Assembly: GCA_046593875.1 (NCBI GenBank)
Contig: JBKJQQ010000241.1
Location: 18,455-82,454, forward strand
DNA from: Mycobacteriales bacterium
GTDB taxonomy: Bacteria; Actinomycetota; Actinomycetes; Mycobacteriales; SCTD01
Length of the DNA stretch: 64,000 nt
Direction of reading: 5' to 3'
How positions within the stretch are numbered: the first letter of the stretch is position 1; each line of letters starts with the position of its first letter. Below the pieces are notes generated by a model that worked only from the letters and a program-made list of their open reading frames with translations, made no database searches and was not told the DNA's origin. This document shows, one piece after another, positions 1 to 64,000 of the stretch. The translations under genes and the position numbers were made by a program.

Positions 1-1814
1 CCTGCTACCACGGGCCGGACGGCCTCAAGGACATCGCGCAGCGCACGCACCGCTACGCGACCCTGCTCGCGAAGGCGCTGGGCAGCACCCGGCACGCCGC
101 CTTCTTCGACACCCTGACCGTCGAGGTTCCCGGCCGGGCTCAGCAGGTCGTCGATGCCGCGGCCCGGGCGGGCATCGACCTGCGCCTCGTGGACGCCGCC
201 ACGGTCGGCATCAGCACGGACGAGACGACCACCCGGGCGCACCTCGACGCGGTCGTCGCGGCGTTCGGGGGCGAGCCCCAGGACTGGGACGCCCTCGACG
301 CCGACACCCCCGAGGCCCTGCCGGCCGAGCTGCTCCGCACCAGCTCGTACCTCAGCCACCCCGTCTTCTCGACCCACCGCAGCGAGACCGCGATGCTGCG
401 CTACCTGCGGCGCCTGTCCGACAAGGACCTCGCGCTCGACCGGACGATGATCCCGCTGGGCTCCTGCACCATGAAGCTCAACGCCACCACCGAGATGGAG
501 CCGGTGACCTGGCCGGAGTTCGGCGCGCTGCACCCGTTCACGCCCGCCGTCAACGCGCAGGGCTACCGGCGGCTCGTCGACGACCTCGAGCAGTGGCTGT
601 GCGAGATCACCGGCTACGACGCGGTGAGCCTGCAGCCCAACGCCGGCAGCCAGGGCGAGTTCGCGGGGCTGCTCGCGATCCGCGGCTACCACCTGGCCAA
701 CGGCGACGACCAGCGCGACGTCTGCCTCATCCCGGCCAGCGCCCACGGGACGAACGCCGCCAGCGCCGTCATGGCCGGCATGCGCGTCGTCGTCGTCGCG
801 ACGGCCCCGACGGGCGACGTCGACACCGAGGACCTGCACGCCAAGATCGCTCAGCACGGCGACCGCTTGGCCGCGCTGATGGTTACCTACCCGAGCACGC
901 ACGGCGTCTTCGAGGACACGATCACCGACATCTGCGCCTCGGTGCACGAGGCCGGCGGTCAGGTCTACGTCGACGGGGCGAACCTCAACGCCCTGGTCGG
1001 CCTGGCCCGACCCGGGAAGTTCGGGGCGGACGTCAGCCACCTCAACCTCCACAAGACGTTCTGCATCCCGCACGGCGGCGGCGGCCCCGGCGTCGGCCCG
1101 GTCGCGGTGCGCGCGCACCTCGCCCCGCACCTGCCGAACCACCCGCTCGCCCCCGAGGCCGGTCCGGCCACCGGACCCGGTCCGATCAGCGCGGCGCCGT
1201 ACGGCAGCGCGAGCATCCTGCCGATCAGCTGGGCCTACGTCCGGCTCATGGGCGGCGAGGGCCTCACCCGCGCCACCCAGGTCGCGGTCCTGAACGCCAA
1301 CTACGTGGCGCACCGGCTGCAGCCGCACTTCCCGGTGCTCTACACCGGTCGCGGCGGGCTGGTCGCGCACGAGTGCATCGTCGACCTGCGTCAGATCACC
1401 AAGGAGACCGGTGTCAGCGTCGACGACGTCGCGAAGCGGCTGGTCGACTACGGCTTCCACGCGCCGACGATGAGCTTCCCGGTCGCCGGGACGCTGATGA
1501 TCGAGCCGACCGAGAGCGAGGACCTGGCCGAGCTGGACCGCTTCTGCGACGCGATGATCGCGATCCGCAAGGAGATCGACGAGGTCGCCGCCGGCACGTG
1601 GCCGAAGGACGACAACCCGCTGCACAACGCCCCGCACACCGCGTCGTGCCTGGCGGGGGAGTGGGACCGCAGCTACGCGCGCGAGACGGCGGCGTTCCCG
1701 CCCGGGGTCACGCGGTCGAGCAAGTACTGGCCGCCGGTCCGGCGGATCGACGGGGCGTACGGCGACCGCAACCTGGTCTGCTCGTGTCCGAGCCCTTCCG
1801 CGTACGAGGAGTAG
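1..1814 (+). CDS. gcvP: glycine dehydrogenase (decarboxylating), glycine-cleavage P protein; the 5' end lies upstream of the window
   Basis: Frame 3 is open from nt 3 ([19 protein letters not shown]...) and continues into ORF 189..1814. Typical GcvP C-terminal motifs are present: [16 protein letters not shown] and [21 protein letters not shown]. Confidence 0.95.
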
Positions 1815-1853
1815 CGCATAAGGGACTGCGTACGAGGAGAGCCAGGCAGGCCC

Positions 1854-2066
1854 TCACGCCGCGGGGGTCCAGATGCGGCAGGCCGGGCGGTGCGGCGCGA
1901 CCGTCCGGCCGTCGGGCAGGATCTCCCCAGTGTCCTCGAACAGCACGACCCCGTTGCAGAGCAGGCTCCAGCCCTGCTCGGGGTGCCGGCTGACCACGCG
2001 CGCGGCGTCGTGATCAGCGGCCCAGGCCGGGGGACAGGCGGGGCTGTGGCTGCAGGGATCGCACAT
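1854..2066 (-). CDS. small Cys-rich conserved actinobacterial protein (DUF5999-like)
   Basis: 70-aa ORF containing HPEQGWSLLCNGVVLFEDTGEILPDG, which I recall as the DUF5999 signature. Family assignment is from memory only. Confidence 0.5.
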   Translation of the reverse strand: MCDPCSHSPACPPAWAADHDAARVVSRHPEQGWSLLCNGVVLFEDTGEILPDGRTVAPHRPACRIWTPAA

Positions 2067-2070
2067 CGTC

Positions 2071-3264
2071 GTGCTCCAGGTCAGGGGCTGCGGAGGTGGT
2101 GCTGGGTGTGGTTCGTGTCACAGTGCTCTTCGGACGGGTTCCGTGAGGCCTGAACGCTTGATCGGGGGACAACTGCCGGGCCAGCCCCGAGGCTGGCACC
2201 GCGAGGTCGCCCGCCTCGAGTGGCGCGCCGACGACCCGGGCGAACCTGCGGTGCTGGTCGAGGGCTTCCTCGGTGACCACGTGCGGAGCGGCCGGGCGGT
2301 CGCGCTGCTGCTCGGGGCGCAGGGCTGCGCGCGGCTGGCCGGGCTGCCCGAAGGACCGCCGTCGCCGGTGCCCGCGGTACCGGAGCTGGTGGCGGTCGCC
2401 CTGGCGCCCGGCGCCGCCCCACCGCGGGACGAGGCGCCCGTGGACGTGGGGGAGTGGACGACCTCCTGGACCGACGCCGAGCACGCCGCCGCCGTCGACG
2501 CCGTCCGGGAGGCGATCGGGCGCGGCGACGTCTACCAGGCCAACGTCGTCGGCCACCGCAGCGCCCCGCACCGCAGCCGGCCGCTGGACCTCGCGCACGC
2601 GGTGGCCGCGCTGCCGGGCGCGACGTACGGGGGAGTGCTGGCCGGCGACGGCTGGGCCATCGGCTGCGCGTCGCCGGAGCAGCTGGTCCGGGTGGTCGGC
2701 GACCGCATCACGACCGTGCCGATCAAGGGCACGCTGCGGATCGCCCCCGGCTCGGACGCGCTGCTGCGGAGCAGCACCAAGGACCGCGCCGAGCACGTCA
2801 TGATCGTCGACCTCGAGCGCAACGACCTCTCCCGGGTCGCCGTCACCGGCAGCGTCCAGGTCGAGGAGCTCTTCGCGCTGCAGGAGTGGGCCGGCCTGTG
2901 GCAGGCCTCCTCGACGGTGGCCGCGCAGCTCCGGCCGGACGCCGGGGTGCCGGAGGTGCTGCGGGCGCTGCTGCCGGGGGGATCAGTGACGGGCGCGCCG
3001 AAGCGGGCGGCCTGCGCGCTGCTGGCCGGCCTCGAGCCGGTCGGGCGCGGCCCGTCGATGGGGGCCTTCGGCACGATCACGGTCGGCGGGCTCGACCTCG
3101 GGCTGACGATCCGCACGATCGCCGCGGACGAGCAGCGCGTGCACCTGTGGGCCGGCGGCGGCATCACCTGGAGCAGTGACCCCGTGGCCGAGGTGGATGA
3201 GGCGCACGCGAAGGCCGGGCCGGTGCTGAGAACGCTGGCTCAGGTCCGGCCCTCGTCCTCCTGA
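2071..3264 (+). CDS. chorismate-binding enzyme (aminodeoxychorismate / anthranilate synthase component I family)
   Basis: Motifs GDVYQANV, TVPIKGT, KDRAEHVMIVDLERNDLSRV, LLPGGSVTGAPKRAA and GGGITWSSDP. The start is uncertain: a start at 2071 leaves only 4 nt to the divergent gene, and TTG 2158 is an alternative. Confidence 0.8.
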   Translation: MLQVRGCGGGAGCGSCHSALRTGSVRPERLIGGQLPGQPRGWHREVARLEWRADDPGEPAVLVEGFLGDHVRSGRAVALLLGAQGCARLAGLPEGPPSPVPAVPELVAVALAPGAAPPRDEAPVDVGEWTTSWTDAEHAAAVDAVREAIGRGDVYQANVVGHRSAPHRSRPLDLAHAVAALPGATYGGVLAGDGWAIGCASPEQLVRVVGDRITTVPIKGTLRIAPGSDALLRSSTKDRAEHVMIVDLERNDLSRVAVTGSVQVEELFALQEWAGLWQASSTVAAQLRPDAGVPEVLRALLPGGSVTGAPKRAACALLAGLEPVGRGPSMGAFGTITVGGLDLGLTIRTIAADEQRVHLWAGGGITWSSDPVAEVDEAHAKAGPVLRTLAQVRPSSS

Positions 3265-3716
3265 GCCCGCTGCAGCACCGGCTCCTCGCCCATCCAGCGC
3301 GCCCGGAGCACCGGGAAGCCCGCCCCCTCGTAGGCGTCGCAGACCTGCTCGTCGTCGTCGACCACGACGGCGACGGTGCGGTCCTCGGCCAGCCGGCGCA
3401 GCAGCTCGAGCTTGGCGACCCGCGCCGGCCGGAAGTCTCGGCCGCGCCGCATCGAGAGCGTCCCCTCGGGCAGCCCGTGCTGCCGGAACCACGCCAGGGT
3501 GTCCCGTCGGCAGCGCTCCGGGCGTCCCGTCACGTAGACGATCTCGCAGTCCTTCGCGCTCTCGACGGCCAGGGCCACCCCCTGCGCGAGCGGCGGATCG
3601 TCGATCGCGGCGCCGAAGAAGCCGTCCCAGTCCTTGGGCTTGCGCTCGACGAAGCGCAGCCGGTGCCGGACGTCGGCCAGCACCCCGTCGATGTCGAACA
3701 CCGCCAGCGGCCTCAC
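3240..3716 (-). CDS. HAD-superfamily phosphatase-like protein
   Basis: The C-terminal 158 codons of ORF 3240..4442 begin V-RPLAVFDIDGVLAD (DxDG HAD motif I) and include VYVTGRP and VVDDD. The GTG at 3716 overlaps the stop of the upstream gene (GTGA). Confidence 0.6.
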   Translation of the reverse strand: MRPLAVFDIDGVLADVRHRLRFVERKPKDWDGFFGAAIDDPPLAQGVALAVESAKDCEIVYVTGRPERCRRDTLAWFRQHGLPEGTLSMRRGRDFRPARVAKLELLRRLAEDRTVAVVVDDDEQVCDAYEGAGFPVLRARWMGEEPVLQRAQEDEGRT

Positions 3717-4540
3717 GCCGGCACCGCCTCTCGTCGTACGGCCCGCTCGAGCGGCAGCAGGGACAGCAGCGCGACGCAGTGCGGCAGGAAGATGATCGTG
3801 ATCATCGAGAACGTCATGACGTGGAAGCCGAGGAAGCCCAGCGCGAGCAGCCAGGTCACCCGCGGGTCGCGCCAGCGGACGAGCAGCAGCGGCGCGACGA
3901 CCAGCTCCATGACCATGATCCCGTACTGCGCGGCGTGCAGCACCCAGGGCACGTCCAGCAGCGGCTCGGACAGCGGAGTGCTGCGGCGCAGGACCGCGCG
4001 GGTGAGCGTGGCGCCGTCGACCCAGTCCCACCCGCCGAAGCGGATCTTGGCCACGGCGGCCAGGACGTACGTCGCGACGACGGCGAGCGCGACCATCGAC
4101 AGCGCCCAGCCCGCCGCTTCGGAGCGGTCTCGCGAGCGCAGCGACGCCCGCCCGACGCTCGGCAGGACGAACAGCGCCACCAGGAAGGCGAACCGGTCGT
4201 GGTCGACCTTGCCGTAGCTCATCGCCACGACCATCCACTCGAGGTAGAGCACCGCGACCAGCCAGCCGGCGACGCGGGGGAGGACGTCCCGGACGGCAGC
4301 CGCGGCCGCGAGCAGCGCGGCCGCGACGAGCAGCACCAGGAAGACCTCGACCCACGGTCCGGGCGTCGGCAGGGGCAGCAGCCGGCCGATCCGCAGCGGG
4401 ACGTACAGCTCGCCCGGCACCTGGGCGTGCCCGCGCACCCACGTCGTGGTGAGTAGCACGTCGATCGGGACGAACAGGTAGACGAGCACCCTCAGGACCG
4501 CCACGCGGGCCAGGGGAGCGGGGGAGAAGAGCCAGGTCAC
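3713..4540 (-). CDS. polytopic integral membrane protein, HTTM-like
   Basis: 275-aa ORF with multiple hydrophobic segments. The N terminus (RVAVLRVLVYLFVPIDVLL) resembles HTTM-domain proteins. The family call is tentative. Confidence 0.5.
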   Translation of the reverse strand: MTWLFSPAPLARVAVLRVLVYLFVPIDVLLTTTWVRGHAQVPGELYVPLRIGRLLPLPTPGPWVEVFLVLLVAAALLAAAAAVRDVLPRVAGWLVAVLYLEWMVVAMSYGKVDHDRFAFLVALFVLPSVGRASLRSRDRSEAAGWALSMVALAVVATYVLAAVAKIRFGGWDWVDGATLTRAVLRRSTPLSEPLLDVPWVLHAAQYGIMVMELVVAPLLLVRWRDPRVTWLLALGFLGFHVMTFSMITIIFLPHCVALLSLLPLERAVRREAVPA

Positions 4541-5001
4541 GGTCGCCGCCAGCTCGCCACGACCTGCTCGGTCTGCTCGCCCGTCGGCCGGCTGTCGCGC
4601 AGCCGGTAGCGCAGCTCGACGACCCGGACCTCGGCGTACGGCGGCTCGTCCGGCCGCAGCCGGTCGTGCGCGGCGGCCAGCTGGGCGAGCAGCGCGGGGT
4701 CGGCCCGGAAACGCTGCACCTGTCCCTCGACCTCCGCGCGCTTGAGGCCGGTGGAGCGCTCGTCGACCACCAGGACGCGGCCGTCGGGGGAGACCGCCTC
4801 GACGCGGGTGCTCACGACCGCGCCATCCGGGTCGTCGCGGGTGCTGTACATCCGGAACGGGCCGAACGGGAAGTCGTCGTCCTGGCCCACGAACGTGCCC
4901 GCCAGCGTGAGCAACGCGAGCAGCAGCGTGACCACCACGCGGGCCCGTCGTCCGGCGGCGCTGAGCACGACGCTCACCCTAGCGAGGCAGGCGTTGATCA
5001 C
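4537..5001 (-). CDS. membrane-anchored hypothetical protein co-transcribed with the HTTM-like gene
   Basis: 154-aa ORF with one N-terminal TM segment (VVVTLLLALLTLAGTFV). It has a 4-nt overlap with the downstream gene. The exact start is uncertain. Confidence 0.45.
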   Translation of the reverse strand: MINACLARVSVVLSAAGRRARVVVTLLLALLTLAGTFVGQDDDFPFGPFRMYSTRDDPDGAVVSTRVEAVSPDGRVLVVDERSTGLKRAEVEGQVQRFRADPALLAQLAAAHDRLRPDEPPYAEVRVVELRYRLRDSRPTGEQTEQVVASWRRP

Positions 5002-5071
5002 AGGATGTCACTCAAGGTGACGAAGGGTTGCGTCGAGGAACAGGACAACTGCCCCACGGAGAGGTCCTGCG

Positions 5072-5641
5072 ATGCGCCTGCGGTCACTGTCTGTTGCCTT
5101 ACTGGCCGGCGTCGCCCTCGTCCCGGTGAGTGCCTCCGCCGCCCCCGCCTCCGCCGACAGCGCGTCCGTCGCCTCCGGCGCGGCGGGCACCTTCAAGACC
5201 TCCGCGGCCCAGCGCGCCAAGCGCGCGGCGCTGTCCGCGCCGGCGCAGTCGGCCCGGACGGCCGGCCCGACGGTCACGGTGTCGTACGCCTCCCGCGTCC
5301 TGACCCTGACCAACGCCGAGCGCACCCGCCGCGGCCTGCGCGCGCTGTCGTTCTCCAGCTGCGCCGAGGGCTTCGCGGACACCTGGGCCGACCGGCTCGC
5401 CGCCGCCGGCAGCCTGTCGCACCAGGCGCTGTCGCCGATCCTCAGCGCGTGCAGCGCCCGCGGCGTCGGCGAGAACGTCGCCTTCGGCAACGTCAGCCCG
5501 GAGCAGCTCGTCGCCATGTGGATGGGTTCCACCGGCCACCGCGCCAACATCCTCAACCCGTCCTTCACGCACCTCGGCGTCGGCGACGTGACCACGTCGA
5601 CCGGCCGCGTGTACGGCGTGCAGGTGTTCCTGACGCTCTAG
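5072..5641 (+). CDS. secreted CAP/SCP (PR-1-like) domain protein
   Basis: Signal peptide MRLRSLSVALLAGVALVPVSASA. CAP motifs: NAERTRRGLRAL, GENVAFG and MWMGSTGHRANILNPSFTHLGVG. Confidence 0.8.
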   Translation: MRLRSLSVALLAGVALVPVSASAAPASADSASVASGAAGTFKTSAAQRAKRAALSAPAQSARTAGPTVTVSYASRVLTLTNAERTRRGLRALSFSSCAEGFADTWADRLAAAGSLSHQALSPILSACSARGVGENVAFGNVSPEQLVAMWMGSTGHRANILNPSFTHLGVGDVTTSTGRVYGVQVFLTL

Positions 5642-5982
5642 CAGCCCCCTCCGGACCGCGCCCGGCAGGACGAGACTGAGCACCTCGTCCGCCGGGCGCC
5701 GTCATGCCCACGCGGCCCGGTCCGTCCTGTTGATTGACATAGTGTCGATTATCGGCGGCTTCCACCCACGGCCGGAAGCGACACGGCGGCTGTGTCCGTC
5801 CTTGGCTGCTGCCGGGGCTGAGCGGCAACGTACTTCGGCACAACGGAATCGCCAGCGCACTGTCCTGAGGGTTAGACATGCATTACTACCGGCCAGCGCG
5901 CAACCAACGGTGCGTCACAAACGTATGTACAGATAGTGACGTCCCGGACATCCCGGGCGGCCCCCTGACCCAGGAGCCACTG

Positions 5983-7035
5983 ATGACCGCTGTCCCCGTT
6001 CGCAAGATCGTCACCGCTGGCAGCATCACCCTCGCGTTGGCGCTCGCCGCACCCGTTGCGGCCTTCGCCGACGCGGCCGTTCCCGCGAGTCCTAGTGACA
6101 AGAAGGCGTCGGAAGCGGAACGGACGCCCACGTCGTCCTCGTCGGCGCAGGCTCGTCCCGCGGGTAACTCGGGTGTGGGTGACGAGGACGCCAACGAGCG
6201 CAAGGTGACCCTCTGCCACGCGACCGGCAGCCAGAGCAATCCCTACGAGCTCATCACGATCTCCAAGGCTGCCGTGCTGAACGGGCACGCCGACCACCAG
6301 GACGTCGAGGACATCATCCCGAGCTTCACCTACACCGACCGGGACGGAAAGACCCAGACCTTCGCCGCGCAGGGCGACCAGAGGATCCTGACCGCGCAGT
6401 GCGCCACGCCGGCTGACAACGGCGGCAACGGCGGGAACGGCGGCGACGGCGGGAACGGCGGGAACGGCGGGAACGGCGGCAACAACGGCGGCGGCAACAA
6501 CGGTGGCGGCAACAACGGCGGCGGCAACGGCAATCAGGCTCCGGCGAACGGCGGCGGCGTCCAGCAGCCGCAGCAGGCTCCGGCGAACGGCGGCGGCACG
6601 CCCGCACAGCCGCAGCAGCAGCCGGCCACTGTCGGCACGACTCAGCAGCCCGCGCAGGCGCCGGTCACCGGCGGCGGTGCCACGACGGCGGTGCAGCCCG
6701 TGATCGCGCCGGCGTCAACGCCCGTCGTCATCTCGGGCATGACGAACGCACCGGCAGCCGCTGCGCCGACGCCCGTCGCGGGCGCACCGGTGAGCGCGCC
6801 GGCGGTCGCCGGCCAGGGCGTCGCCAGCACTGTGGTTGAAGCGGCCCCGGCCGGGTCGGGCGGCGGGCTCGTCACGGCGGCAGCGCGCGGTGCGGTCGGC
6901 CCCGCCGCCCTGCCCTTCACCGGCAGTAGCGACCTGAGCGTCCTGCTCGCCCTGGGCCTGGGTGTCCTCGGCGTGGGCGCGCTGGCCAACCGCGTCGGCG
7001 CCCGCGAGCAGCGGGCGGCGCACGCCGCTCGCTGA
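5983..7035 (+). CDS. LPXTG-anchored cell-surface protein with a Gly/Asn and Gln/Pro/Ala low-complexity region
   Basis: ATG 5983 is preceded by CAGGAG. Signal peptide MTAVPVRKIVTAGSITLALALAAPVAAFA. The C terminus has LPFTG followed by a hydrophobic segment and a basic tail (sortase signal). The ORF-track start at 5878 was rejected. Confidence 0.75.
   Translation: MTAVPVRKIVTAGSITLALALAAPVAAFADAAVPASPSDKKASEAERTPTSSSSAQARPAGNSGVGDEDANERKVTLCHATGSQSNPYELITISKAAVLNGHADHQDVEDIIPSFTYTDRDGKTQTFAAQGDQRILTAQCATPADNGGNGGNGGDGGNGGNGGNGGNNGGGNNGGGNNGGGNGNQAPANGGGVQQPQQAPANGGGTPAQPQQQPATVGTTQQPAQAPVTGGGATTAVQPVIAPASTPVVISGMTNAPAAAAPTPVAGAPVSAPAVAGQGVASTVVEAAPAGSGGGLVTAAARGAVGPAALPFTGSSDLSVLLALGLGVLGVGALANRVGAREQRAAHAAR
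6418..6534 (+). repeat. in-frame GGC/AAC triplet-repeat tract encoding (GGN)n / (NNGGG)n
   Basis: Direct reading: aacggcggcaacggcgggaacggcggcgacggcgggaacggcgggaacggcgggaacggcggcaacaacggcggcggcaacaac... Confidence 0.9.
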
Positions 7036-7047
7036 TCTGCGCGCCCA

Positions 7048-7084
7048 GAAGGCCGGTCACTGCTCGTCGCGGTGACCGGCCTTC
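7048..7084 (+). terminator. stem-loop downstream of the LPXTG gene (13-bp perfect stem, 11-nt loop)
   Basis: gaaggccggtcac-tgctcgtcgcg-gtgaccggccttc, 13 nt after the stop codon. There is no U-tract, which is common in actinobacteria. Confidence 0.6.
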
Positions 7085-7141
7085 GGCGAATCAGGGCGCC
7101 TCTTCGATCAAGCGGCGCCCCCGGAGGGTCGACGTAGGAGG

Positions 7142-7969
7142 ATGCGCACGCCCCCTCTCCTGCTCGCCCTGGTCACCGTGTCCTGCGTCGTCTCCGCTCC
7201 GGCGCACGCCGCGATGACCACACCGAAGTTCTCCCAGCCGGTCGAACGTCTCGCCGCCTACGACCCGCAGAGCACCTGCAGCCCGACCGCCAAGCCGGGC
7301 ACCAGTCGCTTCGCGGCCGCCGTCGTCCGGTCCTACGCGGGCACCGGGACATACGGCATCGTCCGCGCCTGCCACCTCGGGGGACGCAGCGAGCACAAGG
7401 AGGGACGCGCCTGGGACTGGCGGGTCGACGCGGCGGACCCGAAGCAGCGGGCTCAGGCGCACGACTTACTGCGCTGGCTGTTCGCCAGCGACGCGCTGGG
7501 CAACCGCGCGGCCAACGCCCGGCGGGTCGGCCTCATGTACCTGATCCACGACCGCAAGATCTGGTCGGCGTACGGCGCCGGGACCGGGTGGCGCCCCTAC
7601 ACGGGACCCAACCCGCACACCGACCACATGCACATGTCGTTCAGCCGGGCCGGCGCGAAGGCCCAGACGTCGTGGCACACCGCCGTCGGGTCCGGCGCTG
7701 TCACCGGCACTCCCCGAGTTCTGCCCGTGCCGACCCGCACCGCGCCGCTCCCGGCGCCCAAGCGCAACCCCACCCCGGCCCGGCCCGACCGGCTGCCCAG
7801 CGCGGACCGCGATGCCGAGGGCGGCTGGCGGCCGGCCGACCACCACGGGCGCGAGGAGAGCCGTGGGGACGGCAAGCGCACCAGGGCGCAGCGCGACGCC
7901 CAGGACCGCCGCGACGAGCAAACTGACCCTCGTGACGTCGGCCGTGAGGGCCGCCGTCGAGGCTGGTAG
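7142..7969 (+). CDS. secreted zinc peptidase-like protein (peptidase M15 / VanY-type SxHxxGxAxD motif) with a charged disordered tail
   Basis: Signal peptide ending APAHA. SEHKEGRAWD (nt 7388..7417) fits SxHxxGxAxD, and a downstream HTDHMH could supply the second His ligand. The C-terminal ~90 aa are Arg/Asp/Glu/Pro-rich. Confidence 0.6.
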   Translation: MRTPPLLLALVTVSCVVSAPAHAAMTTPKFSQPVERLAAYDPQSTCSPTAKPGTSRFAAAVVRSYAGTGTYGIVRACHLGGRSEHKEGRAWDWRVDAADPKQRAQAHDLLRWLFASDALGNRAANARRVGLMYLIHDRKIWSAYGAGTGWRPYTGPNPHTDHMHMSFSRAGAKAQTSWHTAVGSGAVTGTPRVLPVPTRTAPLPAPKRNPTPARPDRLPSADRDAEGGWRPADHHGREESRGDGKRTRAQRDAQDRRDEQTDPRDVGREGRRRGW

Positions 7970-7981
7970 GCGTCTCTTCGG

Positions 7982-9454
7982 CTAGGAGTCGACCTGCGCC
8001 GCCGCGTCGAGAGCGTCGTCCAGGCGTCGCTCTCCGCCCGGCTCGCCGTCCTCGACCGCCTGCACCGCACGGGAGACCTCGATCATCGTCTCGCGGTCGA
8101 CGACCTTGACCCGCTCGCGCGGCGTGTCGCCGACGGGGCCGTACGCCTCGCCGAGGGCGAGCTCGTGGGCGTCCAGGAGCTGCCAGCCGTCCCACGTCGT
8201 GTAGGCGATGCCTTGGGCGTGCAGGAACTCGGTGACCGCCTCCACCGACGGCTCGGCCGCCTCGGGCATCGTGTCGAGATCGTCGAGCATCGAGCCGATG
8301 GTCTCGATCGCGTCGCCCTTGGTGTGCCCGATCAGGCCGACCGGGCCGCGCTTGACCCAGCCGTTGACGTAGACGCCCGGCAGCGGCGCGCCGTCCAGAC
8401 CCAGCACGCGGCCGCGCGCGTGCGGCACGACGTGGTTGCTGGCATCCCAGGGCAGGCCGGGCAGCTCGCTGGAGCGGTAGCCGACGCAGCGGTAGACCGC
8501 CTGCACGGGCCAGTCGTGGAACTCCCCCGTACCGCGAACGTTGCCGTCGCCGGTCAGCTCGGTGCGCTCGGTCCGGAACGACTCGACGCGCCCATCGCCG
8601 GTGACCTCGACCGGCGACTCGAAGAAGTGCAGCCAGAGCTTGCGCGGGCGGTCGCCCAGGCCCTTGTCGGCGGTGCGCATCGCGTACTTCTCGAGCTCGC
8701 GCACCACCAGCTTGGTCTGGTTGTCGGAGTTGATCGCGGCGACCGAGCCGTCGTCGTACTCGATGTCCTCGGGGTTGACCAGGACCTCGACGTTGGGCGA
8801 GTGGTCGAGCTCGCGCAGCTCTAGCGGCGTGAACTTCGCCTGGGCCGGCCCGCGCCGGGCGAAGACGTGGACCTCCTTCACCGGCGAGGCCTTGAGCCCC
8901 CGGTAGACGTTGTCCGGGATCTCGGTCACCAGCAGCTCGTCGGCCGTCTTGGACAGCATCCGGGCGACGTCCAGGCCGACGTTGCCGGCGCCGACGACGG
9001 CGATCGACCCGGCGTCCAGCGGCCACTCGCGCGGCACGTCCGGGTGGCCGTCGAACCAGGACACGAAGTCGGCGCCGCCGTAGCTGCCCGGCAGGTCGAT
9101 CCCGGGGATGTCGAGGTCGCGGTCCTTCTCGGCGCCGGTCGTGAACACGACCGCGTCGTAGTAGCGGCGCAGGTCCTCGAGCTTGACGTCGACGCCGTAC
9201 TCCACATTGCCCAGCAGCCGGATCTGCGGCTTGGACAGCACCTGGTGCAGCGCCTTGACGATGCCCTTGATGCGCGGGTGGTCCGGCGCGACGCCGTAGC
9301 GGATCAGGCCGAAGGGCGCGGGCTGGCGCTCGTACAGGTCGATCGAGACCGGGGTGTCGGACTTCATCAGCACGTCGGCGGCGTAGATGCCGGCGGGGCC
9401 GGCGCCCACGATCGCCACCCGCAGCGGGCGGTCCTGCGTCCCTGGGCGCGCCAC
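7982..9454 (-). CDS. fprA: NADPH-ferredoxin (adrenodoxin-type) reductase
   Basis: VAIVGAGPAGIYAADVL, FGLIRYGVAPDHPRIK and VVGAGNVGLDVARML. GTG 9454 is preceded by GAGGAG. The longer ORF-track N terminus is Arg/Gly-rich and was rejected. Confidence 0.85.
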   Translation of the reverse strand: MARPGTQDRPLRVAIVGAGPAGIYAADVLMKSDTPVSIDLYERQPAPFGLIRYGVAPDHPRIKGIVKALHQVLSKPQIRLLGNVEYGVDVKLEDLRRYYDAVVFTTGAEKDRDLDIPGIDLPGSYGGADFVSWFDGHPDVPREWPLDAGSIAVVGAGNVGLDVARMLSKTADELLVTEIPDNVYRGLKASPVKEVHVFARRGPAQAKFTPLELRELDHSPNVEVLVNPEDIEYDDGSVAAINSDNQTKLVVRELEKYAMRTADKGLGDRPRKLWLHFFESPVEVTGDGRVESFRTERTELTGDGNVRGTGEFHDWPVQAVYRCVGYRSSELPGLPWDASNHVVPHARGRVLGLDGAPLPGVYVNGWVKRGPVGLIGHTKGDAIETIGSMLDDLDTMPEAAEPSVEAVTEFLHAQGIAYTTWDGWQLLDAHELALGEAYGPVGDTPRERVKVVDRETMIEVSRAVQAVEDGEPGGERRLDDALDAAAQVDS

Positions 9455-9546
9455 GGGGTCTCCTCGACGTCGACGGTCTGGATCGATCCTCCCATTGTCA
9501 CCGTCGACAAGCAGACTTCGCGCCGGCCGGAGGTGACCTGCACCAC

Positions 9547-10101
9547 CTAGAGCAGACCCGCCAGCAGCACCAGGCCGAGGACGGCGAACAGCCCAGCGGT
9601 GCCCAGGCGCACAGCCCGGACCGGCAGGCGCCGGAACAGCGCCATGCCCAGCACGATGGCCAGCGCGTCGGCCAGCACGAAGCCCACTGTGCCGCCCAGC
9701 CACGTCCACAGTGGCGCCTCGCGGGTGGCCAGTGCCGCGGTCGCCAGCATCGTCTTGTCGCCCAGCTCGGCGACGAACAGCGCCCCGAAGCTCAGCAGCA
9801 CGGTCGAGCCCGCGCGGGCAGGGGTCAGCGGTCCGGCGTCGTCACTGCGGCGCAGGACGAGCGCGGCGGCCACCAGGAAGCTCAGTGCCGCGACGACCGT
9901 GACGGTGCGCAGGGGGACGGCGGAGGCCAGTGCGGCGCCGAGGCCGGCCGACAGGCCCTGCAGCAGCAGTGCGGCCAGGCTGACTCCCGCGAGGACCTGC
10001 AGCGCCGGCCGCCGGGCCGCGAGGGTCATCGCCAGCAGCTGGCTCTTATCGCCGAGCTCGGCGAGGAACACCACGCCGAGGGCGAGCAAGAAGGCGTACA
10101 A
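9547..10101 (-). CDS. GDT1/TMEM165 (UPF0016) family cation (Mn2+/Ca2+) transporter
   Basis: Two copies of the family motif: LAELGDKSQLLAMTLA and VAELGDKTMLATAALA. I place the start at in-frame TTG 10101, with GGAGA 7 nt upstream, because the longer ORF covers the riboswitch-like leader. Confidence 0.8.
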   Translation of the reverse strand: MYAFLLALGVVFLAELGDKSQLLAMTLAARRPALQVLAGVSLAALLLQGLSAGLGAALASAVPLRTVTVVAALSFLVAAALVLRRSDDAGPLTPARAGSTVLLSFGALFVAELGDKTMLATAALATREAPLWTWLGGTVGFVLADALAIVLGMALFRRLPVRAVRLGTAGLFAVLGLVLLAGLL

Positions 10102-10108
10102 CGCGTCT

Positions 10109-10126
10109 CCGTCCCGGCCGGGACGG
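10109..10126 (-). promoter_or_regulatory. perfect 18-nt palindromic hairpin abutting the Shine-Dalgarno of the GDT1 gene (candidate riboswitch expression platform)
   Basis: mRNA sense reads CCGUCCCGGCCGGGACGG-AGACGCG-UUG. The 3' arm overlaps the first Gs of the GGAG. Confidence 0.4.
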
Positions 10127-10164
10127 CTGCGGGGGGACGCCTCCGGCCCGGCAGTCGTCTGCCG

Positions 10165-10278
10165 TGGGCCGAAGGTCTCGCCCGCCCACCTCGAGAGGTG
10201 GACCCGGCTGACCGGGCTTGCCCGAGGGCGCGCCAGCATGTCGACCAACCGGTGAGGGGGCTACTCCCCTTCGTTCGT
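10165..10278 (-). promoter_or_regulatory. probable yybP-ykoY (Mn2+) riboswitch aptamer
   Basis: mRNA sense: CGAAGGGGAGUAGCC...GGUUGGUCGACAUGC...GGGCGAGACCUUCGG. This contains the near-invariant GGGGAGUAG loop, a UUGACAU-like segment, an AGACC segment, and a closing CGAAGG/CCUUCG helix. It sits directly upstream of a UPF0016 gene, a classic downstream gene class for this riboswitch. Confidence 0.6.
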
Positions 10279-10297
10279 ACGAGGAGCAGTCTAGCGG

Positions 10298-11404
10298 TCA
10301 GCCGAGCCGGACGAGGCGGACCGACGGGGCGTCGTACACGCGGCGGACCACGACGCGGCCCAGGGTGGCCGAGGCGTCGACCATGTAGCCGTGCCCGAGG
10401 TAGACGCCCAGGTGCGGCTGGTCCGGGCGGTCGTAGACGACCAGGTCGCCGACGCGGGCATCGGCCAGCGCGACCGGCTTCGCCTTGGCCAGCAGGGCTT
10501 TCCGGTCGCTGGGGAGCGCCCCTCCCCCGGCGTGCTTCCACGCGGCGGTGACCAGCGAGACGTCGTTCCAGGCGGTGGGTCCGACGGGGCGGCCCGCGAC
10601 GGACTTGGCGTTGGCGGCGGACTTGAGGGCGAGGGTGCTGGAGGGGGCCTTCTGGACGCCGGGCAGGCCGGCGAGCGGGGCGAGGGCGGGCTTGGCGGCG
10701 GGCTTGGCGACAGCGGTCGGCTTGGCGATCGGCTTGGCGACCGGCTTGGCCACCGGCTTGGCGATCGGCTTGGCCACCGGCTTGACGACCGGCTCGGTGC
10801 TCGTCGTCGTCCCGCTGATCGACCGGGGCGCGGCGGCAGCGGCCGGTGAGTCGGCCACCGGTGCTGAGGGCAGCGGCGCAGGCAGCGGGGGCGGCGTCCA
10901 CGGCGTGACGGCGGGCATCCCCGGCCGGGGTACCCGTCCGTACCGCACCACGCCGGTCGACCAGATCCGCCGCTCGACGACGGTGGACTTGGACCGCCCG
11001 GCGTCGAGCATGTAGCCGCCGCCGGACACGATCCCGACGTGCGTGACGGGGTGGCCGAAGAAGACCAGGTCACCGCGCAGCGCCTGCTCCTGCGGGATCG
11101 GCACCACCCAGGCCTGCTGGTCGCGGGAGACGCGTGGCATGTCCTCGGCGCCGCCGACCGTCCGCCACAGCGAGGTGAATCCCGAGCAGTCCCAGCCGTC
11201 CGGGCCGTTCCCGCCCCAGACGTAGGGGTCGCCGAGCTGGTTGCGGGCGACGTGCAGCACGTCCGCGGCGGCCTGGTCCGGTGCGCCGTCCAGCGGCGAG
11301 GCGGCCCCGCTCTTGGCGAAGGTGGTGCCGCCGGCGAGGGCCAGGCAGGCCAGGACGAGACCGACAGCGCGCAGACGCAGTCCGGATGTGCGGACGTGCG
11401 ACAC
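10298..11404 (-). CDS. secreted NlpC/P60 peptidoglycan endopeptidase with a second, Cys-less NlpC/P60-like domain
   Basis: GTG 11404 is preceded by AGGAGG. It has a signal peptide. The catalytic domain contains GDPYVWGGNGPDGWDCSGF ... THVGIV. The C-terminal domain contains GDLVVYDRPDQPHLGVYLGHGYMVDA but has NDVSLV where DCSG is expected. Confidence 0.85.
   Translation of the reverse strand: MSHVRTSGLRLRAVGLVLACLALAGGTTFAKSGAASPLDGAPDQAAADVLHVARNQLGDPYVWGGNGPDGWDCSGFTSLWRTVGGAEDMPRVSRDQQAWVVPIPQEQALRGDLVFFGHPVTHVGIVSGGGYMLDAGRSKSTVVERRIWSTGVVRYGRVPRPGMPAVTPWTPPPLPAPLPSAPVADSPAAAAAPRSISGTTTSTEPVVKPVAKPIAKPVAKPVAKPIAKPTAVAKPAAKPALAPLAGLPGVQKAPSSTLALKSAANAKSVAGRPVGPTAWNDVSLVTAAWKHAGGGALPSDRKALLAKAKPVALADARVGDLVVYDRPDQPHLGVYLGHGYMVDASATLGRVVVRRVYDAPSVRLVRLG
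10688..10789 (-). repeat. tandem 12-nt repeat (about 8 units) encoding the (KP[VIA]A)n linker
   Basis: Plus strand reads cggcttggcgat / cggcttggcgac / cggcttggccac ... The protein reads VKPVAKPIAKPVAKPVAKPIAKPTAVAKPAAKPA. Confidence 0.9.
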
Positions 11405-11486
11405 GGCGCGCCTCCTGGTGTTCGAGTGACTGATGTTGTACCGGTCCTCGGCGCGCTTGGGGGGCTGCCTGAGCAATCAGGACGAA

Positions 11487-11927
11487 CTACACGGTTGTGA
11501 CCTGCTCCTGCAGCGCCCGCACGCCGAGGGCGGTCGCCCCGGCGGCGACGACCACCAGCCCGAGGCCGGCCCCCTTGCTGACCCGGCCCTTGAGCAGGGC
11601 GCCGGTCACGGCGAGGGCGTCCACGCCGTCGGACAGCACCCCGCCGGCCAGCCACAGCCGGGAGGCTGCGCGGTCGGGGCTGCGCAGCGCGGCGAAGGTC
11701 CCCAGACCGAGCGCGATCTCCCGGGCGCCGAGCATCTGCACGGCCCAGCCCATCTTGGTGGCGCTCGCCGAGTCGACGCCGAGCGCCTGCGGGACCGCAC
11801 GCGGCCGGACGACCATCACCGTGCCGATGCCCGCGCGGCCCAGCGCGAGCTGCGTCGGCGTCGCCCGGTCGAGCACCGCCTGCAGTGCCGACCGGCGAGC
11901 GATCTGGGGGCGGGTGCGCAGCAGCAT
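11487..11927 (-). CDS. hypothetical membrane protein
   Basis: In-frame ATG at 11927 (MLLRTRPQIARR...) avoids overlapping rbpA. The protein has hydrophobic Gly/Ala-rich segments. I recognise no family. Confidence 0.35.
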   Translation of the reverse strand: MLLRTRPQIARRSALQAVLDRATPTQLALGRAGIGTVMVVRPRAVPQALGVDSASATKMGWAVQMLGAREIALGLGTFAALRSPDRAASRLWLAGGVLSDGVDALAVTGALLKGRVSKGAGLGLVVVAAGATALGVRALQEQVTTV

Positions 11928-12051
11928 GCGGGCTCCAGGGGGTGCGGGGGCGACGCCGAACGGCGCCGCAGGTGTCCGCGGCGCTGTGCCGGGAATCCTC
12001 CAGGCTGTCTGCACGTTGTCACGGCAGACGTCCTGACCCTGGAGGCACCCC

Positions 12052-12438
12052 ATGAGCGACCGCGTCCTGCGAGGCACCCGACTCGGCTCGGTGAGCTACG
12101 AGAGCGACCGCCACACCGAGTTCGCGCCTCGCCAGCGGACCGCTTACGACTGCGCCAACGGCCACGAGACGGCCATGCCGTTCGCCGCCGAGGCCGAGAT
12201 CCCGTCGAGCTGGGAGTGCCGCGTCTGCGGTGCCACCGCGCTGCTCCGCGACGGCGCTCAGCCCGAGGAGAAGAAGGGCAAGCCGGCCCGCACCCACTGG
12301 GACATGCTGCTCGAGCGCCGCTCCACCGCCGAGCTCGAGGAGGTCCTGGCCGAGCGCCTGGCCGTCCTGCACGACCACCAGGGCAAGGTCAAGGCGGCGC
12401 TCAAGAGCGAGCGCGCCAAGGACAGGAAGAGCGCCTAG
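12052..12438 (+). CDS. rbpA: RNA polymerase-binding protein RbpA
   Basis: RGTRLGSVSYESDRHTEFAPRQ, CANGHE ... WECRVCG, and ARTHWDMLLERRSTAELEEVLAERL are the hallmark RbpA core, basic linker and sigma-interacting domain. A GGAGG RBS is present. Confidence 0.9.
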   Translation: MSDRVLRGTRLGSVSYESDRHTEFAPRQRTAYDCANGHETAMPFAAEAEIPSSWECRVCGATALLRDGAQPEEKKGKPARTHWDMLLERRSTAELEEVLAERLAVLHDHQGKVKAALKSERAKDRKSA

Positions 12439-12453
12439 TACCTGCTCGTACGA

Positions 12454-12480
12454 CGGGCCGCCTCCCTCGGAGGCGGCCCG
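12454..12480 (+). terminator. stem-loop after rbpA (12-bp perfect stem, 3-nt loop)
   Basis: cgggccgcctcc-ctc-ggaggcggcccg followed by ttcgccttccttcc, 16 nt after the stop codon. Confidence 0.65.
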
Positions 12481-12638
12481 TTCGCCTTCCTTCCCCAGGG
12501 CCGCTCCCCCGCGGCCGGCCCCTCGGGGCCCACGCCCGGCCGGCCCTCCCGGCCGCGATCTTCCTCGCGTGCACCGCGACACGCGTGCAGACCGTGCACG
12601 CCGCAGCAGCCCGGAGATCCTGGAAGAGCAGCGACATG

Positions 12639-13157
12639 TCAGGCGGGCGGCAGCGGGCGCGGCGAAGGCGGTGGGCCGTCGCCCTCGTCTGCAGGCGGGC
12701 CCGGGGACGGGTCCACGACCTCGCCGTCCACCACGGTGCCGCGTCCGGGGCGGCGCATCCGGTCCGCCGCGAGCCCGCCCACCAGTCCGGCCACACCCAG
12801 CCGCTTGGTCACGAGTCCGAGGACGACCCGCCGGAGCGCGGCGCGGGTCGGCGGCAGCACGCAGGCCAGCCCGAAGACGTCCGTGGCGAAACCCGGCGTG
12901 AGCAGCAGGGCCCCGCCCAGGATGACCAGCGCCCCGTCGGCCACCTCCTTCGCGGGTACCCGCCCGGACTCCAGCGCCGACCGGAACGCCCTCCACGTAC
13001 GAGCCCCCTCGCGCCGCAGCAGGTAGGCGCCCAGGACGGACATGACCAGCAGCAGGGCGATCGTCGGCAACGCGCCGATGACCTGTCCGACCTGAACCAG
13101 CACGTAGATCTCGATGAGCGGGACGACGACCAGCGCAACGACCAGCAGGGCGGGCAC
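12639..13157 (-). CDS. fxsA: FxsA family membrane protein
   Basis: N terminus LIEIYVLVQVGQVIGALPTIALLLVMSVLGAYLLRREG and LLLTPGFATDVFG are typical FxsA. Confidence 0.8.
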   Translation of the reverse strand: MPALLVVALVVVPLIEIYVLVQVGQVIGALPTIALLLVMSVLGAYLLRREGARTWRAFRSALESGRVPAKEVADGALVILGGALLLTPGFATDVFGLACVLPPTRAALRRVVLGLVTKRLGVAGLVGGLAADRMRRPGRGTVVDGEVVDPSPGPPADEGDGPPPSPRPLPPA

Positions 13158-13158
13158 G

Positions 13159-13908
13159 TCAGGTCCTGACCGGGGGCCGGACGCCGCGGGAGCGGCCGGA
13201 GCGCAGCCCCCACCAGGCCACCCGCCAGACCGCCTCGAGCACGATGGAGCGGTTCATCTTGGACTCGCCGCGCTCGCGCTCGACGAAGGTGATCGGGACC
13301 TCGACGACCTTCCAGCCGCCCTTCCAGGCTTGCCACGCCAGGTCGATCTGGAAGCAGTAGCCCTGCGAGGCCACCTGTGCGAGCGGCAGCGCGTCGAGCA
13401 CCTCGCGCCGGTAGGCCCGGTAGCCACCGGTCGCGTCCTGCACCGGCAGGCGGAGCAGCGTGCGGGCGTAGGCGCTGCCACCGCGGCTGAGGATCTCGCG
13501 TGACTTCGGCCAGTTGACGACCGAGCCCCCCGGTACCCAGCGGCTGCCGAGCACGAGGTCGGCGTGCTCGAGCGCGGCCAGTAGCCGCGGCAGCTGCTCG
13601 GGCTGGTGCGAGCCGTCGGCGTCCATCTCGACGACGACGTCGTACCCGTGCTCCTTCGCCCACGCGAAGCCGGCGATGTACGCCCCGCCGATGCCGTTCT
13701 TCTCGGTCCGGTGCAGCACGTGGACGCGCGGGTCGCCGGCGGCCAGCCGGTCCGCGATGACGCCCGTGCCGTCGGGGCTGTTGTCGTCGACGACAAGCAG
13801 GTGCACGGTCGGGACCGCGGTCAGCAGCCGCCCAGCGATGATCTCGAGGTTGTCCTTCTCGTCGTAGGTCGGGACGATCACCAGGACGCGGTCGAGGGGC
13901 GCCCTCAC
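13159..13908 (-). CDS. ppm1: polyprenol-phosphate mannosyltransferase (GT2, Ppm1/Dpm1-like)
   Basis: VIVPTYDEKDNL, VVDDNSPDGTG, VEMDADGSHQP, FVERERGESKM. The GTG start overlaps the lnt stop (GTGA). Confidence 0.85.
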   Translation of the reverse strand: MRAPLDRVLVIVPTYDEKDNLEIIAGRLLTAVPTVHLLVVDDNSPDGTGVIADRLAAGDPRVHVLHRTEKNGIGGAYIAGFAWAKEHGYDVVVEMDADGSHQPEQLPRLLAALEHADLVLGSRWVPGGSVVNWPKSREILSRGGSAYARTLLRLPVQDATGGYRAYRREVLDALPLAQVASQGYCFQIDLAWQAWKGGWKVVEVPITFVERERGESKMNRSIVLEAVWRVAWWGLRSGRSRGVRPPVRT

Positions 13909-15464
13909 GCGGCCCTCCGGCGGGCGGCCAGCCCGAGCCCGACCAGCCCCAGGGCGGCCAGGACGGCCTCGGGCCGGGCACCGACGCGGGTCGCCAGCGT
14001 GGTCCCGGTACGCACCGGCACGTCGCGCACGAGCGTCGCGCGCGTGAAGACGCCTGCTTCGTCGACGATCTCGCCGTCGGGCGCGATCACGGCACTGATA
14101 CCGCTCGTCGCCGCGACGAGCACCGCGCGGCCGTGCTCCACCGCCCGCAGCCGGCCCATGGCCAGCTGCTGGACGGTCTCGCCGCTGCGCCCGAAGGTCG
14201 CGTTGTTGGTCTGCACGACGAGCAGCCTTCCCCCTCCGGTCACGACGTCGCGCACCAGGTCGTCGTAGGCCACCTCGAAGCAGATGACGTCGCCCAGCCG
14301 CACCGGACCGACGTCCAGCACCCCTACCTCGGACCCCTTCGCGAAGTCGCGGGGGACGAGGTCGACCTTTCTGGTGATCTTACGGACCAGCGAGCGGTAC
14401 GGGATGTACTCGCCGAACGGGACGGGGTGCCGCTTCACGTACCGCTTGCCCGGCCCGGAGACCGGGTCCCAGACGATGCCGGCGTTGCTGACCTGGTCGC
14501 CCGGCCCCTGAAGGACCGCCCCGACGAGCACCGGCACGCCGATGTCCTTCACCGCCGCGTCGATGAGGTCGTACGCCGCCCGGTCGGTGAAGGGGTCGAT
14601 GTCGGAGGCGTTCTCCGGCCACAGGACCAGCTCCGGCGCCTGCTGCCGACCGGCGCGGATGTCGGCGGCGAGCTCACGGGTGGCCGTCACGTGGTTGGTG
14701 AGCACCGCCGCGCGCTGCGCGTTGAAGTCCAGCCCGAGCCGCGGGACGTTGCCCTGGACGACCGCGACCCGGACGGTGTCGCCACCGGTCGGCACGGGGA
14801 CGAGCGCAGCCGCACCGACGGCCAGCCCGACAGCGCCGAGCACCACCGGGAGCCGGCGGACCGCCAGGACCGACCACGCCAGCGCCCCGGCGAGCAGCGC
14901 CACGACGAACGTGAGCAGCGGCGCTCCGCCGAGCGCGACGAGCGGGGTGAGCGCGGAGTCGCCCTGGCTGAAGGCCAGCCGCCCCCACGGGAAGCCGCCG
15001 AACGGGATCCGGTCCCGCAGCGCCTCCTGCCCCACCCACAGCGTCGCGGTCCACACCGGCCAGCCGGGCGCACGCACCGCGACGGCCAGCGCGGCGCCGA
15101 GCAGCGCGAAGAAGGAGGCCTGCAGCAGCGCCAGCGCGATCAGGGCGCCGACCCCGGCCTGCGCGGCGGTCCACTCGACCAGCGGGAGGAACAGCGCCAG
15201 CCCGTGCAGCAGGCCGAGCAGCGCGCCCCTGCGGGCGCTCGCGCCCCGGCAGACGAGCGTCAGCAGGGCGACGCCGGGCAGGGCCAGCCACGGGAGATCC
15301 GCCGGCGGAAAGGCGGCGTAGAGGAGCAGCCCGCTGGCGAGCGCGCCCAGGGGGCGCCACCCCGGGAACGGGAACAGCCGGCGGTGCGGCTCCCTCGACG
15401 GCATCGAGGCCCGCTCCGCCGGCTGCTGCAGGCTCAAGGCTGCCCGGCTCTCCACCGGCTCCAT
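13905..15464 (-). CDS. lnt: apolipoprotein N-acyltransferase
   Basis: Polytopic N terminus plus a CN-hydrolase domain: VVQGNV, LVLWPE, KRHPVPFGEY, ICFE, LVVQTNNATFG. Confidence 0.85.
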   Translation of the reverse strand: MEPVESRAALSLQQPAERASMPSREPHRRLFPFPGWRPLGALASGLLLYAAFPPADLPWLALPGVALLTLVCRGASARRGALLGLLHGLALFLPLVEWTAAQAGVGALIALALLQASFFALLGAALAVAVRAPGWPVWTATLWVGQEALRDRIPFGGFPWGRLAFSQGDSALTPLVALGGAPLLTFVVALLAGALAWSVLAVRRLPVVLGAVGLAVGAAALVPVPTGGDTVRVAVVQGNVPRLGLDFNAQRAAVLTNHVTATRELAADIRAGRQQAPELVLWPENASDIDPFTDRAAYDLIDAAVKDIGVPVLVGAVLQGPGDQVSNAGIVWDPVSGPGKRYVKRHPVPFGEYIPYRSLVRKITRKVDLVPRDFAKGSEVGVLDVGPVRLGDVICFEVAYDDLVRDVVTGGGRLLVVQTNNATFGRSGETVQQLAMGRLRAVEHGRAVLVAATSGISAVIAPDGEIVDEAGVFTRATLVRDVPVRTGTTLATRVGARPEAVLAALGLVGLGLAARRRAA

Positions 15465-15642
15465 CCTGCCTGATGACAGTGCCGACGGGAGTCCACCAGG
15501 GCAGGCGCTCAGGGCACTTCGGACCGACCGGACGGCCGCTGGGAGCGACCGGCCTGCCGTTGTCTACTGAGCCCCGGACGCCTGCCCGTGGGTGGACCGA
15601 GGGGGAGGTTAGTGGGCACCGCCCTTCACCTGTCAACAGGCC

Positions 15643-15679
15643 CCTGACCTGCAGGTTCGTACTGTTTCCGCAGGTCAGG
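15643..15679 (-). terminator. possible stem-loop downstream of the amidohydrolase gene (10-bp stem, 17-nt loop)
   Basis: cctgacctgc ... gcaggtcagg, about 47 nt beyond the stop codon on the minus strand. Confidence 0.3.
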
Positions 15680-15725
15680 ACGGGTGCCGAGGACACCCTC
15701 CGTTCGGGCCTTGATTACTCGTCGT

Positions 15726-17288
15726 TCATGTGCTCCACACGGTGTCTCCGCGGACCACCGTGCGGCGGCAGGCCGGATCGTCCCCGGACAGGTCCGGCAG
15801 ACCGGCCACGCCGGCCCGCGGATCGGTGGACCAACCGGCGACGCGGTCGTCCGGCGCCTGGACGACGAGCTCGCCCGGGACGTCCCACACGGCGAAGGTG
15901 GCGGGAGCCCCGGGCGCCAGCTCGCCGGCGTCGTCGATGCGCGCAGCGCGCCACCCGCCGCGGGTGTGCGCGCTGAAGGCCGCCCGTGCCGACAGTCTGC
16001 TCGCGGGCGTGTGGTGCTGCACCGCGGCGCGCACCCCGCCCCAGGGGTCGAGCGGCGTCACGGGCGCGTCCGAGCCGAAGGCCAGCGGCACCCCGGCGGC
16101 GGCGAGGGCGGCGAGGGGGTTGGAGTCACGGGTGCGCTCCCAGCCCAGGCGGGCCTCGTACAGCCCGCCCCGACCGCCCCACCGCGCGTCGAAGGCCGGC
16201 TGCACGCTGGCGACCAGGCCGAGCCGGCCCATCTCGCTGATGTGCTGCGGGAGGGGGACCTCGACGTGCTCGATCCGGTGACGGGCGGCGCGCAGGACGT
16301 CCACCCCGACCGTCTGTGCGGCTGCGGCGTAGCCGTCGAGCACCGCGGTGAGGGCGGCGTCCCCGATCGCGTGGAAGCCGGCCTGCAGGCCCGCCAGCGT
16401 GCACTCCACGACGTGCTCCGTGACCTGCTCGGCGCTGAGGTAGGCGTAGCCGGTGGTGTCCGCGTCGTCGTACTGCCGGTGCAGGCAGGCCGTGTGGCTG
16501 CCCAGGGAGCCGTCGGCGAACAGGTCGCCGCCCGCGGCCACGGCGCCGAGCTCGCGGGCCCGCACGGCGCCCCCGATCTCGCCCCAGTAGCCGAGCACGT
16601 CCGGGCCGGGCTCGTCGGCGGCCAGCGCGAGCAGAGCGGTGAAGTCGTCCTCGCCGTCGATGCCGGGGCCGCCGCACTCGTGCAGGCAGGCGATCCCCAG
16701 GCTCGCCGCGTGCGCGCGCACGGCCCGCTGCGCGTCCCGCCGTTGCGAGAGCGGCAGCCCCGCGAAGGCGGCGCGGCGTACGACGGAGTGCTCCTCCTCG
16801 CGGACCCAGCCGTCCTCCGACCGGATCTCGGGCGTGAGCGCGAGCAGCGCGCTGGAGGCGACGGCGCTGTGGCAGTCGGTACGGGCCAGGTAGACGACGC
16901 CGCCGTAGCTGGCCCGGTCGAGCTCCTGGCGGGTGGGCGCCCGCCGCTCGGGCCAGCCGTCCTCCTCCCAGCCGGCGCCGAGGACCACTCCCCCGCGGGC
17001 CTGCCGCGCGGCCTGCTCGACGCGGTCGAGCAGCACCGCCAGCGACGGCGCCGACGCCAGGTCGAGGCCGCTCAGCGTCAGGCCCGTGCCGGTGGCGTGC
17101 ACGTGCGCGTCGACGAAGGCCGGGGCCAGCCAGCCGTCCTCGAGGTCGACGGTGCTGTCCGCGCTCATGCCGTCGGCGGCGCCCTCGCTGCCGACCCAGG
17201 CGACGGTCGCGCCGTCGACGAGCAGCGCGGTCGCGAACGGATCGGCCGGGCTGCGCACCCGGCCGTGGCGGTAGAGCGTCGTGGTCAC
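15726..17288 (-). CDS. amidohydrolase-family metal-dependent hydrolase (YtcJ-like)
   Basis: FVDAHVHATGTG near the N terminus, HAIGDAA, RIEHVE, and GSDAPVTPLDPW near the C terminus. Confidence 0.8.
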   Translation of the reverse strand: MTTTLYRHGRVRSPADPFATALLVDGATVAWVGSEGAADGMSADSTVDLEDGWLAPAFVDAHVHATGTGLTLSGLDLASAPSLAVLLDRVEQAARQARGGVVLGAGWEEDGWPERRAPTRQELDRASYGGVVYLARTDCHSAVASSALLALTPEIRSEDGWVREEEHSVVRRAAFAGLPLSQRRDAQRAVRAHAASLGIACLHECGGPGIDGEDDFTALLALAADEPGPDVLGYWGEIGGAVRARELGAVAAGGDLFADGSLGSHTACLHRQYDDADTTGYAYLSAEQVTEHVVECTLAGLQAGFHAIGDAALTAVLDGYAAAAQTVGVDVLRAARHRIEHVEVPLPQHISEMGRLGLVASVQPAFDARWGGRGGLYEARLGWERTRDSNPLAALAAAGVPLAFGSDAPVTPLDPWGGVRAAVQHHTPASRLSARAAFSAHTRGGWRAARIDDAGELAPGAPATFAVWDVPGELVVQAPDDRVAGWSTDPRAGVAGLPDLSGDDPACRRTVVRGDTVWST

Positions 17289-17431
17289 GCCGGCGAGGGT
17301 ACGGACGCCCGGCCCGCCTGGGGAGTGATCCCCGTGGCTGGCCGCGGCATCCGCTTCCCGGAGCCAGCAACACGGGAGATCTTCCGGCCCAATTGCTTTC
17401 CTGCAGGCGGATCGCCGTCTACCGTGCGGGG

Positions 17432-18781
17432 ATGACGACTCTCGCGCCTCCCGCCGCCGTCACCCCGGCGACCGTGCACGACGTCCTGCGGCAGAGCATG
17501 CTCGTGGACGGCTTCGACATGGTGCTCGACCTCGAGAAGAGCCGCGGCAGCCGGCTGCTCGACTCCCGGACCGGCACCTCGTACCTCGACCTGTTCACCT
17601 TCTTCGCGAGCAGCGCGCTGGGGATGAACCACCCGGCACTGGTCGAGGACGCGACGTTCCGCGACGACCTGCTGACCGCCGCGATGAACAAGCCGAGCAA
17701 CTCCGACGTCTACACCGAGGCGATGGCGCGCTTCGTCGCGACGTTCGCGCGGGTGCTCGGCGACCCCGGCCTCCCCCACCTGTTCTTCGTCGAGGGTGGT
17801 GCCCTCGCCGTCGAGAACGCGCTCAAGGTCGCGTTCGACTGGAAGTCGCGCTGGAACGAGAGCCACGGCCTCGACCCGGCCCTCGGCACGAAGGTGCTGC
17901 ACCTGCGCGACGCCTTCCACGGCCGCAGCGGCTACACGATGTCGCTCACCAACACCGACCCCGTGAAGGTCGCGCGCTTCCCGCAGTTCGCGTGGCCGCG
18001 GATCAGCAACCCGTACCTGTCCTCCCGCGGCGATGTCGAGGCGCGCGAGGCGTCCACCCTCGCCGAGGCCCGCGCGGCGTTCGCGCAGCACCCGCACGAC
18101 ATCGCGTGCTTCGTCATGGAGCCGATCCAGGGCGAGGGCGGCGACCACCACTTCCGGCCCGAGTTCCTGCAGGCGATGCAGGCCCTGTGCCACGAGCACG
18201 ACGCGCTCTTCGTGCTCGACGAGGTCCAGACCGGCTGCGGCCTGACCGGCACCGCCTGGGCCTTCCAGCAGATGGGCATCCAGCCGGACGTCGTCGCCTT
18301 CGGCAAGAAGACGCAGGTGTGCGGCGTCATGGCCGGCGGCCGCGTCGACGAGGTGCCGGACAACGTCTTCGCGACCTCCAGCCGCATCAACTCCACCTGG
18401 GGCGGTTCGCTCACCGACATGGTGCGCGCGCGTCGCATCCTCGAGGTCGTGGAGAGCGACCGGCTCGTCGACCGGGCCGCCGCCCTGGGCCCGGTCCTGC
18501 TCGGGCTCCTGAGCAACCTCGCGGAGCGGCACCCTGAGGTCACGGACGTACGAGGACGTGGCCTGCTGTGCGCCTTCTCGCTGCCGACCGGTGCCCTGCG
18601 CGACCAGGTGCTGAGCAGCCTGCGCGAGGATGAGCACGTGCTGCTGCTCGGCTGCGGATCGCGCAGCGTCCGCTTCCGCCCCGCCCTGACCGTCTCCCCC
18701 GAGGACCTCGCCGAGGGCGTCGCCGCTCTCGACCGAGTCCTTGGGGGGCTCAGCCTCACCCGTCTGAACGGAACCGCCTGA
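17432..18781 (+). CDS. lat: L-lysine 6-transaminase (lysine epsilon-aminotransferase)
   Basis: Near-collinear with what I recall of M. tuberculosis Lat: LVDGFDMVLDL, NKPSNSDVYT, FFVEGGALAVENALK, FHGRSGYT, EPIQGEGGD, DEVQTGCGLTGTAWA, FGKKTQVCGV. Confidence 0.9.
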   Translation: MTTLAPPAAVTPATVHDVLRQSMLVDGFDMVLDLEKSRGSRLLDSRTGTSYLDLFTFFASSALGMNHPALVEDATFRDDLLTAAMNKPSNSDVYTEAMARFVATFARVLGDPGLPHLFFVEGGALAVENALKVAFDWKSRWNESHGLDPALGTKVLHLRDAFHGRSGYTMSLTNTDPVKVARFPQFAWPRISNPYLSSRGDVEAREASTLAEARAAFAQHPHDIACFVMEPIQGEGGDHHFRPEFLQAMQALCHEHDALFVLDEVQTGCGLTGTAWAFQQMGIQPDVVAFGKKTQVCGVMAGGRVDEVPDNVFATSSRINSTWGGSLTDMVRARRILEVVESDRLVDRAAALGPVLLGLLSNLAERHPEVTDVRGRGLLCAFSLPTGALRDQVLSSLREDEHVLLLGCGSRSVRFRPALTVSPEDLAEGVAALDRVLGGLSLTRLNGTA

Positions 18782-20325
18782 TGCGCATCGACTCCCACGT
18801 CAACGGCTCGACCCTGCAGGGCAGAGCCGGCACCGTCACCTCGACCAACCCGGCGCAGCTGACCGACGTGATCGGCGAGGTCTCGCTGGCCAGCAGCGAC
18901 CAGCTGCTCGAGGCGTTCCGGGCCGCCAGGGCCGCGCAGCCTGGCTGGGCCGCCACACCGGCCCCCGTGCGTGGCCAGGTCATCGCGCGCATCGGCCGGC
19001 TCGTCGAGGCCAACGCCGAGGAGCTCGCGCAGCTGGTCACGCGCGAGGTCGGCAAGCCGATCGCGGAGGCCCGCGGCGAGGTGCAGGAGATCGTCGACAC
19101 CTGTGACTTCTTCCTGGGCGAGGGACGCCGGCTCTACGGCCAGACCGTGCCGAGCGAGATGCGCGACAAGCAGCTGTTCACCTTCCGGGTGCCGATCGGC
19201 GTGGCCGGCATCATCACGGCCGGCAACTTCCCCGTGGCGGTCCCGAGCTGGTACCTCGTGCCGGCGCTGCTCTGCGGCAATGCCGTCGTGTGGAAGCCGG
19301 CGGAGTACGCCGCCGCCCTCGGCGACGCCCTGCAGCGCATCTTCGTGGCCGGCGGCCTGCCCGCGGGCGTGCTGAACACCGTGCACGCCGACGGCCCCTC
19401 GACCTACGAGGGGCTCGAGAAGGCCTTGCAGGAAGGCCTGGTCAACAAGATCGGCTTCACCGGCTCCTCAGAGGTGGGGGTGCGGATCGGCGAGCTGGCC
19501 GGCCGCCATCTGCAGAACGCCTGCCTCGAGCTCGGCGGCAAGAACCCTCTCGTGGTCATGCCCGACGCCGACCTCGACCTGGCTGCGGAGGGCGCGCTGT
19601 TCTCCGGCTTCGGGACCGCCGGCCAGCGCTGCACGTCGCTCGGCGTCGCGATCGTGCACGACGACGTCTACGACGCGTTCCTCTCGACGTTCCTCGCCCG
19701 CGTCGAGACGGCCGTCATCGGTGATCCCACTGACCCTTCTGTCCTCTACGGGCCGATGCTCGGTGAGCGCTTCCTCGACGGGTTCACGAAGTGGCTCGGC
19801 GAGGTGCAGCCGCACCACCAGGTGCACGGCTCCACCGGCACCGGCCGCATCACCCGGGACAACCCTCGTGAGGGCTTCGTCGGTGACCCCGACGCGGGCG
19901 TGTTCGCGCACCCGGCCGTCGTGACCGGCGTGCGCTCCGACGACGCGCTCTACCTGAATGAGACCTTCGGACCGCTCGTGTCGGTCATGCGCTTCTCGAC
20001 GTTCGACGAGGCCGTCGAGCTGGCGAACGGGCACGGCTACGGCCTGTCGAGTGCCATCTACACGCGTGACGCGCAGACGGCGTTCCGCTTCCGCGAGCGA
20101 GTCAGCGCCGGGATGCTGAGCGTCAACAACTCGACCTCCGGGGCCGAGGCGCACCTGCCCTTCGGCGGGAACGGCAAGAGCGGCAACGGCTCCCGGCAGT
20201 CCGGCATCTGGGTGCTCGACCAGTTCACCCGCTGGCAGTCGATGAACTGGGACTACGCCGGCAAGCTGCAGAAGGCGCAGATGGACGTCGAGACCCCGGC
20301 CGGGGATGTCGATTTCCGACTCTGA
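18781..20325 (+). CDS. pcd: aldehyde dehydrogenase, probable piperideine-6-carboxylate / alpha-aminoadipic semialdehyde dehydrogenase
   Basis: ALDH motifs FTGSSEVG, LELGGKNP and GQRCTS. It abuts lat (the stop and start share a base), as in known lat-pcd pairs. Confidence 0.8.
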   Translation: MRIDSHVNGSTLQGRAGTVTSTNPAQLTDVIGEVSLASSDQLLEAFRAARAAQPGWAATPAPVRGQVIARIGRLVEANAEELAQLVTREVGKPIAEARGEVQEIVDTCDFFLGEGRRLYGQTVPSEMRDKQLFTFRVPIGVAGIITAGNFPVAVPSWYLVPALLCGNAVVWKPAEYAAALGDALQRIFVAGGLPAGVLNTVHADGPSTYEGLEKALQEGLVNKIGFTGSSEVGVRIGELAGRHLQNACLELGGKNPLVVMPDADLDLAAEGALFSGFGTAGQRCTSLGVAIVHDDVYDAFLSTFLARVETAVIGDPTDPSVLYGPMLGERFLDGFTKWLGEVQPHHQVHGSTGTGRITRDNPREGFVGDPDAGVFAHPAVVTGVRSDDALYLNETFGPLVSVMRFSTFDEAVELANGHGYGLSSAIYTRDAQTAFRFRERVSAGMLSVNNSTSGAEAHLPFGGNGKSGNGSRQSGIWVLDQFTRWQSMNWDYAGKLQKAQMDVETPAGDVDFRL

Positions 20326-20866
20326 GACGCCGCACGTCGTCGCGGTCAGCTGCAGCCCAAGGCACCGGTTCAGCAAGCGGACCGTCGACGCTGTGACCCT
20401 CGTGGAGGGCCACGGCGTTGACGGCGATGCCCACGCCGGCGCGACCATCCAGCACCGCTCGCGCAAGCGCTGGCGCCCGCAGGACCCGAACCCCCGTCAG
20501 GTGCACCTGCTGCAGGCCGAGCTGTTGGACCTGCTGCGCAGCAAGGGGTTCGACGTCTCTCCCGGTGACATCGGCGAGAACGTCCTGACCCGCAACATCG
20601 ACCTGCTCGCGCTCCCCCGGGGCGCACGGGTGCGCCTCGGTGCCGACGCCGTCGTCGAGGTGACCGGCCTGCGCAACCCGTGCGTGCAGCTGGACCGCTT
20701 CCAGGACGGGCTGAGGGAGGCGGTGCTGCGCCGCAGCGAGGACGGCGAGCTCGAGCGGCTCGCCGGGGTCATGGGCGTCGTGCTGGCAGGGGGCCAGGTG
20801 CGCCCGGGAGACGCGGTGCAGGTGGAGCCGCCCGCGGGCGAGCTGCAGCCGTTGCGGCCGGTCTAG
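20306..20866 (+). CDS. MOSC domain protein
   Basis: VEGHGVDGDAHAG, GDIGENVLT and TGLRNPCVQLDRFQ. It overlaps the pcd 3' end by 20 nt. Confidence 0.8.
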   Translation: MSISDSETPHVVAVSCSPRHRFSKRTVDAVTLVEGHGVDGDAHAGATIQHRSRKRWRPQDPNPRQVHLLQAELLDLLRSKGFDVSPGDIGENVLTRNIDLLALPRGARVRLGADAVVEVTGLRNPCVQLDRFQDGLREAVLRRSEDGELERLAGVMGVVLAGGQVRPGDAVQVEPPAGELQPLRPV

Positions 20867-21000
20867 CGCGTCTCGCGGTCCCGTACGCCCGACTGGTCGG
20901 CGGGGTAGGGCTTGTGCCGACGGCTCAGCACGATCAGACCGAGGACGAGGAGCACGGCGACGGCGGCGAGGACGAGCAGGACGATCTCGCTGATGGTCAT
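20863..21000 (-). CDS. small (45 aa) single-pass membrane protein
   Basis: ATG 21000 is preceded by GGAGGAC. Sequence: MTISEIVLLVLAAVAVLLVLGLIVLSRRHK. Confidence 0.4.
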   Translation of the reverse strand: MTISEIVLLVLAAVAVLLVLGLIVLSRRHKPYPADQSGVRDRETR

Positions 21001-21106
21001 GGGGTCCTCCGAGGGGGTGGGGGTGCCGCCGGTCTGCCCTGCCCGGTCCGGTGCAACCGGGCCGTCACCCGGCGTAGGCAGGCGGCGGGGCGGGTACGGG
21101 CGGCGC

Positions 21107-21424
21107 ATGACGCCGGACGCCACGACGCAGCAGGCCGTCGACGAGCTGCCGGCCGAGGTCGTCCTGCAGACCGTGCCGGTCCTCGTGCGGCTGCGCAGCG
21201 ACGCCCCTGACGAGCGGGCTGCCGTCGCGGACGTGATCGCGCGTCTGGAGCCGGTGCGGGGCCTCTACGACGAGGTGCTCGTGGAGCGGCAGGAGGGCGA
21301 CGGCAGCTTCTTCGTGCTCGGCCGGTTCGTGACCGTGAGCGTCGACGTGCACACGGCGGTCGTGGGAGTGGTCGAGACGCTCACCGGCGCCGGTGTGCAG
21401 GTCGACGAGGCGTGGGCTACCTGA
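21107..21424 (+). CDS. hypothetical protein (105 aa)
   Basis: In-frame ATG 21107 of ORF 20912..21424. The codon bias looks coding. I recognise no family. Confidence 0.4.
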   Translation: MTPDATTQQAVDELPAEVVLQTVPVLVRLRSDAPDERAAVADVIARLEPVRGLYDEVLVERQEGDGSFFVLGRFVTVSVDVHTAVVGVVETLTGAGVQVDEAWAT

Positions 21425-21809
21425 CCGCGAGCTGACGGACCGTCGCCTCGAGATCGCCACGGGACACGACCCCTTGCGAGCGCCCGACCTCGCTGCCGTC
21501 GGGGCCGAACACGACCAGCGTCGGGATGCTCCTGATCTGCAGCAGCTCCGCGGTCCGGGGGTTGGCGTCGACGTCGCAGCTGCCGAAGCGCACCGGCCCG
21601 GCGTGCGCACGGGCGACGGACTCGTACACCGGGGCGAAGCTGCGGCAGGGCGCGCACCAGGCCGCCCAGAAGTCGACGATCGTCCAGCCGCCCTCGGTCA
21701 CGTCGAGGAAGGTGGCGTCCTCGACCAGCAGCACGGGACTGGGGCCGTCATGGACGGGCTCGGGATCGGGCGCAAGCGCGGGGTCGGGTTCGGGGCGTCG
21801 GCGGAACAC
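21417..21809 (-). CDS. thioredoxin
   Basis: VDFWAAWCAPCR active site and IRSIPTLVVF. GTG 21809 is preceded by GGGAGGA. The upstream part of the track ORF is Arg-rich and was rejected. Confidence 0.85.
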   Translation of the reverse strand: MFRRRPEPDPALAPDPEPVHDGPSPVLLVEDATFLDVTEGGWTIVDFWAAWCAPCRSFAPVYESVARAHAGPVRFGSCDVDANPRTAELLQIRSIPTLVVFGPDGSEVGRSQGVVSRGDLEATVRQLAVR

Positions 21810-21907
21810 GGGTCCATCCTCCCGCACCGCGGGACGGCGCGGCGGGCACCGCACGACCTGATCCGGGAGCGCGCTACCGGCGACCCCGCAGAGCGGTGTG
21901 CGGCCCT

Positions 21908-23482
21908 CTAGGCCTGCGCGCGGTACCAGTTCGGCGAGGTGTTCGGCGGCGGGTCGTACTGCGCCTTGACGACCAGCAGGTTCGGGCCGCCACTGGCGAT
22001 GCCGTCGGCGACGGCCGCTGCCAGGTCCTCGACCGTGACCTCGCGGGCCGGCACCCGGAAGGCGTGCGCCAACGCGACGAAGTCCGGTGGCTCGAGCTCG
22101 GTGCCCACCGGCTGCTCGCCGTCCTTGGTGAAGTCGTAGCGCAGCATCCCGTAGCCGCCGTCGTCGACGAGCACGACGGTCACGGGCAGCTGCTCCTGCG
22201 CCGCGGTGGCCAAGTCGCCGCACGCGAACAGGAACCCGCCGTCACCGACGACCGCGACGGTCGGACGTCCGGACAGCGCGGTCCCGAGGGCGGCCGGGAA
22301 GCCGAAGCCGAGGGTCCCCCACCCGACCGGGTACGCCAGGCCGCGCGGCTGACGCACCTTGCCGAAGCCGCCGTACCAGTAGCCGGCCACGCACATGTCG
22401 GCCACCAGCACCGCGTCGTCGGGCAGCGCTGCCTCGAGCGCGTCGAGGAACGGCATCGCGGGCCGCTCCCCCACCGGGGCCCACCAGTGCTCGCGCATCG
22501 GGTCCTCGCGTAGCTCGAAAAGCAAGCGCAGCAGAGCTTCTCGCGCATCGGCCCGCACCAGGACATCGGCCGGGTAGTTCACCGGCTCCACCAGGTCCAG
22601 CGCGACCAGCGTCGGTGGCTGGGGCTGCCGGAAGCCCTGCGTGTTCATCGCGTCCAGGTCGCTGCCGACGACGAGCACGACGTCGGCGGCGTCCCACAGG
22701 GCTCCCGCTTCGGGGCTGTGCGGCGGCAGCGGCACGCCGCACGGGTGCCCCGCCGGCACCAGCCCGCGGCCGCCGTACGACGAGAGCACCGGAGCGCCCA
22801 GCCGCACGGCGAGCTTGGTCAGCTCGCGGCCCGCGTCGGCGGCCGTCGCACCGCCGCCGGCCCACACCAAGGGTCGTGCTGCGGCGCGCAGTGCGGCGAT
22901 GGCGTCGTCGACGCGGAGCAGTCGCTGATCCGGTCCGCGCGGCACCGGCACCTCGACGGGGTCGGGGACCTGTGCGGAGAGCAGGTCGGTCGGGATCTCG
23001 AGGTAGACCGGGCGGCGCGGGGCGCGCATCGCCAGCCGCCCGGCCGTGACCACCTGCTCGTAGAGGTCCTGCTCCCGCTCGACCCGGACGACGGCCTTGG
23101 TGACGGGGCGGAAGAACGAGGCCTGGTCGGTGGTCTCGTGCAGCACGCCGCGGTAGGCACCCGGTCGTCGCACGGACGTCGGGATGTCGGTCGCGATGAC
23201 CAGCAGCGGCGTGTGGCAGGCCCAGGCCTCACCGGTGGCTGCCACGACGTTCGCCGCCCCCGGGCCGGTCGTGGTCAGCGCCACGCCGAGGCGGCCGGTG
23301 GCCCGGGCGTAACCGTCGGCCGCGTAGCCGGCGGTCTGCTCGTGCCGAACGCCCACAAGTCGTACGCCTGAGTCCGGAAAGCCCTTCCAGGCAGCCAGGT
23401 TGTGCACGCCGGGCAGCCCGAAGGCCACCTCCACCTCGAGGTCGCGCAGCGCTGCGACCAGCACCTCACCGCCTGTCGGCAC
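21908..23482 (-). CDS. thiamine-diphosphate-dependent enzyme (acetolactate synthase large-subunit-like / 2-oxoacid or acyl-CoA decarboxylase-lyase family)
   Basis: GGEVLVAALRDLEVEVAFGLPG, HEQTAGYAADGYAR and VVGDGGF ... VVLVDDGGYG (TPP motif). GTG 23482 is preceded by GGAGGAGG. Confidence 0.8.
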   Translation of the reverse strand: MPTGGEVLVAALRDLEVEVAFGLPGVHNLAAWKGFPDSGVRLVGVRHEQTAGYAADGYARATGRLGVALTTTGPGAANVVAATGEAWACHTPLLVIATDIPTSVRRPGAYRGVLHETTDQASFFRPVTKAVVRVEREQDLYEQVVTAGRLAMRAPRRPVYLEIPTDLLSAQVPDPVEVPVPRGPDQRLLRVDDAIAALRAAARPLVWAGGGATAADAGRELTKLAVRLGAPVLSSYGGRGLVPAGHPCGVPLPPHSPEAGALWDAADVVLVVGSDLDAMNTQGFRQPQPPTLVALDLVEPVNYPADVLVRADAREALLRLLFELREDPMREHWWAPVGERPAMPFLDALEAALPDDAVLVADMCVAGYWYGGFGKVRQPRGLAYPVGWGTLGFGFPAALGTALSGRPTVAVVGDGGFLFACGDLATAAQEQLPVTVVLVDDGGYGMLRYDFTKDGEQPVGTELEPPDFVALAHAFRVPAREVTVEDLAAAVADGIASGGPNLLVVKAQYDPPPNTSPNWYRAQA

Positions 23483-24677
23483 CGACGACCTCCTCCACCT
23501 GCTCCTGCGAGAGGCCGAGGGCGGAGAGCACCTCGACCGTGTGCTGACCCAGCAGCGGCGGCGCACGGCGCACCCGCGGACGCTCGCCGTCGAGACGGTA
23601 CGGCGAGCCGACCACCCGCACCGGTCCGGCCGGGTGGTCCACCTCCTGCACCAAGCCGTTCGCGACGAGCTGCGGATCGTCGGGCAGCGACGCGAGGTCC
23701 TGCACGACCGCGCACGGCACCCCCACCGCGTCGAGGACCTGCACCCACTCGGCGGCCGTCCGTCGCGAGAAGACCTCCCGCATGGCGTCTTTCAGAGCTG
23801 CACGGTCAGCGACCCGGCCGGCGTTGGTCGTCCAGGTCGCGACGGGGTCCAGTCCGACAGCGGCGGCGAGCGCGGCGAACTGCGCGTCGTTGCCCGCCCC
23901 CACGACCAGCGGCCGGTCCGCGCACGGCACCGGTCCGTACGGCGCGATGTTCGGGTGGTCGTTGCCGCCGAACGACGGGACCCGCCCGCCGACGAGGGCG
24001 TTCGAGGCCTGGTTGACGAGCATCGACACCGCCGCCTCGAGCAGCCCGACCTCCACCCGAAGCGGCCGGCGGGCGACCAGCCCGGCCAGCGCTCCGACGG
24101 CGGCGTAGAGGCCGGTGACGACGTCGGCCACCGCGACGCCCACCTTGGTCGGCTCGTGCGTCCCGGTGACCGACATCAGACCGCTGCGCGCCTGGGCCAT
24201 CACGTCGTAGCCCGGCTGCTCCCCCGCCGGCCCGTCACCGCCGGCGCCACGGACGGACACCCAGACCGCCGTCGCCTCGTCGCGCAACGCCTCGAGCCCG
24301 AGCGCGGCCAGGTGCCGTGGGAGGAAGTTCTCGACGACGACGTCGGCCTCCTGCACCAGGCGTCGTACGACGGCGCGACCCTGCTCCCGGGTGAGGTCGA
24401 GGGCGACCGAGCGGCGGTCGCGGTTGACGGAGAAGAAGTACGCCGCGTCGTCACCGTGGAAGGGCGGACCCCAGTGGCGGGTGTCGTCGCCGAGCAGCGG
24501 GCGCTCGACCTTCACGACGTCGGCGCCGAGGTCGGCCAGGACCATGCAGCAGTACGGTCCGGCGAGCACGCGCGAGAGGTCCAGCACCCGGACGTGCCCG
24601 AGCGGACCCTGCGCCGGAAGCCCCTGCGGCCAACCGGGACCCGTGTCCAGGGCGCGCTCCAGCTCGGCGGTGCTCAT
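23466..24677 (-). CDS. class III (CaiB/BaiF family) CoA-transferase
   Basis: LGHVRVLDLSRVLAGPYCCMVLADLGADVVKVE and GYDVMAQARSGLMSVTG. The 3' end overlaps the TPP-enzyme start by 17 nt. Confidence 0.85.
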   Translation of the reverse strand: MSTAELERALDTGPGWPQGLPAQGPLGHVRVLDLSRVLAGPYCCMVLADLGADVVKVERPLLGDDTRHWGPPFHGDDAAYFFSVNRDRRSVALDLTREQGRAVVRRLVQEADVVVENFLPRHLAALGLEALRDEATAVWVSVRGAGGDGPAGEQPGYDVMAQARSGLMSVTGTHEPTKVGVAVADVVTGLYAAVGALAGLVARRPLRVEVGLLEAAVSMLVNQASNALVGGRVPSFGGNDHPNIAPYGPVPCADRPLVVGAGNDAQFAALAAAVGLDPVATWTTNAGRVADRAALKDAMREVFSRRTAAEWVQVLDAVGVPCAVVQDLASLPDDPQLVANGLVQEVDHPAGPVRVVGSPYRLDGERPRVRRAPPLLGQHTVEVLSALGLSQEQVEEVVGADRR

Positions 24678-24765
24678 CGGTGTCAGCCTTCCACGAGGAT
24701 CGGCGCCGTCCGGGCTGCAACACGCTCCGCTCGCCCGAGGACGGCACCGTCGCTAGCCTCACCCG

Positions 24766-25158
24766 GTGGCTCACGACCCCGGCGCGCTGTCCGACGACGT
24801 CTCCGCGTTCCTCGTCGAACGGCACCTGGCGACGCTCACCACGCTGCGCCCGGACGGGACGCCGCACGTGGTGGCTGTCGGGTTCACCTGGGACGCCGAG
24901 GCCGGACTGGTGCGGGTCATCACCAACGGCACCTCGCGCAAGGTCGCGCACGTCCGGGCCGGCTCGCCGCGCGCGGTCGTGGCGCAGGTCGACGGTCGCC
25001 GATGGCTGTCGCTGGAGGGCCTGCCGACCGTGAGCGACGACCCGGAGCGTGTCGCCGAGGCCGTGCGGCGTTACGCGCAGCGCTACCGCCAGCCGGCCGA
25101 GAACCCCCGCCGCGTCGTCATCGAGGTCGCCGTCGACCGGGTGCTCGGGAACGGCTAG
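24766..25158 (+). CDS. PPOX-class (F420/FMN-dependent) pyridoxamine 5'-phosphate oxidase family protein
   Basis: [26 protein letters not shown] ... RKVAHVR is typical of the small actinobacterial PPOX/F420 class. Confidence 0.7.
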
Positions 25159-25619
25159 ACCGCAGGTGGCGGGGTGCGCCCTTCCCAGGGCGTGCTGAGC
25201 ACGACCGTGGTGCGTGTCGACACCGCAGCCGCGGCGCGGATCTCCTGCAGCAGCTGCTCGAGCTCGGCCGGTCCGGCGACGCGCACCTTGAGGATGTAGC
25301 TCTCGGTCCCGGCCACGCTGTGGCACGCCTCGACCGCCTCGAGGTGGCGCAGACGCTCGGGGGCGTCGTCGGGGGCGGCCGGGTCGATCGGCTGGATCGA
25401 GACGAACGCCGACAGCGGGAGACCGGCGCTCACCGGGTCGATGACCGCGCGGTAGCCGGCGACGGCGCCGCGCTGCTCGAGCCGGCGGACCCGCTGGTGC
25501 ACCGCGCTGGTCGACAGGCCGGTGTCGCGGGCGAGGTCGGCGTAGCTGCGTCGCCCGTCCTCGGCGAGCAGGCGCAAGAGCGAGCGGTCGAGGTCGTCGA
25601 GCGGGAGGGCGGCGTTCAC
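25155..25619 (-). CDS. Lrp/AsnC family transcriptional regulator
   Basis: [47 protein letters not shown] (HTH) plus a RAM-like C terminus. The GTG overlaps the upstream stop (GTGA). Confidence 0.85.
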
Positions 25620-26761
25620 GAGGTGAGCGACCGGCCGATGACCAGTCGCTGGATCTGGTTCGTCCCCTCGAAGATCTGCATGATCTTGGCCTCGCGCAGG
25701 TAGCGCTCGGCCGGGAAGTCCTCGACGTAGCCGTAGCCACCCAGCACCTGCACGCAGTCCGTCGCGACTCGCATGGCCGCGTCGGTCGCGAAGAGCTTGG
25801 CCATCGAGGCCTGCGGACCGTACGCCCGGCCCGCGTCGCGCAGCCGCGCCGCCGACAGGTACAGCGCGCGGGCCGCCTCGACCTGCGTCGCCATGTCGGC
25901 CAGCATGAACGACAGCCCCTGGAAGTCGGCGATGCGCTGGCCGAACTGCTTGCGCTCCTTGGCGTAGTCGACGGCGAGGTCGAGCGAGGCCTGAGCGTGG
26001 CCCACTGCGCACGCCGCGATTCCGAGGCGGCCGCCGTCGAGCGCGCTGAGCGCTATCCGGAAGCCGACGCCCTCCTCGCCGAGCAGCCGATCGGCCGGGA
26101 CGCGCGCCGACTCCAGCGTCATGCTTGCCGTCGGGCTGGACCGCAGCCCCATCTTCTTCTCCGGCGGCTGCGCCTGCATGCCCGGCGTCGCCGCGTCGGC
26201 GAGCAGGCATGAGATCCCTTTGGGGCCAGGCTCTCCGGTGCGCACCATGAGGTTGTAGAAGTCGGCGTGGCCGCCGTGCGTGACCCACGCCTTGGTGCCG
26301 TCGACCACGTAGTCGTCGCCGTCGCGAGCCGCCTTCGTCACGAGCGCAGCGGCGTCCGAGCCGCTCCCGGCCTCGGACAGGCAGTAGGCCCCGAGGAGCT
26401 CCCCGCCAAGCATCTCCGGCAGGAAGCGCGCCTTCTGCTCGTCGGTCCCGAACTCCGCCACCGGGTAGCAGGCCAGCGTGTGGACGCTGACGCCGACGCC
26501 GACCGCGAGCCAGCCGCGGCTGAGCTCCTCGAGCACCTGCAGGTAGACCTCGTACGGCTGGCCGCCGCCTCCGAGCTCCTCGTCGTAGGCAAGGCCCAGC
26601 AGACCGGCCTTGCCCAGGGTGCGGAAGAGCTCACGCGGGAACTCCGCGCGGCTCTCCATCTCGGCGGCGCGCGGCGCGACCTCACCCTCGACCAGGTCAC
26701 GGGTGAGCTCGAGCAGGGCCTCGGCCTCGGCGGACGGCAGGGAGCGGACGACGGTCGGCAT
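25616..26761 (-). CDS. acyl-CoA dehydrogenase
   Basis: CLSEAGSGSDAA, KAWVTHGG, QVLGGYGYVEDFPAERYLREAKIMQIFEGTNQIQ. Confidence 0.9.
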   Translation of the reverse strand: MPTVVRSLPSAEAEALLELTRDLVEGEVAPRAAEMESRAEFPRELFRTLGKAGLLGLAYDEELGGGGQPYEVYLQVLEELSRGWLAVGVGVSVHTLACYPVAEFGTDEQKARFLPEMLGGELLGAYCLSEAGSGSDAAALVTKAARDGDDYVVDGTKAWVTHGGHADFYNLMVRTGEPGPKGISCLLADAATPGMQAQPPEKKMGLRSSPTASMTLESARVPADRLLGEEGVGFRIALSALDGGRLGIAACAVGHAQASLDLAVDYAKERKQFGQRIADFQGLSFMLADMATQVEAARALYLSAARLRDAGRAYGPQASMAKLFATDAAMRVATDCVQVLGGYGYVEDFPAERYLREAKIMQIFEGTNQIQRLVIGRSLTS

Positions 26762-26815
26762 GGTCGGAGGCTATCCGCGCCGGATCGATGCGGCAGGCCG
26801 TGGCAGGCTCGCCGC

Positions 26816-27727
26816 GTGCCCGGACAGCTGACCCTGCTCGACACCCCGTCGCTCTGGTACCGCGCGTTCCACGGGGTGCCCGAGTCCGTCACGGCGCCTG
26901 ACGGCACGCCGGTCAACCTGGTGCGCGGCACGATCGACCTGGTCGCCCGCATCGTGAAGGACACCCGGCCGGCCCGGTTGGTGGCGTGCCTGGACAACGA
27001 CTGGCGGCCGGCGTTCCGGGTCGCGGCGATCCCGTCGTACAAGGCGCACCGGCTCACCGAGAACGGCGCGGAGGCCGAGCCGGAGAGCCTGCCGCAGCAG
27101 GTCGGCGTCCTGCTCGAGGTGCTCGAGGCCGTCGGCATCGTGACCGCCGGCGTGGACGGCTACGAGGCCGACGACGTGCTCGGCACCCTGTCCGCGCGCG
27201 AGAGCGGTGCGGTCGACGTCGTGACCGGGGACCGCGACATGTTTCAGCTCGTCCGCGACGACGGTCCGGTGCGGGTGCTCTACACGGTCGAGAAGATGAA
27301 GCCCTACACGCCGGGGACGGTCGCGGAGAAGTACGGCATCCCCGGCACGGCCTACGCGGAGTACGCCGTCCTGCGTGGCGACCCGTCCGACGGACTGTCG
27401 GGGGTGAAGGGCGTCGGCGACAAGACGGCCGCTGCTCTGGTGCGCCGCTTCGGCAGCGTCCAGGGCATCCTGGCCGCACTCGACGCCGGCGAGGAGGACG
27501 GCTTCCCGGCCGGCGCCCGCGCCAAGCTCGAGGCCGCGCGCGACTACCTCGCCGTCGGACCAGCGGTCACGCACGCCGTGCGTGACCTGCCGGTGCCCGC
27601 GCTGGACGACGCACTCCCCCGCGTCCCGCGCGACCCCGCCCGGGTGGTCGAGCTGAGCGACCGCTGGGGGCTGGACAGCTCGCTTGACCGGCTGCTCAAG
27701 GCCTTCGAGATCGCGTACGCGGGCTAG
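26816..27727 (+). CDS. 5'-3' exonuclease (Pol I-type flap endonuclease)
   Basis: LLDTPSLWYRAFHG, SYKAHR, YEADDVLGT, VTGDRDMFQL, PSDGLSGVKGVGDKTAAAL. In-frame GTG 26816. Confidence 0.85.
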   Translation: MPGQLTLLDTPSLWYRAFHGVPESVTAPDGTPVNLVRGTIDLVARIVKDTRPARLVACLDNDWRPAFRVAAIPSYKAHRLTENGAEAEPESLPQQVGVLLEVLEAVGIVTAGVDGYEADDVLGTLSARESGAVDVVTGDRDMFQLVRDDGPVRVLYTVEKMKPYTPGTVAEKYGIPGTAYAEYAVLRGDPSDGLSGVKGVGDKTAAALVRRFGSVQGILAALDAGEEDGFPAGARAKLEAARDYLAVGPAVTHAVRDLPVPALDDALPRVPRDPARVVELSDRWGLDSSLDRLLKAFEIAYAG

Positions 27728-28860
27728 CCGCCCTGGTGGAACGCGCCGGCGTCGTCCGGGGGTGTCGGGTCCATCGCGTCCCGCAGCCAGTGCTCGGGGA
27801 GCACGACGTGGCGGGGGCCCTGCACGTGGCCGCGCGGCAGCAGCTCCGACCCTGACGGCAGCTCGGCCGCAGGGTCGAGCGCGTCGAGCAGGTCGTCCAG
27901 CTCAGCGAGGGACGACGCCATGGCCAGCCGCTTGCGGGCGCTGCCGCCGACCGGGTAGCCGGTCATGTACCACCCGGTGTGCCGGCGGAAGTCGCGCACC
28001 GCGAAGCCCTCGTCACCTCGGGCCTCGACCAGCATGCGTGCGTGCTGCTTCATCACCGGGACCACCTCGCCGACGGGCGGCGGTGCCTGAGGCGTGCGGC
28101 CCTCGAAGACGTCGGCGAGGTCGCGGAACAGCCACGGCTTGCCCAGGCACCCGCGCCCGACGACGACGCCGTCGCAGCCGGTCTGCTCCATCATCCGCAG
28201 CGCGTCGGTGGCCGCCCAGATGTCGCCGTTGCCCAGAACCGGCACGTGCGCGAGCGCGGCCTTGAGCTCGCCGATCGCGTCCCAGTCGGCGCGTCCGCTG
28301 TAGAACTGCTCGGCCGTGCGGGCGTGCAGCGCGACGGCGGCGGCGCCCTCGTCCTGCGCCCGGCGGCCGGCCTCGAGGTAGGTCAGGTGCTGGTCGTCGA
28401 TGCCCTTGCGCATCTTGACGGTGACGGGCACGTGGCCGGCGGCACGGACCGCGGCGCGGACCAGGCTGCCGAACAGCACCGGGTGGGCGGGCAGTGCGGA
28501 GCCCCCGCCGCGACGGGTGACCTTCGGGGACGGGCAGCCGACGTTCAGGTCGACGTGGTCCACGCCGTCCTCGTCGACGAGCTTGCGCACCGCCGCCGCG
28601 ACGATGTCGGGATTGGTCGCGTAGAGCTGGATGCTCCGCACGGTCTCGTCGGCCCCGAAGGACGCGCGGCGGTTCGTCGTCTCGTTGACCTCGAGAAGCG
28701 CTCGTGCGGAGACCATCTCGCTCACGTAGAGCCCCGCGCCGTACGACCGGCAGAGCGAGCGGTAGGCGGCGTTCGTGACGCCGGCCATCGGCGCGAGGAC
28801 GACCGGCAGGTCGACGGTCAGCGGGCCGATGCGCAGGCCCGGGTGGAGAGCGGTGGTCAT
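27724..28860 (-). CDS. dus: tRNA-dihydrouridine synthase
   Basis: LAPMAGVTNAAYR, DLNVGCPSPKV, VTVKMRKG, LHARTAEQFYSGRADW, VVVGRGCLGKPW. Confidence 0.9.
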   Translation of the reverse strand: MTTALHPGLRIGPLTVDLPVVLAPMAGVTNAAYRSLCRSYGAGLYVSEMVSARALLEVNETTNRRASFGADETVRSIQLYATNPDIVAAAVRKLVDEDGVDHVDLNVGCPSPKVTRRGGGSALPAHPVLFGSLVRAAVRAAGHVPVTVKMRKGIDDQHLTYLEAGRRAQDEGAAAVALHARTAEQFYSGRADWDAIGELKAALAHVPVLGNGDIWAATDALRMMEQTGCDGVVVGRGCLGKPWLFRDLADVFEGRTPQAPPPVGEVVPVMKQHARMLVEARGDEGFAVRDFRRHTGWYMTGYPVGGSARKRLAMASSLAELDDLLDALDPAAELPSGSELLPRGHVQGPRHVVLPEHWLRDAMDPTPPDDAGAFHQGG

Positions 28861-29453
28861 GTCCAGAGCTCGGTGATCTGCACGTCGAGCTCGGCGAGCA
28901 GGTCGCGCAGCAGCGGCAGCGACAGCCCGATCACGTTGCCGGGGTCGCCGTCGATGCCGTCGAGGAACGGCGCCGAGCGGCCGTCGAGGGTGAACGCGCC
29001 GGCGACGTGCAGCGGCTCACCGCTCGCGACGTAAGCGTCGACCTCGGCGTCGCTGGGGGTGCCGAAGCGGACCGTCGTCGCGGCCACCGCGGCAGCCAGT
29101 CGCCCGGTAGGCACGTCGACGACGCAGTGCCCGGTGAGCAGGGTGCCGGTCTGCCCGCGCATGTGCTTCCAGCGCTCGGTCGCGTCGGCGGCGTCCCGCG
29201 GCTTGCCCAGCACCTCGCCACTCAGCTCCAGCATGGAGTCGCAGCCGACGACCAGCTCGCCACCGGACAGGGTCGCAGCCACCGCCTCGGTCTTGAGGAC
29301 GGCGAGCTGCAGCACCAGCGCCTGTGCGTCGTCGGCGCGTACGCCGTCCTCGTCGACCCCGCTGACGACCACGCGCGGGTCGAGACCGGCGTCGCGCAGC
29401 AGGCGCAGGCGCGCTGGCGAGGCGCTGGCCAGCACGAGCGGACGGGTCGTCAC
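28857..29453 (-). CDS. maf: Maf-like nucleoside-triphosphate pyrophosphatase
   Basis: LVLASASPARLRLL, VVGCDS, GKPRDA and AGAFTLDG. It has a 4-nt overlap with dus. Confidence 0.85.
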   Translation of the reverse strand: MTTRPLVLASASPARLRLLRDAGLDPRVVVSGVDEDGVRADDAQALVLQLAVLKTEAVAATLSGGELVVGCDSMLELSGEVLGKPRDAADATERWKHMRGQTGTLLTGHCVVDVPTGRLAAAVAATTVRFGTPSDAEVDAYVASGEPLHVAGAFTLDGRSAPFLDGIDGDPGNVIGLSLPLLRDLLAELDVQITELWT

Positions 29454-29493
29454 GCGCGAGAACGCTACCGGCGCGTGCCTGCCCTCCCCGTGA

Positions 29494-32229
29494 TCAGGTG
29501 ACGCTGCTGTAGGCCACGACCCCGCGGCGGACCGCGTCGATGGCCTGCCGCGTCGTGCGCCGCAGGTCGGCGCCGCGCGGCGACAGGTCCTCGGCCACCA
29601 GCGCGATCTGCCCGAGCAGGTCGACGATCTGCTTGCACCAGCGGACGAAGTCGCCGGCCGTCATGTCGGGGTCGTCCTGCAGCACCTGCTCCAGGGTGGC
29701 CCCGCCGGCCCAGCGCCAGGTCGCCCAGGCGAAGCCGTTGTCGGGCTGGCGCAGGAACTGCACGCCCGCTTCGGACTCGACGTCCGCGAGCGACCGCCAC
29801 AGCGCCTCCATCTCCTTCAGCGCCGCCTGCACCGGCCCGGACGGCACCAGCGGGTTGGACTCGTCGGCGCGCCGCGCGCTGTAGACCAGCGTCGACACGA
29901 CGGCGGCCAGCTCGGCGGGCGAGAGCGCGTCCCACAGCCCCTGCCGCAGGCTCTCGACGGCCAGCAGGTCCGACTCGCTGTAGACGCGGGACAGCGACGC
30001 CCCGGCCGCGGCGACCTGCTCGCCGTGGAGGTAGCCGAGCTCGTCGAGCACCGCGCAGACGCGGTCGAAGGTGCGGGCGATCGAGGAGGTCTTGCCCGAG
30101 ACGCGCCGCTCGAGCTTGTCGGTCTCCTCGCGCAGCCGGTGCCACCGCTCGGCCCAGCGCATGTGCGCCTCGCGGTCGTCGCAGCCGTGCACCGGGTGGC
30201 GTCGCAGGGCGACCCGGAGCGCGGTGAGCTGCGCGTCGTCGGCGGCCGCAGACCTTCGGCGACCCCGCTCCGCGGAGGGCAGGTCGAGGGCGCGCAGCGA
30301 GGACGCGAGGTCCCTGCGAGCCTGCGGGGACCGGGCGTTGAAGCCCTTCGGCACCTTGACCCGACCGAGCGGCTCGATCGCCTGCGAGAAGTCCGCCGAC
30401 GACAACCGGCCGGCCCAGCGGTCCTCGGTGACGACCATCGGGTGCGCGTCGCCGTCGCGTCCAAGACCCGGGTCGAGCACGACGGCGAGGCCCGACCGCC
30501 GTCCGGTCGGCACCCGGATCACGTCCCCGGCCTTGAGCTGCTCCAGCGACGCGGCCGCGGCAGCCCGGCGCTGCGTCGCGCCGCTGCGGGCCATGTCGGT
30601 CTCGCGGGCCTTGAGCGAGGCCCGGAGCCCGGAGTACTCGGACGCGTCGCCGAGGTGGCAGGTCATCGCATCGCGGTAGCCCTCGAGCCCCTCGAGGTTG
30701 CGGCTGATCTGGCGGGCCAGCCCGACGACGGACGCGTCGGCCTGGAACTGCGCGAACGAGCTCTCCAGCAGCACCCGCGCCTGCTCGCGGCCGAGCGAGC
30801 CGACCAGGTTGACGGCCATGTTGTACGAGGGCCGGAACGACGACCGCAGCGGATAGGTGCGGGTCGACGCGAGGCCGGCGACCTGGCGCGGGTCCATGCC
30901 CGGCTGCCAGAGGACGACGGCGTGGCCCTCGACGTCGATCCCGCGCCGGCCGGCCCGGCCGGTCAGCTGGGTGTACTCCCCCGGGGTCACGTCGGCGTGC
31001 GTCTCGCCGTTCCACTTGGTGAGCTTCTCGAGCACCACCGAGCGGGCCGGCATGTTGATGCCGAGCGCGAGCGTCTCGGTCGCGAAGACGGCCTTGACCA
31101 GCCCGGTCGTGAACAGCTCCTCCACGACCTCCTTGAAGGTCGGCAGCATCCCGGCGTGGTGGGCGGCGATGCCGCGCTGCAGGCCCTCGAGCCAGTCCCA
31201 GTAGCCGAGCACCCGCAGGTCCTCGCGCGGGATCGACGCGGTCTTGCGCTCGACGATGACGCGCACCCGCTCGGCGTCCTCGGCGGTGTTCAGGCGCAGT
31301 CCCGAGCGCAGGCACTGCTCGACCGCGGCGGCGCAGCCGGCCCGGCTGAAGATGAAGGTGATGGCCGGCAGCAGTCCCTGGCTGTCCAGCCGCGTGAGCA
31401 CGTCCGGCCTGGACACCACCGGGCGGCGGGTCTGTGGGCGGGCCCCTCGGCCGCCCCGCGACGGCAGCCGCCCCTCGTCGCGGGCCAGCCGCTCGAGCTG
31501 GGGGTTGACCTCGCGACCCTCGCCCACCACCTGTCCGTCGCCGACGAAGAGGTCGTAGAGCCGGGTGCCGACCAGCACGTGCTGCCACAGCGGCACCGGG
31601 CGGTGCTCCTCGACGACGACCTCGGTGTCGCCGCGCACGGTCCCGAGCCACTCGCCGAACTCCTCGGCGTTGCTGACGGTCGCCGACAGCGAGGTGACCT
31701 GCACCGCCTCCGGGAGGTGGATGATCACCTCCTCCCAGACGGCACCGCGCTCGCGGTCGGCCAGGTAGTGCACCTCGTCCATGACGACGTGCGCGAGCCC
31801 GCGCAACCGGTCCGCGCCGCCGGGCTGCGCGGCGGCGTACAGCATGTTGCGCAGCACCTCGGTCGTCATGACGACGACGTCGGCGTCCCCGTTGACCGCG
31901 TTGTCGCCGGTGAGCAGGCCGACCCGGTCTGCGCCGTGGCGCTCAGCCAGGTCGTGGAACTTCTGGTTCGACAGCGCCTTGATCGGCGTCGTGTAGAAGC
32001 ACTTCTGCCCCGACCGCAGCGCCAGGTGCACGGCGAACTCACCGACGACGGTCTTGCCCGCCCCGGTGGGCGCCGCGACCAGCACCCCGCGACCGGCTTC
32101 GAGGGCCGCGCAGGCCGTGCGCTGGAAGGCGTCCAGCCCGAACGGGTAGCCGACCTCGAAATCCGCCAGCGCTGCGCCGACCTGGCCCTGCCGGAAGGCC
32201 GCGTAGCGCTCGGCGGGCGAGGGGCTCAC
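29494..32229 (-). CDS. helY: Ski2-like DEAD/DEAH-box RNA helicase HelY
   Basis: APTGAGKT, MDEVHYL, SATV, TETLALGINMPA and TGRAGRRG, plus a long C-terminal arch/DSHCT-like region. It lies next to tatC as in mycobacteria. Confidence 0.9.
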   Translation of the reverse strand: MSPSPAERYAAFRQGQVGAALADFEVGYPFGLDAFQRTACAALEAGRGVLVAAPTGAGKTVVGEFAVHLALRSGQKCFYTTPIKALSNQKFHDLAERHGADRVGLLTGDNAVNGDADVVVMTTEVLRNMLYAAAQPGGADRLRGLAHVVMDEVHYLADRERGAVWEEVIIHLPEAVQVTSLSATVSNAEEFGEWLGTVRGDTEVVVEEHRPVPLWQHVLVGTRLYDLFVGDGQVVGEGREVNPQLERLARDEGRLPSRGGRGARPQTRRPVVSRPDVLTRLDSQGLLPAITFIFSRAGCAAAVEQCLRSGLRLNTAEDAERVRVIVERKTASIPREDLRVLGYWDWLEGLQRGIAAHHAGMLPTFKEVVEELFTTGLVKAVFATETLALGINMPARSVVLEKLTKWNGETHADVTPGEYTQLTGRAGRRGIDVEGHAVVLWQPGMDPRQVAGLASTRTYPLRSSFRPSYNMAVNLVGSLGREQARVLLESSFAQFQADASVVGLARQISRNLEGLEGYRDAMTCHLGDASEYSGLRASLKARETDMARSGATQRRAAAAASLEQLKAGDVIRVPTGRRSGLAVVLDPGLGRDGDAHPMVVTEDRWAGRLSSADFSQAIEPLGRVKVPKGFNARSPQARRDLASSLRALDLPSAERGRRRSAAADDAQLTALRVALRRHPVHGCDDREAHMRWAERWHRLREETDKLERRVSGKTSSIARTFDRVCAVLDELGYLHGEQVAAAGASLSRVYSESDLLAVESLRQGLWDALSPAELAAVVSTLVYSARRADESNPLVPSGPVQAALKEMEALWRSLADVESEAGVQFLRQPDNGFAWATWRWAGGATLEQVLQDDPDMTAGDFVRWCKQIVDLLGQIALVAEDLSPRGADLRRTTRQAIDAVRRGVVAYSSVT

Positions 32230-32265
32230 CTGCGCAGGCTACGTCGCAGGAGGCGGCCTGACGCG

Positions 32266-33141
32266 CTAGAGCGCCGAGGGCCTGTCGTCGACGTAGGAGG
32301 TCTCGTCGTCGCCGAGCTGCTCGAGCTCCTGGGTACCCGGCTCGACCGCGCGGCGGCGCCGGACGGCCCGCTCGCGGACCCGGGAGATGACGATGCAGCC
32401 CTCGTACAGCGCGTAGAGCGGCAAGGCCATCGCCATGAAGGTGAAGGGGTCCTGCGACGGGGTCAGGACGGCGGACGCGACGGCGATGCCGACGACCATC
32501 CCGCGCCGCCAGGAGCGCATCTTCGCCGAGGGGAACAGCCCGGTGACGTTCAGGAACAGCACGATCACCGGGAACAGGAAGGCGATCCCGAAGGCGAGCA
32601 GCGTGAGCGTCACGAAGGACAGGTAGCTCTGGATCGAGGGCAGCGTGACGATGCCGTCGCCGCCGAAGGACAGCAGGAACTGGAGGCCGCGGCTGATGGT
32701 CAGGTAGGCGAAGACGGTGCCGATCGAGAACAGCACCAGGGCCGCGCCGAGGAAGGCCGCGGCGTACCGCTTCTCCTTGCGGTGCAGGGCGGGCGTGATG
32801 AACGCGCCGAGCTGGTAGAGCCACACCGGCGCGGACAGGATCACGGCGGCGATCAGCGAGATGCGCAAGGAGACCGAGAACTGCTCGAAGGTGCCGAAGG
32901 CGAACAGCTCGCACTGGTTGCCCGAGGCGCGCGAGGCCTCGCGGGCGACCTCGGTCTGGCAGTACGGCCGCTTGAGCAGGTCGAAGATGCTCTCGCGCGC
33001 CAGCAGGGCGCCGACGGCGCAGACGGCGAGCGCGAGCAGCGAGATGCCGAGCCGGTTGCGCAGCTCGCGCAGGTGCTCGACCAGGGCCATCCGGCCGTCC
33101 GGTGGCCGCGCGACCTTCCGGTTCCTGGGGAGGTCCGCCAC
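32266..33141 (-). CDS. tatC: twin-arginine translocase subunit TatC
   Basis: MALVEHLRELRNRL, six TM segments, LTPSQDPFT. Confidence 0.9.
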   Translation of the reverse strand: MADLPRNRKVARPPDGRMALVEHLRELRNRLGISLLALAVCAVGALLARESIFDLLKRPYCQTEVAREASRASGNQCELFAFGTFEQFSVSLRISLIAAVILSAPVWLYQLGAFITPALHRKEKRYAAAFLGAALVLFSIGTVFAYLTISRGLQFLLSFGGDGIVTLPSIQSYLSFVTLTLLAFGIAFLFPVIVLFLNVTGLFPSAKMRSWRRGMVVGIAVASAVLTPSQDPFTFMAMALPLYALYEGCIVISRVRERAVRRRRAVEPGTQELEQLGDDETSYVDDRPSAL

Positions 33142-33390
33142 CTAGGGCTGGCGCGGCTGCGTGGGGTCGTCGACGACGGGCGGCAGCGGCTCCTGGCGGG
33201 CGGTCACGGTCGTGTCGGCGATCCGGTCGCTGTCGGACGTGTCGTCATCGCGCAGACCCTTGGTCTCGGCCTTGAAGATGCGCAGCGAGCGGCCGAGCGA
33301 GCGCGAGGCGTCAGGCAGCCGCTTGGCGCCGAACAGGACCATGATCACGATGACGACCAGGACCAGCTCCCAGCCTCCTGGCAACGACAC
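33142..33390 (-). CDS. tatA: twin-arginine translocase subunit TatA
   Basis: GTG 33390 is preceded by AGAGGAG. Sequence [42 protein letters not shown]. Confidence 0.85.
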
Positions 33391-33455
33391 GGTGGTGCTC
33401 CTCTGCGCGTGGACGACAGGTTCGAGCGTACGCCGCACACGTGAACGACGGGCGT

Positions 33456-33701
33456 CTAGCGGGCAGCCGCCTCGCGCAGGAGCTTGGCCTGGACGGGGGT
33501 GCCGCACGTCGGGCAGGGCTTGACCTCGAGTGGTCCGCCGACACGGGCGTCGACCACGGCCTGCTGGACCTGGGCGGCGGTCTCACCGGCCTCGGCGACC
33601 TGCCCGCTGAGCCGCTTCACGCGCCGCCACAGCGAGAGCAGCGTCAGGCCGAGCGCGACCAGGCAGACGAGCAGCAGGAGGGACAGCAGCAGCCAGAACA
33701 C
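33456..33701 (-). CDS. small membrane-anchored protein with a C-terminal CPTCG motif
   Basis: [25 protein letters not shown] is the TM segment, and the protein ends ...[16 protein letters not shown] recognise no family. Confidence 0.4.
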
Positions 33702-33729
33702 GCGGCCGACAGTAGGGGACGGCGAGCGC

Positions 33730-34062
33730 TCAGGTGCGGACGGAGGCTCCGGCAGCGGCGGCGAGCAGGTCGGTCGAGCCCAGGTGCAGGGCGAAGTCCA
33801 GCAGGTCGTCGTACGACAGGCGCGGGCCCTCCTTGGGCTCCAGCGCCTCGCCCGGGATGTCCCAGACGCGGGCCGGGACGCCGCCGGAGACCAGCAGCGA
33901 CACGACGTGGTCGTCGGCGGGCTTGCGGACCTCGTCGTGGCAGCCGGGGCAGGAGAACGCGTAGTACGACAGCGGCGCGTGGCTGCAGACCATGAGGGAA
34001 ACGTCGGCGGGGGTCAGCTCGACTTCGCCGCAGGTGGGGCAGGACGCCTTGATGGTGGTCAT
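33730..34062 (-). CDS. small zinc-ribbon-like protein (110 aa)
   Basis: ATG 34062 is preceded by GAGGGAG. Two Cys pairs: CPTCG ... CPGCH. Confidence 0.5.
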   Translation of the reverse strand: MTTIKASCPTCGEVELTPADVSLMVCSHAPLSYYAFSCPGCHDEVRKPADDHVVSLLVSGGVPARVWDIPGEALEPKEGPRLSYDDLLDFALHLGSTDLLAAAAGASVRT

Positions 34063-34185
34063 GGCCACGATCTCCCTCGTCGGTCGTCGCGTTGTGCGAC
34101 TACAACGGCTTCGGCAGACCCCCCCGGATGCTTGACCCCGTTCGAGTGTGATCACTCAGAGTGATGACGGGTACGGCCGGACGGC

Positions 34186-35133
34186 TCAGTCGGCGTAGGC
34201 CGCCAGGGCCAGTGCGGCGTCCGCGCGGACCGCGTCGGCCAGGTCGGCAGGTGCCAGGACGCGTCCCTGGTCCCCCAGCCGCAGCGCCAACCGGCGCACC
34301 CAGGAGGTGTCCCGCGCCCTCAAGCGGACCGTCAGGCCGCCGTCCGGGGCCTCGACGACCGACTCGCAGGGGTGGTAGTCCGCGACCCACGCCGCACCGG
34401 GGCGGAGGGCGAGCGTGACCAGCAGGTCGTCCGGGCCGGGGCGGAAGAGCCCCTGCGCGAGGTCGCGCGGCGCGGCGTCGTGCGGAGGTTCTGCCGGCAC
34501 GTCCAGCAGCTGCACCTCGGCGACGCGGTCCAGCCGGAACAGCCGCACCCCCTCGACCCGACGGCACCAGGCCTCCAGGTAGCTGCGCCCCTCGACGAGC
34601 AGCAGCCGCATCGGGTCGACGTCGCGCTCGGTCGTCTCGTCGCGCGCGGGGACGTAGTAGGACAGGTGCAGGCGGAGCCCCTGCTCCAGGGCGCTCTGGA
34701 CCACGGGCAGGACCCGCGCCTCGCCCTCCACCGAGATCTCGACGCGGGTGGCAGGGGCCGCGGCCGTGCCTGCGGCCTGCTCGACCTTGGCCAGGGCGCG
34801 GTCGACGGCGTCCCGCGCGTCCAGGCCGGGCGTCTCGGCCAGGGTGCGGAGCGCGACGATGAGCGCCAGCGCCTCGTCGACGGTCAGCCGCAGCGGCCGG
34901 GTGACGCCGGCCGGCTCGAGCAGGGTGACGGTGTCCCCCTCGAACTCCACGTCGATGAGGTCGCCCGGGCCGTGGCCGGGCAGCCCGCACACCCACAGCA
35001 GGTTGAGGTCCTTGCGCAGCCGCTCCTCGCTGATCCCGAAGTCCTGGGCCACCTCGGCCACGCGCACCCCGGGACGGGCCAGGAGGTACGGCACCAGCGC
35101 CAGCAGGCGGGGCAGCTGCCCGGTGGTGCTCAC
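34186..35133 (-). CDS. pafC: WYL-domain transcriptional regulator PafC
   Basis: HTH region (LPRLLALVPYLLARPGVRVAEVAQDFGISEERLRKDL) plus a WYL-like region (SYLEAWC). The GTG 35133 overlaps the pafB stop. Its position upstream of tatA matches the known pafBC-tatAC order. Confidence 0.8.
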   Translation of the reverse strand: MSTTGQLPRLLALVPYLLARPGVRVAEVAQDFGISEERLRKDLNLLWVCGLPGHGPGDLIDVEFEGDTVTLLEPAGVTRPLRLTVDEALALIVALRTLAETPGLDARDAVDRALAKVEQAAGTAAAPATRVEISVEGEARVLPVVQSALEQGLRLHLSYYVPARDETTERDVDPMRLLLVEGRSYLEAWCRRVEGVRLFRLDRVAEVQLLDVPAEPPHDAAPRDLAQGLFRPGPDDLLVTLALRPGAAWVADYHPCESVVEAPDGGLTVRLRARDTSWVRRLALRLGDQGRVLAPADLADAVRADAALALAAYAD

Positions 35134-36086
35134 GACGCGAGCCCCTGCAAGCGGCGTACGACGGCCGCGCGCGCGGCGGGCGGGGCCAGCACGACGGCGT
35201 CCGCGCCGAAGCCGGCCACCCGGTCGGCCAGGCGCTCGGGGTCGGAGAAGCCGACGTCGACGACGGTCCACCCCTGCCGGTCCGGGTCGTCCGCGGTCGC
35301 GGTCGCCTGGCGGCGCAGCTCCCACCCCGAGCCGGGACGCAGCGACACCTGCGCGGTCTCGCGGGGCTCCTCGGTCGCCATCCGGCCGGCCATCGCGCGC
35401 AGGTCGACGCCCTCGGGCGGGACGACCGCGCCGACCTCACCGACGCCCTGGACCGTCCCGACGATGCGCGACAGCCGGAAGACCCGCTCGGCGCCCCGGT
35501 CGGTGTCGTGGCCGACGAGGTACCAGCGGCCGCGCCAGGACACGACGCCCCACGGCTCGACGTGCCGCCGCTGCGGTGCGGCCACCCCGCTGGCCCGGTA
35601 GTCGAACTGGACGGCCTGCGCGTCCTGGACCGCGCGCAGGGCGCTCTCGAACGCCGGCTCCGACGCGCCGACCCGCGGCTCCAGGGCGGCGGCGGCGCGG
35701 ACGGGCTCCACGCCCGCAGCGCGGAGCTTCAGCAGGGCGGTGCCGGTCGCGGCGGCGAGCGGCGCCGACTGCCACAGCCGCGCGGCCAGCCCGAGCGCGG
35801 CGGCCTCGTCCGGCTCGAGCGCGATCGGCGGCAGCTCGTAGTCGCGGCGGGCGATCCGGTAGCCCGGCTCGTCGTCGTGGGCGGAGGTGTTGCTGCCGGT
35901 CTCGAGCGGGATGCCGAGCTCGCGGAGCTCCTCCTTGTCGCGCTCGAACATCCGGCGGAAGGACTCCTCGGTGTCCTGCTCGTAGCCGGGTACGGCCGTG
36001 CGGATCTCCTGCACGGACAGGTAGCGGCGGGTGTGGAGCAGGCAGATGACCAGGTTCAGCAGCCGCTCGGTCTTCTTCGCCGACAT
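35130..36086 (-). CDS. pafB: WYL-domain transcriptional regulator PafB
   Basis: MSAKKTERLLNLVICLLHTRRYLSVQEIR (HTH) and RGRWYLVGHD (WYL). Confidence 0.8.
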   Translation of the reverse strand: MSAKKTERLLNLVICLLHTRRYLSVQEIRTAVPGYEQDTEESFRRMFERDKEELRELGIPLETGSNTSAHDDEPGYRIARRDYELPPIALEPDEAAALGLAARLWQSAPLAAATGTALLKLRAAGVEPVRAAAALEPRVGASEPAFESALRAVQDAQAVQFDYRASGVAAPQRRHVEPWGVVSWRGRWYLVGHDTDRGAERVFRLSRIVGTVQGVGEVGAVVPPEGVDLRAMAGRMATEEPRETAQVSLRPGSGWELRRQATATADDPDRQGWTVVDVGFSDPERLADRVAGFGADAVVLAPPAARAAVVRRLQGLAS

Positions 36087-36093
36087 CGGGTCG

Positions 36094-36103
36094 ACGTTAG
36101 CCT
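36094..36103. promoter_or_regulatory. overlapping back-to-back -10-like hexamers in the 23-bp pafB / DUF3866 intergenic region
   Basis: Plus strand: TAGCCT (36098..36103) is 6 nt before ATG 36110. Minus strand: TAACGT (36094..36099) is 7 nt before ATG 36086. Both fit TAnnnT, and the spacing implies leaderless mRNAs. Confidence 0.35.
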
Positions 36104-36109
36104 GCGGCC

Positions 36110-37150
36110 ATGATCAGGTGGCGCCGCGGCGAGGTCGTGTCGCTGGGTCGCTCGTGGTCCGGAGCGCAGGAGCTGGACGTGTCCGTCGAGGGCGCCGTCG
36201 TGCGGGCGCTGGCCCACCCGCCGCTGGTCGGCCAGCCGGAGGTCGGTGACGCCGTGCTGCTCAACGTCGGAGCGCTCGACCTGGGGCTCGGCACCGGCGG
36301 CTACGCCCTGGTCGTCGCCCTGCCCGACCGGCTGCCCCCCGACGTGGACGGCCCGGGCCACCTCGTGAAGGCCCGCTACACGCCCCTGCAGACCGTCGTG
36401 CTGGGCGCGGACGAGCAGGACTCCCCCACCCGCGCGCTCGTGGCCGACGACGTGCCGCTGCCCGGCACCCCGGTCGTCGTGGCCGACCTGCACTCGTCCT
36501 TGCCCGCAGTGCTGGCCGGCGTCCTGGCCGCCCGGCCCGGGACGCGGGTGGCGTACGTCATGACCGACGGCGGGGCGCTGCCGCTGTGGTTCAGCCGGAC
36601 CGTCGCCGCCCTGCGCGACCGGCTGGCGGGGACGGTCACCGTCGGACAGGCCTTCGGCGGCGACCTGGAGGCGGTCACCCTGCACAGCGGGCTGCTGGCG
36701 GCGGTGCGGGTCCAGGGGGCCGAGGTCGTGGTCGTCACGCAGGGACCGGGCAACCTCGGCACCGGGACGTCGTGGGGCTTCTCCGGTGTGGCGGCGGGCG
36801 AGGCCGTCAACGCTGCCGCGGCGGTCGGTGGACGGCCGGTGGCGGTGCTCAGGATGTCGCAGGCCGACCCCCGCCCCCGGCACCGCGGGGTGAGCCACCA
36901 CAGCACGACGGCGTACGGGAAGGTCGCCCTGGCGTCGGCCGACGTGGTGGTGCCGGTCTCGCAGGCGGCACTCGTCGACGCCACCGCCTTCCCCCGGCAC
37001 CGGCTCGTCCGGGTCGAGGACGCCGATCTGGTCGAGGTCCTGACGCCGTGGGCACCGCTGCTGTCGTCGATGGGTCGCGGGCTCGCTGACGACCCGTTGG
37101 CCTTCGTCGCCGCCGCGGCGGCGGGGCGGCACGCCGCGGGGCTGCTCTGA
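36110..37150 (+). CDS. DUF3866 family protein
   Basis: GHLVKARYTPLQT, VTQGPGNLGTGT and RHRGVSHHS, as I recall for DUF3866. Its biochemical function is unknown. Confidence 0.7.
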   Translation: MIRWRRGEVVSLGRSWSGAQELDVSVEGAVVRALAHPPLVGQPEVGDAVLLNVGALDLGLGTGGYALVVALPDRLPPDVDGPGHLVKARYTPLQTVVLGADEQDSPTRALVADDVPLPGTPVVVADLHSSLPAVLAGVLAARPGTRVAYVMTDGGALPLWFSRTVAALRDRLAGTVTVGQAFGGDLEAVTLHSGLLAAVRVQGAEVVVVTQGPGNLGTGTSWGFSGVAAGEAVNAAAAVGGRPVAVLRMSQADPRPRHRGVSHHSTTAYGKVALASADVVVPVSQAALVDATAFPRHRLVRVEDADLVEVLTPWAPLLSSMGRGLADDPLAFVAAAAAGRHAAGLL

Positions 37151-38631
37151 TGAGCCTCGGCGGCACGGCGGCCGCGTTGGAACGTCGGCTCGGCCTGTCC
37201 GTCTTCGCGGCCAACCTCGGCGGAGCGGTGGTCGTCTACGTCTTCCTCAGCTACCTGCTCGTCACCCCTGTCGACCTGCTCGACGGCGGCCGCCTGCAGC
37301 GGCTGAACAACGTCCTGTTCGTCGTCTACATGGCCTTCACCGCGGGAGGTGGCCACCTGCTGGGCCTGCGCCTGAACCGCCCGCTGCTCGAATGGCTGAC
37401 CAGCGGGCGGCCGGGAGACGCCGCCGCGCGCGCCGCCGTGCTGCGCGCCCCGCTCAGCATGTCGCTGATGAGCGGCGGGTTCTGGGCCGTCGCCGCGCTG
37501 GTGTTCGGCCTGGTCAACGGCGAGTTCCTGCTGCCCCTCGGCGTCCAGGTGGCGCTGACCATCGCGCTGGGCGGGCTCACCACCGTCTCGCTGACCTACC
37601 TGCTCGCCGAACGGGTGCTGCGGCCGGCCGTGACGCTCGCGCACGCTGGGAGCCCCGAGGCGCCCCCGGTGCTGCTCAGCGTGACCCGTCGGATGGTCGT
37701 GGCGTGGGCGGTCGGCAGCGGGGTGCCCCTGCTCGGGATCGCCCTCGGCGTCGTGGAGCTCATCGACGAGAGCCCGCTCAGCGATGCGGGTCTGCTGTTC
37801 CTGGTCGGCTGCGGGCTGGTCGCCGGTCTGCTCGCCACGGTGGCCGCGGCGCGGGCGGTCGCGGACCCGATCCAGTCCGTAGCCACAGCCCTGCGGGAGG
37901 TCGGCGAGGGACGGCTCGACACGTCTGTGCCGGTCTACGACGCGTCCGAGATCGGGCGCCTGCAAGCTGGTTTCAACGCCATGGTCGGCGGCCTGCGGGA
38001 GCGGGCCACCCTCCAGGACCTGTTCGGTCGGCAGGTCGGCGTCGACGTGGCGCGGCTGGCCGTGGAGCGCGGCGTGCGCCTCGGCGGCGAGCGGCGCGAG
38101 GTGGCGGTGCTCTACGTCGACGTCATCGGCTCGACCGCGCTGGCCGTCACGCACGACCCCGAGGAGGTCGTCCTCCAGCTCAACCAGTTCTTCGGCGTCG
38201 TCGTCGACGCGGTGGCCGCCGAGGGCGGCTGGGTCAACAAGTTCGAGGGCGACGCAGCGCTGTGCGTGTTCGGGGCGCCCGTGGAGCGGGCGGATGCCCG
38301 CGCCGGAGCCCTGGCCGCGGCCCGGGCCCTGGCCCGTGGGCTCGAGCCGCTCGTGCTCGAGGCCGCGATCGGCGTCTGCGCCGGCTGGGTCGTCGCGGGC
38401 AACGTCGGCACCGAGAGCCGCTTCGAGTACACCGTCATCGGCGACGCGGTCAACGCGGCGGCGCGGCTGGCCGAGCTGGCCCGGGAGCAGCCCGGCCACC
38501 TGCTGGCCGACGGCGACGTGGTGGAGCAGGCCGGCGCGGAGGCCGCGCACTGGGAGATCGGCCCGCCGGTCGTGCTGCGTGGGCGGGTCGCGCCCACCCG
38601 GCTGGCCCGGCCGTCTGCCCCTCCCGAGTAG
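37150..38631 (+). CDS. membrane-bound class III adenylate cyclase with a HAMP domain
   Basis: Multi-TM N terminus. HAMP region (PIQSVATALREVGEGRLDTSVPVYDASEIGRLQAGFNAMV). Cyclase domain (VAVLYVDVIGSTAL, KFEGDAALCVFGAP, TVIGDAVNAAARL). Confidence 0.85.
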   Translation: MSLGGTAAALERRLGLSVFAANLGGAVVVYVFLSYLLVTPVDLLDGGRLQRLNNVLFVVYMAFTAGGGHLLGLRLNRPLLEWLTSGRPGDAAARAAVLRAPLSMSLMSGGFWAVAALVFGLVNGEFLLPLGVQVALTIALGGLTTVSLTYLLAERVLRPAVTLAHAGSPEAPPVLLSVTRRMVVAWAVGSGVPLLGIALGVVELIDESPLSDAGLLFLVGCGLVAGLLATVAAARAVADPIQSVATALREVGEGRLDTSVPVYDASEIGRLQAGFNAMVGGLRERATLQDLFGRQVGVDVARLAVERGVRLGGERREVAVLYVDVIGSTALAVTHDPEEVVLQLNQFFGVVVDAVAAEGGWVNKFEGDAALCVFGAPVERADARAGALAAARALARGLEPLVLEAAIGVCAGWVVAGNVGTESRFEYTVIGDAVNAAARLAELAREQPGHLLADGDVVEQAGAEAAHWEIGPPVVLRGRVAPTRLARPSAPPE

Positions 38632-38652
38632 TCCGTTGGGACCATCTCTCGG

Positions 38653-40905
38653 GTGGTTCGCCCCTTCTTCCTGGCATCTGGCCCGTGGAACGCCCACTCT
38701 CACAGGGTGACCGACTCCGACCAGGTGTGGCTGGATGTCGCCGGCGGCGTCCTGGCGCACGTCCGGAGCGTCCTGGGCTTCGAGATGGCGGTGCTGTCGC
38801 GGCGCACCGGCGACGACTACGTGGTGCTCGCCGCCGAGGACGACTGCTACGGGGTGCGCGCCGGCGACGTCCTCCCCTGGGACGACACGTTCTGCGCCCG
38901 GATGGTCGACGGACGCGCGCCGTCGTTCGCCCCGGACGCGACCGTCGTCCCGGCCTACGTCGAGGCCGGCGAGCTGCTCGGCATGGACGTCGGCGCCTAC
39001 GTCTCGCTCCCGCTCGTCGGCGCGGACGGCGCCTTGCTCGGGACCCTGTGCGCCGCCAGCGCCCGGCCGCAGACCAGCGCCCTGCTCGCGCACGAGGACG
39101 TGCTGCGCGTGCTGTCCGGCACCGTGGGGGCGCTGCTGGACTCCGAGCTCAGGCTCCAGCGTGAGTCTCGACGGGCCGAGCGGGCGGAGGCCGTCGCGCA
39201 CGTCGACCCGCTGACGGGCTTGGGCAACCGCCGGCTGTGGGACCGGGCCCTGGCCTCCGAGGAGCGCCGCTGCGCGTCCTTCGGGCTGCCCGCGGGCCTG
39301 CTGGCCGTCGACGTCGACGGGCTCAAGGCGCACAACGACCTGGTCGGTCACGAGGCCGGCGACGCGCTGCTCCGGACGGTGGCGGCGGCGCTGCTCGCGG
39401 CCACCGGACCGGACGACGTGCTGGCCCGGACCGGGGGCGACGAGTTCGCGGTGCTGCTGCCCGAGAGCGACGCCGCGCGGGTCGGCGCGGTCGTGGCGGC
39501 CCTCCGCGAGGCGTTGGCCGAGCGGGGCGTGTCGGCCGGCATCGGCTCGGCGCAGCGCGGCCGCGAGGGCCTCGCCACCGCGTGGCGCGCCGCCGACGCC
39601 GCGCTGCTGCTGGACAAGCGCCGGGCGCGCGAGGTCCTGCGCCCAGCCTCGACGCCCGCACCGGTCCCGGACGCGTCGGTCGACGACGTGCTGCTGGAGG
39701 AGCTCCTCGTGCTGGCCCGCCGCCAGCTCGGCGCGGCCATCTCCTTCGTGGGCGAGTGGCGCGGCGGCCCGTCCGGCGTCCGGGTCATGCGCGGCGTGTC
39801 GGCCGACTTCCCCCTTCCGGTGGGTCGGGGGTCGACCGAGGCGCTCGACGGCACCTACTGCCAGCGCATCCTCGACGGCCGCCTCCCCCGGGTCATCCCG
39901 GACACCTCGCGCGAGCCCGAGGCGATGGCCCTGCCGATCACCTCCGCCCTGCCGATCGGCTCCTACGTCGGCGTCCCGGTCGTGCTGTCCGACGGACAGC
40001 TGTACGGGACGCTGTGCTGCCTGTCGCCGACACCGGACACCTCCCTGTCGGACCGGGATGCGGACTTCCTCGCCGCGATCGCCAGGAGCATGGCGCGGGT
40101 GCTCGAGGCCGAGCTGCGCGAGCGGGCCGTGCGCAGCGCCCTGGTGGCCCGCCTGGACCCGGTGGTGCGCGGGCGCGGCCTGTCGGTCGTCTACCAGCCG
40201 GTCATGCGCCTCGTCGACGGCGCCCTGGTCGGGCTCGAGGCACTGGCCCGTTTCGGCGTGGACGGCCACGGGGCGCCCGGTCCGTGGTTCGGCGACGCCG
40301 CCGCGGCCGGGCTCACCGGTGACCTCGAGATCGCGGCTGCGCGCGCCGCCCTGCTCGCCGCGCCGGCCCTGCCCGGCTTCCTGGCGCTCAACTTCTCCGC
40401 CACCACGATCCGCAGCCCGGCCTTCGCGACCCTGCTCGATGGGCACGACCCGCAGCGGCTGGTCGTCGAGGTCAGCGAGCACGAGGAGATCGAGGACTAC
40501 GCGGCGCTGGTGGACGCGCTCCGGCCGTGGCGGGCGGCGGGGCTGCGGGTCGCCGTGGACGACGCCGGCGCCGGCTTCGCCAGCCTGCGCCACGTCGTGC
40601 TGCTCGCCCCCGACCTCATCAAGCTCGACCTGTCGCTGGTCCGCGGCATCGACGGTGACCGCACCCGGCAGTCGCTGGCGATGGCGCTGACGACCTTCGC
40701 GCGCAGTGCCGGCGCCGAGGTCCTCGCCGAGGGCGTCGAGACCGAGGCCGAGCGCGACGTGCTCGCCGAGGCCGGCGTCACGCTCGTGCAGGGCTGGCTC
40801 TTCGGCGCCGGTCTGCCCGGGCCGCAGATCGCCGAGCGCTACGGACGTCGGACCAGCGGGCTGCCCGCTCCTCGGCTCGGCGGGGGCAGGGGCGTCAGGG
40901 CCTGA
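38653..40905 (+). CDS. GAF-GGDEF-GAF-EAL c-di-GMP turnover protein
   Basis: DPLTGLGNRR ... RTGGDEFAVLL (GGDEF domain). YQPV ... LEALARF, EVSEHE, DDAGAGFASL, IKLD, AEGVETE, QGW (EAL catalytic set). GAF-like segments precede each domain. GTG 38707 is an alternative start. Confidence 0.85.
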   Translation: MVRPFFLASGPWNAHSHRVTDSDQVWLDVAGGVLAHVRSVLGFEMAVLSRRTGDDYVVLAAEDDCYGVRAGDVLPWDDTFCARMVDGRAPSFAPDATVVPAYVEAGELLGMDVGAYVSLPLVGADGALLGTLCAASARPQTSALLAHEDVLRVLSGTVGALLDSELRLQRESRRAERAEAVAHVDPLTGLGNRRLWDRALASEERRCASFGLPAGLLAVDVDGLKAHNDLVGHEAGDALLRTVAAALLAATGPDDVLARTGGDEFAVLLPESDAARVGAVVAALREALAERGVSAGIGSAQRGREGLATAWRAADAALLLDKRRAREVLRPASTPAPVPDASVDDVLLEELLVLARRQLGAAISFVGEWRGGPSGVRVMRGVSADFPLPVGRGSTEALDGTYCQRILDGRLPRVIPDTSREPEAMALPITSALPIGSYVGVPVVLSDGQLYGTLCCLSPTPDTSLSDRDADFLAAIARSMARVLEAELRERAVRSALVARLDPVVRGRGLSVVYQPVMRLVDGALVGLEALARFGVDGHGAPGPWFGDAAAAGLTGDLEIAAARAALLAAPALPGFLALNFSATTIRSPAFATLLDGHDPQRLVVEVSEHEEIEDYAALVDALRPWRAAGLRVAVDDAGAGFASLRHVVLLAPDLIKLDLSLVRGIDGDRTRQSLAMALTTFARSAGAEVLAEGVETEAERDVLAEAGVTLVQGWLFGAGLPGPQIAERYGRRTSGLPAPRLGGGRGVRA

Positions 40906-41767
40906 CCGCGTCCCGCAGCGCGCCGGCCTGACTGCTGCGCAGGGACTTCGAGGCGTACATCCGCGCGTCCGCCTCCTCGAGGACCGAGCTCGGGTCCTCC
41001 CCGGGTTGGAGCAGGCTGGTCCCCACGGACACACCGACCACGACCACGACGCGTCCCGGCAGGATCATCGGCTGCCGCATCGCGTTGAGCACCCGGCGGG
41101 TCAGCCCCTCGGGGCTGGCCGCGGGGTCCGGTGGCGCGACGATGACGAACTCGTCGCCCCCGAGCCGGGCCACGAGGTCCTCGCCGCGAACGGCCAGCGT
41201 CAGTCGGCGTCCGACCTCGACGAGGACCGCATCGCCCGCGGCGTGGCCGTAGGTGTCGTTGACGGCCTTGAAGCCGTTGAGGTCGCAGAACAGCACCGAG
41301 GCGCCGCTGCCCGACAGCGTCGTCAGGACCTCGAGCAGCCGGGTGCGGTTGGGCAGCCCCGTCAGCTCGTCGGTCCGGGTACGGGCGAGCAGGTCCTCGG
41401 CCGCCGACCGCGCCAGGCTGACGTCGACGCCCACGCAGGCGAGCAGTGGGGGTGCGTCCTGGACCCGGGCGGTCGTCCAGGCCAAGGTGCGGCGCCCACC
41501 CTCGGAGCCGGGGGGCAGGTCGTGCTCGTGGGACTGCGCGACCCCGGTGCGCGCGACGCCGCGCAGGACGTGCAGCAGGTCCACGTGGTCGCGTGCCGCA
41601 GCCATGACCGGCGTCACGTCCCCGCCGACGACCCCCGGTCGCAGGCGCAGGCTCTGGTGCCCCGCGGGGTTGGCGTCGACCAGGCGGCCCGCGCCGTCGA
41701 CGAGCAGCACCACGGCGGCCGTCGCGTCGAGCAGGGACGGGGCCAGGGCGGACAGCGCGCTGGTCAC
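40895..41767 (-). CDS. PAS-GGDEF diguanylate cyclase (with an RxxD I-site)
   Basis: LLDATAAVVLLVDGAGRLVDANPAG (PAS-like), DELTGLPNR, RGEDLVARLGGDEFVIV. The GTG 41767 overlaps the upstream stop. Confidence 0.8.
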   Translation of the reverse strand: MTSALSALAPSLLDATAAVVLLVDGAGRLVDANPAGHQSLRLRPGVVGGDVTPVMAAARDHVDLLHVLRGVARTGVAQSHEHDLPPGSEGGRRTLAWTTARVQDAPPLLACVGVDVSLARSAAEDLLARTRTDELTGLPNRTRLLEVLTTLSGSGASVLFCDLNGFKAVNDTYGHAAGDAVLVEVGRRLTLAVRGEDLVARLGGDEFVIVAPPDPAASPEGLTRRVLNAMRQPMILPGRVVVVVGVSVGTSLLQPGEDPSSVLEEADARMYASKSLRSSQAGALRDAVRP

Positions 41768-42714
41768 GGCGCGCCGTCCTCGGCCACCGACACCCGGTTG
41801 CGTCCGGCCTCCTTTGCGGCGTAGAGCGCGCCGTCGGCCGAAGCCACCAGCCCGCGCAGGTCGCCGAGCTCGCCGACCGCCCCGCCCGCGCTCACCGTGA
41901 TGTCCAGCGTGCCGCCGGTGCCGACCGCGAGCGGGGTCACGTCGACGGCGGCGCGCAGGCGCTCGGCGAGGTCCACGACGGCGCTCCGGTCGCCGTCGGT
42001 GAGCAGGGCCACGAACTCCTCGCCGCCCCAGCGCACGAGGGTCTCGCCATCGCACGTCGCGCGGCGCATCCGGGCGGCGACGGTGGCGAGCACCGCGTCC
42101 CCGACGAGGTGGCCGTGCTCGTCGTTGACCTTCTTGAAGTGGTCGATGTCGACCATGACGACCCCGACCGGCAGACCGGCGCCGCGACCGGCGAGCAGTC
42201 CGTCGACGACCTGCTCCAGGTGGCGACGGTTCGGCAGTCCGGTCAGCGGGTCGGTGTTGCTCAGGGCATCGAGCTCGCGCGCCCGTCGCTGCAGCTCGTC
42301 GTGGCGCTGGGACAGGCGCATCGCGGTGCTCACTCGGGCGACGAGCTCGCTGCTCTCGCAGGGCTTTTTGAGGTAGTCGTGCGCGCCGAGGTCGAGGCCG
42401 CGCGCGACCTCACCGCCCGCGATGCGCGCCGTCAGGAACAGCACGGGCAGCCACCGCAGGTGCGGGTCCTCCTGCATGCGCTGCATCGTCGCCAGTCCGT
42501 CGAGCACGGGCATGTCCACGTCGAGCAGCACGAGGTCGGGTCGGTCCACCCGGCAGGACGTCAGCCCCTGCTCGCCGTCAGCGGCCTCGTTTACCCGGTA
42601 ACCGGCGGCCTCGAGGTCACGCCGGAGGATCCGCCGCACAGTGCTCGAGTCGTCGACGACGAGCACAGTCGCGACGCGCACGCGGTCCGGGCCGCGTCGC
42701 TCGTCGGCCGTCAC
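41764..42714 (-). CDS. response regulator-diguanylate cyclase (REC-GGDEF, WspR/PleD-like)
   Basis: VLVVDDSSTVRR, DLVLLDVDMPVLDG, LTAR (REC domain). DPLTGLPNRR ... RWGGEEFVALL (GGDEF domain). Confidence 0.9.
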   Translation of the reverse strand: MTADERRGPDRVRVATVLVVDDSSTVRRILRRDLEAAGYRVNEAADGEQGLTSCRVDRPDLVLLDVDMPVLDGLATMQRMQEDPHLRWLPVLFLTARIAGGEVARGLDLGAHDYLKKPCESSELVARVSTAMRLSQRHDELQRRARELDALSNTDPLTGLPNRRHLEQVVDGLLAGRGAGLPVGVVMVDIDHFKKVNDEHGHLVGDAVLATVAARMRRATCDGETLVRWGGEEFVALLTDGDRSAVVDLAERLRAAVDVTPLAVGTGGTLDITVSAGGAVGELGDLRGLVASADGALYAAKEAGRNRVSVAEDGAP

Positions 42715-43172
42715 GGGTCACCGTCGGCAGTCCTGCGGAGGACCGAGATGACCAGCGGCTGCTCCAGCGACAGGAACGTCGCCGTCGCCTCGACGTGGGT
42801 GCCCAGGACGCGCAGGGCGTAGTCGGCTCCGTGCGCGACGGTGGGCAGCGAGATGCGGGACGGCTCGGGGAGGAGCGCCTTGATGTTGCCCGCGAGCATG
42901 TTGGTCAGCTCGCCGACGGTGTCGTGCACCTCCTCGGGCGTGCAGGCGCCCTCAGGCCGGAACAGCTCGGCGGACAGCCGCTCGGCCAGCGACTGCGGGC
43001 ACTGCAGCATGACCGCGCCGTTCCACGCGCCATCGATCTGGATGCAGCCGGTCATGACCTGCGCGTCCCCCGCCAGCCCCACCCCGGCGGGGGCGAGGTC
43101 GAGGGGGAAGCTGAAGAGCGTCTCCCAGATGCTCTGCGCGATCTGCGCGATGTCCTGCTCTACCTCGGTCAC
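42711..43172 (-). CDS. cheX: CheX/CheC-family chemotaxis phosphatase
   Basis: The GTG 43172 overlaps the cheR stop. IAQSIWETLFSF ... GELTNMLAGNIK resembles the CheX E-x2-N region. Confidence 0.7.
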   Translation of the reverse strand: MTEVEQDIAQIAQSIWETLFSFPLDLAPAGVGLAGDAQVMTGCIQIDGAWNGAVMLQCPQSLAERLSAELFRPEGACTPEEVHDTVGELTNMLAGNIKALLPEPSRISLPTVAHGADYALRVLGTHVEATATFLSLEQPLVISVLRRTADGDP

Positions 43173-43987
43173 TGCTGCCCTCCTGCGGCCATCGGTCTGT
43201 ACATCGACGTGCGCCCCACCTGCAACCGCTCCCAGCCCTCGTCCAGTCCGTACGTCGTCTCCGCGCCGCCCAGCGAGAGCAGACCACCCGGCGCCAGGAC
43301 GCGGGCGACCTGGGTCAGGACGGCGCGCTTGGCCTCGGGTCCGAAGTAGATCAGGACGTTGCGCAGCAGCACGAGGTCCATCGGGGGAAGGCTCGGCCAC
43401 GGCTTGGCCAGGTTGAGCTGCCGGAACTCCACCCGGCGGCGCAGGTGCTCGCGCACCCGCCAACCGGCGCCGTCCCGCTCGAAGTGCTTGACGAGCAGGG
43501 CGGCCGGCAGCCCGCGGTTGACGTCCAGCTGCGTGAAGGTGCCGCGGGCGGCGCGGGCGAGGACGTCGCGTGACAGGTCGGTGGCCAGGATCGTGGCGTC
43601 GGCGGTCGGGAAGTGGTCGGCCAGCAGCATCGCCAGGCTGTACGCCTCCTGGCCGGTGGAGGACGCCGCCGACCACAGCCGGAGCCTTCCGCCGCGCCGG
43701 GCCAGGGCTGCCGGCAGGACGACGTCACGCAGCGCGTCGAAGGGGTGCACGTCGCGGAAGAACGAGGTCTCGTTGGTGGTCATGGCCTCGACCACGTCGT
43801 CGCGCAGCGCGGTCGATCCCTGTCGCAGCAGCGCGAGGAGCTCGGCTACGGACGACAGTCCCTCGCGTTCGGCGAGCGGGGCCAGCCGCGCCTCGACGAG
43901 GTACTCCTTGCCGTCGTTCAGCACCAGCGCACTGCGCTCCTGGACCAGGGAGCGGACGTACTGGAAGTCGCCGGCGGGCAGCGCCAC
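43169..43987 (-). CDS. cheR: chemotaxis protein methyltransferase CheR
   Basis: MTTNETSFFRD, LWSAASSTGQEAYSLAML, LLRNVLIYF. Confidence 0.9.
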   Translation of the reverse strand: MALPAGDFQYVRSLVQERSALVLNDGKEYLVEARLAPLAEREGLSSVAELLALLRQGSTALRDDVVEAMTTNETSFFRDVHPFDALRDVVLPAALARRGGRLRLWSAASSTGQEAYSLAMLLADHFPTADATILATDLSRDVLARAARGTFTQLDVNRGLPAALLVKHFERDGAGWRVREHLRRRVEFRQLNLAKPWPSLPPMDLVLLRNVLIYFGPEAKRAVLTQVARVLAPGGLLSLGGAETTYGLDEGWERLQVGRTSMYRPMAAGGQQ

Positions 43988-45034
43988 TCAGCGTCCCGCG
44001 GTGACGCGGTCGACTAGGCCGGCGCCCAGCGCCTCGATCGGCAGCGCGGCCTGCGCGAGCCCGGCCCGCACCACGCTGCTCGGCATGCTCCCGATGACGC
44101 AGCTCGCGGGGTCCTGCACCACCACCTGACCGCCTGCGGCGCGGACCGCCTGGCAGCCGATCAGTCCGTCCGATCCCATGCCGGTCATCACCACGCCGAG
44201 CACCCCCGCGCCGAAGACCGCAGCGGCGGAGCGGAACAGGACATCGGCTGCCGGCCGGCAGGAGTTCTCCGGCGGGCCGTCGCCGAGCGCGACCTGGACG
44301 ATCCCTCCGCTGCGGGCCAGCGCAAGGTGCCGACCGCCGGGGGCGAGGTAGACGTGACCGGGCCGCACCTGCTCTCCCTGGACCGCTTCGCCGACCGACA
44401 GCGGCGAACCGCGGTCGAGTCGCTCGGCCAGCAGCCGGGTGAAGACCGGCGGCATGTGCTGTACGACCAGCAGGGGCACCGGGAAGCTGGCGGGCAGTCC
44501 GGCGAGCAGGACGCTCAGCGCATCCGGGCCACCGGTCGAGATGCCGACGACGACGACCTGGAGCGGCGCACGGGGACCGGGCGCGGCGGCCGCGGGAACG
44601 AACGTGCTCAGCGCCTCGCGCGGTGCGGCGAGTCCCTTGACCAGCGGTGCCAGGTGCTCGACGACATAGGCCTCGGCCAGCTCGACCGAGGACGCGGTCG
44701 GCTTGAGGACGAAGTCGACGGCGCCGAGCGACAGGGCATCCAGGGTCGATGCCGCGCCACGCTCGTCCAGGCTGCTGAACAGGACGACGGGCAGGTCGGG
44801 GTGCGTGCGCCGGAGCTCGCTCAGCGTGCCGAAGCCGTCCAGCTCGGGCATCTCGAGGTCGAGCACGACGACGTCCGGGCGGGAGTGCCGGATCTTGTCG
44901 AGAGCCAGCCGGCCGTTGGCGGCGAAGTCGGTGCGGGCGATCGCCGGGTCCCGCTCGAGCGCCCGTGCGACGACGCGGCGCATGACCACGGAGTCGTCCA
45001 CGACCAGCACCCGCACCGGGGCGACGGGCGGCAC
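43988..45034 (-). CDS. cheB: protein-glutamate methylesterase CheB (REC plus esterase)
   Basis: VLVVDDSVVMRR, DVVVLDLEMPELDG, GISTGGPDAL, VVQHMP, TGMGSDG. Confidence 0.9.
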   Translation of the reverse strand: MPPVAPVRVLVVDDSVVMRRVVARALERDPAIARTDFAANGRLALDKIRHSRPDVVVLDLEMPELDGFGTLSELRRTHPDLPVVLFSSLDERGAASTLDALSLGAVDFVLKPTASSVELAEAYVVEHLAPLVKGLAAPREALSTFVPAAAAPGPRAPLQVVVVGISTGGPDALSVLLAGLPASFPVPLLVVQHMPPVFTRLLAERLDRGSPLSVGEAVQGEQVRPGHVYLAPGGRHLALARSGGIVQVALGDGPPENSCRPAADVLFRSAAAVFGAGVLGVVMTGMGSDGLIGCQAVRAAGGQVVVQDPASCVIGSMPSSVVRAGLAQAALPIEALGAGLVDRVTAGR

Positions 45035-45038
45035 GGTC

Positions 45039-45407
45039 CTAGACCTCGAAGCCGAGCAGGTGCAGCTTGTCGAGGACGGCCTCGCGGGTGAACGGCTTCA
45101 TTAGGTACTCGTCCGCGCCGGCGGTGAGGGCGTGCATCACCTGCGGGATCTCGGTCTCGGTCGTCACCATGACGACCTTCGCGGTGGACGAGTGCGGCGG
45201 TTGCCGGACGGCCTGCAGGAACTCGATGCCGGTCATCTCCGGCATGTTCCAGTCGAGCAGCACGAGCTCCGGGACGAGGCCTCCGGCAAGCAGGTCCAGC
45301 CCCTCGCGGCCGTTGCCTGCCTCCGCGACCTCGAAGCCGAGACCGCGCAGCATGCGTCCCAGGATCATGCGCATCGCCCGCGAGTCGTCGATCACCAGGG
45401 ACTGCAC
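45039..45407 (-). CDS. cheY: single-domain response regulator CheY
   Basis: LVIDDSRAMR, LVLLDWNMPEMTG, MVTTE, YLMKPF. Confidence 0.9.
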   Translation of the reverse strand: MQSLVIDDSRAMRMILGRMLRGLGFEVAEAGNGREGLDLLAGGLVPELVLLDWNMPEMTGIEFLQAVRQPPHSSTAKVVMVTTETEIPQVMHALTAGADEYLMKPFTREAVLDKLHLLGFEV

Positions 45408-45425
45408 GGGAGGGGCTCCTTCGAC

Positions 45426-45860
45426 TCAGGCGACGGTCAGGACGAGACGCGGATCCAGGACGAGCAGCAGCGCACCTGCACGCTGGTGCGCCGCGGTGCA
45501 CAACCTACGTATCTCATGGTCCACCGTCTCCGGAACGTCCTCACCCTCACCGTCAGCCACCTCGACCACGTCGCCCTCGCGGTCCACGACGAGGCTGATG
45601 TGCTCGTCGTCGAGCTCGACGATGACGTGCGCGACGTCGGTGTCGTGTTCGCGCGGGGGCATCCCCAGGCGCAGCCGGGCGTCCAGGACCGGCACGATCC
45701 GGCCGCGGAGGTTGAGCAGCCCGACCATGGCGCCCGGGGCCAGGGGCACCTCCGTCACGTGCTGGCCGCGCACGACCTCCACGACGTCGGCCACGGGCAG
45801 GGCCAGGTGGAGCCCGCCCACGGTGAAGGTGCAGAGCCGGTGCGCGAGGGCCGCGCTCAC
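45426..45860 (-). CDS. cheW: coupling protein CheW
   Basis: The GTG 45860 overlaps the cheA stop. LCTFTVGGLHLALPVADVVEV ... GLLNLRGRIVPVLD. Confidence 0.85.
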   Translation of the reverse strand: MSAALAHRLCTFTVGGLHLALPVADVVEVVRGQHVTEVPLAPGAMVGLLNLRGRIVPVLDARLRLGMPPREHDTDVAHVIVELDDEHISLVVDREGDVVEVADGEGEDVPETVDHEIRRLCTAAHQRAGALLLVLDPRLVLTVA

Positions 45861-47959
45861 CGCCGTGCCACCACCCCGGCGGAGGCTGCGAGCACGTCCA
45901 GGTCGAGCAGCTCGGCGACCCGCTCGTCGACGACGAGGCAGGCCTGCACCCCTGCCCTGCTGGCCGGCTGCGACGGGGTCTGCGGCTCGTCGACGACGTC
46001 GTCGATGGAGGCCACCACGAAACCCACCAGTCCCGAGGCGGTGTCGCACACCACCGTCGGCAGGCCGGCGAGCGCGGCCTCCGCGGTCGGTGCCCGGTCC
46101 ACCTGCCGACGCTCGGGCAGCAGGTCGGCGACCCGCGCGAGCGGCAGCAGCGCGTCGCCGTACTGCACGACCTCGAGCGTCCCGGTCCGCTCGACCCGAT
46201 CCGGGGCGAAGCTCTCCAGCCGCCGGACCGAGGACAGGCGGACGGCCATGCGGCCGCCGTCGGGGGCCGTGGTCAGGAGCAGGCCGCCGGCGCTGGTGGC
46301 ACCTCGTCCGACAACGCTGTCCTCGACCGGCGAGGCGACGATGCCGGCGGCGGAGGCGATCCCGGGGACGTCCAGGATCAGCGACGGCAGGCCGTCGCCG
46401 AGGACGGTGGTGCCGGCGTAGACCGGGATCCCGCGCAGCAGCCGAGGGACGGGCTTGACGACCGCGTCGGCAGCGTCGCCGACGTCGTCGACGAGCAGGC
46501 CGAAGTGGCGCCCGTCGGTCTCGACGAGCACCACGGCCAGCGAGCCGTCCTGCCGGCGGGCCGTCAGGCCGAGCCGCTCGGCGAGGTCGACCAGCGGCAG
46601 CAGCCGACCGCGCAGCCGCAGCAGCCGAGCGCCCTCGACGACGTCGACGCGCGCGGCGACCTCGTCGGCCTGCAGGACCGCGACCTCGAGCAGGTGCACC
46701 TGCGGCACCGCGTAGCGCTGGCCGTCGCACTGGACCACCAGCACCGGCATGATGGCCAGCGTCAGCGGGATGTTCAGCCGGAACAGCACCCCCTGGCCCT
46801 CCCTCGACAGCACCTCGACACTGCCGCCGACCTGCTCCAGCGAGGCGCGTACGACGTCCATGCCGACGCCGCGACCGGACGTGCTCGTCACTTCGTCGCG
46901 AGTGGACAGGCCGGCGTGGAACATCAGCTCCAGCGCCTCGGCGCGGGACATCGATGCGGCCTGCTCGGCCGTGCGGAGCCCGCCCGCCACGGCCTTCGCG
47001 AGCAGCCTTTCGGGGTCGACGCCACGGCCGTCGTCGGAGACCTCGACGTGCACGCGGCCGCCCTCGTGCGAGGCGGCGATGCGCAGCAGACCCGCGTCCG
47101 GCTTGCCCGCGGCCCGCCGCTCCTCGGGGGTCTCGATGCCGTGGTCGACGGCATTGCGGACCAGGTGCAGGAGCGGGTCACGAAGCGCCTCGTTGATGGC
47201 CTTGTCGACGCCGACGTGCTCTCCGCTGAGCTCGACGTCGACGCGCTTGCCGAGCGCCGTGGCCAGGTCGCGGGCGATGCGGTGGAACTTCCCGGTGACC
47301 GTCCCGACCGGCTGCAGTCGAGCGGTCATGACGTTGTCCTGCAGGTCGGCCGTCACCATGCGCAGGTCGCGGTAGGGGCCGGCCAGCGGACCGTCGTCGT
47401 CGAGTGCGGCGAGCGCGCCGATCCGGCTGCGGGCGAGCACCAGCTCGCCAACCAGGTCCATGAGCGTGTCCAGGACGCCCACGTCGACGCGCACCGAGGT
47501 CTCGGCGCCGCCGGGGACAGGCACCTCGAAGGTCTCCGGCGCCGGAGCGTCCTGCTGCGAGGCAGCAGCACCGTGCTCGGGCAGGTGGCTGCGCAGCTGC
47601 GCCGACAGCGCGTCGTGGCGGGCAGGGGGCTCGGCGGAGGTGCTCTCGATGACGCCGAGCACCTCGCGCACGGAGTCCACGAGCTGCAGCAGCGACGTCG
47701 TCGAGGCCGCGTCGAGCAGCACGTCCCCGGCGCGCAGCGCCCCGAGCAGGTCCTCACCCGCGTGCGCCAGCTCCTCGAGGCGCGGGAACCCGAGGAAGCC
47801 GCAGGTGCCCTTGAGCGTGTGGACCGCGCGGAACACCCGGGCCAGCAGCTCGGGGTCCTGCGGCCGGCTCTCGAGCCCGACCAGGTCGCGGTCGAGCTCG
47901 TCGAGGTTCTCCCTGCTCTCCTCCAGGAAGGCGAGCAGGATCTCCTCGTCCTCGGTCAC
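45857..47959 (-). CDS. cheA: chemotaxis histidine kinase CheA with a duplicated CheW-like C-terminal region
   Basis: Hpt domain (FRAVHTLKGTCGFLGF). Kinase boxes (HLVRNAVDHGIE, DDGRGVD, GRGVGMDVV). Two CheW-like segments (LVVQCDGQRYAVP... and LLLTTAPDGGRMAVRLSSV...). There is no receiver domain. Confidence 0.9.
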   Translation of the reverse strand: MTEDEEILLAFLEESRENLDELDRDLVGLESRPQDPELLARVFRAVHTLKGTCGFLGFPRLEELAHAGEDLLGALRAGDVLLDAASTTSLLQLVDSVREVLGVIESTSAEPPARHDALSAQLRSHLPEHGAAASQQDAPAPETFEVPVPGGAETSVRVDVGVLDTLMDLVGELVLARSRIGALAALDDDGPLAGPYRDLRMVTADLQDNVMTARLQPVGTVTGKFHRIARDLATALGKRVDVELSGEHVGVDKAINEALRDPLLHLVRNAVDHGIETPEERRAAGKPDAGLLRIAASHEGGRVHVEVSDDGRGVDPERLLAKAVAGGLRTAEQAASMSRAEALELMFHAGLSTRDEVTSTSGRGVGMDVVRASLEQVGGSVEVLSREGQGVLFRLNIPLTLAIMPVLVVQCDGQRYAVPQVHLLEVAVLQADEVAARVDVVEGARLLRLRGRLLPLVDLAERLGLTARRQDGSLAVVLVETDGRHFGLLVDDVGDAADAVVKPVPRLLRGIPVYAGTTVLGDGLPSLILDVPGIASAAGIVASPVEDSVVGRGATSAGGLLLTTAPDGGRMAVRLSSVRRLESFAPDRVERTGTLEVVQYGDALLPLARVADLLPERRQVDRAPTAEAALAGLPTVVCDTASGLVGFVVASIDDVVDEPQTPSQPASRAGVQACLVVDERVAELLDLDVLAASAGVVARR

Positions 47960-49605
47960 TGCCTCGCTGCCCCCGTCGTGGCGCCGCGCTGGGCGCCGAG
48001 GGTGAAGCGGCCGACCAGCCCGAGCAGCTCGGACGACAGGCGGGCGAGCTCCTCCGCCGCGCGATGGGCCTCGCTCGCCCCTTGGGTCGTGCCGCGCGCG
48101 GTCTCGGCGACGCCGGTGATGTTGCGGGCGATCTCGCTCGCACCGGTCGCCGCCTCGGTGACGCTGCGGCCGATCTCGTCCGTCGTGACGGCCTGCTCCT
48201 CGACCGCGGCGGCGATGACCGTCTGGATGTCGTTGATGCGCTGGATGATCTCGGTGATCTGCCCGATGGCCTCGACGGCGTTGCGGGTGTCCTCCTGGAT
48301 CGTCCCGATCTTGCGCCCGATCTCCTCGCTGGACGTGGCGGTCTTGCGTGCGAGGTCCTTCACCTCGCCGGCGACGACGGCGAAGCCCTTGCCGACCTCG
48401 CCGGCCCGCGCCGCCTCGATCGTCGCGTTGAGGGCGAGCAGGTTGGTCTGCTCGGCGATGGAGGTGATGACCTTGACGACCTCGCCGATCTCGACCGAGC
48501 TCGCCCCGAGGCGGAGCACCGTGATGTTGGCCTGCTCCGCGACCCGCACGGCCTGACCCGCCACCTGCGCGGCCTCTGTGGCGCTCTTGGCGATCTCGGC
48601 AATGCTCGCGCCGAGCTCCTCGGCGCCGGCCGACACCGTCTGCACGTTGTTCGACACCTGCTCGGCGGCCACGGAGACGGTGCCCGCCTGCACGGCCGTC
48701 TCCTCGGCAGCGGCGCTCATCTGCTGGCTCACCGCGCTGAGCTCCTCGGACGCCGAGCTGAGCGTCGCCGAGCTCCTGGCGATGCCGTCGACCGTGTCGC
48801 TCATCTGGTCGAGCGTCTCGTTCAGGGCGGCGCCCATCTGGCCCAGCTCGTCGTCGGAGGTGTCGCTCAGGCGGGTCCTGAGGTCGCCGCCCGCGACAGC
48901 CCGCAGGACCGACACGGTGCGGGCCAGTGGCCGGGTCAGCGAGCGCGTGATGAGCACGGCGAGGACTCCGGCCAGCAGCAGCGCGAGCAGCGAGACGACG
49001 ATCAGCGTGGTGCGGGTGCGGTTGGAGCTGGCCCGGGCCTCGGCGACCTCGCGCTCGGCGCGCTCCTGAACGCCCTCGGCCAGCAGGCCGGCGCCTTCGG
49101 CGATGCGCTCGTAGACCACCAGCTCCTCGCCCAGGACCAACGCGGTGGCGCTGTTGCGGGCGGCCGGCGTGCCCTGCGCGTACAGGCTGATGATCTGCTC
49201 GTCGATCGCCATGAAGCGGTCGAAGTCGGCGTTGATCCGACGGATGACGTCCCGGTCCCCGGCCAGCCGGTCATCGCTCTCGATGACGGCGAGCTCGTCG
49301 CGGAACGCCTCTGCGGACTCGAGGAAGCTGCGGCGATTGCTCCCCTCCTCGTCTGTGGCAGCACGAGCGGTGCGTACCGCGTCGAAGGCGTACGCGGTCT
49401 GCCACCCGTTGACGTCCGCCGCCCGGAACTTCAGCTGCAGCACCTCTTCGGTGATGCGCACGTCGGCCGACAGGCGCTCCCGCGACTGAGCCTCGGACCG
49501 CAGCCCCAGCATCGCTACCGCGACCACCGCCACGAGCAGCAGCACGACGCACCCGAAGGCCGCCGCCAGTCGTGTACCCATGCGCGCACTGCGCAGGCCA
49601 GCCAT
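47956..49605 (-). CDS. methyl-accepting chemotaxis protein (two TM segments, periplasmic sensor, HAMP)
   Basis: N-terminal TM segment, ~170-aa extracytoplasmic segment, second TM segment and a HAMP region. Highly conserved signalling tip EQTNLLALNATIEAARAGEVGKGFAVVAGEVKDLA. Confidence 0.9.
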   Translation of the reverse strand: MAGLRSARMGTRLAAAFGCVVLLLVAVVAVAMLGLRSEAQSRERLSADVRITEEVLQLKFRAADVNGWQTAYAFDAVRTARAATDEEGSNRRSFLESAEAFRDELAVIESDDRLAGDRDVIRRINADFDRFMAIDEQIISLYAQGTPAARNSATALVLGEELVVYERIAEGAGLLAEGVQERAEREVAEARASSNRTRTTLIVVSLLALLLAGVLAVLITRSLTRPLARTVSVLRAVAGGDLRTRLSDTSDDELGQMGAALNETLDQMSDTVDGIARSSATLSSASEELSAVSQQMSAAAEETAVQAGTVSVAAEQVSNNVQTVSAGAEELGASIAEIAKSATEAAQVAGQAVRVAEQANITVLRLGASSVEIGEVVKVITSIAEQTNLLALNATIEAARAGEVGKGFAVVAGEVKDLARKTATSSEEIGRKIGTIQEDTRNAVEAIGQITEIIQRINDIQTVIAAAVEEQAVTTDEIGRSVTEAATGASEIARNITGVAETARGTTQGASEAHRAAEELARLSSELLGLVGRFTLGAQRGATTGAARQ

Positions 49606-49692
49606 GTGCGGGTCCCCTCGTCACGATCACCTGCGCGGACCGTAACGTTCGTCGGCCCGCGCGGACGCGCGAACCGCCGCAGCGGGTGCTAG

Positions 49693-50064
49693 CTAGCGGA
49701 CCCCGAGCAGGTCGACCACGAACACGAGCGTCTCGCCGCCCTTGATGGTGCCACCGGCACCGCGGGCGCCGTACCCGAGCTCGGGCGGGATCGTCAGCCG
49801 GCGACGTCCGCCGACCTTCATCCCGGCCACGCCCTGGTCCCAGCCCCCGATGACCTGACCCTGGCCGAGCCCGAAGGTGAAGGGCTGGCCGCGGTCCCAC
49901 GAGGCGTCGAACTGCTGCTTGGTGGACCACGCCACGCCGACGTACTGCATCGTGCAGGTCGTGCCGGAGGTGGCCTCGGGGCCGTCGCCGACGGTGAGGT
50001 CCTCGAGCTGCAGCTCGGTCGGCGCAGGGCCGTCGGGGATCTGGACGTCAGGCTTCTCGGTCAT
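49693..50064 (-). CDS. FKBP-type peptidyl-prolyl cis-trans isomerase
   Basis: QYVGVAWSTKQQFDASWDRGQPFTFGLGQGQVIGGWDQGVAGMKVGGRRRLTIPPELGYG. Confidence 0.9.
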   Translation of the reverse strand: MTEKPDVQIPDGPAPTELQLEDLTVGDGPEATSGTTCTMQYVGVAWSTKQQFDASWDRGQPFTFGLGQGQVIGGWDQGVAGMKVGGRRRLTIPPELGYGARGAGGTIKGGETLVFVVDLLGVR

Positions 50065-50077
50065 GCGGCCGAGCGTG

Positions 50078-51436
50078 TCACATGCTGGCGATGAGCTTCT
50101 CGACGCGGTCGTCGACGGCCCGGAAGGGGTCCTTGCACAGGACGGTGCGCTGGGCCTGGTCGTTCAGCTTCAGGTGCACCCAGTCGACGGTGAAGTCGCG
50201 CCGCTTCTCCTGCGCGCTCTTGATGAACTCCCCGCGCAGCCGCGCGCGCGTGGTCTGCGGCGGCAGCGTCTTGGCCTCGAAGACGGCCAGGTCGGTCGTC
50301 GCGCGCTCGACCGCGCCGGAGTTCTCGAGCAGGTAGTAGAGCCCGCGCCGGCGGTTGACGTCGTGGTAGGCGAGGTCGAGCTGCGCGATGCGCGGGCTGG
50401 ACAGCGGGAGGTCGTGCTTGAGCCGGTAGCGCTCGATGACCTGCAGCTTGGTCACCCAGTCGATCTCGCGGTCCACCAGGGACAGGTCACCGGTCTCGAC
50501 GGCCGTCAGCGTGCGGCCCCAGAGGTCGAGCACGCGCATCACGGTGGCGTCACCGCCGCGGCGGGCGATGAAGTCGGTGGCCTTGGAGTGGTACTCGCGC
50601 TGGATCTCCAGCGCGCTGGCCTCCCGGCCGTTGGCGAGCTTGACCTTGCGCCGACCGGTGATGTCGTGGCTGATCTCGCGGATCGCCCGGATCGGGTTCT
50701 CCAGCGTGAGGTCGCGCATGACGACGCCGGCCTCGATCATCCGCAGCACCAGGTCGGTCGCGCCGATCTTGAGCAGCGTCGTGCACTCGTTCATGTTGCT
50801 GTCGCCGACGATGACGTGCAGCCGACGGAAGCGCTCGGCGTCGGCGTGCGGCTCGTCGCGCGTGTTGATGATCGGGCGGCTACGGGTCGTCGCGCTGGAG
50901 ACGCCCTCCCAGATGTGCTCGGCGCGCTGGCTCACGCAGTAGACGGCGCCGCGCGGCGTCTGCAGGACCTTGCCGGCGCCGACGACGATCTGCCGGCTCA
51001 CGAGGAACGGGATGAGCACGTCGGCGAGCCGGCTGAACTCGCCCTGCCGTCCGACCAGGAAGTTCTCGTGACAGCCGTAGGAGTTGCCCGCGCTGTCGGT
51101 GTTGTTCTTGAACAGGTAGATGTCGCCCGCGATGCCCTCCTCGCGCAGGCGCCGCTCGGCGTCCATCAGCAGGCCTTCGAGGATCCGCTCGCCGGCCTTG
51201 TCGTGCGTGACGAGGTCGACGGCGCTGTCGCACTCCGGAGTGGCGTACTCCGGGTGCGAGCCGACGTCGAGGTAGAGCCGCGCGCCGTTGCGCAGGAAGA
51301 CGTTGCTGCTGCGGCCCCAGCTCACGACGCGGCGGAACAGGTAGCGGGCCACCTCGTCGGGCGAGAGCCGCCGTTGCCCGCGGAAGGTGCAGGTCACGCC
51401 GTACTCGTTCTCGATCCCGAAGATCCGACGCTCCAC
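50078..51436 (-). CDS. pafA: Pup-protein ligase PafA
   Basis: [35 protein letters not shown] and NSYGCHENF, in a 452-aa protein. Confidence 0.9.
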
Positions 51437-51830
51437 AGGTGGCAGCCTCGCACGGGAGCGAGCTCGACCGCTGCGCGCAAGGCCCAGGCAGTGCCACCGG
51501 TCGTTGCCGTCCTACCCCACGCGCCGACGGTCCCGCGCTGTGGGCTCCAGCCTGGGCACCGGGGACCCGGGAGATCACACCGGACGTCCTCAGCTCACCG
51601 TACGGACGGCCTTCCCCCGGTGAGTGTCGTCTCGCGCCCGTCCTCGTCGACCGCCAGCGGACGGTCGGGCATCGGGTTCGGCATGAGGAGCGGCCTGTCC
51701 CGGTCGGGAGCGACCTCCCGCAGGCGGTCGTTCTGCTCCGCATTGATCCGGCCGTAACTGGGGTGGGCGATCGAAAGGAGTCGGCCTGAGTGGGAGGGTC
51801 GACCTCACGGTCCTAGCACCGCACGTGTCA

Positions 51831-52436
51831 CTACTCTGCTTCGGCGAGGAGCGCGTCGATGCCGGTGACCAGCACGCGCCGCACCCTCGCGGGCGTCAGG
51901 TCGCTGCGTCGACTCAGGTGCTCGATTGACTCGAACTGCAGCAGCAGGTCCATGCAGCGCAGTAGCGCCTTGGCGCGAACGCCGCCGATCGAGCGGAGCT
52001 CCCGGGCGAAGTGCTCCTCAAGCTGCGTGAAGAGCTGGCGGCGCCGGGCGTCGAGCGCCTCGTTGACCAGCGGCGCCGAGGGACCGCGCAGCACTGCCGC
52101 CCGCGCCTCCGGGCCGAGCGCTGCGTAGAGCACGAGCCGGTGGTCGACGAGGCGGGTGATCCGGTCGTCGAGCTCACCCTCGCCGAGGTCGGGGAAGAGG
52201 AACAGCGGCTCGGCCAGCGTCACCCGGCGCGCGATCGCGGCGCGGAACAGCGCCTCGGTGTCCTCGAAGTAGCGGTACACCGACCGCAGCGAGACGCCGG
52301 AGCGAGCCGCGACGGCCTCCGCCGTGGGGGTGTAGTTGCCCTCGACGAACAGCTCCCGTACGGCGTCGAGCACCGCCTCGCTGTTGCGGTCACGGCGCGC
52401 AGTCCGCCCGTCCACCTGGGCCCTGGCCGTCGTCAT
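51831..52436 (-). CDS. TetR family transcriptional regulator
   Basis: ATG 52436 overlaps the FGE stop (ATGA). HTH region: YTPTAEAVAARSGVSLRSVYRYFEDTEALF. Confidence 0.8.
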   Translation of the reverse strand: MTTARAQVDGRTARRDRNSEAVLDAVRELFVEGNYTPTAEAVAARSGVSLRSVYRYFEDTEALFRAAIARRVTLAEPLFLFPDLGEGELDDRITRLVDHRLVLYAALGPEARAAVLRGPSAPLVNEALDARRRQLFTQLEEHFARELRSIGGVRAKALLRCMDLLLQFESIEHLSRRSDLTPARVRRVLVTGIDALLAEAE

Positions 52437-53314
52437 GCAATGCTCCTCAGGCCGGTGGCGCACCGGAAGCCGGTGTTGCCCATGCTGCTGGCGGCCGCGG
52501 CGCCGCTGCGGGCGGCAGGACGGTAGCGCCGGCAGTACGACGCGTGGCAGAGGTACGAGCCGCCCTTCAGGACACGCATCCCGGACCCGGGTTCCCGCTC
52601 GTCGGCCGTCCACTCCCAGACGTTGCCGATCATGTTGTGCAGCCCATAGCCGTTCTGCGGGAACGCGTCGACGGGACAGGTTGTGAACCAGCCGTCCGCG
52701 CGGGTGTTGCGGGCGGGGAACTCGCCCTGCCAGACGTTGGCGAGGTGCTGCCCCTGTGGCTCGAGCTCGTCGCCCCACGGGAAGGTGGTGACGCTGCCGC
52801 CGCGCGCCGCGTGCTCCCACTCGACCTCCGTCGGCAGGCGCTTGCCCGCCCACGCCGCGAACGCCGCCGCATCGTCCGCACCGACGTGCACGACCGGGTG
52901 GTCCGTGCGCCCGTCGAGGTCGCTGCGCCGACCCTCCGGGTGGCGCCACGAGGCGCCCTCGACCTGGCGCCACCAGGGGGCGCCCACAACACCCCTCGTC
53001 TCGGGGAAGTCGTCCGGCAGCGCGCCCCCGAAGACGAAGGACCAGGCGTGCCGCTCGGCCGCCGTCACGTGCCCCGTCGCCTCGACGAAAGCGGCGAAGC
53101 GCGCGTTCGACACCGCGTGCACGTCGAGCCGGAAGGGCTCGATCGGCACGTGGCGCACGGGCGTCTCGCCGTCCTCGGGGTAGCTCCACCTGCTCCTGTC
53201 ACCGATCAGGGCGAGGCCGCCCGGGACGTCGACCATCGGGGCGTGGTCGACGCCGGTCCGGCTCGCCCGCTCCCTGGGCGGGAGGATCGGACCGGACGGC
53301 GTGCAGCAGCTCAC
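52433..53314 (-). CDS. formylglycine-generating enzyme (SUMF1/FGE family)
   Basis: MVDVPGG, VSNARFAAFVEATG, LPTEVEWEHAARGG, YGLHNMIGNVWEWT, RVLKGGSYLCHASYCRRYRPAAR. The GTG 53314 overlaps the upstream TetR stop. Confidence 0.85.
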   Translation of the reverse strand: MSCCTPSGPILPPRERASRTGVDHAPMVDVPGGLALIGDRSRWSYPEDGETPVRHVPIEPFRLDVHAVSNARFAAFVEATGHVTAAERHAWSFVFGGALPDDFPETRGVVGAPWWRQVEGASWRHPEGRRSDLDGRTDHPVVHVGADDAAAFAAWAGKRLPTEVEWEHAARGGSVTTFPWGDELEPQGQHLANVWQGEFPARNTRADGWFTTCPVDAFPQNGYGLHNMIGNVWEWTADEREPGSGMRVLKGGSYLCHASYCRRYRPAARSGAAAASSMGNTGFRCATGLRSIA

Positions 53315-53940
53315 GCCGCCGCTCCGAGGGTCTGCAGCACGAGCCGGCGCATGATCCGTCGGGCCACCTGGTCGGGCAGCCCGAGCTCCGCGCGCAGGTG
53401 GTACCAGGTGGACCACGTGCTGATGGTCTCGACGGCGGCGACCAGCTCGTCGTGGTCCTGCGCAGGCAGCCGCTCCAGCTCGGGGGCGAAGGTGGCCGCC
53501 ACGTCCCCGAGGCTCAGTCCGGCCATGGCGGCCCGCCGACTGCTCAGCACCGGCGAGCTCTGCTCCCGGATGCGGACGGAGAGCGAGAACGGCGTCAGGA
53601 AGCGGTAGATCTCGTCTCGATTGTCGAGGAACAGCTCCAGCCGCTCCGCCAGCGGGAGGTCCGGGTCCGGCGCCTGCCGGAGGAGCTGCACATCCTGCGA
53701 CACCGACTCGGCTGTCGCGGCGAAGAGCGCCTCCACCTCGGGGAAGTGGGCGAACAGCGTGCGCGGGCTGACGCCGGCAGCCTCCGCGATCCGCGAGGTC
53801 GTCGGGGCCATCTCGCCCTGCTGGATCAGCGAGCGGTGCGCAGCCACGATCGCCGCCCGCGTCCGGGTGGAGCGCTCGTGCCGCCCGTCCGGGCGTCGCG
53901 TGGCGGTCACGGTCGTCAGCGTAGGACCTCCGGATGGCAC
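53311..53940 (-). CDS. TetR family transcriptional regulator
   Basis: HTH region: APTTSRIAEAAGVSPRTLFAHFPEVEALF. An internal GTG a few codons downstream is an alternative start. Confidence 0.8.
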   Translation of the reverse strand: MPSGGPTLTTVTATRRPDGRHERSTRTRAAIVAAHRSLIQQGEMAPTTSRIAEAAGVSPRTLFAHFPEVEALFAATAESVSQDVQLLRQAPDPDLPLAERLELFLDNRDEIYRFLTPFSLSVRIREQSSPVLSSRRAAMAGLSLGDVAATFAPELERLPAQDHDELVAAVETISTWSTWYHLRAELGLPDQVARRIMRRLVLQTLGAAA

Positions 53941-53967
53941 TGGGAGCGGCGCCGCTCAGGGGAACTT

Positions 53968-53999
53968 CTGTCTCTCAATGTGTCACAACATCTTGACAG
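53968..53999. promoter_or_regulatory. candidate operator CTGTC-N22-GACAG in the TetR / ABC divergent region
   Basis: Direct reading: ctgtc tctcaatgtgtcacaacatctt gacag. The same arms with identical 22-nt spacing recur at 63787..63818. Confidence 0.3.
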
Positions 54000-54065
54000 C
54001 GGCGCCGAAAGTACTGACAGTGACTCTGCAGATAGTGGTTCGCCTCACAGGACAGAAGGACCCAC

Positions 54066-55787
54066 GTGCCGTACCGCCGCTACGCCCCCGCCTGGTTGCT
54101 GGCCTCGACCCTGCTCCTGCTCGTGGCGATCGCCCCGTCGCGGGGCGCGCAGCAGAGCGCCGGGTCCTCGTTCGCGCCCTTCGACGCCACTTCCGGTGCG
54201 TCCTCCGTCCCGGGCGCGGCCGGTGACCCGTTCGCGCCGGGCGCGGCAGGAGCGGCTCCGGGAGCGGCTCCGGGAGCGGCCCCGGGCACGACGGCCGGCG
54301 GCGCGGCCAGCACGAGCGGCGCAACGGCGGGAGCGCCGACCGGCGCGGCCGGGAGCGCCGGAGCCGGTGGGGCACCCCGCGCAGCGCGAGGGACCGCAGC
54401 GAGCGGCGACACCAGCCACTGCCGCGACGGCAAGCAGTTCGCCCTCCCCGGCTTCATCGCCGCTCCCCCGTGCCAGCCCAAGTTCGCGGGGGGCGACAAC
54501 GGCGGCGCGACCTATCCCGGTGTCACGAAGACGGCGATCTCCGTCGTCTACTACCGGGTCAAGCAGAACGCCGCCGTGCAGGCCGCCCTGGGAAGCGCCG
54601 GGGTGCAGCCGACGCCGGGCCAACTCGACGGGTTCCTCGAGGCCGAAGCCGCCTTCATCGCCAAGCGCTACGAGCTGTGGGGACGCAAGCTCCACATCGC
54701 CGTCTACGAGAGCCCGTCCTGCCAGGCGTCTCCGCCGAGCGACGACTGCTTCCGGCAGGACGCCCGCGCGCTGATCGCCAAGCACAAGCCGTTCGCCGTC
54801 ATCTTCCCGCAGAACGGCACGGCGCCCGGGTTCCAGGACGAGCTGAGCAAGGCGGGCGTCGTGAACTTCGGCGGCCTGGGGCTGCCCGGCAGCTTCAACA
54901 CCAGCCGTCGTCCGTTCCGCTACGACCACACGATGGACGGGGACACCCAGGCAACCCTCACGGGCGAGTTCTACTGCAAGCGGCTGGCCAACGCGAAGGC
55001 GGCGTACGCCGGTGACGCCGCGCTGCGGGGACAAGCGCGCAAGGCGCTGATCCTCGTACCCGACTCGGAGTTCACCGTCGCGGCCGCGCAGCGCCTGCAG
55101 TCCGTCATCAACCGCTGCGACAGGGTCGGCGCCACCATCAAGACGTACGCACAGGACACCAGCCAGGCGGCGAGCCAGTCGACGACGCTGGCCTCGCAGG
55201 CCAAGCAGAGCGGCATCACGACGATCCTGTGGTTCACCGACCCGGTGCTGCCGATCTTCCTCACGCCGCAGATGACGTCGCAGAACTTCTTCCCCGAGAA
55301 CGTCACGGTCGGCACGAACTTCCTCGACTACGACCCACTGGCCCAGCTGTACGACCAGCGGCAGTGGGCGAACGCCTTCGGCCTCGGCAACCTCGCGGAG
55401 AGCCAGGACCCGAAGAAGCAGGACGCCTACACCGCCTACCGCGACGGGGGCGGCAGCGGCGAGCCGTACATCAGCGCCGACGGCGCGCAGGGCTACTTCA
55501 GCATTCTCGCGGCGGGCATCCAGCAGGCCGGCGCGCGCCTGGATCCCGGCACGTTCGAGCGGGGCGTCCTGACCCTGCCCGCATACGGCGGCGACCGGTT
55601 CCACAGCCGGATCGACTTCGGCCCCGGCGACTACACCGGCCAGTCGGACGCGCGCGTCACCTACTGGGACCCGAACGCGACCTCGCCGGTCAACGGGGAG
55701 CGCGGCGCGTACGTGCCTCTCGACGGCGGGAAGCGCTACGCGGTCGGCCAGTTCCCCAGGACGCCGCTCAGCGTGCCCCGCTCGTGA
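54066..55787 (+). CDS. large secreted solute-binding protein of a Liv/HAAT-type ABC importer (type 1 periplasmic binding fold)
   Basis: GTG start preceded by GAAGGA. Signal peptide, then an Ala/Gly-rich linker. The body (GVTKTAISVVYY ... AVIFPQNG ...) resembles branched-chain amino-acid/amide binding proteins. It is translationally coupled (GTGA) to the transporter gene. Confidence 0.65.
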   Translation: MPYRRYAPAWLLASTLLLLVAIAPSRGAQQSAGSSFAPFDATSGASSVPGAAGDPFAPGAAGAAPGAAPGAAPGTTAGGAASTSGATAGAPTGAAGSAGAGGAPRAARGTAASGDTSHCRDGKQFALPGFIAAPPCQPKFAGGDNGGATYPGVTKTAISVVYYRVKQNAAVQAALGSAGVQPTPGQLDGFLEAEAAFIAKRYELWGRKLHIAVYESPSCQASPPSDDCFRQDARALIAKHKPFAVIFPQNGTAPGFQDELSKAGVVNFGGLGLPGSFNTSRRPFRYDHTMDGDTQATLTGEFYCKRLANAKAAYAGDAALRGQARKALILVPDSEFTVAAAQRLQSVINRCDRVGATIKTYAQDTSQAASQSTTLASQAKQSGITTILWFTDPVLPIFLTPQMTSQNFFPENVTVGTNFLDYDPLAQLYDQRQWANAFGLGNLAESQDPKKQDAYTAYRDGGGSGEPYISADGAQGYFSILAAGIQQAGARLDPGTFERGVLTLPAYGGDRFHSRIDFGPGDYTGQSDARVTYWDPNATSPVNGERGAYVPLDGGKRYAVGQFPRTPLSVPRS

Positions 55788-58700
55788 CCGGCCTCTGGGG
55801 CCGCATCCCGGTGTGGCTGCGGCAGGTGCTCGCGGTGCCCGTCGTCCTGCTGACGGCGGAGCTGGTCTTCGGCTGGGGCTCGACCCGGCAGGTCCTGGGC
55901 GTGGTGCCCTTCCCGGCCGGCGTGCCGTTCGGCAACCTGGCCGAGGGCGCGGTCTTCGGGCTGCTCTACAGCTTGCCGGCCTTCGGCCTGATCCTGGTGC
56001 ACCGCGCGCAGCGGATCATCAACTTCTCGCAGGCCGCGCTGGGCAGCTCGGGGTCGGTCCTGGGCCTGCTGCTGGTCACGCAGAGCGGGCTGCCGTACGC
56101 CGTCGGGCTCGTCGCAGCCCTGGCCACGGGCGCGCTTCTCGGCGGGCTGACCCAGCGCCTGGTCATGAAGCGTTTCGAGGCCCGGTCTCGGCTCATCATG
56201 ACCGTCGCCACGATCGGCATCGGCCAGATCCTTGTCGTCGGCAGCGTGGTGCTGCCCAAGCTGTTCGGCAGCTCGATCCTCGGCTCGAGCCAGCTGCCCA
56301 CGCCGTTCGACGGTCTGCGCTTCTCGATCGGGCAGGTCGTCCTGAACGGCAACTACCTCGCGATCCTCGTGGTGACGGCGCTGACGGTCACCGGACTCAG
56401 CCTGTTCTTCCGCCTCACCCGCACCGGTCTCGCCGTCCGCGTCAGCGCCGAGAACGCCGACCGGGCACGGCTGCTCGGCGTCGACGTCGCGCGTACGGCC
56501 ACGCTCGTCTGGGTGCTCGCGGGGCTGCTGTCGGCGGCGTCGACCTTCCTGCGGGTGCCGGTCGTCGGTCAGGCCGCCGGCGCAGACATCGACCCGGCGC
56601 TGCTGCTCTTCCCACTGGCGGCGGCCGTCATCGCCCGCTTCGACTCGCTGCCCCACGCGCTCGTCGCGGGGATCGGGCTCGGAGTCATGGACCGGGCCGC
56701 CTTCTACGCCACTGGCAACCCGAACCTGCCGGTCGCGCTGGTGCTGCCGGTGCTGCTCGTGGCGCTGCTGCGCAGCGGCGCCGTCTCCCGCGCCTTCGAC
56801 ACCGGCATCACGAGCTTCGCCAGCGCCGCGGAGACCCGCCCGGTGGCCGCGGCGCTGCGCCGGCTGCCGGAGGTCGTCTGGGGCACCCGCGTGCTCCGAG
56901 CCGCAGCGCTGGCCGCAGCCGTCGGGGCGCCCCTGGTGGTGTCGCCGGGCCGGCTCGGCTTCCTGACCCTGATCGTGTTGGCGGCGATGATCGCGCTGTC
57001 GCTGACCGTGCTCACCGGCTGGGCGGGGCAGGTCTCGCTTGGGCAGTTCGGGATCGCCGGCATCGGCGCCGCGGTCGCCGGCGGCCTCGCCACCAACGCG
57101 AACGCCGACTTCTTCGTGACCCTGGTGGCCGCCGTTCTCGCCGGCGTCGTGGTCGCGACCGCGATCGGCATCCCCGCGCTCCGCCTACCCGGGCTGTTCC
57201 TGGCGGTGGTGACGCTGGCGCTGGCCGCCGTCGTGGAGCGGGTGGTTCTGGACCGCAGGTACTTCGGCTGGCTGCTGCCCTCCGAAGGGGAGGCGATCGT
57301 CCGGCCGGTCCTCTTCGGCCGCGTCGACGTCAGCAGCGACGGTGCGTTCTACCTCGTGTGCCTGACCGCTCTGGTCCTGTGCATGACCGCGGTGCGGCGC
57401 GTCCGCAGCACCCGGTCCGGCCGCGTCTACGTCGCGCAGCGCGACAACGTCCGCGCGGCGCAGGCGCTGGGCGTGGACGCGACGCGCTCGAAGCTGGCCG
57501 CATTCGCGCTGTCGGGCGCCGTCGCGGCCCTCGCCGGTGCGCTGTACGCCTACCAGGTCGGCGCGCTCAGCCCGACCACGTTCTCGCTGCAGCGCAGCGT
57601 CGACGTCTTCGTCTTCGCCATCGTGGGAGGCATTGCCAGCCCGTACGGCGCAGTGGCCGGGGCCGTCATCTACCAGAGCCTGCGCTTCTTCGGGACCTCC
57701 ATCTTCGGCTTCCTCGGCTACGTCGGGCTGGACGGCCTGATCGACGTCGCGGACCAGATCGCCTTGTCCGCGGGGGTTCTGGTGGTGCTGGCGTTCTTCC
57801 CCGGCGGCCTGGCCGCGGGCGGCACGGCCCTGCGGGACGGGCTGCTGCGACGCCTCGCCGCGCGGCGCGAGCTGGTCGCGATCCCGGCCGCCGACGGGGC
57901 GGAGCCGACGGAGGCAGTCCAGCAGGTGCACGCGGACGACCCGCCGGAGGACGCGCTGCTGGTGTGCCGCGGCGTCGAGGTGGGCTACGACGGGGTGCGC
58001 GTGCTGTTCGGCGTCGACGTGCACGTGCGGCGCGGCGAGGTGCTCGCGCTACTGGGCACCAACGGCGCGGGCAAGTCCACGCTGCTGCGTGCCATCAGCG
58101 GGCTGTCCGCCGCGAGCAGCGGCACGGTGGTCTACGCCGGTCGCGACATCACCGGGACGTCGGCCCGCGAGCGGGTCGCGAGCGGCATCGTGCAGGTGCC
58201 GGGTGGCAAGGGTGTCTTCCCGACCGTCACCGTCGCCGACCACTTCCGCGCCGCCCGCTGGATGCTGAGCGGCGAGGAGGCACACGCCCGGGCCGACGCG
58301 GCGCAGGCCCAGGTGCTCGAGTGGTTCCCGCAGCTCGCCCAGCGCTGGGACGGCCTGGCCGGGAACCTGTCGGGCGGCGAGGCGCAGCAGCTCGCGGTCG
58401 GCATGGCCTTCATCGCCGAGCCGGAGCTGCTCATCATCGACGAGCTGTCCCTGGGGCTCTCGCCGGCCATCGTCGAGCAGCTGCTCGAGGTGGTCCGACA
58501 GGTGAACGCCCGCGGCACCTCGATCATCGTGGTCGAGCAGTCGGTCAACGTCGCGCTGACGATCGCCGACCGGGCGTACTTCCTGGAGAAGGGGCAGGTG
58601 CGCTACTCCGGCCCGACCGCCGACCTGCTCGAGCGCGGTGACATCCTGCGATCGGTCTTCCTCGAGGGGGCGGCGATCGCCGCCACGCCGGCGCAGCGGC

Positions 58701-59539
58701 GGCCGGAGCCCGAGGCCGTCGACGCTGCGCCCGCGCTGTCGGTGCGCGGGCTGTCGGTCGCGTTCGGCGGCGTGCGCGCCGTCAGCTCGGTGAGCTTCGA
58801 CCTCGCCCCCCGCGAGATCCTCGGCCTGATCGGCCCGAACGGTGCCGGCAAGACCACCGTCTTCGACCTGGTCAGTGGCTTTCTCGTACCGAGCTCCGGC
58901 ACAGTCCGCTTCCAGGGCCGGGACGTCACAGGGCTCGGGGCAGCGGCGCGCGGCAACCTGGGGCTGGGCCGCTCCTTCCAGGACGCCCGGATCTTCTCGA
59001 GCATGACGGTGGCGGAGAACATCGCGGTCGCGCTCGAGCGCCACCTCGAGGTCCGTGACCACCTCGCCGCGGCGCTGTGCCTGCCGGACGTGCTGGAGGT
59101 GGAGCGACACATCGCGTGGACCGTGGCCGACCTGGTGGAGCTGCTCAACCTCGGTGACCACCGCGACCGACTGGTCCGGGAGCTGTCGACCGGAACCCGG
59201 CGGATCGCCGACCTCGCGATGGCGCTGGCGTACGACCCCGCGGTCCTGCTGCTGGACGAGCCCAGCAGTGGCATCTCGCAGAAGGAGGCCGAGGCGCTCG
59301 CCCCGCTGCTGCTACGGATTCGTGACGAGGCGCGCTGCGCGATGCTCGTCATCGAGCACGACATGCCGATGATCCGGGCAGTCAGCGACCGGCTGCTCGC
59401 CCTCGAGCTCGGTGCCGTCATCGCGTCGGGGCACCCCGACGAGGTGCTCTCCGACCCGCGCGTGGTGGCCGGCTACCTCGGCAGCGACGAGGCCACCATC
59501 CACCGGTCCGGCCGGCGCCTGGAAGGAGCCCCCGCATGA
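55784..59539 (+). CDS. single-polypeptide ABC importer: LivH-like permease + LivM-like permease + LivF-like ATPase + LivG-like ATPase (1251 aa)
   Basis: One uninterrupted reading frame. Two polytopic permease regions (... TGWAGQVSLGQFGIAGIGA ...). NBD1: GTNGAGKST, LSGGEAQQLAVGMA, LIIDELSLGL. NBD2: GPNGAGKTT, LSTGTRRIADLAMA, LLLDEPSSG, VIEHDM. Confidence 0.8.
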   Translation: MTGLWGRIPVWLRQVLAVPVVLLTAELVFGWGSTRQVLGVVPFPAGVPFGNLAEGAVFGLLYSLPAFGLILVHRAQRIINFSQAALGSSGSVLGLLLVTQSGLPYAVGLVAALATGALLGGLTQRLVMKRFEARSRLIMTVATIGIGQILVVGSVVLPKLFGSSILGSSQLPTPFDGLRFSIGQVVLNGNYLAILVVTALTVTGLSLFFRLTRTGLAVRVSAENADRARLLGVDVARTATLVWVLAGLLSAASTFLRVPVVGQAAGADIDPALLLFPLAAAVIARFDSLPHALVAGIGLGVMDRAAFYATGNPNLPVALVLPVLLVALLRSGAVSRAFDTGITSFASAAETRPVAAALRRLPEVVWGTRVLRAAALAAAVGAPLVVSPGRLGFLTLIVLAAMIALSLTVLTGWAGQVSLGQFGIAGIGAAVAGGLATNANADFFVTLVAAVLAGVVVATAIGIPALRLPGLFLAVVTLALAAVVERVVLDRRYFGWLLPSEGEAIVRPVLFGRVDVSSDGAFYLVCLTALVLCMTAVRRVRSTRSGRVYVAQRDNVRAAQALGVDATRSKLAAFALSGAVAALAGALYAYQVGALSPTTFSLQRSVDVFVFAIVGGIASPYGAVAGAVIYQSLRFFGTSIFGFLGYVGLDGLIDVADQIALSAGVLVVLAFFPGGLAAGGTALRDGLLRRLAARRELVAIPAADGAEPTEAVQQVHADDPPEDALLVCRGVEVGYDGVRVLFGVDVHVRRGEVLALLGTNGAGKSTLLRAISGLSAASSGTVVYAGRDITGTSARERVASGIVQVPGGKGVFPTVTVADHFRAARWMLSGEEAHARADAAQAQVLEWFPQLAQRWDGLAGNLSGGEAQQLAVGMAFIAEPELLIIDELSLGLSPAIVEQLLEVVRQVNARGTSIIVVEQSVNVALTIADRAYFLEKGQVRYSGPTADLLERGDILRSVFLEGAAIAATPAQRRPEPEAVDAAPALSVRGLSVAFGGVRAVSSVSFDLAPREILGLIGPNGAGKTTVFDLVSGFLVPSSGTVRFQGRDVTGLGAAARGNLGLGRSFQDARIFSSMTVAENIAVALERHLEVRDHLAAALCLPDVLEVERHIAWTVADLVELLNLGDHRDRLVRELSTGTRRIADLAMALAYDPAVLLLDEPSSGISQKEAEALAPLLLRIRDEARCAMLVIEHDMPMIRAVSDRLLALELGAVIASGHPDEVLSDPRVVAGYLGSDEATIHRSGRRLEGAPA

Positions 59540-60639
59540 CGTCCCGCTGGTGGTTCCCGGTCGTCATGCTTTCGAGCCTGCTTGTCGGTGCGCCCGCGTC
59601 TGCTCAGCCCGCCGTGCCCGCCACGATCGGCCCTGCGGCGACCGCCTGGTTCGATGCGGGCTATCCGACGGCCACCGCACCCAAGCCCCCGGCGCCTACC
59701 GGCGTCGGCTCCGACCAGCTGCTCGTCGAGGGGGCGACGGTCGCCACGAGCATTCTTCTCGCGCCACTGCCGGTCGCGCCGGTCGTGGCCGAGAAGGCGT
59801 TGACCGCGCTGGCCTTCCGCCTCCCGCAGGGCGCGACAGCGGCGACGCTCGTGCTCGACCTCGTGCCAGGCACCTCGACCGCGCCAGTGACCGGCAAGGC
59901 GCCGACGGGCGTCACGCCGCAGGCATGCCCTGCCACGGGGGCGTTCGAGCCCGGTGGTCAGCAGCCGTTCGACGCACTGCCGGAGCACGACTGCAGCGGC
60001 CGCACGTCCGTCGGCACGCTCAGCGGCGACGGCACCCAACTCGTCTTCGCCGACATCGGCGGGCTGGCAGTGGGTTCGACGCTCTCGGTCGTGCTCCGCC
60101 CCGGCACGCTCGGCCCCGAGCGGCTGGTGATCGACACGCCGTCGAGAGCCGCGCTGACGCTGCTGCCGTTCGACGCGGCGCCCGCCTTCGACGGCAGTGG
60201 CAAGCCGGTCGCCGCTCCCCCGGCACCGCCTGCCGGTGACCCCGTCGACACGACTCCGCGGCCCGCAGGGTCCGCCGTGGCCGTGGCCGTGGCCGTCGCC
60301 GCGCCGCTGCCGACCGTGCCCGAGACGCAGGCGGCTCCTGCGCCCGGCGTCGTACCGCCTGTCGGTCCCGGTCCTCCTGTGCCGGCGGTCGCGGTCACGC
60401 CCGGGGCGTCGAGCCAGGCGGACGACGGCGCCACGCGGGCCGCTGCTCTCGCCGGGCTGCTGCTGCTCACGGCCGTCGCCGCCTGGCTCGCCTTCACCGA
60501 CCCGCGCAGCCGGATCGGCGGGAGCTGGCGCGTGCCGCAGGCGCTGCGCGCCGGCGCGCCGGCGCCGGTGATGGTGCCCGAGCAGTGGGGCTACGGCGTC
60601 CACCGCAGCGTGCGCACCGGCCCGCCGCCCGCCCTCTGA
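59536..60639 (+). CDS. secreted, C-terminally membrane-anchored hypothetical protein coupled to the ABC gene
   Basis: ATGA overlap with the transporter stop. Signal peptide (VVMLSSLLVGAPASA), Pro/Ala-rich segments, and a C-terminal TM segment (LAGLLLLTAVAAWLAF). Confidence 0.5.
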   Translation: MTSRWWFPVVMLSSLLVGAPASAQPAVPATIGPAATAWFDAGYPTATAPKPPAPTGVGSDQLLVEGATVATSILLAPLPVAPVVAEKALTALAFRLPQGATAATLVLDLVPGTSTAPVTGKAPTGVTPQACPATGAFEPGGQQPFDALPEHDCSGRTSVGTLSGDGTQLVFADIGGLAVGSTLSVVLRPGTLGPERLVIDTPSRAALTLLPFDAAPAFDGSGKPVAAPPAPPAGDPVDTTPRPAGSAVAVAVAVAAPLPTVPETQAAPAPGVVPPVGPGPPVPAVAVTPGASSQADDGATRAAALAGLLLLTAVAAWLAFTDPRSRIGGSWRVPQALRAGAPAPVMVPEQWGYGVHRSVRTGPPPAL

Positions 60640-60666
60640 TTCCACCCCCTGGACAGGAAGGTCGTC

Positions 60667-61308
60667 ATGGAGCTGCCCGGCGTCTTCGGCTCGGTCGCGC
60701 CGTTCCTCGAGCAGTACGGCTACCTCGCCGTCGCCCTCGTGCTGCTCGTGGACAACCTCGGCATCCCGCTGCCCGGTGAGGCAGTGCTCGCCACCGGCGC
60801 GGTCCTCGCCGGCACCGGCCGGCTCGACGTCGGCCTCGTCGCGGGCGTCGCCCTGGTCGCGGCGGTGCTCGGCGGCAACGGCGGCTACGCCGTTGGGCGT
60901 TACGGCGGCCATCCGCTCGTCATGCGCCTCGGCCGTCGGGTCGGACTGACGCCGTCGCGCCTGGCCCGGGTCGAGCGCTTCTTCGAGCAGCAGGGCGTCA
61001 AGGTCGTGCTGGTGAGCCGGTTCGTGCCGCTGCTGCGCCAGTTCTACGGAGTCGTCGCCGGCACGTCCGAGATGCCCTGGTGGCGCTTCTTCTTCGCCAA
61101 CCTGGCCGGAGCGGCGCTCTGGATCGCCTTCTGGACCACCGTCGGCTACAACGCCGGCGACCACCTCGACGTGATCAGCCGCGCCATCACCGGCGGGAGT
61201 CCGGTCCTCGCCGTGGTGCTGCTGCTGCTCTGGCTGGCGCGCCGCCAGCTGCGGCGGCGTCGTACGCCCGTCGCCCCTGCCCCTTCCGCGACCAGTGCCT
61301 CGTCATGA
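60667..61308 (+). CDS. DedA (SNARE-associated) family membrane protein
   Basis: YGYLAVALVLLVDNLGIPLPGE, GRYGG, LVSRFVPLLRQF. Confidence 0.85.
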   Translation: MELPGVFGSVAPFLEQYGYLAVALVLLVDNLGIPLPGEAVLATGAVLAGTGRLDVGLVAGVALVAAVLGGNGGYAVGRYGGHPLVMRLGRRVGLTPSRLARVERFFEQQGVKVVLVSRFVPLLRQFYGVVAGTSEMPWWRFFFANLAGAALWIAFWTTVGYNAGDHLDVISRAITGGSPVLAVVLLLLWLARRQLRRRRTPVAPAPSATSASS

Positions 61309-61444
61309 TTTCCCCGAGCACCGGGCTCACGTCGCTGCAGCGCCCCGGATGCGCGCCATGCAATCGCTCTGGTCACGACGCCGTCGACACGATGGACCAG
61401 TCGGAACGATCCCTCCGCCGCTCGCAGGCGACGGGGACGCACCG

Positions 61445-62026
61445 TCAGCCCGTCGCACCCTCGAGCAGCATCGCGCCGAGCTCGTCCACCCACCGATCGT
61501 CGGCGGTGGTCACCCGGACCCGCCTGATCGTGCCCGGGAAGCGGGCAGGGGCGACGTAGTCCCCGACCGGCACCCCGCGGTCGCAGCCGACGTCGACACC
61601 GGTGTAGCCGGTCCGGGCCCGCGCCAGCAGCGGCAGCACGCCGGACGCCACCCGGCGCCCGTCGACGAGCAGCGTCACGGCACCCGCCGCACCGACCCGC
61701 CGCACCCGCAGCTCCAGGTCCGTCCAGCGCCCCACCGGCACGGCTGCCCGCGAGCGCAGCGTCGAGCGGAGCCCGGCATGGACGTAGTCGTGCCAGAGCC
61801 GCCCGTCGCGGACGTGCAGCGAGTAGCCGGCGTGCCGGTCGCCGTGCGAGATCAGGACCCCCTCAGCGGCCGGCGACGGCAGGAGGACCTCGGCGCGCAC
61901 GGCGTACGAGCAGCCGCGCACGTCCGGCGAGGCCGCATCCGGAAGCCGAGCGCGCCCGGGGTACAGCGTCCACGCGGGCACGACCTCAGCGCCGGGTGCT
62001 CTCGGGTCGACCGGACATCGGCGCAC
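61445..62026 (-). CDS. arylsulfatase C-terminal domain ORF, out of frame with the catalytic ORF (frameshifted pseudogene, sequencing error or split gene)
   Basis: WTLYPGRARLPDAASPDVRG ... GVLISHGDRHAGYSLHVRDGRLWHDYVH resembles the C-terminal region of ~780-aa actinobacterial AtsA-type sulfatases. It overlaps the upstream ORF by 41 nt in another frame. Confidence 0.55.
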   Translation of the reverse strand: MRRCPVDPRAPGAEVVPAWTLYPGRARLPDAASPDVRGCSYAVRAEVLLPSPAAEGVLISHGDRHAGYSLHVRDGRLWHDYVHAGLRSTLRSRAAVPVGRWTDLELRVRRVGAAGAVTLLVDGRRVASGVLPLLARARTGYTGVDVGCDRGVPVGDYVAPARFPGTIRRVRVTTADDRWVDELGAMLLEGATG

Positions 62027-63758
62027 CGCGCATGCCGCCGATGATGGCGCCGAGCGGCAGCACGTCGTGCGTCTCGGCCTCCTTCCACCACCGGTCGACC
62101 AGCATCGCGAGGCGCTCGGGCTCGGCCTCAGCGAGGTCGTTGAGCTCGTTCCAGTCCTCGTCCAGGTGGTACAGCTCCCAGCGGTCGGCCTCGAAGTCGG
62201 TGACGGAAGCCGCGTCGCCGATCAGCACCAGGATCGGCTCCAGCTCGGGCGCGTGGTGCGTGACGGCCTTCCAGCCGTCCTGCCAGATCGCCCGCTGGCC
62301 GTTCATCTCGAAGTACTGCGTGTCCTTGCGCGACGGCTCGTCGCCGGACCGGAACGTGTAACGCAGGCTGGTGCCCTCCAGCGGCTTCTGCTCCACGCCC
62401 TTCACCGACGCCGGGAGCACGAGCCCGGTGATGTCCAGCATCGTCGGCGTCAGGTCGACGGCATGGTGGAACTGCGTACGGATGCCGCCCGGGTCGGCGA
62501 TCTCGCGCGGCCACCGGACGATCAGGGGCGAGCGCACACCGCCCCCGTGCGTGTCCTGCTTGAAGCGCTTGAGCGGGGTGTTGCTGGCCATGGACCAGCC
62601 GGTGCCGTAGTTGTTGACCCACTGTGCCTCGCCGATGGTGTCGCCGTTCTCGCGCAGCTCGGTCAGCTCGTCCTCCGGCGTCGTGTAGCCGGTGAAGAAG
62701 CGCATCGAGTTCAGCGAACCGACCTCGCCGCCCTCCTGGCTGGCGCCGTTGTCGCTGAAGAGGACGAAGACGGTGTTGTCGAGCTCGCCCATCTCCTCGA
62801 GCGTCGACACCAGCCGGCCCAGGTGCTCGTCTGTGTGCTCAACCATCCCGGCGAACGCCGCCTGCAGCCGGACCATCGACGCGCGGGCGTCCTCGTCGTA
62901 CTCCTCCCAGGCCTTGACGCCGCGGTTGCGCTCAGGAAGTTCGGCGTCGGGCGCGACCAGGCCGAGTTCCTTCTGCCGGGCGAGCCGGTCGGCGCGCGTC
63001 CGGTCCCAGCCCTTCTCGAAGACGGGGACGTACTTGTCGATGTAGCGACGCGGGACGTGGTGCGGGAAGTGCACCGCGCAGAAGGCGACGTAGAGGAAGA
63101 ACGGCTTCTCGGCGTCGCCGTTCTTCTGGTCGCGGACCATGTCGATCGCGTGGTCGACGATGTCCTTGGTGAAGTGGTACTCCGGATCCTCCGGCGTCTC
63201 GATCCACCGGTTGTCCTCGATGAGGTCCGGCTTCCACTGGTTCGTCATTCCGTCGGGCGTGCCGTACCAGCGGTCGAACCCGCGCTGCAACGGCCACTGG
63301 TCGAAGGGCCCCGCGCCGGTGAACTGGTTCATCGGCGTCAGGTGCCACTTGCCGACGCCGAGGGTCGTGTAGCCCTGGCTCTGCGCCATCTCGCCCAGCG
63401 TCGCGGTCGACTTGTGCAGCTCGCCGCGGTAGCCGGGGTAGCCGATGCTGAAGTTCGGCACCATGCCCATGCCGGCGGAGTGGTGGTTGCGGCCGGTCAG
63501 CACCGCCGCCCGCGTCGGGGAGCACAGCGGCGTCACGTGGAAGTTCGTGTACCGCAGTCCCTCCGCCGCGAGTCGGTCCGCGGTCGGCGTGGAGATCTCC
63601 GAGCCGAAGCAGCTGAAGTCGGACCAGCCGAGATCGTCGTAGAGCACGTAGACGACGTTCGGCGCGCCCCGTGGGGCGCGCACCGGCTCGGGCCACGAGG
63701 GCGCCGAGTCAGCGAAGGTCCGGCCGACGGTGCCTGGAACGAGCGCGTCAGAAGCCAT
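61986..63758 (-). CDS. Cys-type arylsulfatase, catalytic portion
   Basis: VVYVLYDDLGWSD and TPLCSPTRAAVLTGRNHH (the C-x-P-x-R FGE target motif), plus GKWHL and LFSDNGAS. I place the start at ATG 63758. The track's GTG 63812 extension uses A/T-ending codons and spans the promoter. Confidence 0.85.
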   Translation of the reverse strand: MASDALVPGTVGRTFADSAPSWPEPVRAPRGAPNVVYVLYDDLGWSDFSCFGSEISTPTADRLAAEGLRYTNFHVTPLCSPTRAAVLTGRNHHSAGMGMVPNFSIGYPGYRGELHKSTATLGEMAQSQGYTTLGVGKWHLTPMNQFTGAGPFDQWPLQRGFDRWYGTPDGMTNQWKPDLIEDNRWIETPEDPEYHFTKDIVDHAIDMVRDQKNGDAEKPFFLYVAFCAVHFPHHVPRRYIDKYVPVFEKGWDRTRADRLARQKELGLVAPDAELPERNRGVKAWEEYDEDARASMVRLQAAFAGMVEHTDEHLGRLVSTLEEMGELDNTVFVLFSDNGASQEGGEVGSLNSMRFFTGYTTPEDELTELRENGDTIGEAQWVNNYGTGWSMASNTPLKRFKQDTHGGGVRSPLIVRWPREIADPGGIRTQFHHAVDLTPTMLDITGLVLPASVKGVEQKPLEGTSLRYTFRSGDEPSRKDTQYFEMNGQRAIWQDGWKAVTHHAPELEPILVLIGDAASVTDFEADRWELYHLDEDWNELNDLAEAEPERLAMLVDRWWKEAETHDVLPLGAIIGGMRGAPMSGRPESTRR

Positions 63759-63764
63759 CTCTGC

Positions 63765-63793
63765 AAAGTAGGAACCTGCAGTCGGTCTGTCAA
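63765..63793 (-). promoter_or_regulatory. sigma-70-type promoter for the sulfatase gene, predicting a leaderless mRNA
   Basis: Minus strand: TTGACA (63793..63788), a 17-nt spacer, TACTTT (63770..63765), 6 nt, then ATG 63758. Confidence 0.5.
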
Positions 63794-63818
63794 TAACTAT
63801 TGGCAGAGACACTGACAG
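63787..63818. promoter_or_regulatory. candidate operator CTGTC-N22-GACAG overlapping the sulfatase -35
   Basis: ctgtc aataactattggcagagacact gacag. It also contains the imperfect palindrome CTGTCAAT-AACT-ATTGGCAG (7 of 8 arm positions complementary). Confidence 0.3.
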
Positions 63819-63835
63819 ATGATAGGACTGACGGC

Positions 63836-64000
63836 ATGCACACCGTCTCCTGCTCGCGCGTGGTCGCAGCAGCCCCGCACGACGTCTGGAACGTGCTGGC
63901 GGACTTCCCCGGGATCAGCCGCTGGGCGAGCTCAGTGGGCCACAGCAGTGCCCTCACCTCCTCGGCCACCGGCTACGGCGCCGTGCGGCGCGTGCAGGTG
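63836..64000 (+). CDS. SRPBCC (polyketide cyclase/dehydrase-like) family protein; the 3' end lies beyond the window
   Basis: ATG 63836 opens a frame that runs to the window edge: MHTVSCSRVVAAAPHDVWNVLADFPGISRWASSV... This is a typical SRPBCC N terminus. Confidence 0.6.
   Translation, partial: MHTVSCSRVVAAAPHDVWNVLADFPGISRWASSVGHSSALTSSATGYGAVRRVQV

Follow-up and report, generated by a model that had tools for sequence, protein, structure and literature searches.

In the Wsp system of Pseudomonas (WspA-F plus WspR; class ACF), a methylation-adapting receptor-CheA array is encoded with a REC-GGDEF response regulator. Its WspE is a hybrid CheA with a C-terminal receiver, WspB and WspD are two CheW proteins, and WspC is a CheR-TPR. 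CheR-TPR is described as typical of ACF, and a multidomain response regulator encoded among che genes as an ACF mark, in the sections of PMC3447774 on this class. The sections of Zhu et al. 2023 (PMC10746217) on chemosensory classes pair ACF with 40H receptors and give as hallmarks of class F5 a CheA with one more CheW domain, the gene order AW...BR and 38H receptors; there, Actinomycetia and Acidimicrobiia have F5 as their flagellar class, with Geodermatophilus obscurus, Acidothermus cellulolyticus, Nitriliruptor and Acidimicrobium among the examples. Among the entries of Table S3 of that paper, all actinobacterial F5 systems have CheX and none has CheC or CheD, and the ACF systems of Actinoplanes spp. 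and Acidothermus, which are non-flagellar-class chemosensory systems of the same phylum, have two CheW and no CheX, with an F5 system alongside in the same genome. Hence, the phylum is already known to contain Wsp-type architectures, none of them characterised.

We analysed a window of 64 kb from an 86.7-kb contig of a Mycobacteriales bacterium. Pfam recovered nine ORFs on the minus strand at 40895-49605, in the order MCP, CheA, CheW, CheY, CheB, CheR, CheX, REC-GGDEF and PAS-GGDEF (Table 1), just as had been read from the letters alone. Checking the junctions base by base, we found GTGA stop/start overlaps at five of them (MCP/cheA, cheA/cheW, cheR/cheX, cheX/REC-GGDEF and REC-GGDEF/PAS-GGDEF; the start codons assigned there are presumed ones, consistent with gene calls in relatives) and gaps of 18 nt (cheW-cheY), 4 nt (cheY-cheB) and 0 nt (cheB-cheR) at the others, so the five 4-nt overlaps and the 18-nt ceiling on gaps that had been claimed were confirmed. 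The nine genes form one tightly coupled unit that is presumably transcribed as an operon. The operon begins 87 nt after an FKBP gene; a promoter scan and inspection of that intergenic region found no strict sigma-70 or WhiG/FliA consensus. At the other end, PAS-GGDEF overlaps a convergent gene (38653-40905, plus strand) by 11 nt.

Table 1. Features of the chemosensory locus, in window coordinates
Feature	Coordinates	Strand	Evidence and size
MCP	47956..49605	-	Pfam HAMP and MCPsignal; 549 aa
CheA	45857..47959	-	Pfam Hpt, H-kinase_dim, HATPase_c, CheW in two stretches; 700 aa
CheW	45426..45860	-	Pfam CheW, 91 bits; 144 aa; GTGA overlap with cheA
CheY, stand-alone	45039..45407	-	Pfam and NCBIfam CheY; 122 aa
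CheB	43988..45034	-	Pfam REC and CheB_methylest, 206 bits; NCBIfam CheB 354.7 bits, above cut-off
CheR	43169..43987	-	Pfam CheR_N and CheR only; 272 aa
CheX	42711..43172	-	Pfam CheX, 72 bits; 153 aa
REC-GGDEF	41764..42714	-	Pfam; 316 aa
PAS-GGDEF	40895..41767	-	Pfam PAS_4 and GGDEF; 290 aa
Intergenic region, presumed promoter-bearing	49606..49692	-	87 nt, FKBP gene to MCP start

Catalytic motifs are intact throughout the nine-gene set. By hydropathy, the receptor spans the membrane twice (about aa 12-35 and 198-220); its periplasmic domain of ~160 aa has no Pfam match, and EE/EEQ methylation-type motifs are present. The arms of its signalling hairpin both exceed those of the 36H receptor Tsr of E. 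coli by exactly 7 residues (AGGDL to tip, 165 versus 158; tip to C-terminal F, 131 versus 124), which gives heptad class 38H by a length test against Tsr rather than by an Alexander-Zhulin HMM. CheA is arranged as Hpt(P1)-dimerisation-HATPase-CheW(P5)-second CheW-like domain, with the Hpt histidine in HTLKG; Pfam detected neither a P2 domain nor a receiver (Response_reg). The second CheW-like domain lies at about aa 568-693 (36.9 bits, E 3.4e-09, when the C-terminal 153 aa were scanned with Pfam on their own) and had been overlooked in the sequence-only reading. The adaptation set and phosphatase that this reading had described are complete: CheB keeps its catalytic Ser (GISTGG), His (VQHMPP) and Asp (GMGSDG), CheR has its domains with no TPR extension found by Pfam, and CheX carries the motif of the CheC/CheX/FliY family (D/S-x3-E-x2-N) as D-x3-E-x2-N, with D84, E88 and N91 invariant in 7 orthologues. 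In an alignment with E. coli CheY, the stand-alone CheY shows canonical residues (DD, D52 in DWNMP, T, Y101 and K104, with Y-x-x-KPF), and it is the best-conserved protein of the cluster (93% and 81% identity to the orthologues of two related loci, L082 and L089).

By three hallmark features, rather than by MiST/Wuichet-Zhulin HMMs, the first seven genes appear to match class F5: CheA has the additional C-terminal CheW-like domain, the order MCP-CheA-CheW-CheY-CheB-CheR-CheX contains AW...BR, and both hairpin arms have 38H length. Like actinobacterial F5 systems, the cluster also has CheX and a stand-alone CheY, and neither CheC nor CheD was found in the 64-kb window. Of the Wsp/ACF features, one is present: the cluster encodes a multidomain response regulator, REC-GGDEF, whose gene is coupled to cheX and retained by relatives. 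A Wsp-like origin or architecture finds no support: where WspE has its receiver, CheA has the second CheW-like domain, and the cluster has a single cheW, a CheR without TPR and a 38H rather than 40H receptor, together with CheY, CheX and PAS-GGDEF. The label of a Wsp-like pathway thus stands as regards the REC-GGDEF gene beside che genes and the plausible control of c-di-GMP, and is unsupported as regards architecture and descent. CheY and CheX had also been taken to set the cluster apart from Wsp. The Wsp marks are indeed absent, but the two proteins are no novelty; given the F5 hallmarks of the core without the remaining Wsp/ACF marks, and given the CheX of the F5 entries in Table S3 (PMC10746217), both would be inherited F5 parts from the standard actinobacterial flagellar-class toolkit. 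What departs from the F5 description, and is the unusual feature of the operon, is the translationally coupled pair of REC-GGDEF and PAS-GGDEF at its 3' end, with a fusion to CheX in one lineage.

The first of these cyclases has the residues expected of a phosphorylated response regulator. Among 20 aligned homologues, D21, D22, D65 (the phospho-acceptor), K117 and GGEEF (G230-F234) were invariant and T95 was at least 90% conserved, and the protein is the second most conserved in the cluster (88% to L082, 79% to L089). Its receiver has a Che-type alpha1, DDSSTVRRIL; the motif DDS-x-x-[MV]-R-[RMQ]-[IV] is common to REC-GGDEF, the CheY and CheB of the window and E. coli CheB, is nearly identical in E. 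coli CheY (DDFSTMRRIV) and is absent from PleD D1. In the same 20-homologue alignment, the window protein lacks the RxxD I-site and has C-D-G-E in its place, five residues before GG(D/E)EF, in a stretch where the family varies and has gaps. PleD (Caulobacter, 1w25), DgcR (Leptospira biflexa, 6zxb/6zxc) and WspR are its relatives in the PDB; PleD scores best, and the protein is as close to DgcR as to WspR. It shares the REC-helical linker-GGDEF architecture of DgcR and PleD, the DgcR match being full-length at nearly equal length (query 17-308 versus chain 3-291), whereas WspR has the I-site and is ~22 residues longer across the aligned span. Unlike DgcR and PleD, it combines the Che-type alpha1 and the missing I-site with a conserved N-terminal (E/D)RRGxDRV extension; to our knowledge, neither DgcR nor PleD has been reported within a che operon.

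In PAS-GGDEF, both GGDEF and an I-site (R194-x-x-D197) were invariant in 5 orthologues, and Pfam found no receiver domain. Because of this missing receiver, PAS-GGDEF is predicted to be a separately gated cyclase and not a second phospho-output. Hence, of the two GGDEF outputs originally proposed, only REC-GGDEF is an intact candidate phospho-acceptor.

We found the block from MCP to REC-GGDEF in more than 12 metagenomic loci and at least four genomic contexts (L001, L082, L083, L084, L086, L089/L090, L091-L094, L173 and L174), with REC-GGDEF 57-88% identical and with varying flanks (a paf locus, a tRNA-Ser/recR locus and others). All six close REC-GGDEF homologues that were looked up sit in such che clusters, and at least 15 further REC-GGDEF and CheA matches agree in the size of their longest contig. 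Variants are instructive: four sequences (Logan, ENA) encode a CheX-REC-GGDEF fusion of 463 aa (P0035); the Solirubrobacteraceae locus L002 reads MCP-A-W-B-R-REC-GGDEF, without CheY or CheX, and there the cyclase is the sole receiver apart from CheB; and in L173 PAS-GGDEF is relocated yet linked, divergent and upstream of MCP. Related cores without any GGDEF gene also occur (L088 and L098). Hence, the cyclase is an add-on that is not essential to the core. The closest homologues all come from uncultured soil lineages, and the best 120 CheA matches are either unnamed sequences or MAG-derived.

As the sequence-only reading had it, the window holds no flagellar or pilus genes: Pfam scans of GC3-supported ORFs over 1-64000 found metabolic and housekeeping families only, and 12 E. 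coli flagellar proteins used as tblastn queries gave no match there. The 10 kb around each close related locus tested also contained no flagellar gene, and no c-di-GMP receptor was identified near the cluster. Our literature searches likewise found no characterised actinobacterial equivalent, in line with the sequence-only reading.

We consider the locus to be an F5-derived chemosensory operon that gained a c-di-GMP output module, so that its two outputs are now CheY and a diguanylate cyclase activated by phosphorylation (probability about 0.6). Since REC-GGDEF is a conserved and intact candidate phospho-acceptor, chemosensory control of c-di-GMP through it is plausible. Together with CheW and the pair of CheW-like domains in CheA, the 38H transmembrane receptor would control CheA autophosphorylation, and CheR and CheB would provide adaptation by methylation. 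CheA-P would phosphorylate the receivers of CheB, the stand-alone CheY and REC-GGDEF, the last of these three transfers being one that we infer purely from genomic linkage. Phosphorylated REC-GGDEF would form an active dimer and make c-di-GMP, so that the likely logic, receptor to CheA-P to active cyclase, is common with Wsp; lacking an I-site, this cyclase would not be product-inhibited. CheX would keep receiver phosphorylation short-lived and, being fused to REC-GGDEF in relatives, presumably acts on or beside that receiver. The co-translated PAS-GGDEF would be a second, product-inhibited cyclase gated by its own PAS domain and not by CheA. If the host is flagellated, CheY may act on the motor; alternatively, it may serve as a phosphate sink by competition. 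Neither the window nor the 10 kb around any close relative has a flagellar gene, so a motor role of CheY is unsupported at the locus.

Two other explanations are each improbable. The cluster may serve ordinary flagellar chemotaxis in a flagellated host, steering the motor through CheY with CheX as the phosphatase, while the GGDEF genes are co-transcribed passengers that receive no phosphate from CheA and perhaps tune motility through global c-di-GMP. Every F5 hallmark tested is present, F5 being the class that goes with flagella in Actinomycetia and Acidimicrobiia; CheY is canonical and the best-conserved protein, and a sigma-28/WhiG-type promoter with a strict WhiG motif (T(A/C)AA-N16-GCCGAT) lies upstream of MCP in L001, L088 and L002. 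The nearest named relatives are Frankiales/Mycobacteriales MAGs, and NCBI taxonomy places Geodermatophilus and Acidothermus in Frankiales. Both genera have F5 systems among the entries of Table S3 (PMC10746217). A pure passenger, however, would not be expected to be translationally coupled to cheX, to persist at 57-88% identity across four or more contexts, to be fused to CheX in one lineage, to act as the only output receiver in L002, to have a Che-like alpha1 and to rank second in conservation within the block; moreover, flagellar genes were not seen near any locus tested.

The lack of flagellar and pilus genes, over 64 kb here and within 10 kb of the close loci tested, would fit a fully repurposed system with another cellular role in a host with no flagella; the F5-derived array would then set c-di-GMP and nothing else, functionally analogous to Wsp, with CheY draining off phosphate and CheX resetting the cyclase. 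The block and its cyclases move jointly between genomic sites, the Solirubrobacteraceae version has dropped both CheY and CheX, close homologues come solely from uncultured soil lineages, and the multidomain regulator is of the kind regarded as an ACF mark in the portion of PMC3447774 cited above. We nevertheless think this unlikely, because CheY is the most constrained of the nine proteins and keeps the residues typical of CheYs that bind the motor, CheX is kept in nearly all versions, and absence within 10-60 kb says little for a genome of several Mb. The flagellar-type sigma-28/WhiG promoter in some relatives also speaks against it, although the portion of PMC12871210 on WhiG homologues of Actinomycetota describes them as driving non-flagellar regulons too.

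We therefore favor the F5-derived operon with two outputs, CheY and the cyclase. Since the same block is kept by many uncultured relatives, input from the chemoreceptor probably also determines second-messenger levels in the uncultured soil actinobacterium from which this DNA comes.

We found a flagellar-class actinobacterial (F5) chemosensory operon that ends in two diguanylate cyclase genes (Table). The sequence-only reading had proposed this nine-gene order with its coordinates, and ORFs together with Pfam and NCBIfam bore it out, all nine assignments lying well over the curated cut-offs; the bounds are the best-supported ORF starts. The junctions also agree with that reading, with five GTGA overlaps and other gaps of 18, 4 and 0 nt, and no protein of the block has lost its catalytic or phospho-acceptor residues. 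We infer a single transcript. A 1552-aa minus-strand ORF (36376-41034) overlapping the 3' end of the block was rejected as spurious because its composition and the Pfam matches on the plus strand mark it as an antisense frame of three plus-strand genes. The G+C content of the window is 72-76%.

Table. Chemosensory (che) block of the window and its immediate neighbours
Feature	Position	Strand	Basis or setting
MCP	47956-49605	-	ORF + Pfam/NCBIfam
CheA	45857-47959	-	ORF + Pfam/NCBIfam
CheW	45426-45860	-	ORF + Pfam/NCBIfam
CheY	45039-45407	-	ORF + Pfam/NCBIfam
CheB	43988-45034	-	ORF + Pfam/NCBIfam
CheR	43169-43987	-	ORF + Pfam/NCBIfam
CheX	42711-43172	-	ORF + Pfam/NCBIfam
REC-GGDEF	41764-42714	-	ORF + Pfam/NCBIfam
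PAS-GGDEF	40895-41767	-	ORF + Pfam/NCBIfam
FKBP isomerase	49693-50064	-	upstream of che block
pafA	50078-51436	-	upstream of che block
DUF3866 gene	36101-37150	+	downstream, convergent with che block
HAMP nucleotide (adenylate/guanylate) cyclase gene	37150-38631	+	downstream, convergent with che block
GAF-GGDEF-GAF-EAL protein, 750 aa	38653-40905	+	convergent; 11-nt overlap with last che-block gene

In the Wuichet-Zhulin scheme, F5 systems are marked by AW...BR as gene order, by a CheA with one more CheW domain and by 38H receptors (Zhu et al. 2023, PMC10746217). Actinomycetia, Acidimicrobiia and Nitriliruptoria have F5 as their flagellar class, and alternative-function (ACF) systems go with 40H receptors (PMC10746217). 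All three F5 marks were found in the window cluster. Its core genes run A-W-Y-B-R. Compared with the 36H receptor Tsr, the MCP hairpin has exactly seven more residues in each arm. A second CheW-like domain lies in CheA at about aa 568-693, as judged from the Pfam scan; aligning the CheA C-terminus to CheW by BLASTP was not informative.

In contrast to Wsp, the Pseudomonas ACF system, the window has no CheA-REC hybrid, one CheW instead of two, a CheR without TPR and a receptor that is not 40H. With all Wsp marks missing, we rejected membership of the cluster in Wsp. Table S3 of PMC10746217 lists CheX in every actinobacterial F5 system and CheC/CheD in none, and the accession numbers of CheB, CheR and CheX are consecutive in several species with F5. 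The sequence-only reading had regarded CheY plus CheX as a notable departure from Wsp; this did not hold up, because the F5 marks are all present, the Wsp marks are all absent and actinobacterial F5 systems have CheX. Hence, the pair is plain F5 inheritance. For Actinoplanes and Acidothermus, the same Table S3 has ACF systems that carry two CheW and lack CheX; thus, Wsp-type architectures are already catalogued in the phylum, though uncharacterised.

CheY and REC-GGDEF are the two best-conserved proteins of the block. The alpha1 motif of the REC-GGDEF receiver is DDSSTVRRIL, and the pattern DDS-x-x-[MV]-R-[RMQ]-[IV] is common to this receiver, the window CheY, the window CheB and E. coli CheB. 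E. coli CheY is near-identical to the Che pattern (DDFSTMRRIV), whereas the D1 receiver of PleD has DDIEANVRLL instead. As a sequence clue, this motif is weak but consistent in favouring CheA as the phosphate donor. Among relatives with solved structures, PleD is nearest to REC-GGDEF, followed by DgcR, which is equal in length, and WspR, which exceeds REC-GGDEF by about 22 residues across the aligned span. REC-GGDEF has no RxxD I-site; PAS-GGDEF has both GGDEF and an invariant RxxD. The N-terminus of REC-GGDEF, ahead of the receiver, has a conserved motif rich in arginine, (E/D)RRGxDRV (window 42682-42711, aa 2-11; columns 12-24 of A1, the alignment of homologues). The motif includes a string resembling RxxD, while the GGDEF domain lacks the canonical I-site.

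At a minimum identity of 52%, REC-GGDEF has more than 120 homologues, nearly all of them unnamed metagenomic proteins, and every close homologue with readable context stands at the end of the same che cluster. The nearest locus, L082 (88%), has the same layout including PAS-GGDEF and the same paf/tat/helY context. Locus L089/L090 (79%) has all nine genes beside tRNA-Ser and the recR/ask locus, and L083, L084 and L001 follow at 63%, 59% and 57%. Loci reached from CheA carry the cyclase in L086, L173 and L174 and lack it in L088; those reached from CheX carry it in L091-L094 and lack it in L098. At least 15 further REC-GGDEF and CheA matches pair up by identical size of the longest contig, which suggests that they share contigs. 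A profile search of genome contigs with REC-GGDEF-derived peptide patterns, which are very general, gave among the matches listed distant PleD-like proteins, the best at 49%, with L002 the one informative locus. Neither the window REC-GGDEF nor its 100% match (P0001) could be traced to a recorded contig that encodes it.

The block also varies among relatives. PAS-GGDEF directly follows REC-GGDEF in the window, L082, L083, L089/L090 and L091; in L173 it is divergent and upstream of MCP. L084 has lost the cheX stop, so that CheX and REC-GGDEF form one protein of 463 aa; four sequences of this fusion come from Logan and ENA, and (E/D)RRGxDRV is kept as its linker. A Solirubrobacteraceae MAG (L002) has MCP-CheA-CheW-CheB-CheR-REC-GGDEF and then a double-GGDEF protein, with neither CheY nor CheX. 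L174 has a REC-GGDEF-REC protein (6682-7950) immediately ahead of MCP and, further upstream (994-4656), a 1220-aa permease-HAMP-GAF-GGDEF-EAL protein and two GAF-ANTAR regulators, a dense c-di-GMP neighbourhood for the che block. In a more distant che cluster (L143 6867-9458), whose CheX matches at 48% across residues 13-110, the last genes encode CheX, a 214-aa receiver protein, a CheC-like protein and PAS-GGDEF; therefore, che operons have gained PAS-GGDEF genes at their ends on more than one occasion. A second, larger cluster family (L097, L098, L105-L170), mostly from peat and soil metagenomes, has CheX 30-41% identical and the order CheA-(REC)-CheW...MCP-CheY-CheB-CheR-CheX, often with an opposite-strand CheY after CheX; no GGDEF gene adjoins CheX in any of its loci.

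The nine-gene block stands at different genomic sites in L089, L173 and L083 (in L089 at 3057-11891, directly after the tRNA-Ser gene at 2839-2928), which suggests that it relocates as a unit. In the window, the three convergent genes are followed by a WYL/WCX gene (pafB/pafC type), tatC and a helY-type DEAD/DSHCT helicase gene; hence, the che block and these three plus-strand genes sit between the pafA/FKBP and WYL (pafBC-type) genes. These paf genes are usually neighbours in actinobacteria, so the ~13.5-kb stretch 36101-49605 looks like an insertion into the conserved paf/tatC/helY locus. The DUF3866 and HAMP cyclase genes lie between the che block and pafB/pafC both in the window (36101-38631, +) and in L082 (6689-9219). 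The GAF-GGDEF-GAF-EAL protein (GGDEF at aa 261, EAL at aa 529, EGVE at aa 693) has no gene in the otherwise syntenic L082 and is therefore a strain-specific third c-di-GMP enzyme at the locus.

The remaining GC3-supported ORFs scanned in the 64-kb window are metabolic or housekeeping genes or have no Pfam match, and an Rfam scan of the window gave no match, hence no riboswitch or rRNA. ARAGORN called a 93-nt tRNA-Trp at 35674-35766 (+), within the minus-strand WYL/WCX gene (35130-36113); this is probably a false positive, since Rfam shows no tRNA there. The nearest named homologues of PafA (91-95% identical) belong to MAGs of uncultured Frankiales, Mycobacteriales or Actinomycetota, with no cultured genus listed, and the taxon labels among REC-GGDEF cluster members, CheA and PafA homologues are only MAGs (Mycobacteriales, Frankiales, Acidimicrobiia, Actinomycetota). 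The host is an uncultured actinomycete, with soil as its probable source.

Our preferred reading is a dual-output F5 system, with a probability of roughly 0.6. Plain flagellar chemotaxis with the cyclases as mere passengers would suit the F5 class; we consider it unlikely, given a cyclase gene so regularly placed at the end of the cluster and a receiver with a Che-type alpha1 motif. That the host is non-flagellated and the system fully repurposed, as an analogue of Wsp, also seems improbable to us. On the side of this reading, the claim that the window has no flagellar genes was confirmed by Pfam scans of the ORFs and by tblastn with twelve E. coli flagellar proteins. The 10-kb flanks of related contigs likewise gave no flagellar genes, and the only flagellar match near relatives was FliG in L156, upstream of a che cluster of the other CheX clade (30-40% identity) that has no GGDEF; both results come from E. 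coli queries of limited sensitivity.

On the other side, an indirect clue to the flagella question comes from promoters. The WhiG/FliA-type consensus used in PMC12871210, T(A/C)AA-N16-GCCGAT, occurs upstream of MCP in three more distant relatives (L001 2527-2551, L088 7838-7863, L002 3634-3658) in the form TCAA-N16-GCCGAT, with an additional CTCA-N17 in L088; by chance, about 0.003-0.017 occurrences per 200 nt would be expected. WhiG homologues in Actinomycetota also run non-flagellar regulons, including c-di-GMP enzymes (PMC12871210). The strict motif was not found upstream of MCP in the window, L089 or L173, and we therefore do not claim sigma-28 control of the window operon: GCCGACGAA upstream of its MCP lacks a matching -35 element, and GCCGA turns up often in this 73% G+C DNA. 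A sigma-70 promoter and terminator scan gave nothing meaningful.

For the dual-output system, we infer phosphotransfer to the cyclase, the target of CheX and the role of CheY by analogy with established Che and Rec-GGDEF biochemistry. Receptor, CheW and CheA would form the sensing array, with adaptation through CheR and CheB. CheA-P would pass phosphate to CheY, CheB and REC-GGDEF, and phosphorylated REC-GGDEF would dimerise and make c-di-GMP without product inhibition. CheX would shorten the lifetimes of receiver phosphorylation, and PAS-GGDEF would be an extra c-di-GMP source, separately gated and product-limited. Tentatively, and with considerable doubt, these elements may be joined: one F5 array might send a fast signal through CheY and at the same time drive a cyclase that is gated by phosphorylation and free of feedback inhibition, so turning gradient position into c-di-GMP pulses whose lifetime would be set by CheX, in cis in the fused variants. 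Such pulses could feed the RsiG-WhiG sigma switch of Actinomycetota and, as some relatives' operons appear WhiG-transcribed, close a loop of chemosensing, c-di-GMP and motility or development; a Wsp-like function would then have evolved a second time, starting from a flagellar-class system.

Chemosensory control of c-di-GMP is experimentally established mainly for the proteobacterial Wsp system of the ACF class. Chemosensory pathways with REC-GGDEF outputs are already known, in Wsp and the ACF class (PMC3447774). Our literature search gave no description of an F5-type operon with CheY, CheX, REC-GGDEF and PAS-GGDEF, in Actinobacteria or elsewhere, and the most relevant recent surveys do not mention an F5 operon with these cyclases. 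The backbone is ordinary and nothing is categorically new, with CheA-to-cyclase phosphotransfer a predicted step. Here, the Wsp type of output stands on another evolutionary chassis, the F5 operon typical of Actinomycetia and Acidimicrobiia, and this F5-plus-cyclase arrangement is kept as an apparently mobile block in many uncultured soil Actinomycetota. An F-class label alone is to be taken with caution as a guide to function. For experiments, the way the output is wired, with its natural variants, offers a good opening. So far, c-di-GMP signalling in Actinomycetota has been studied only in the non-motile Streptomyces and Mycobacterium (PMC10746217). If CheA phosphorylates the cyclase, the natural series (core only, core plus cyclase, CheX-cyclase fusion, cyclase without CheY and CheX) would be a ready-made dissection of the pathway, flagellar-class arrays could be rewired or dual-wired to a second-messenger output, and c-di-GMP signalling in Actinomycetota would have a concrete sensory input.
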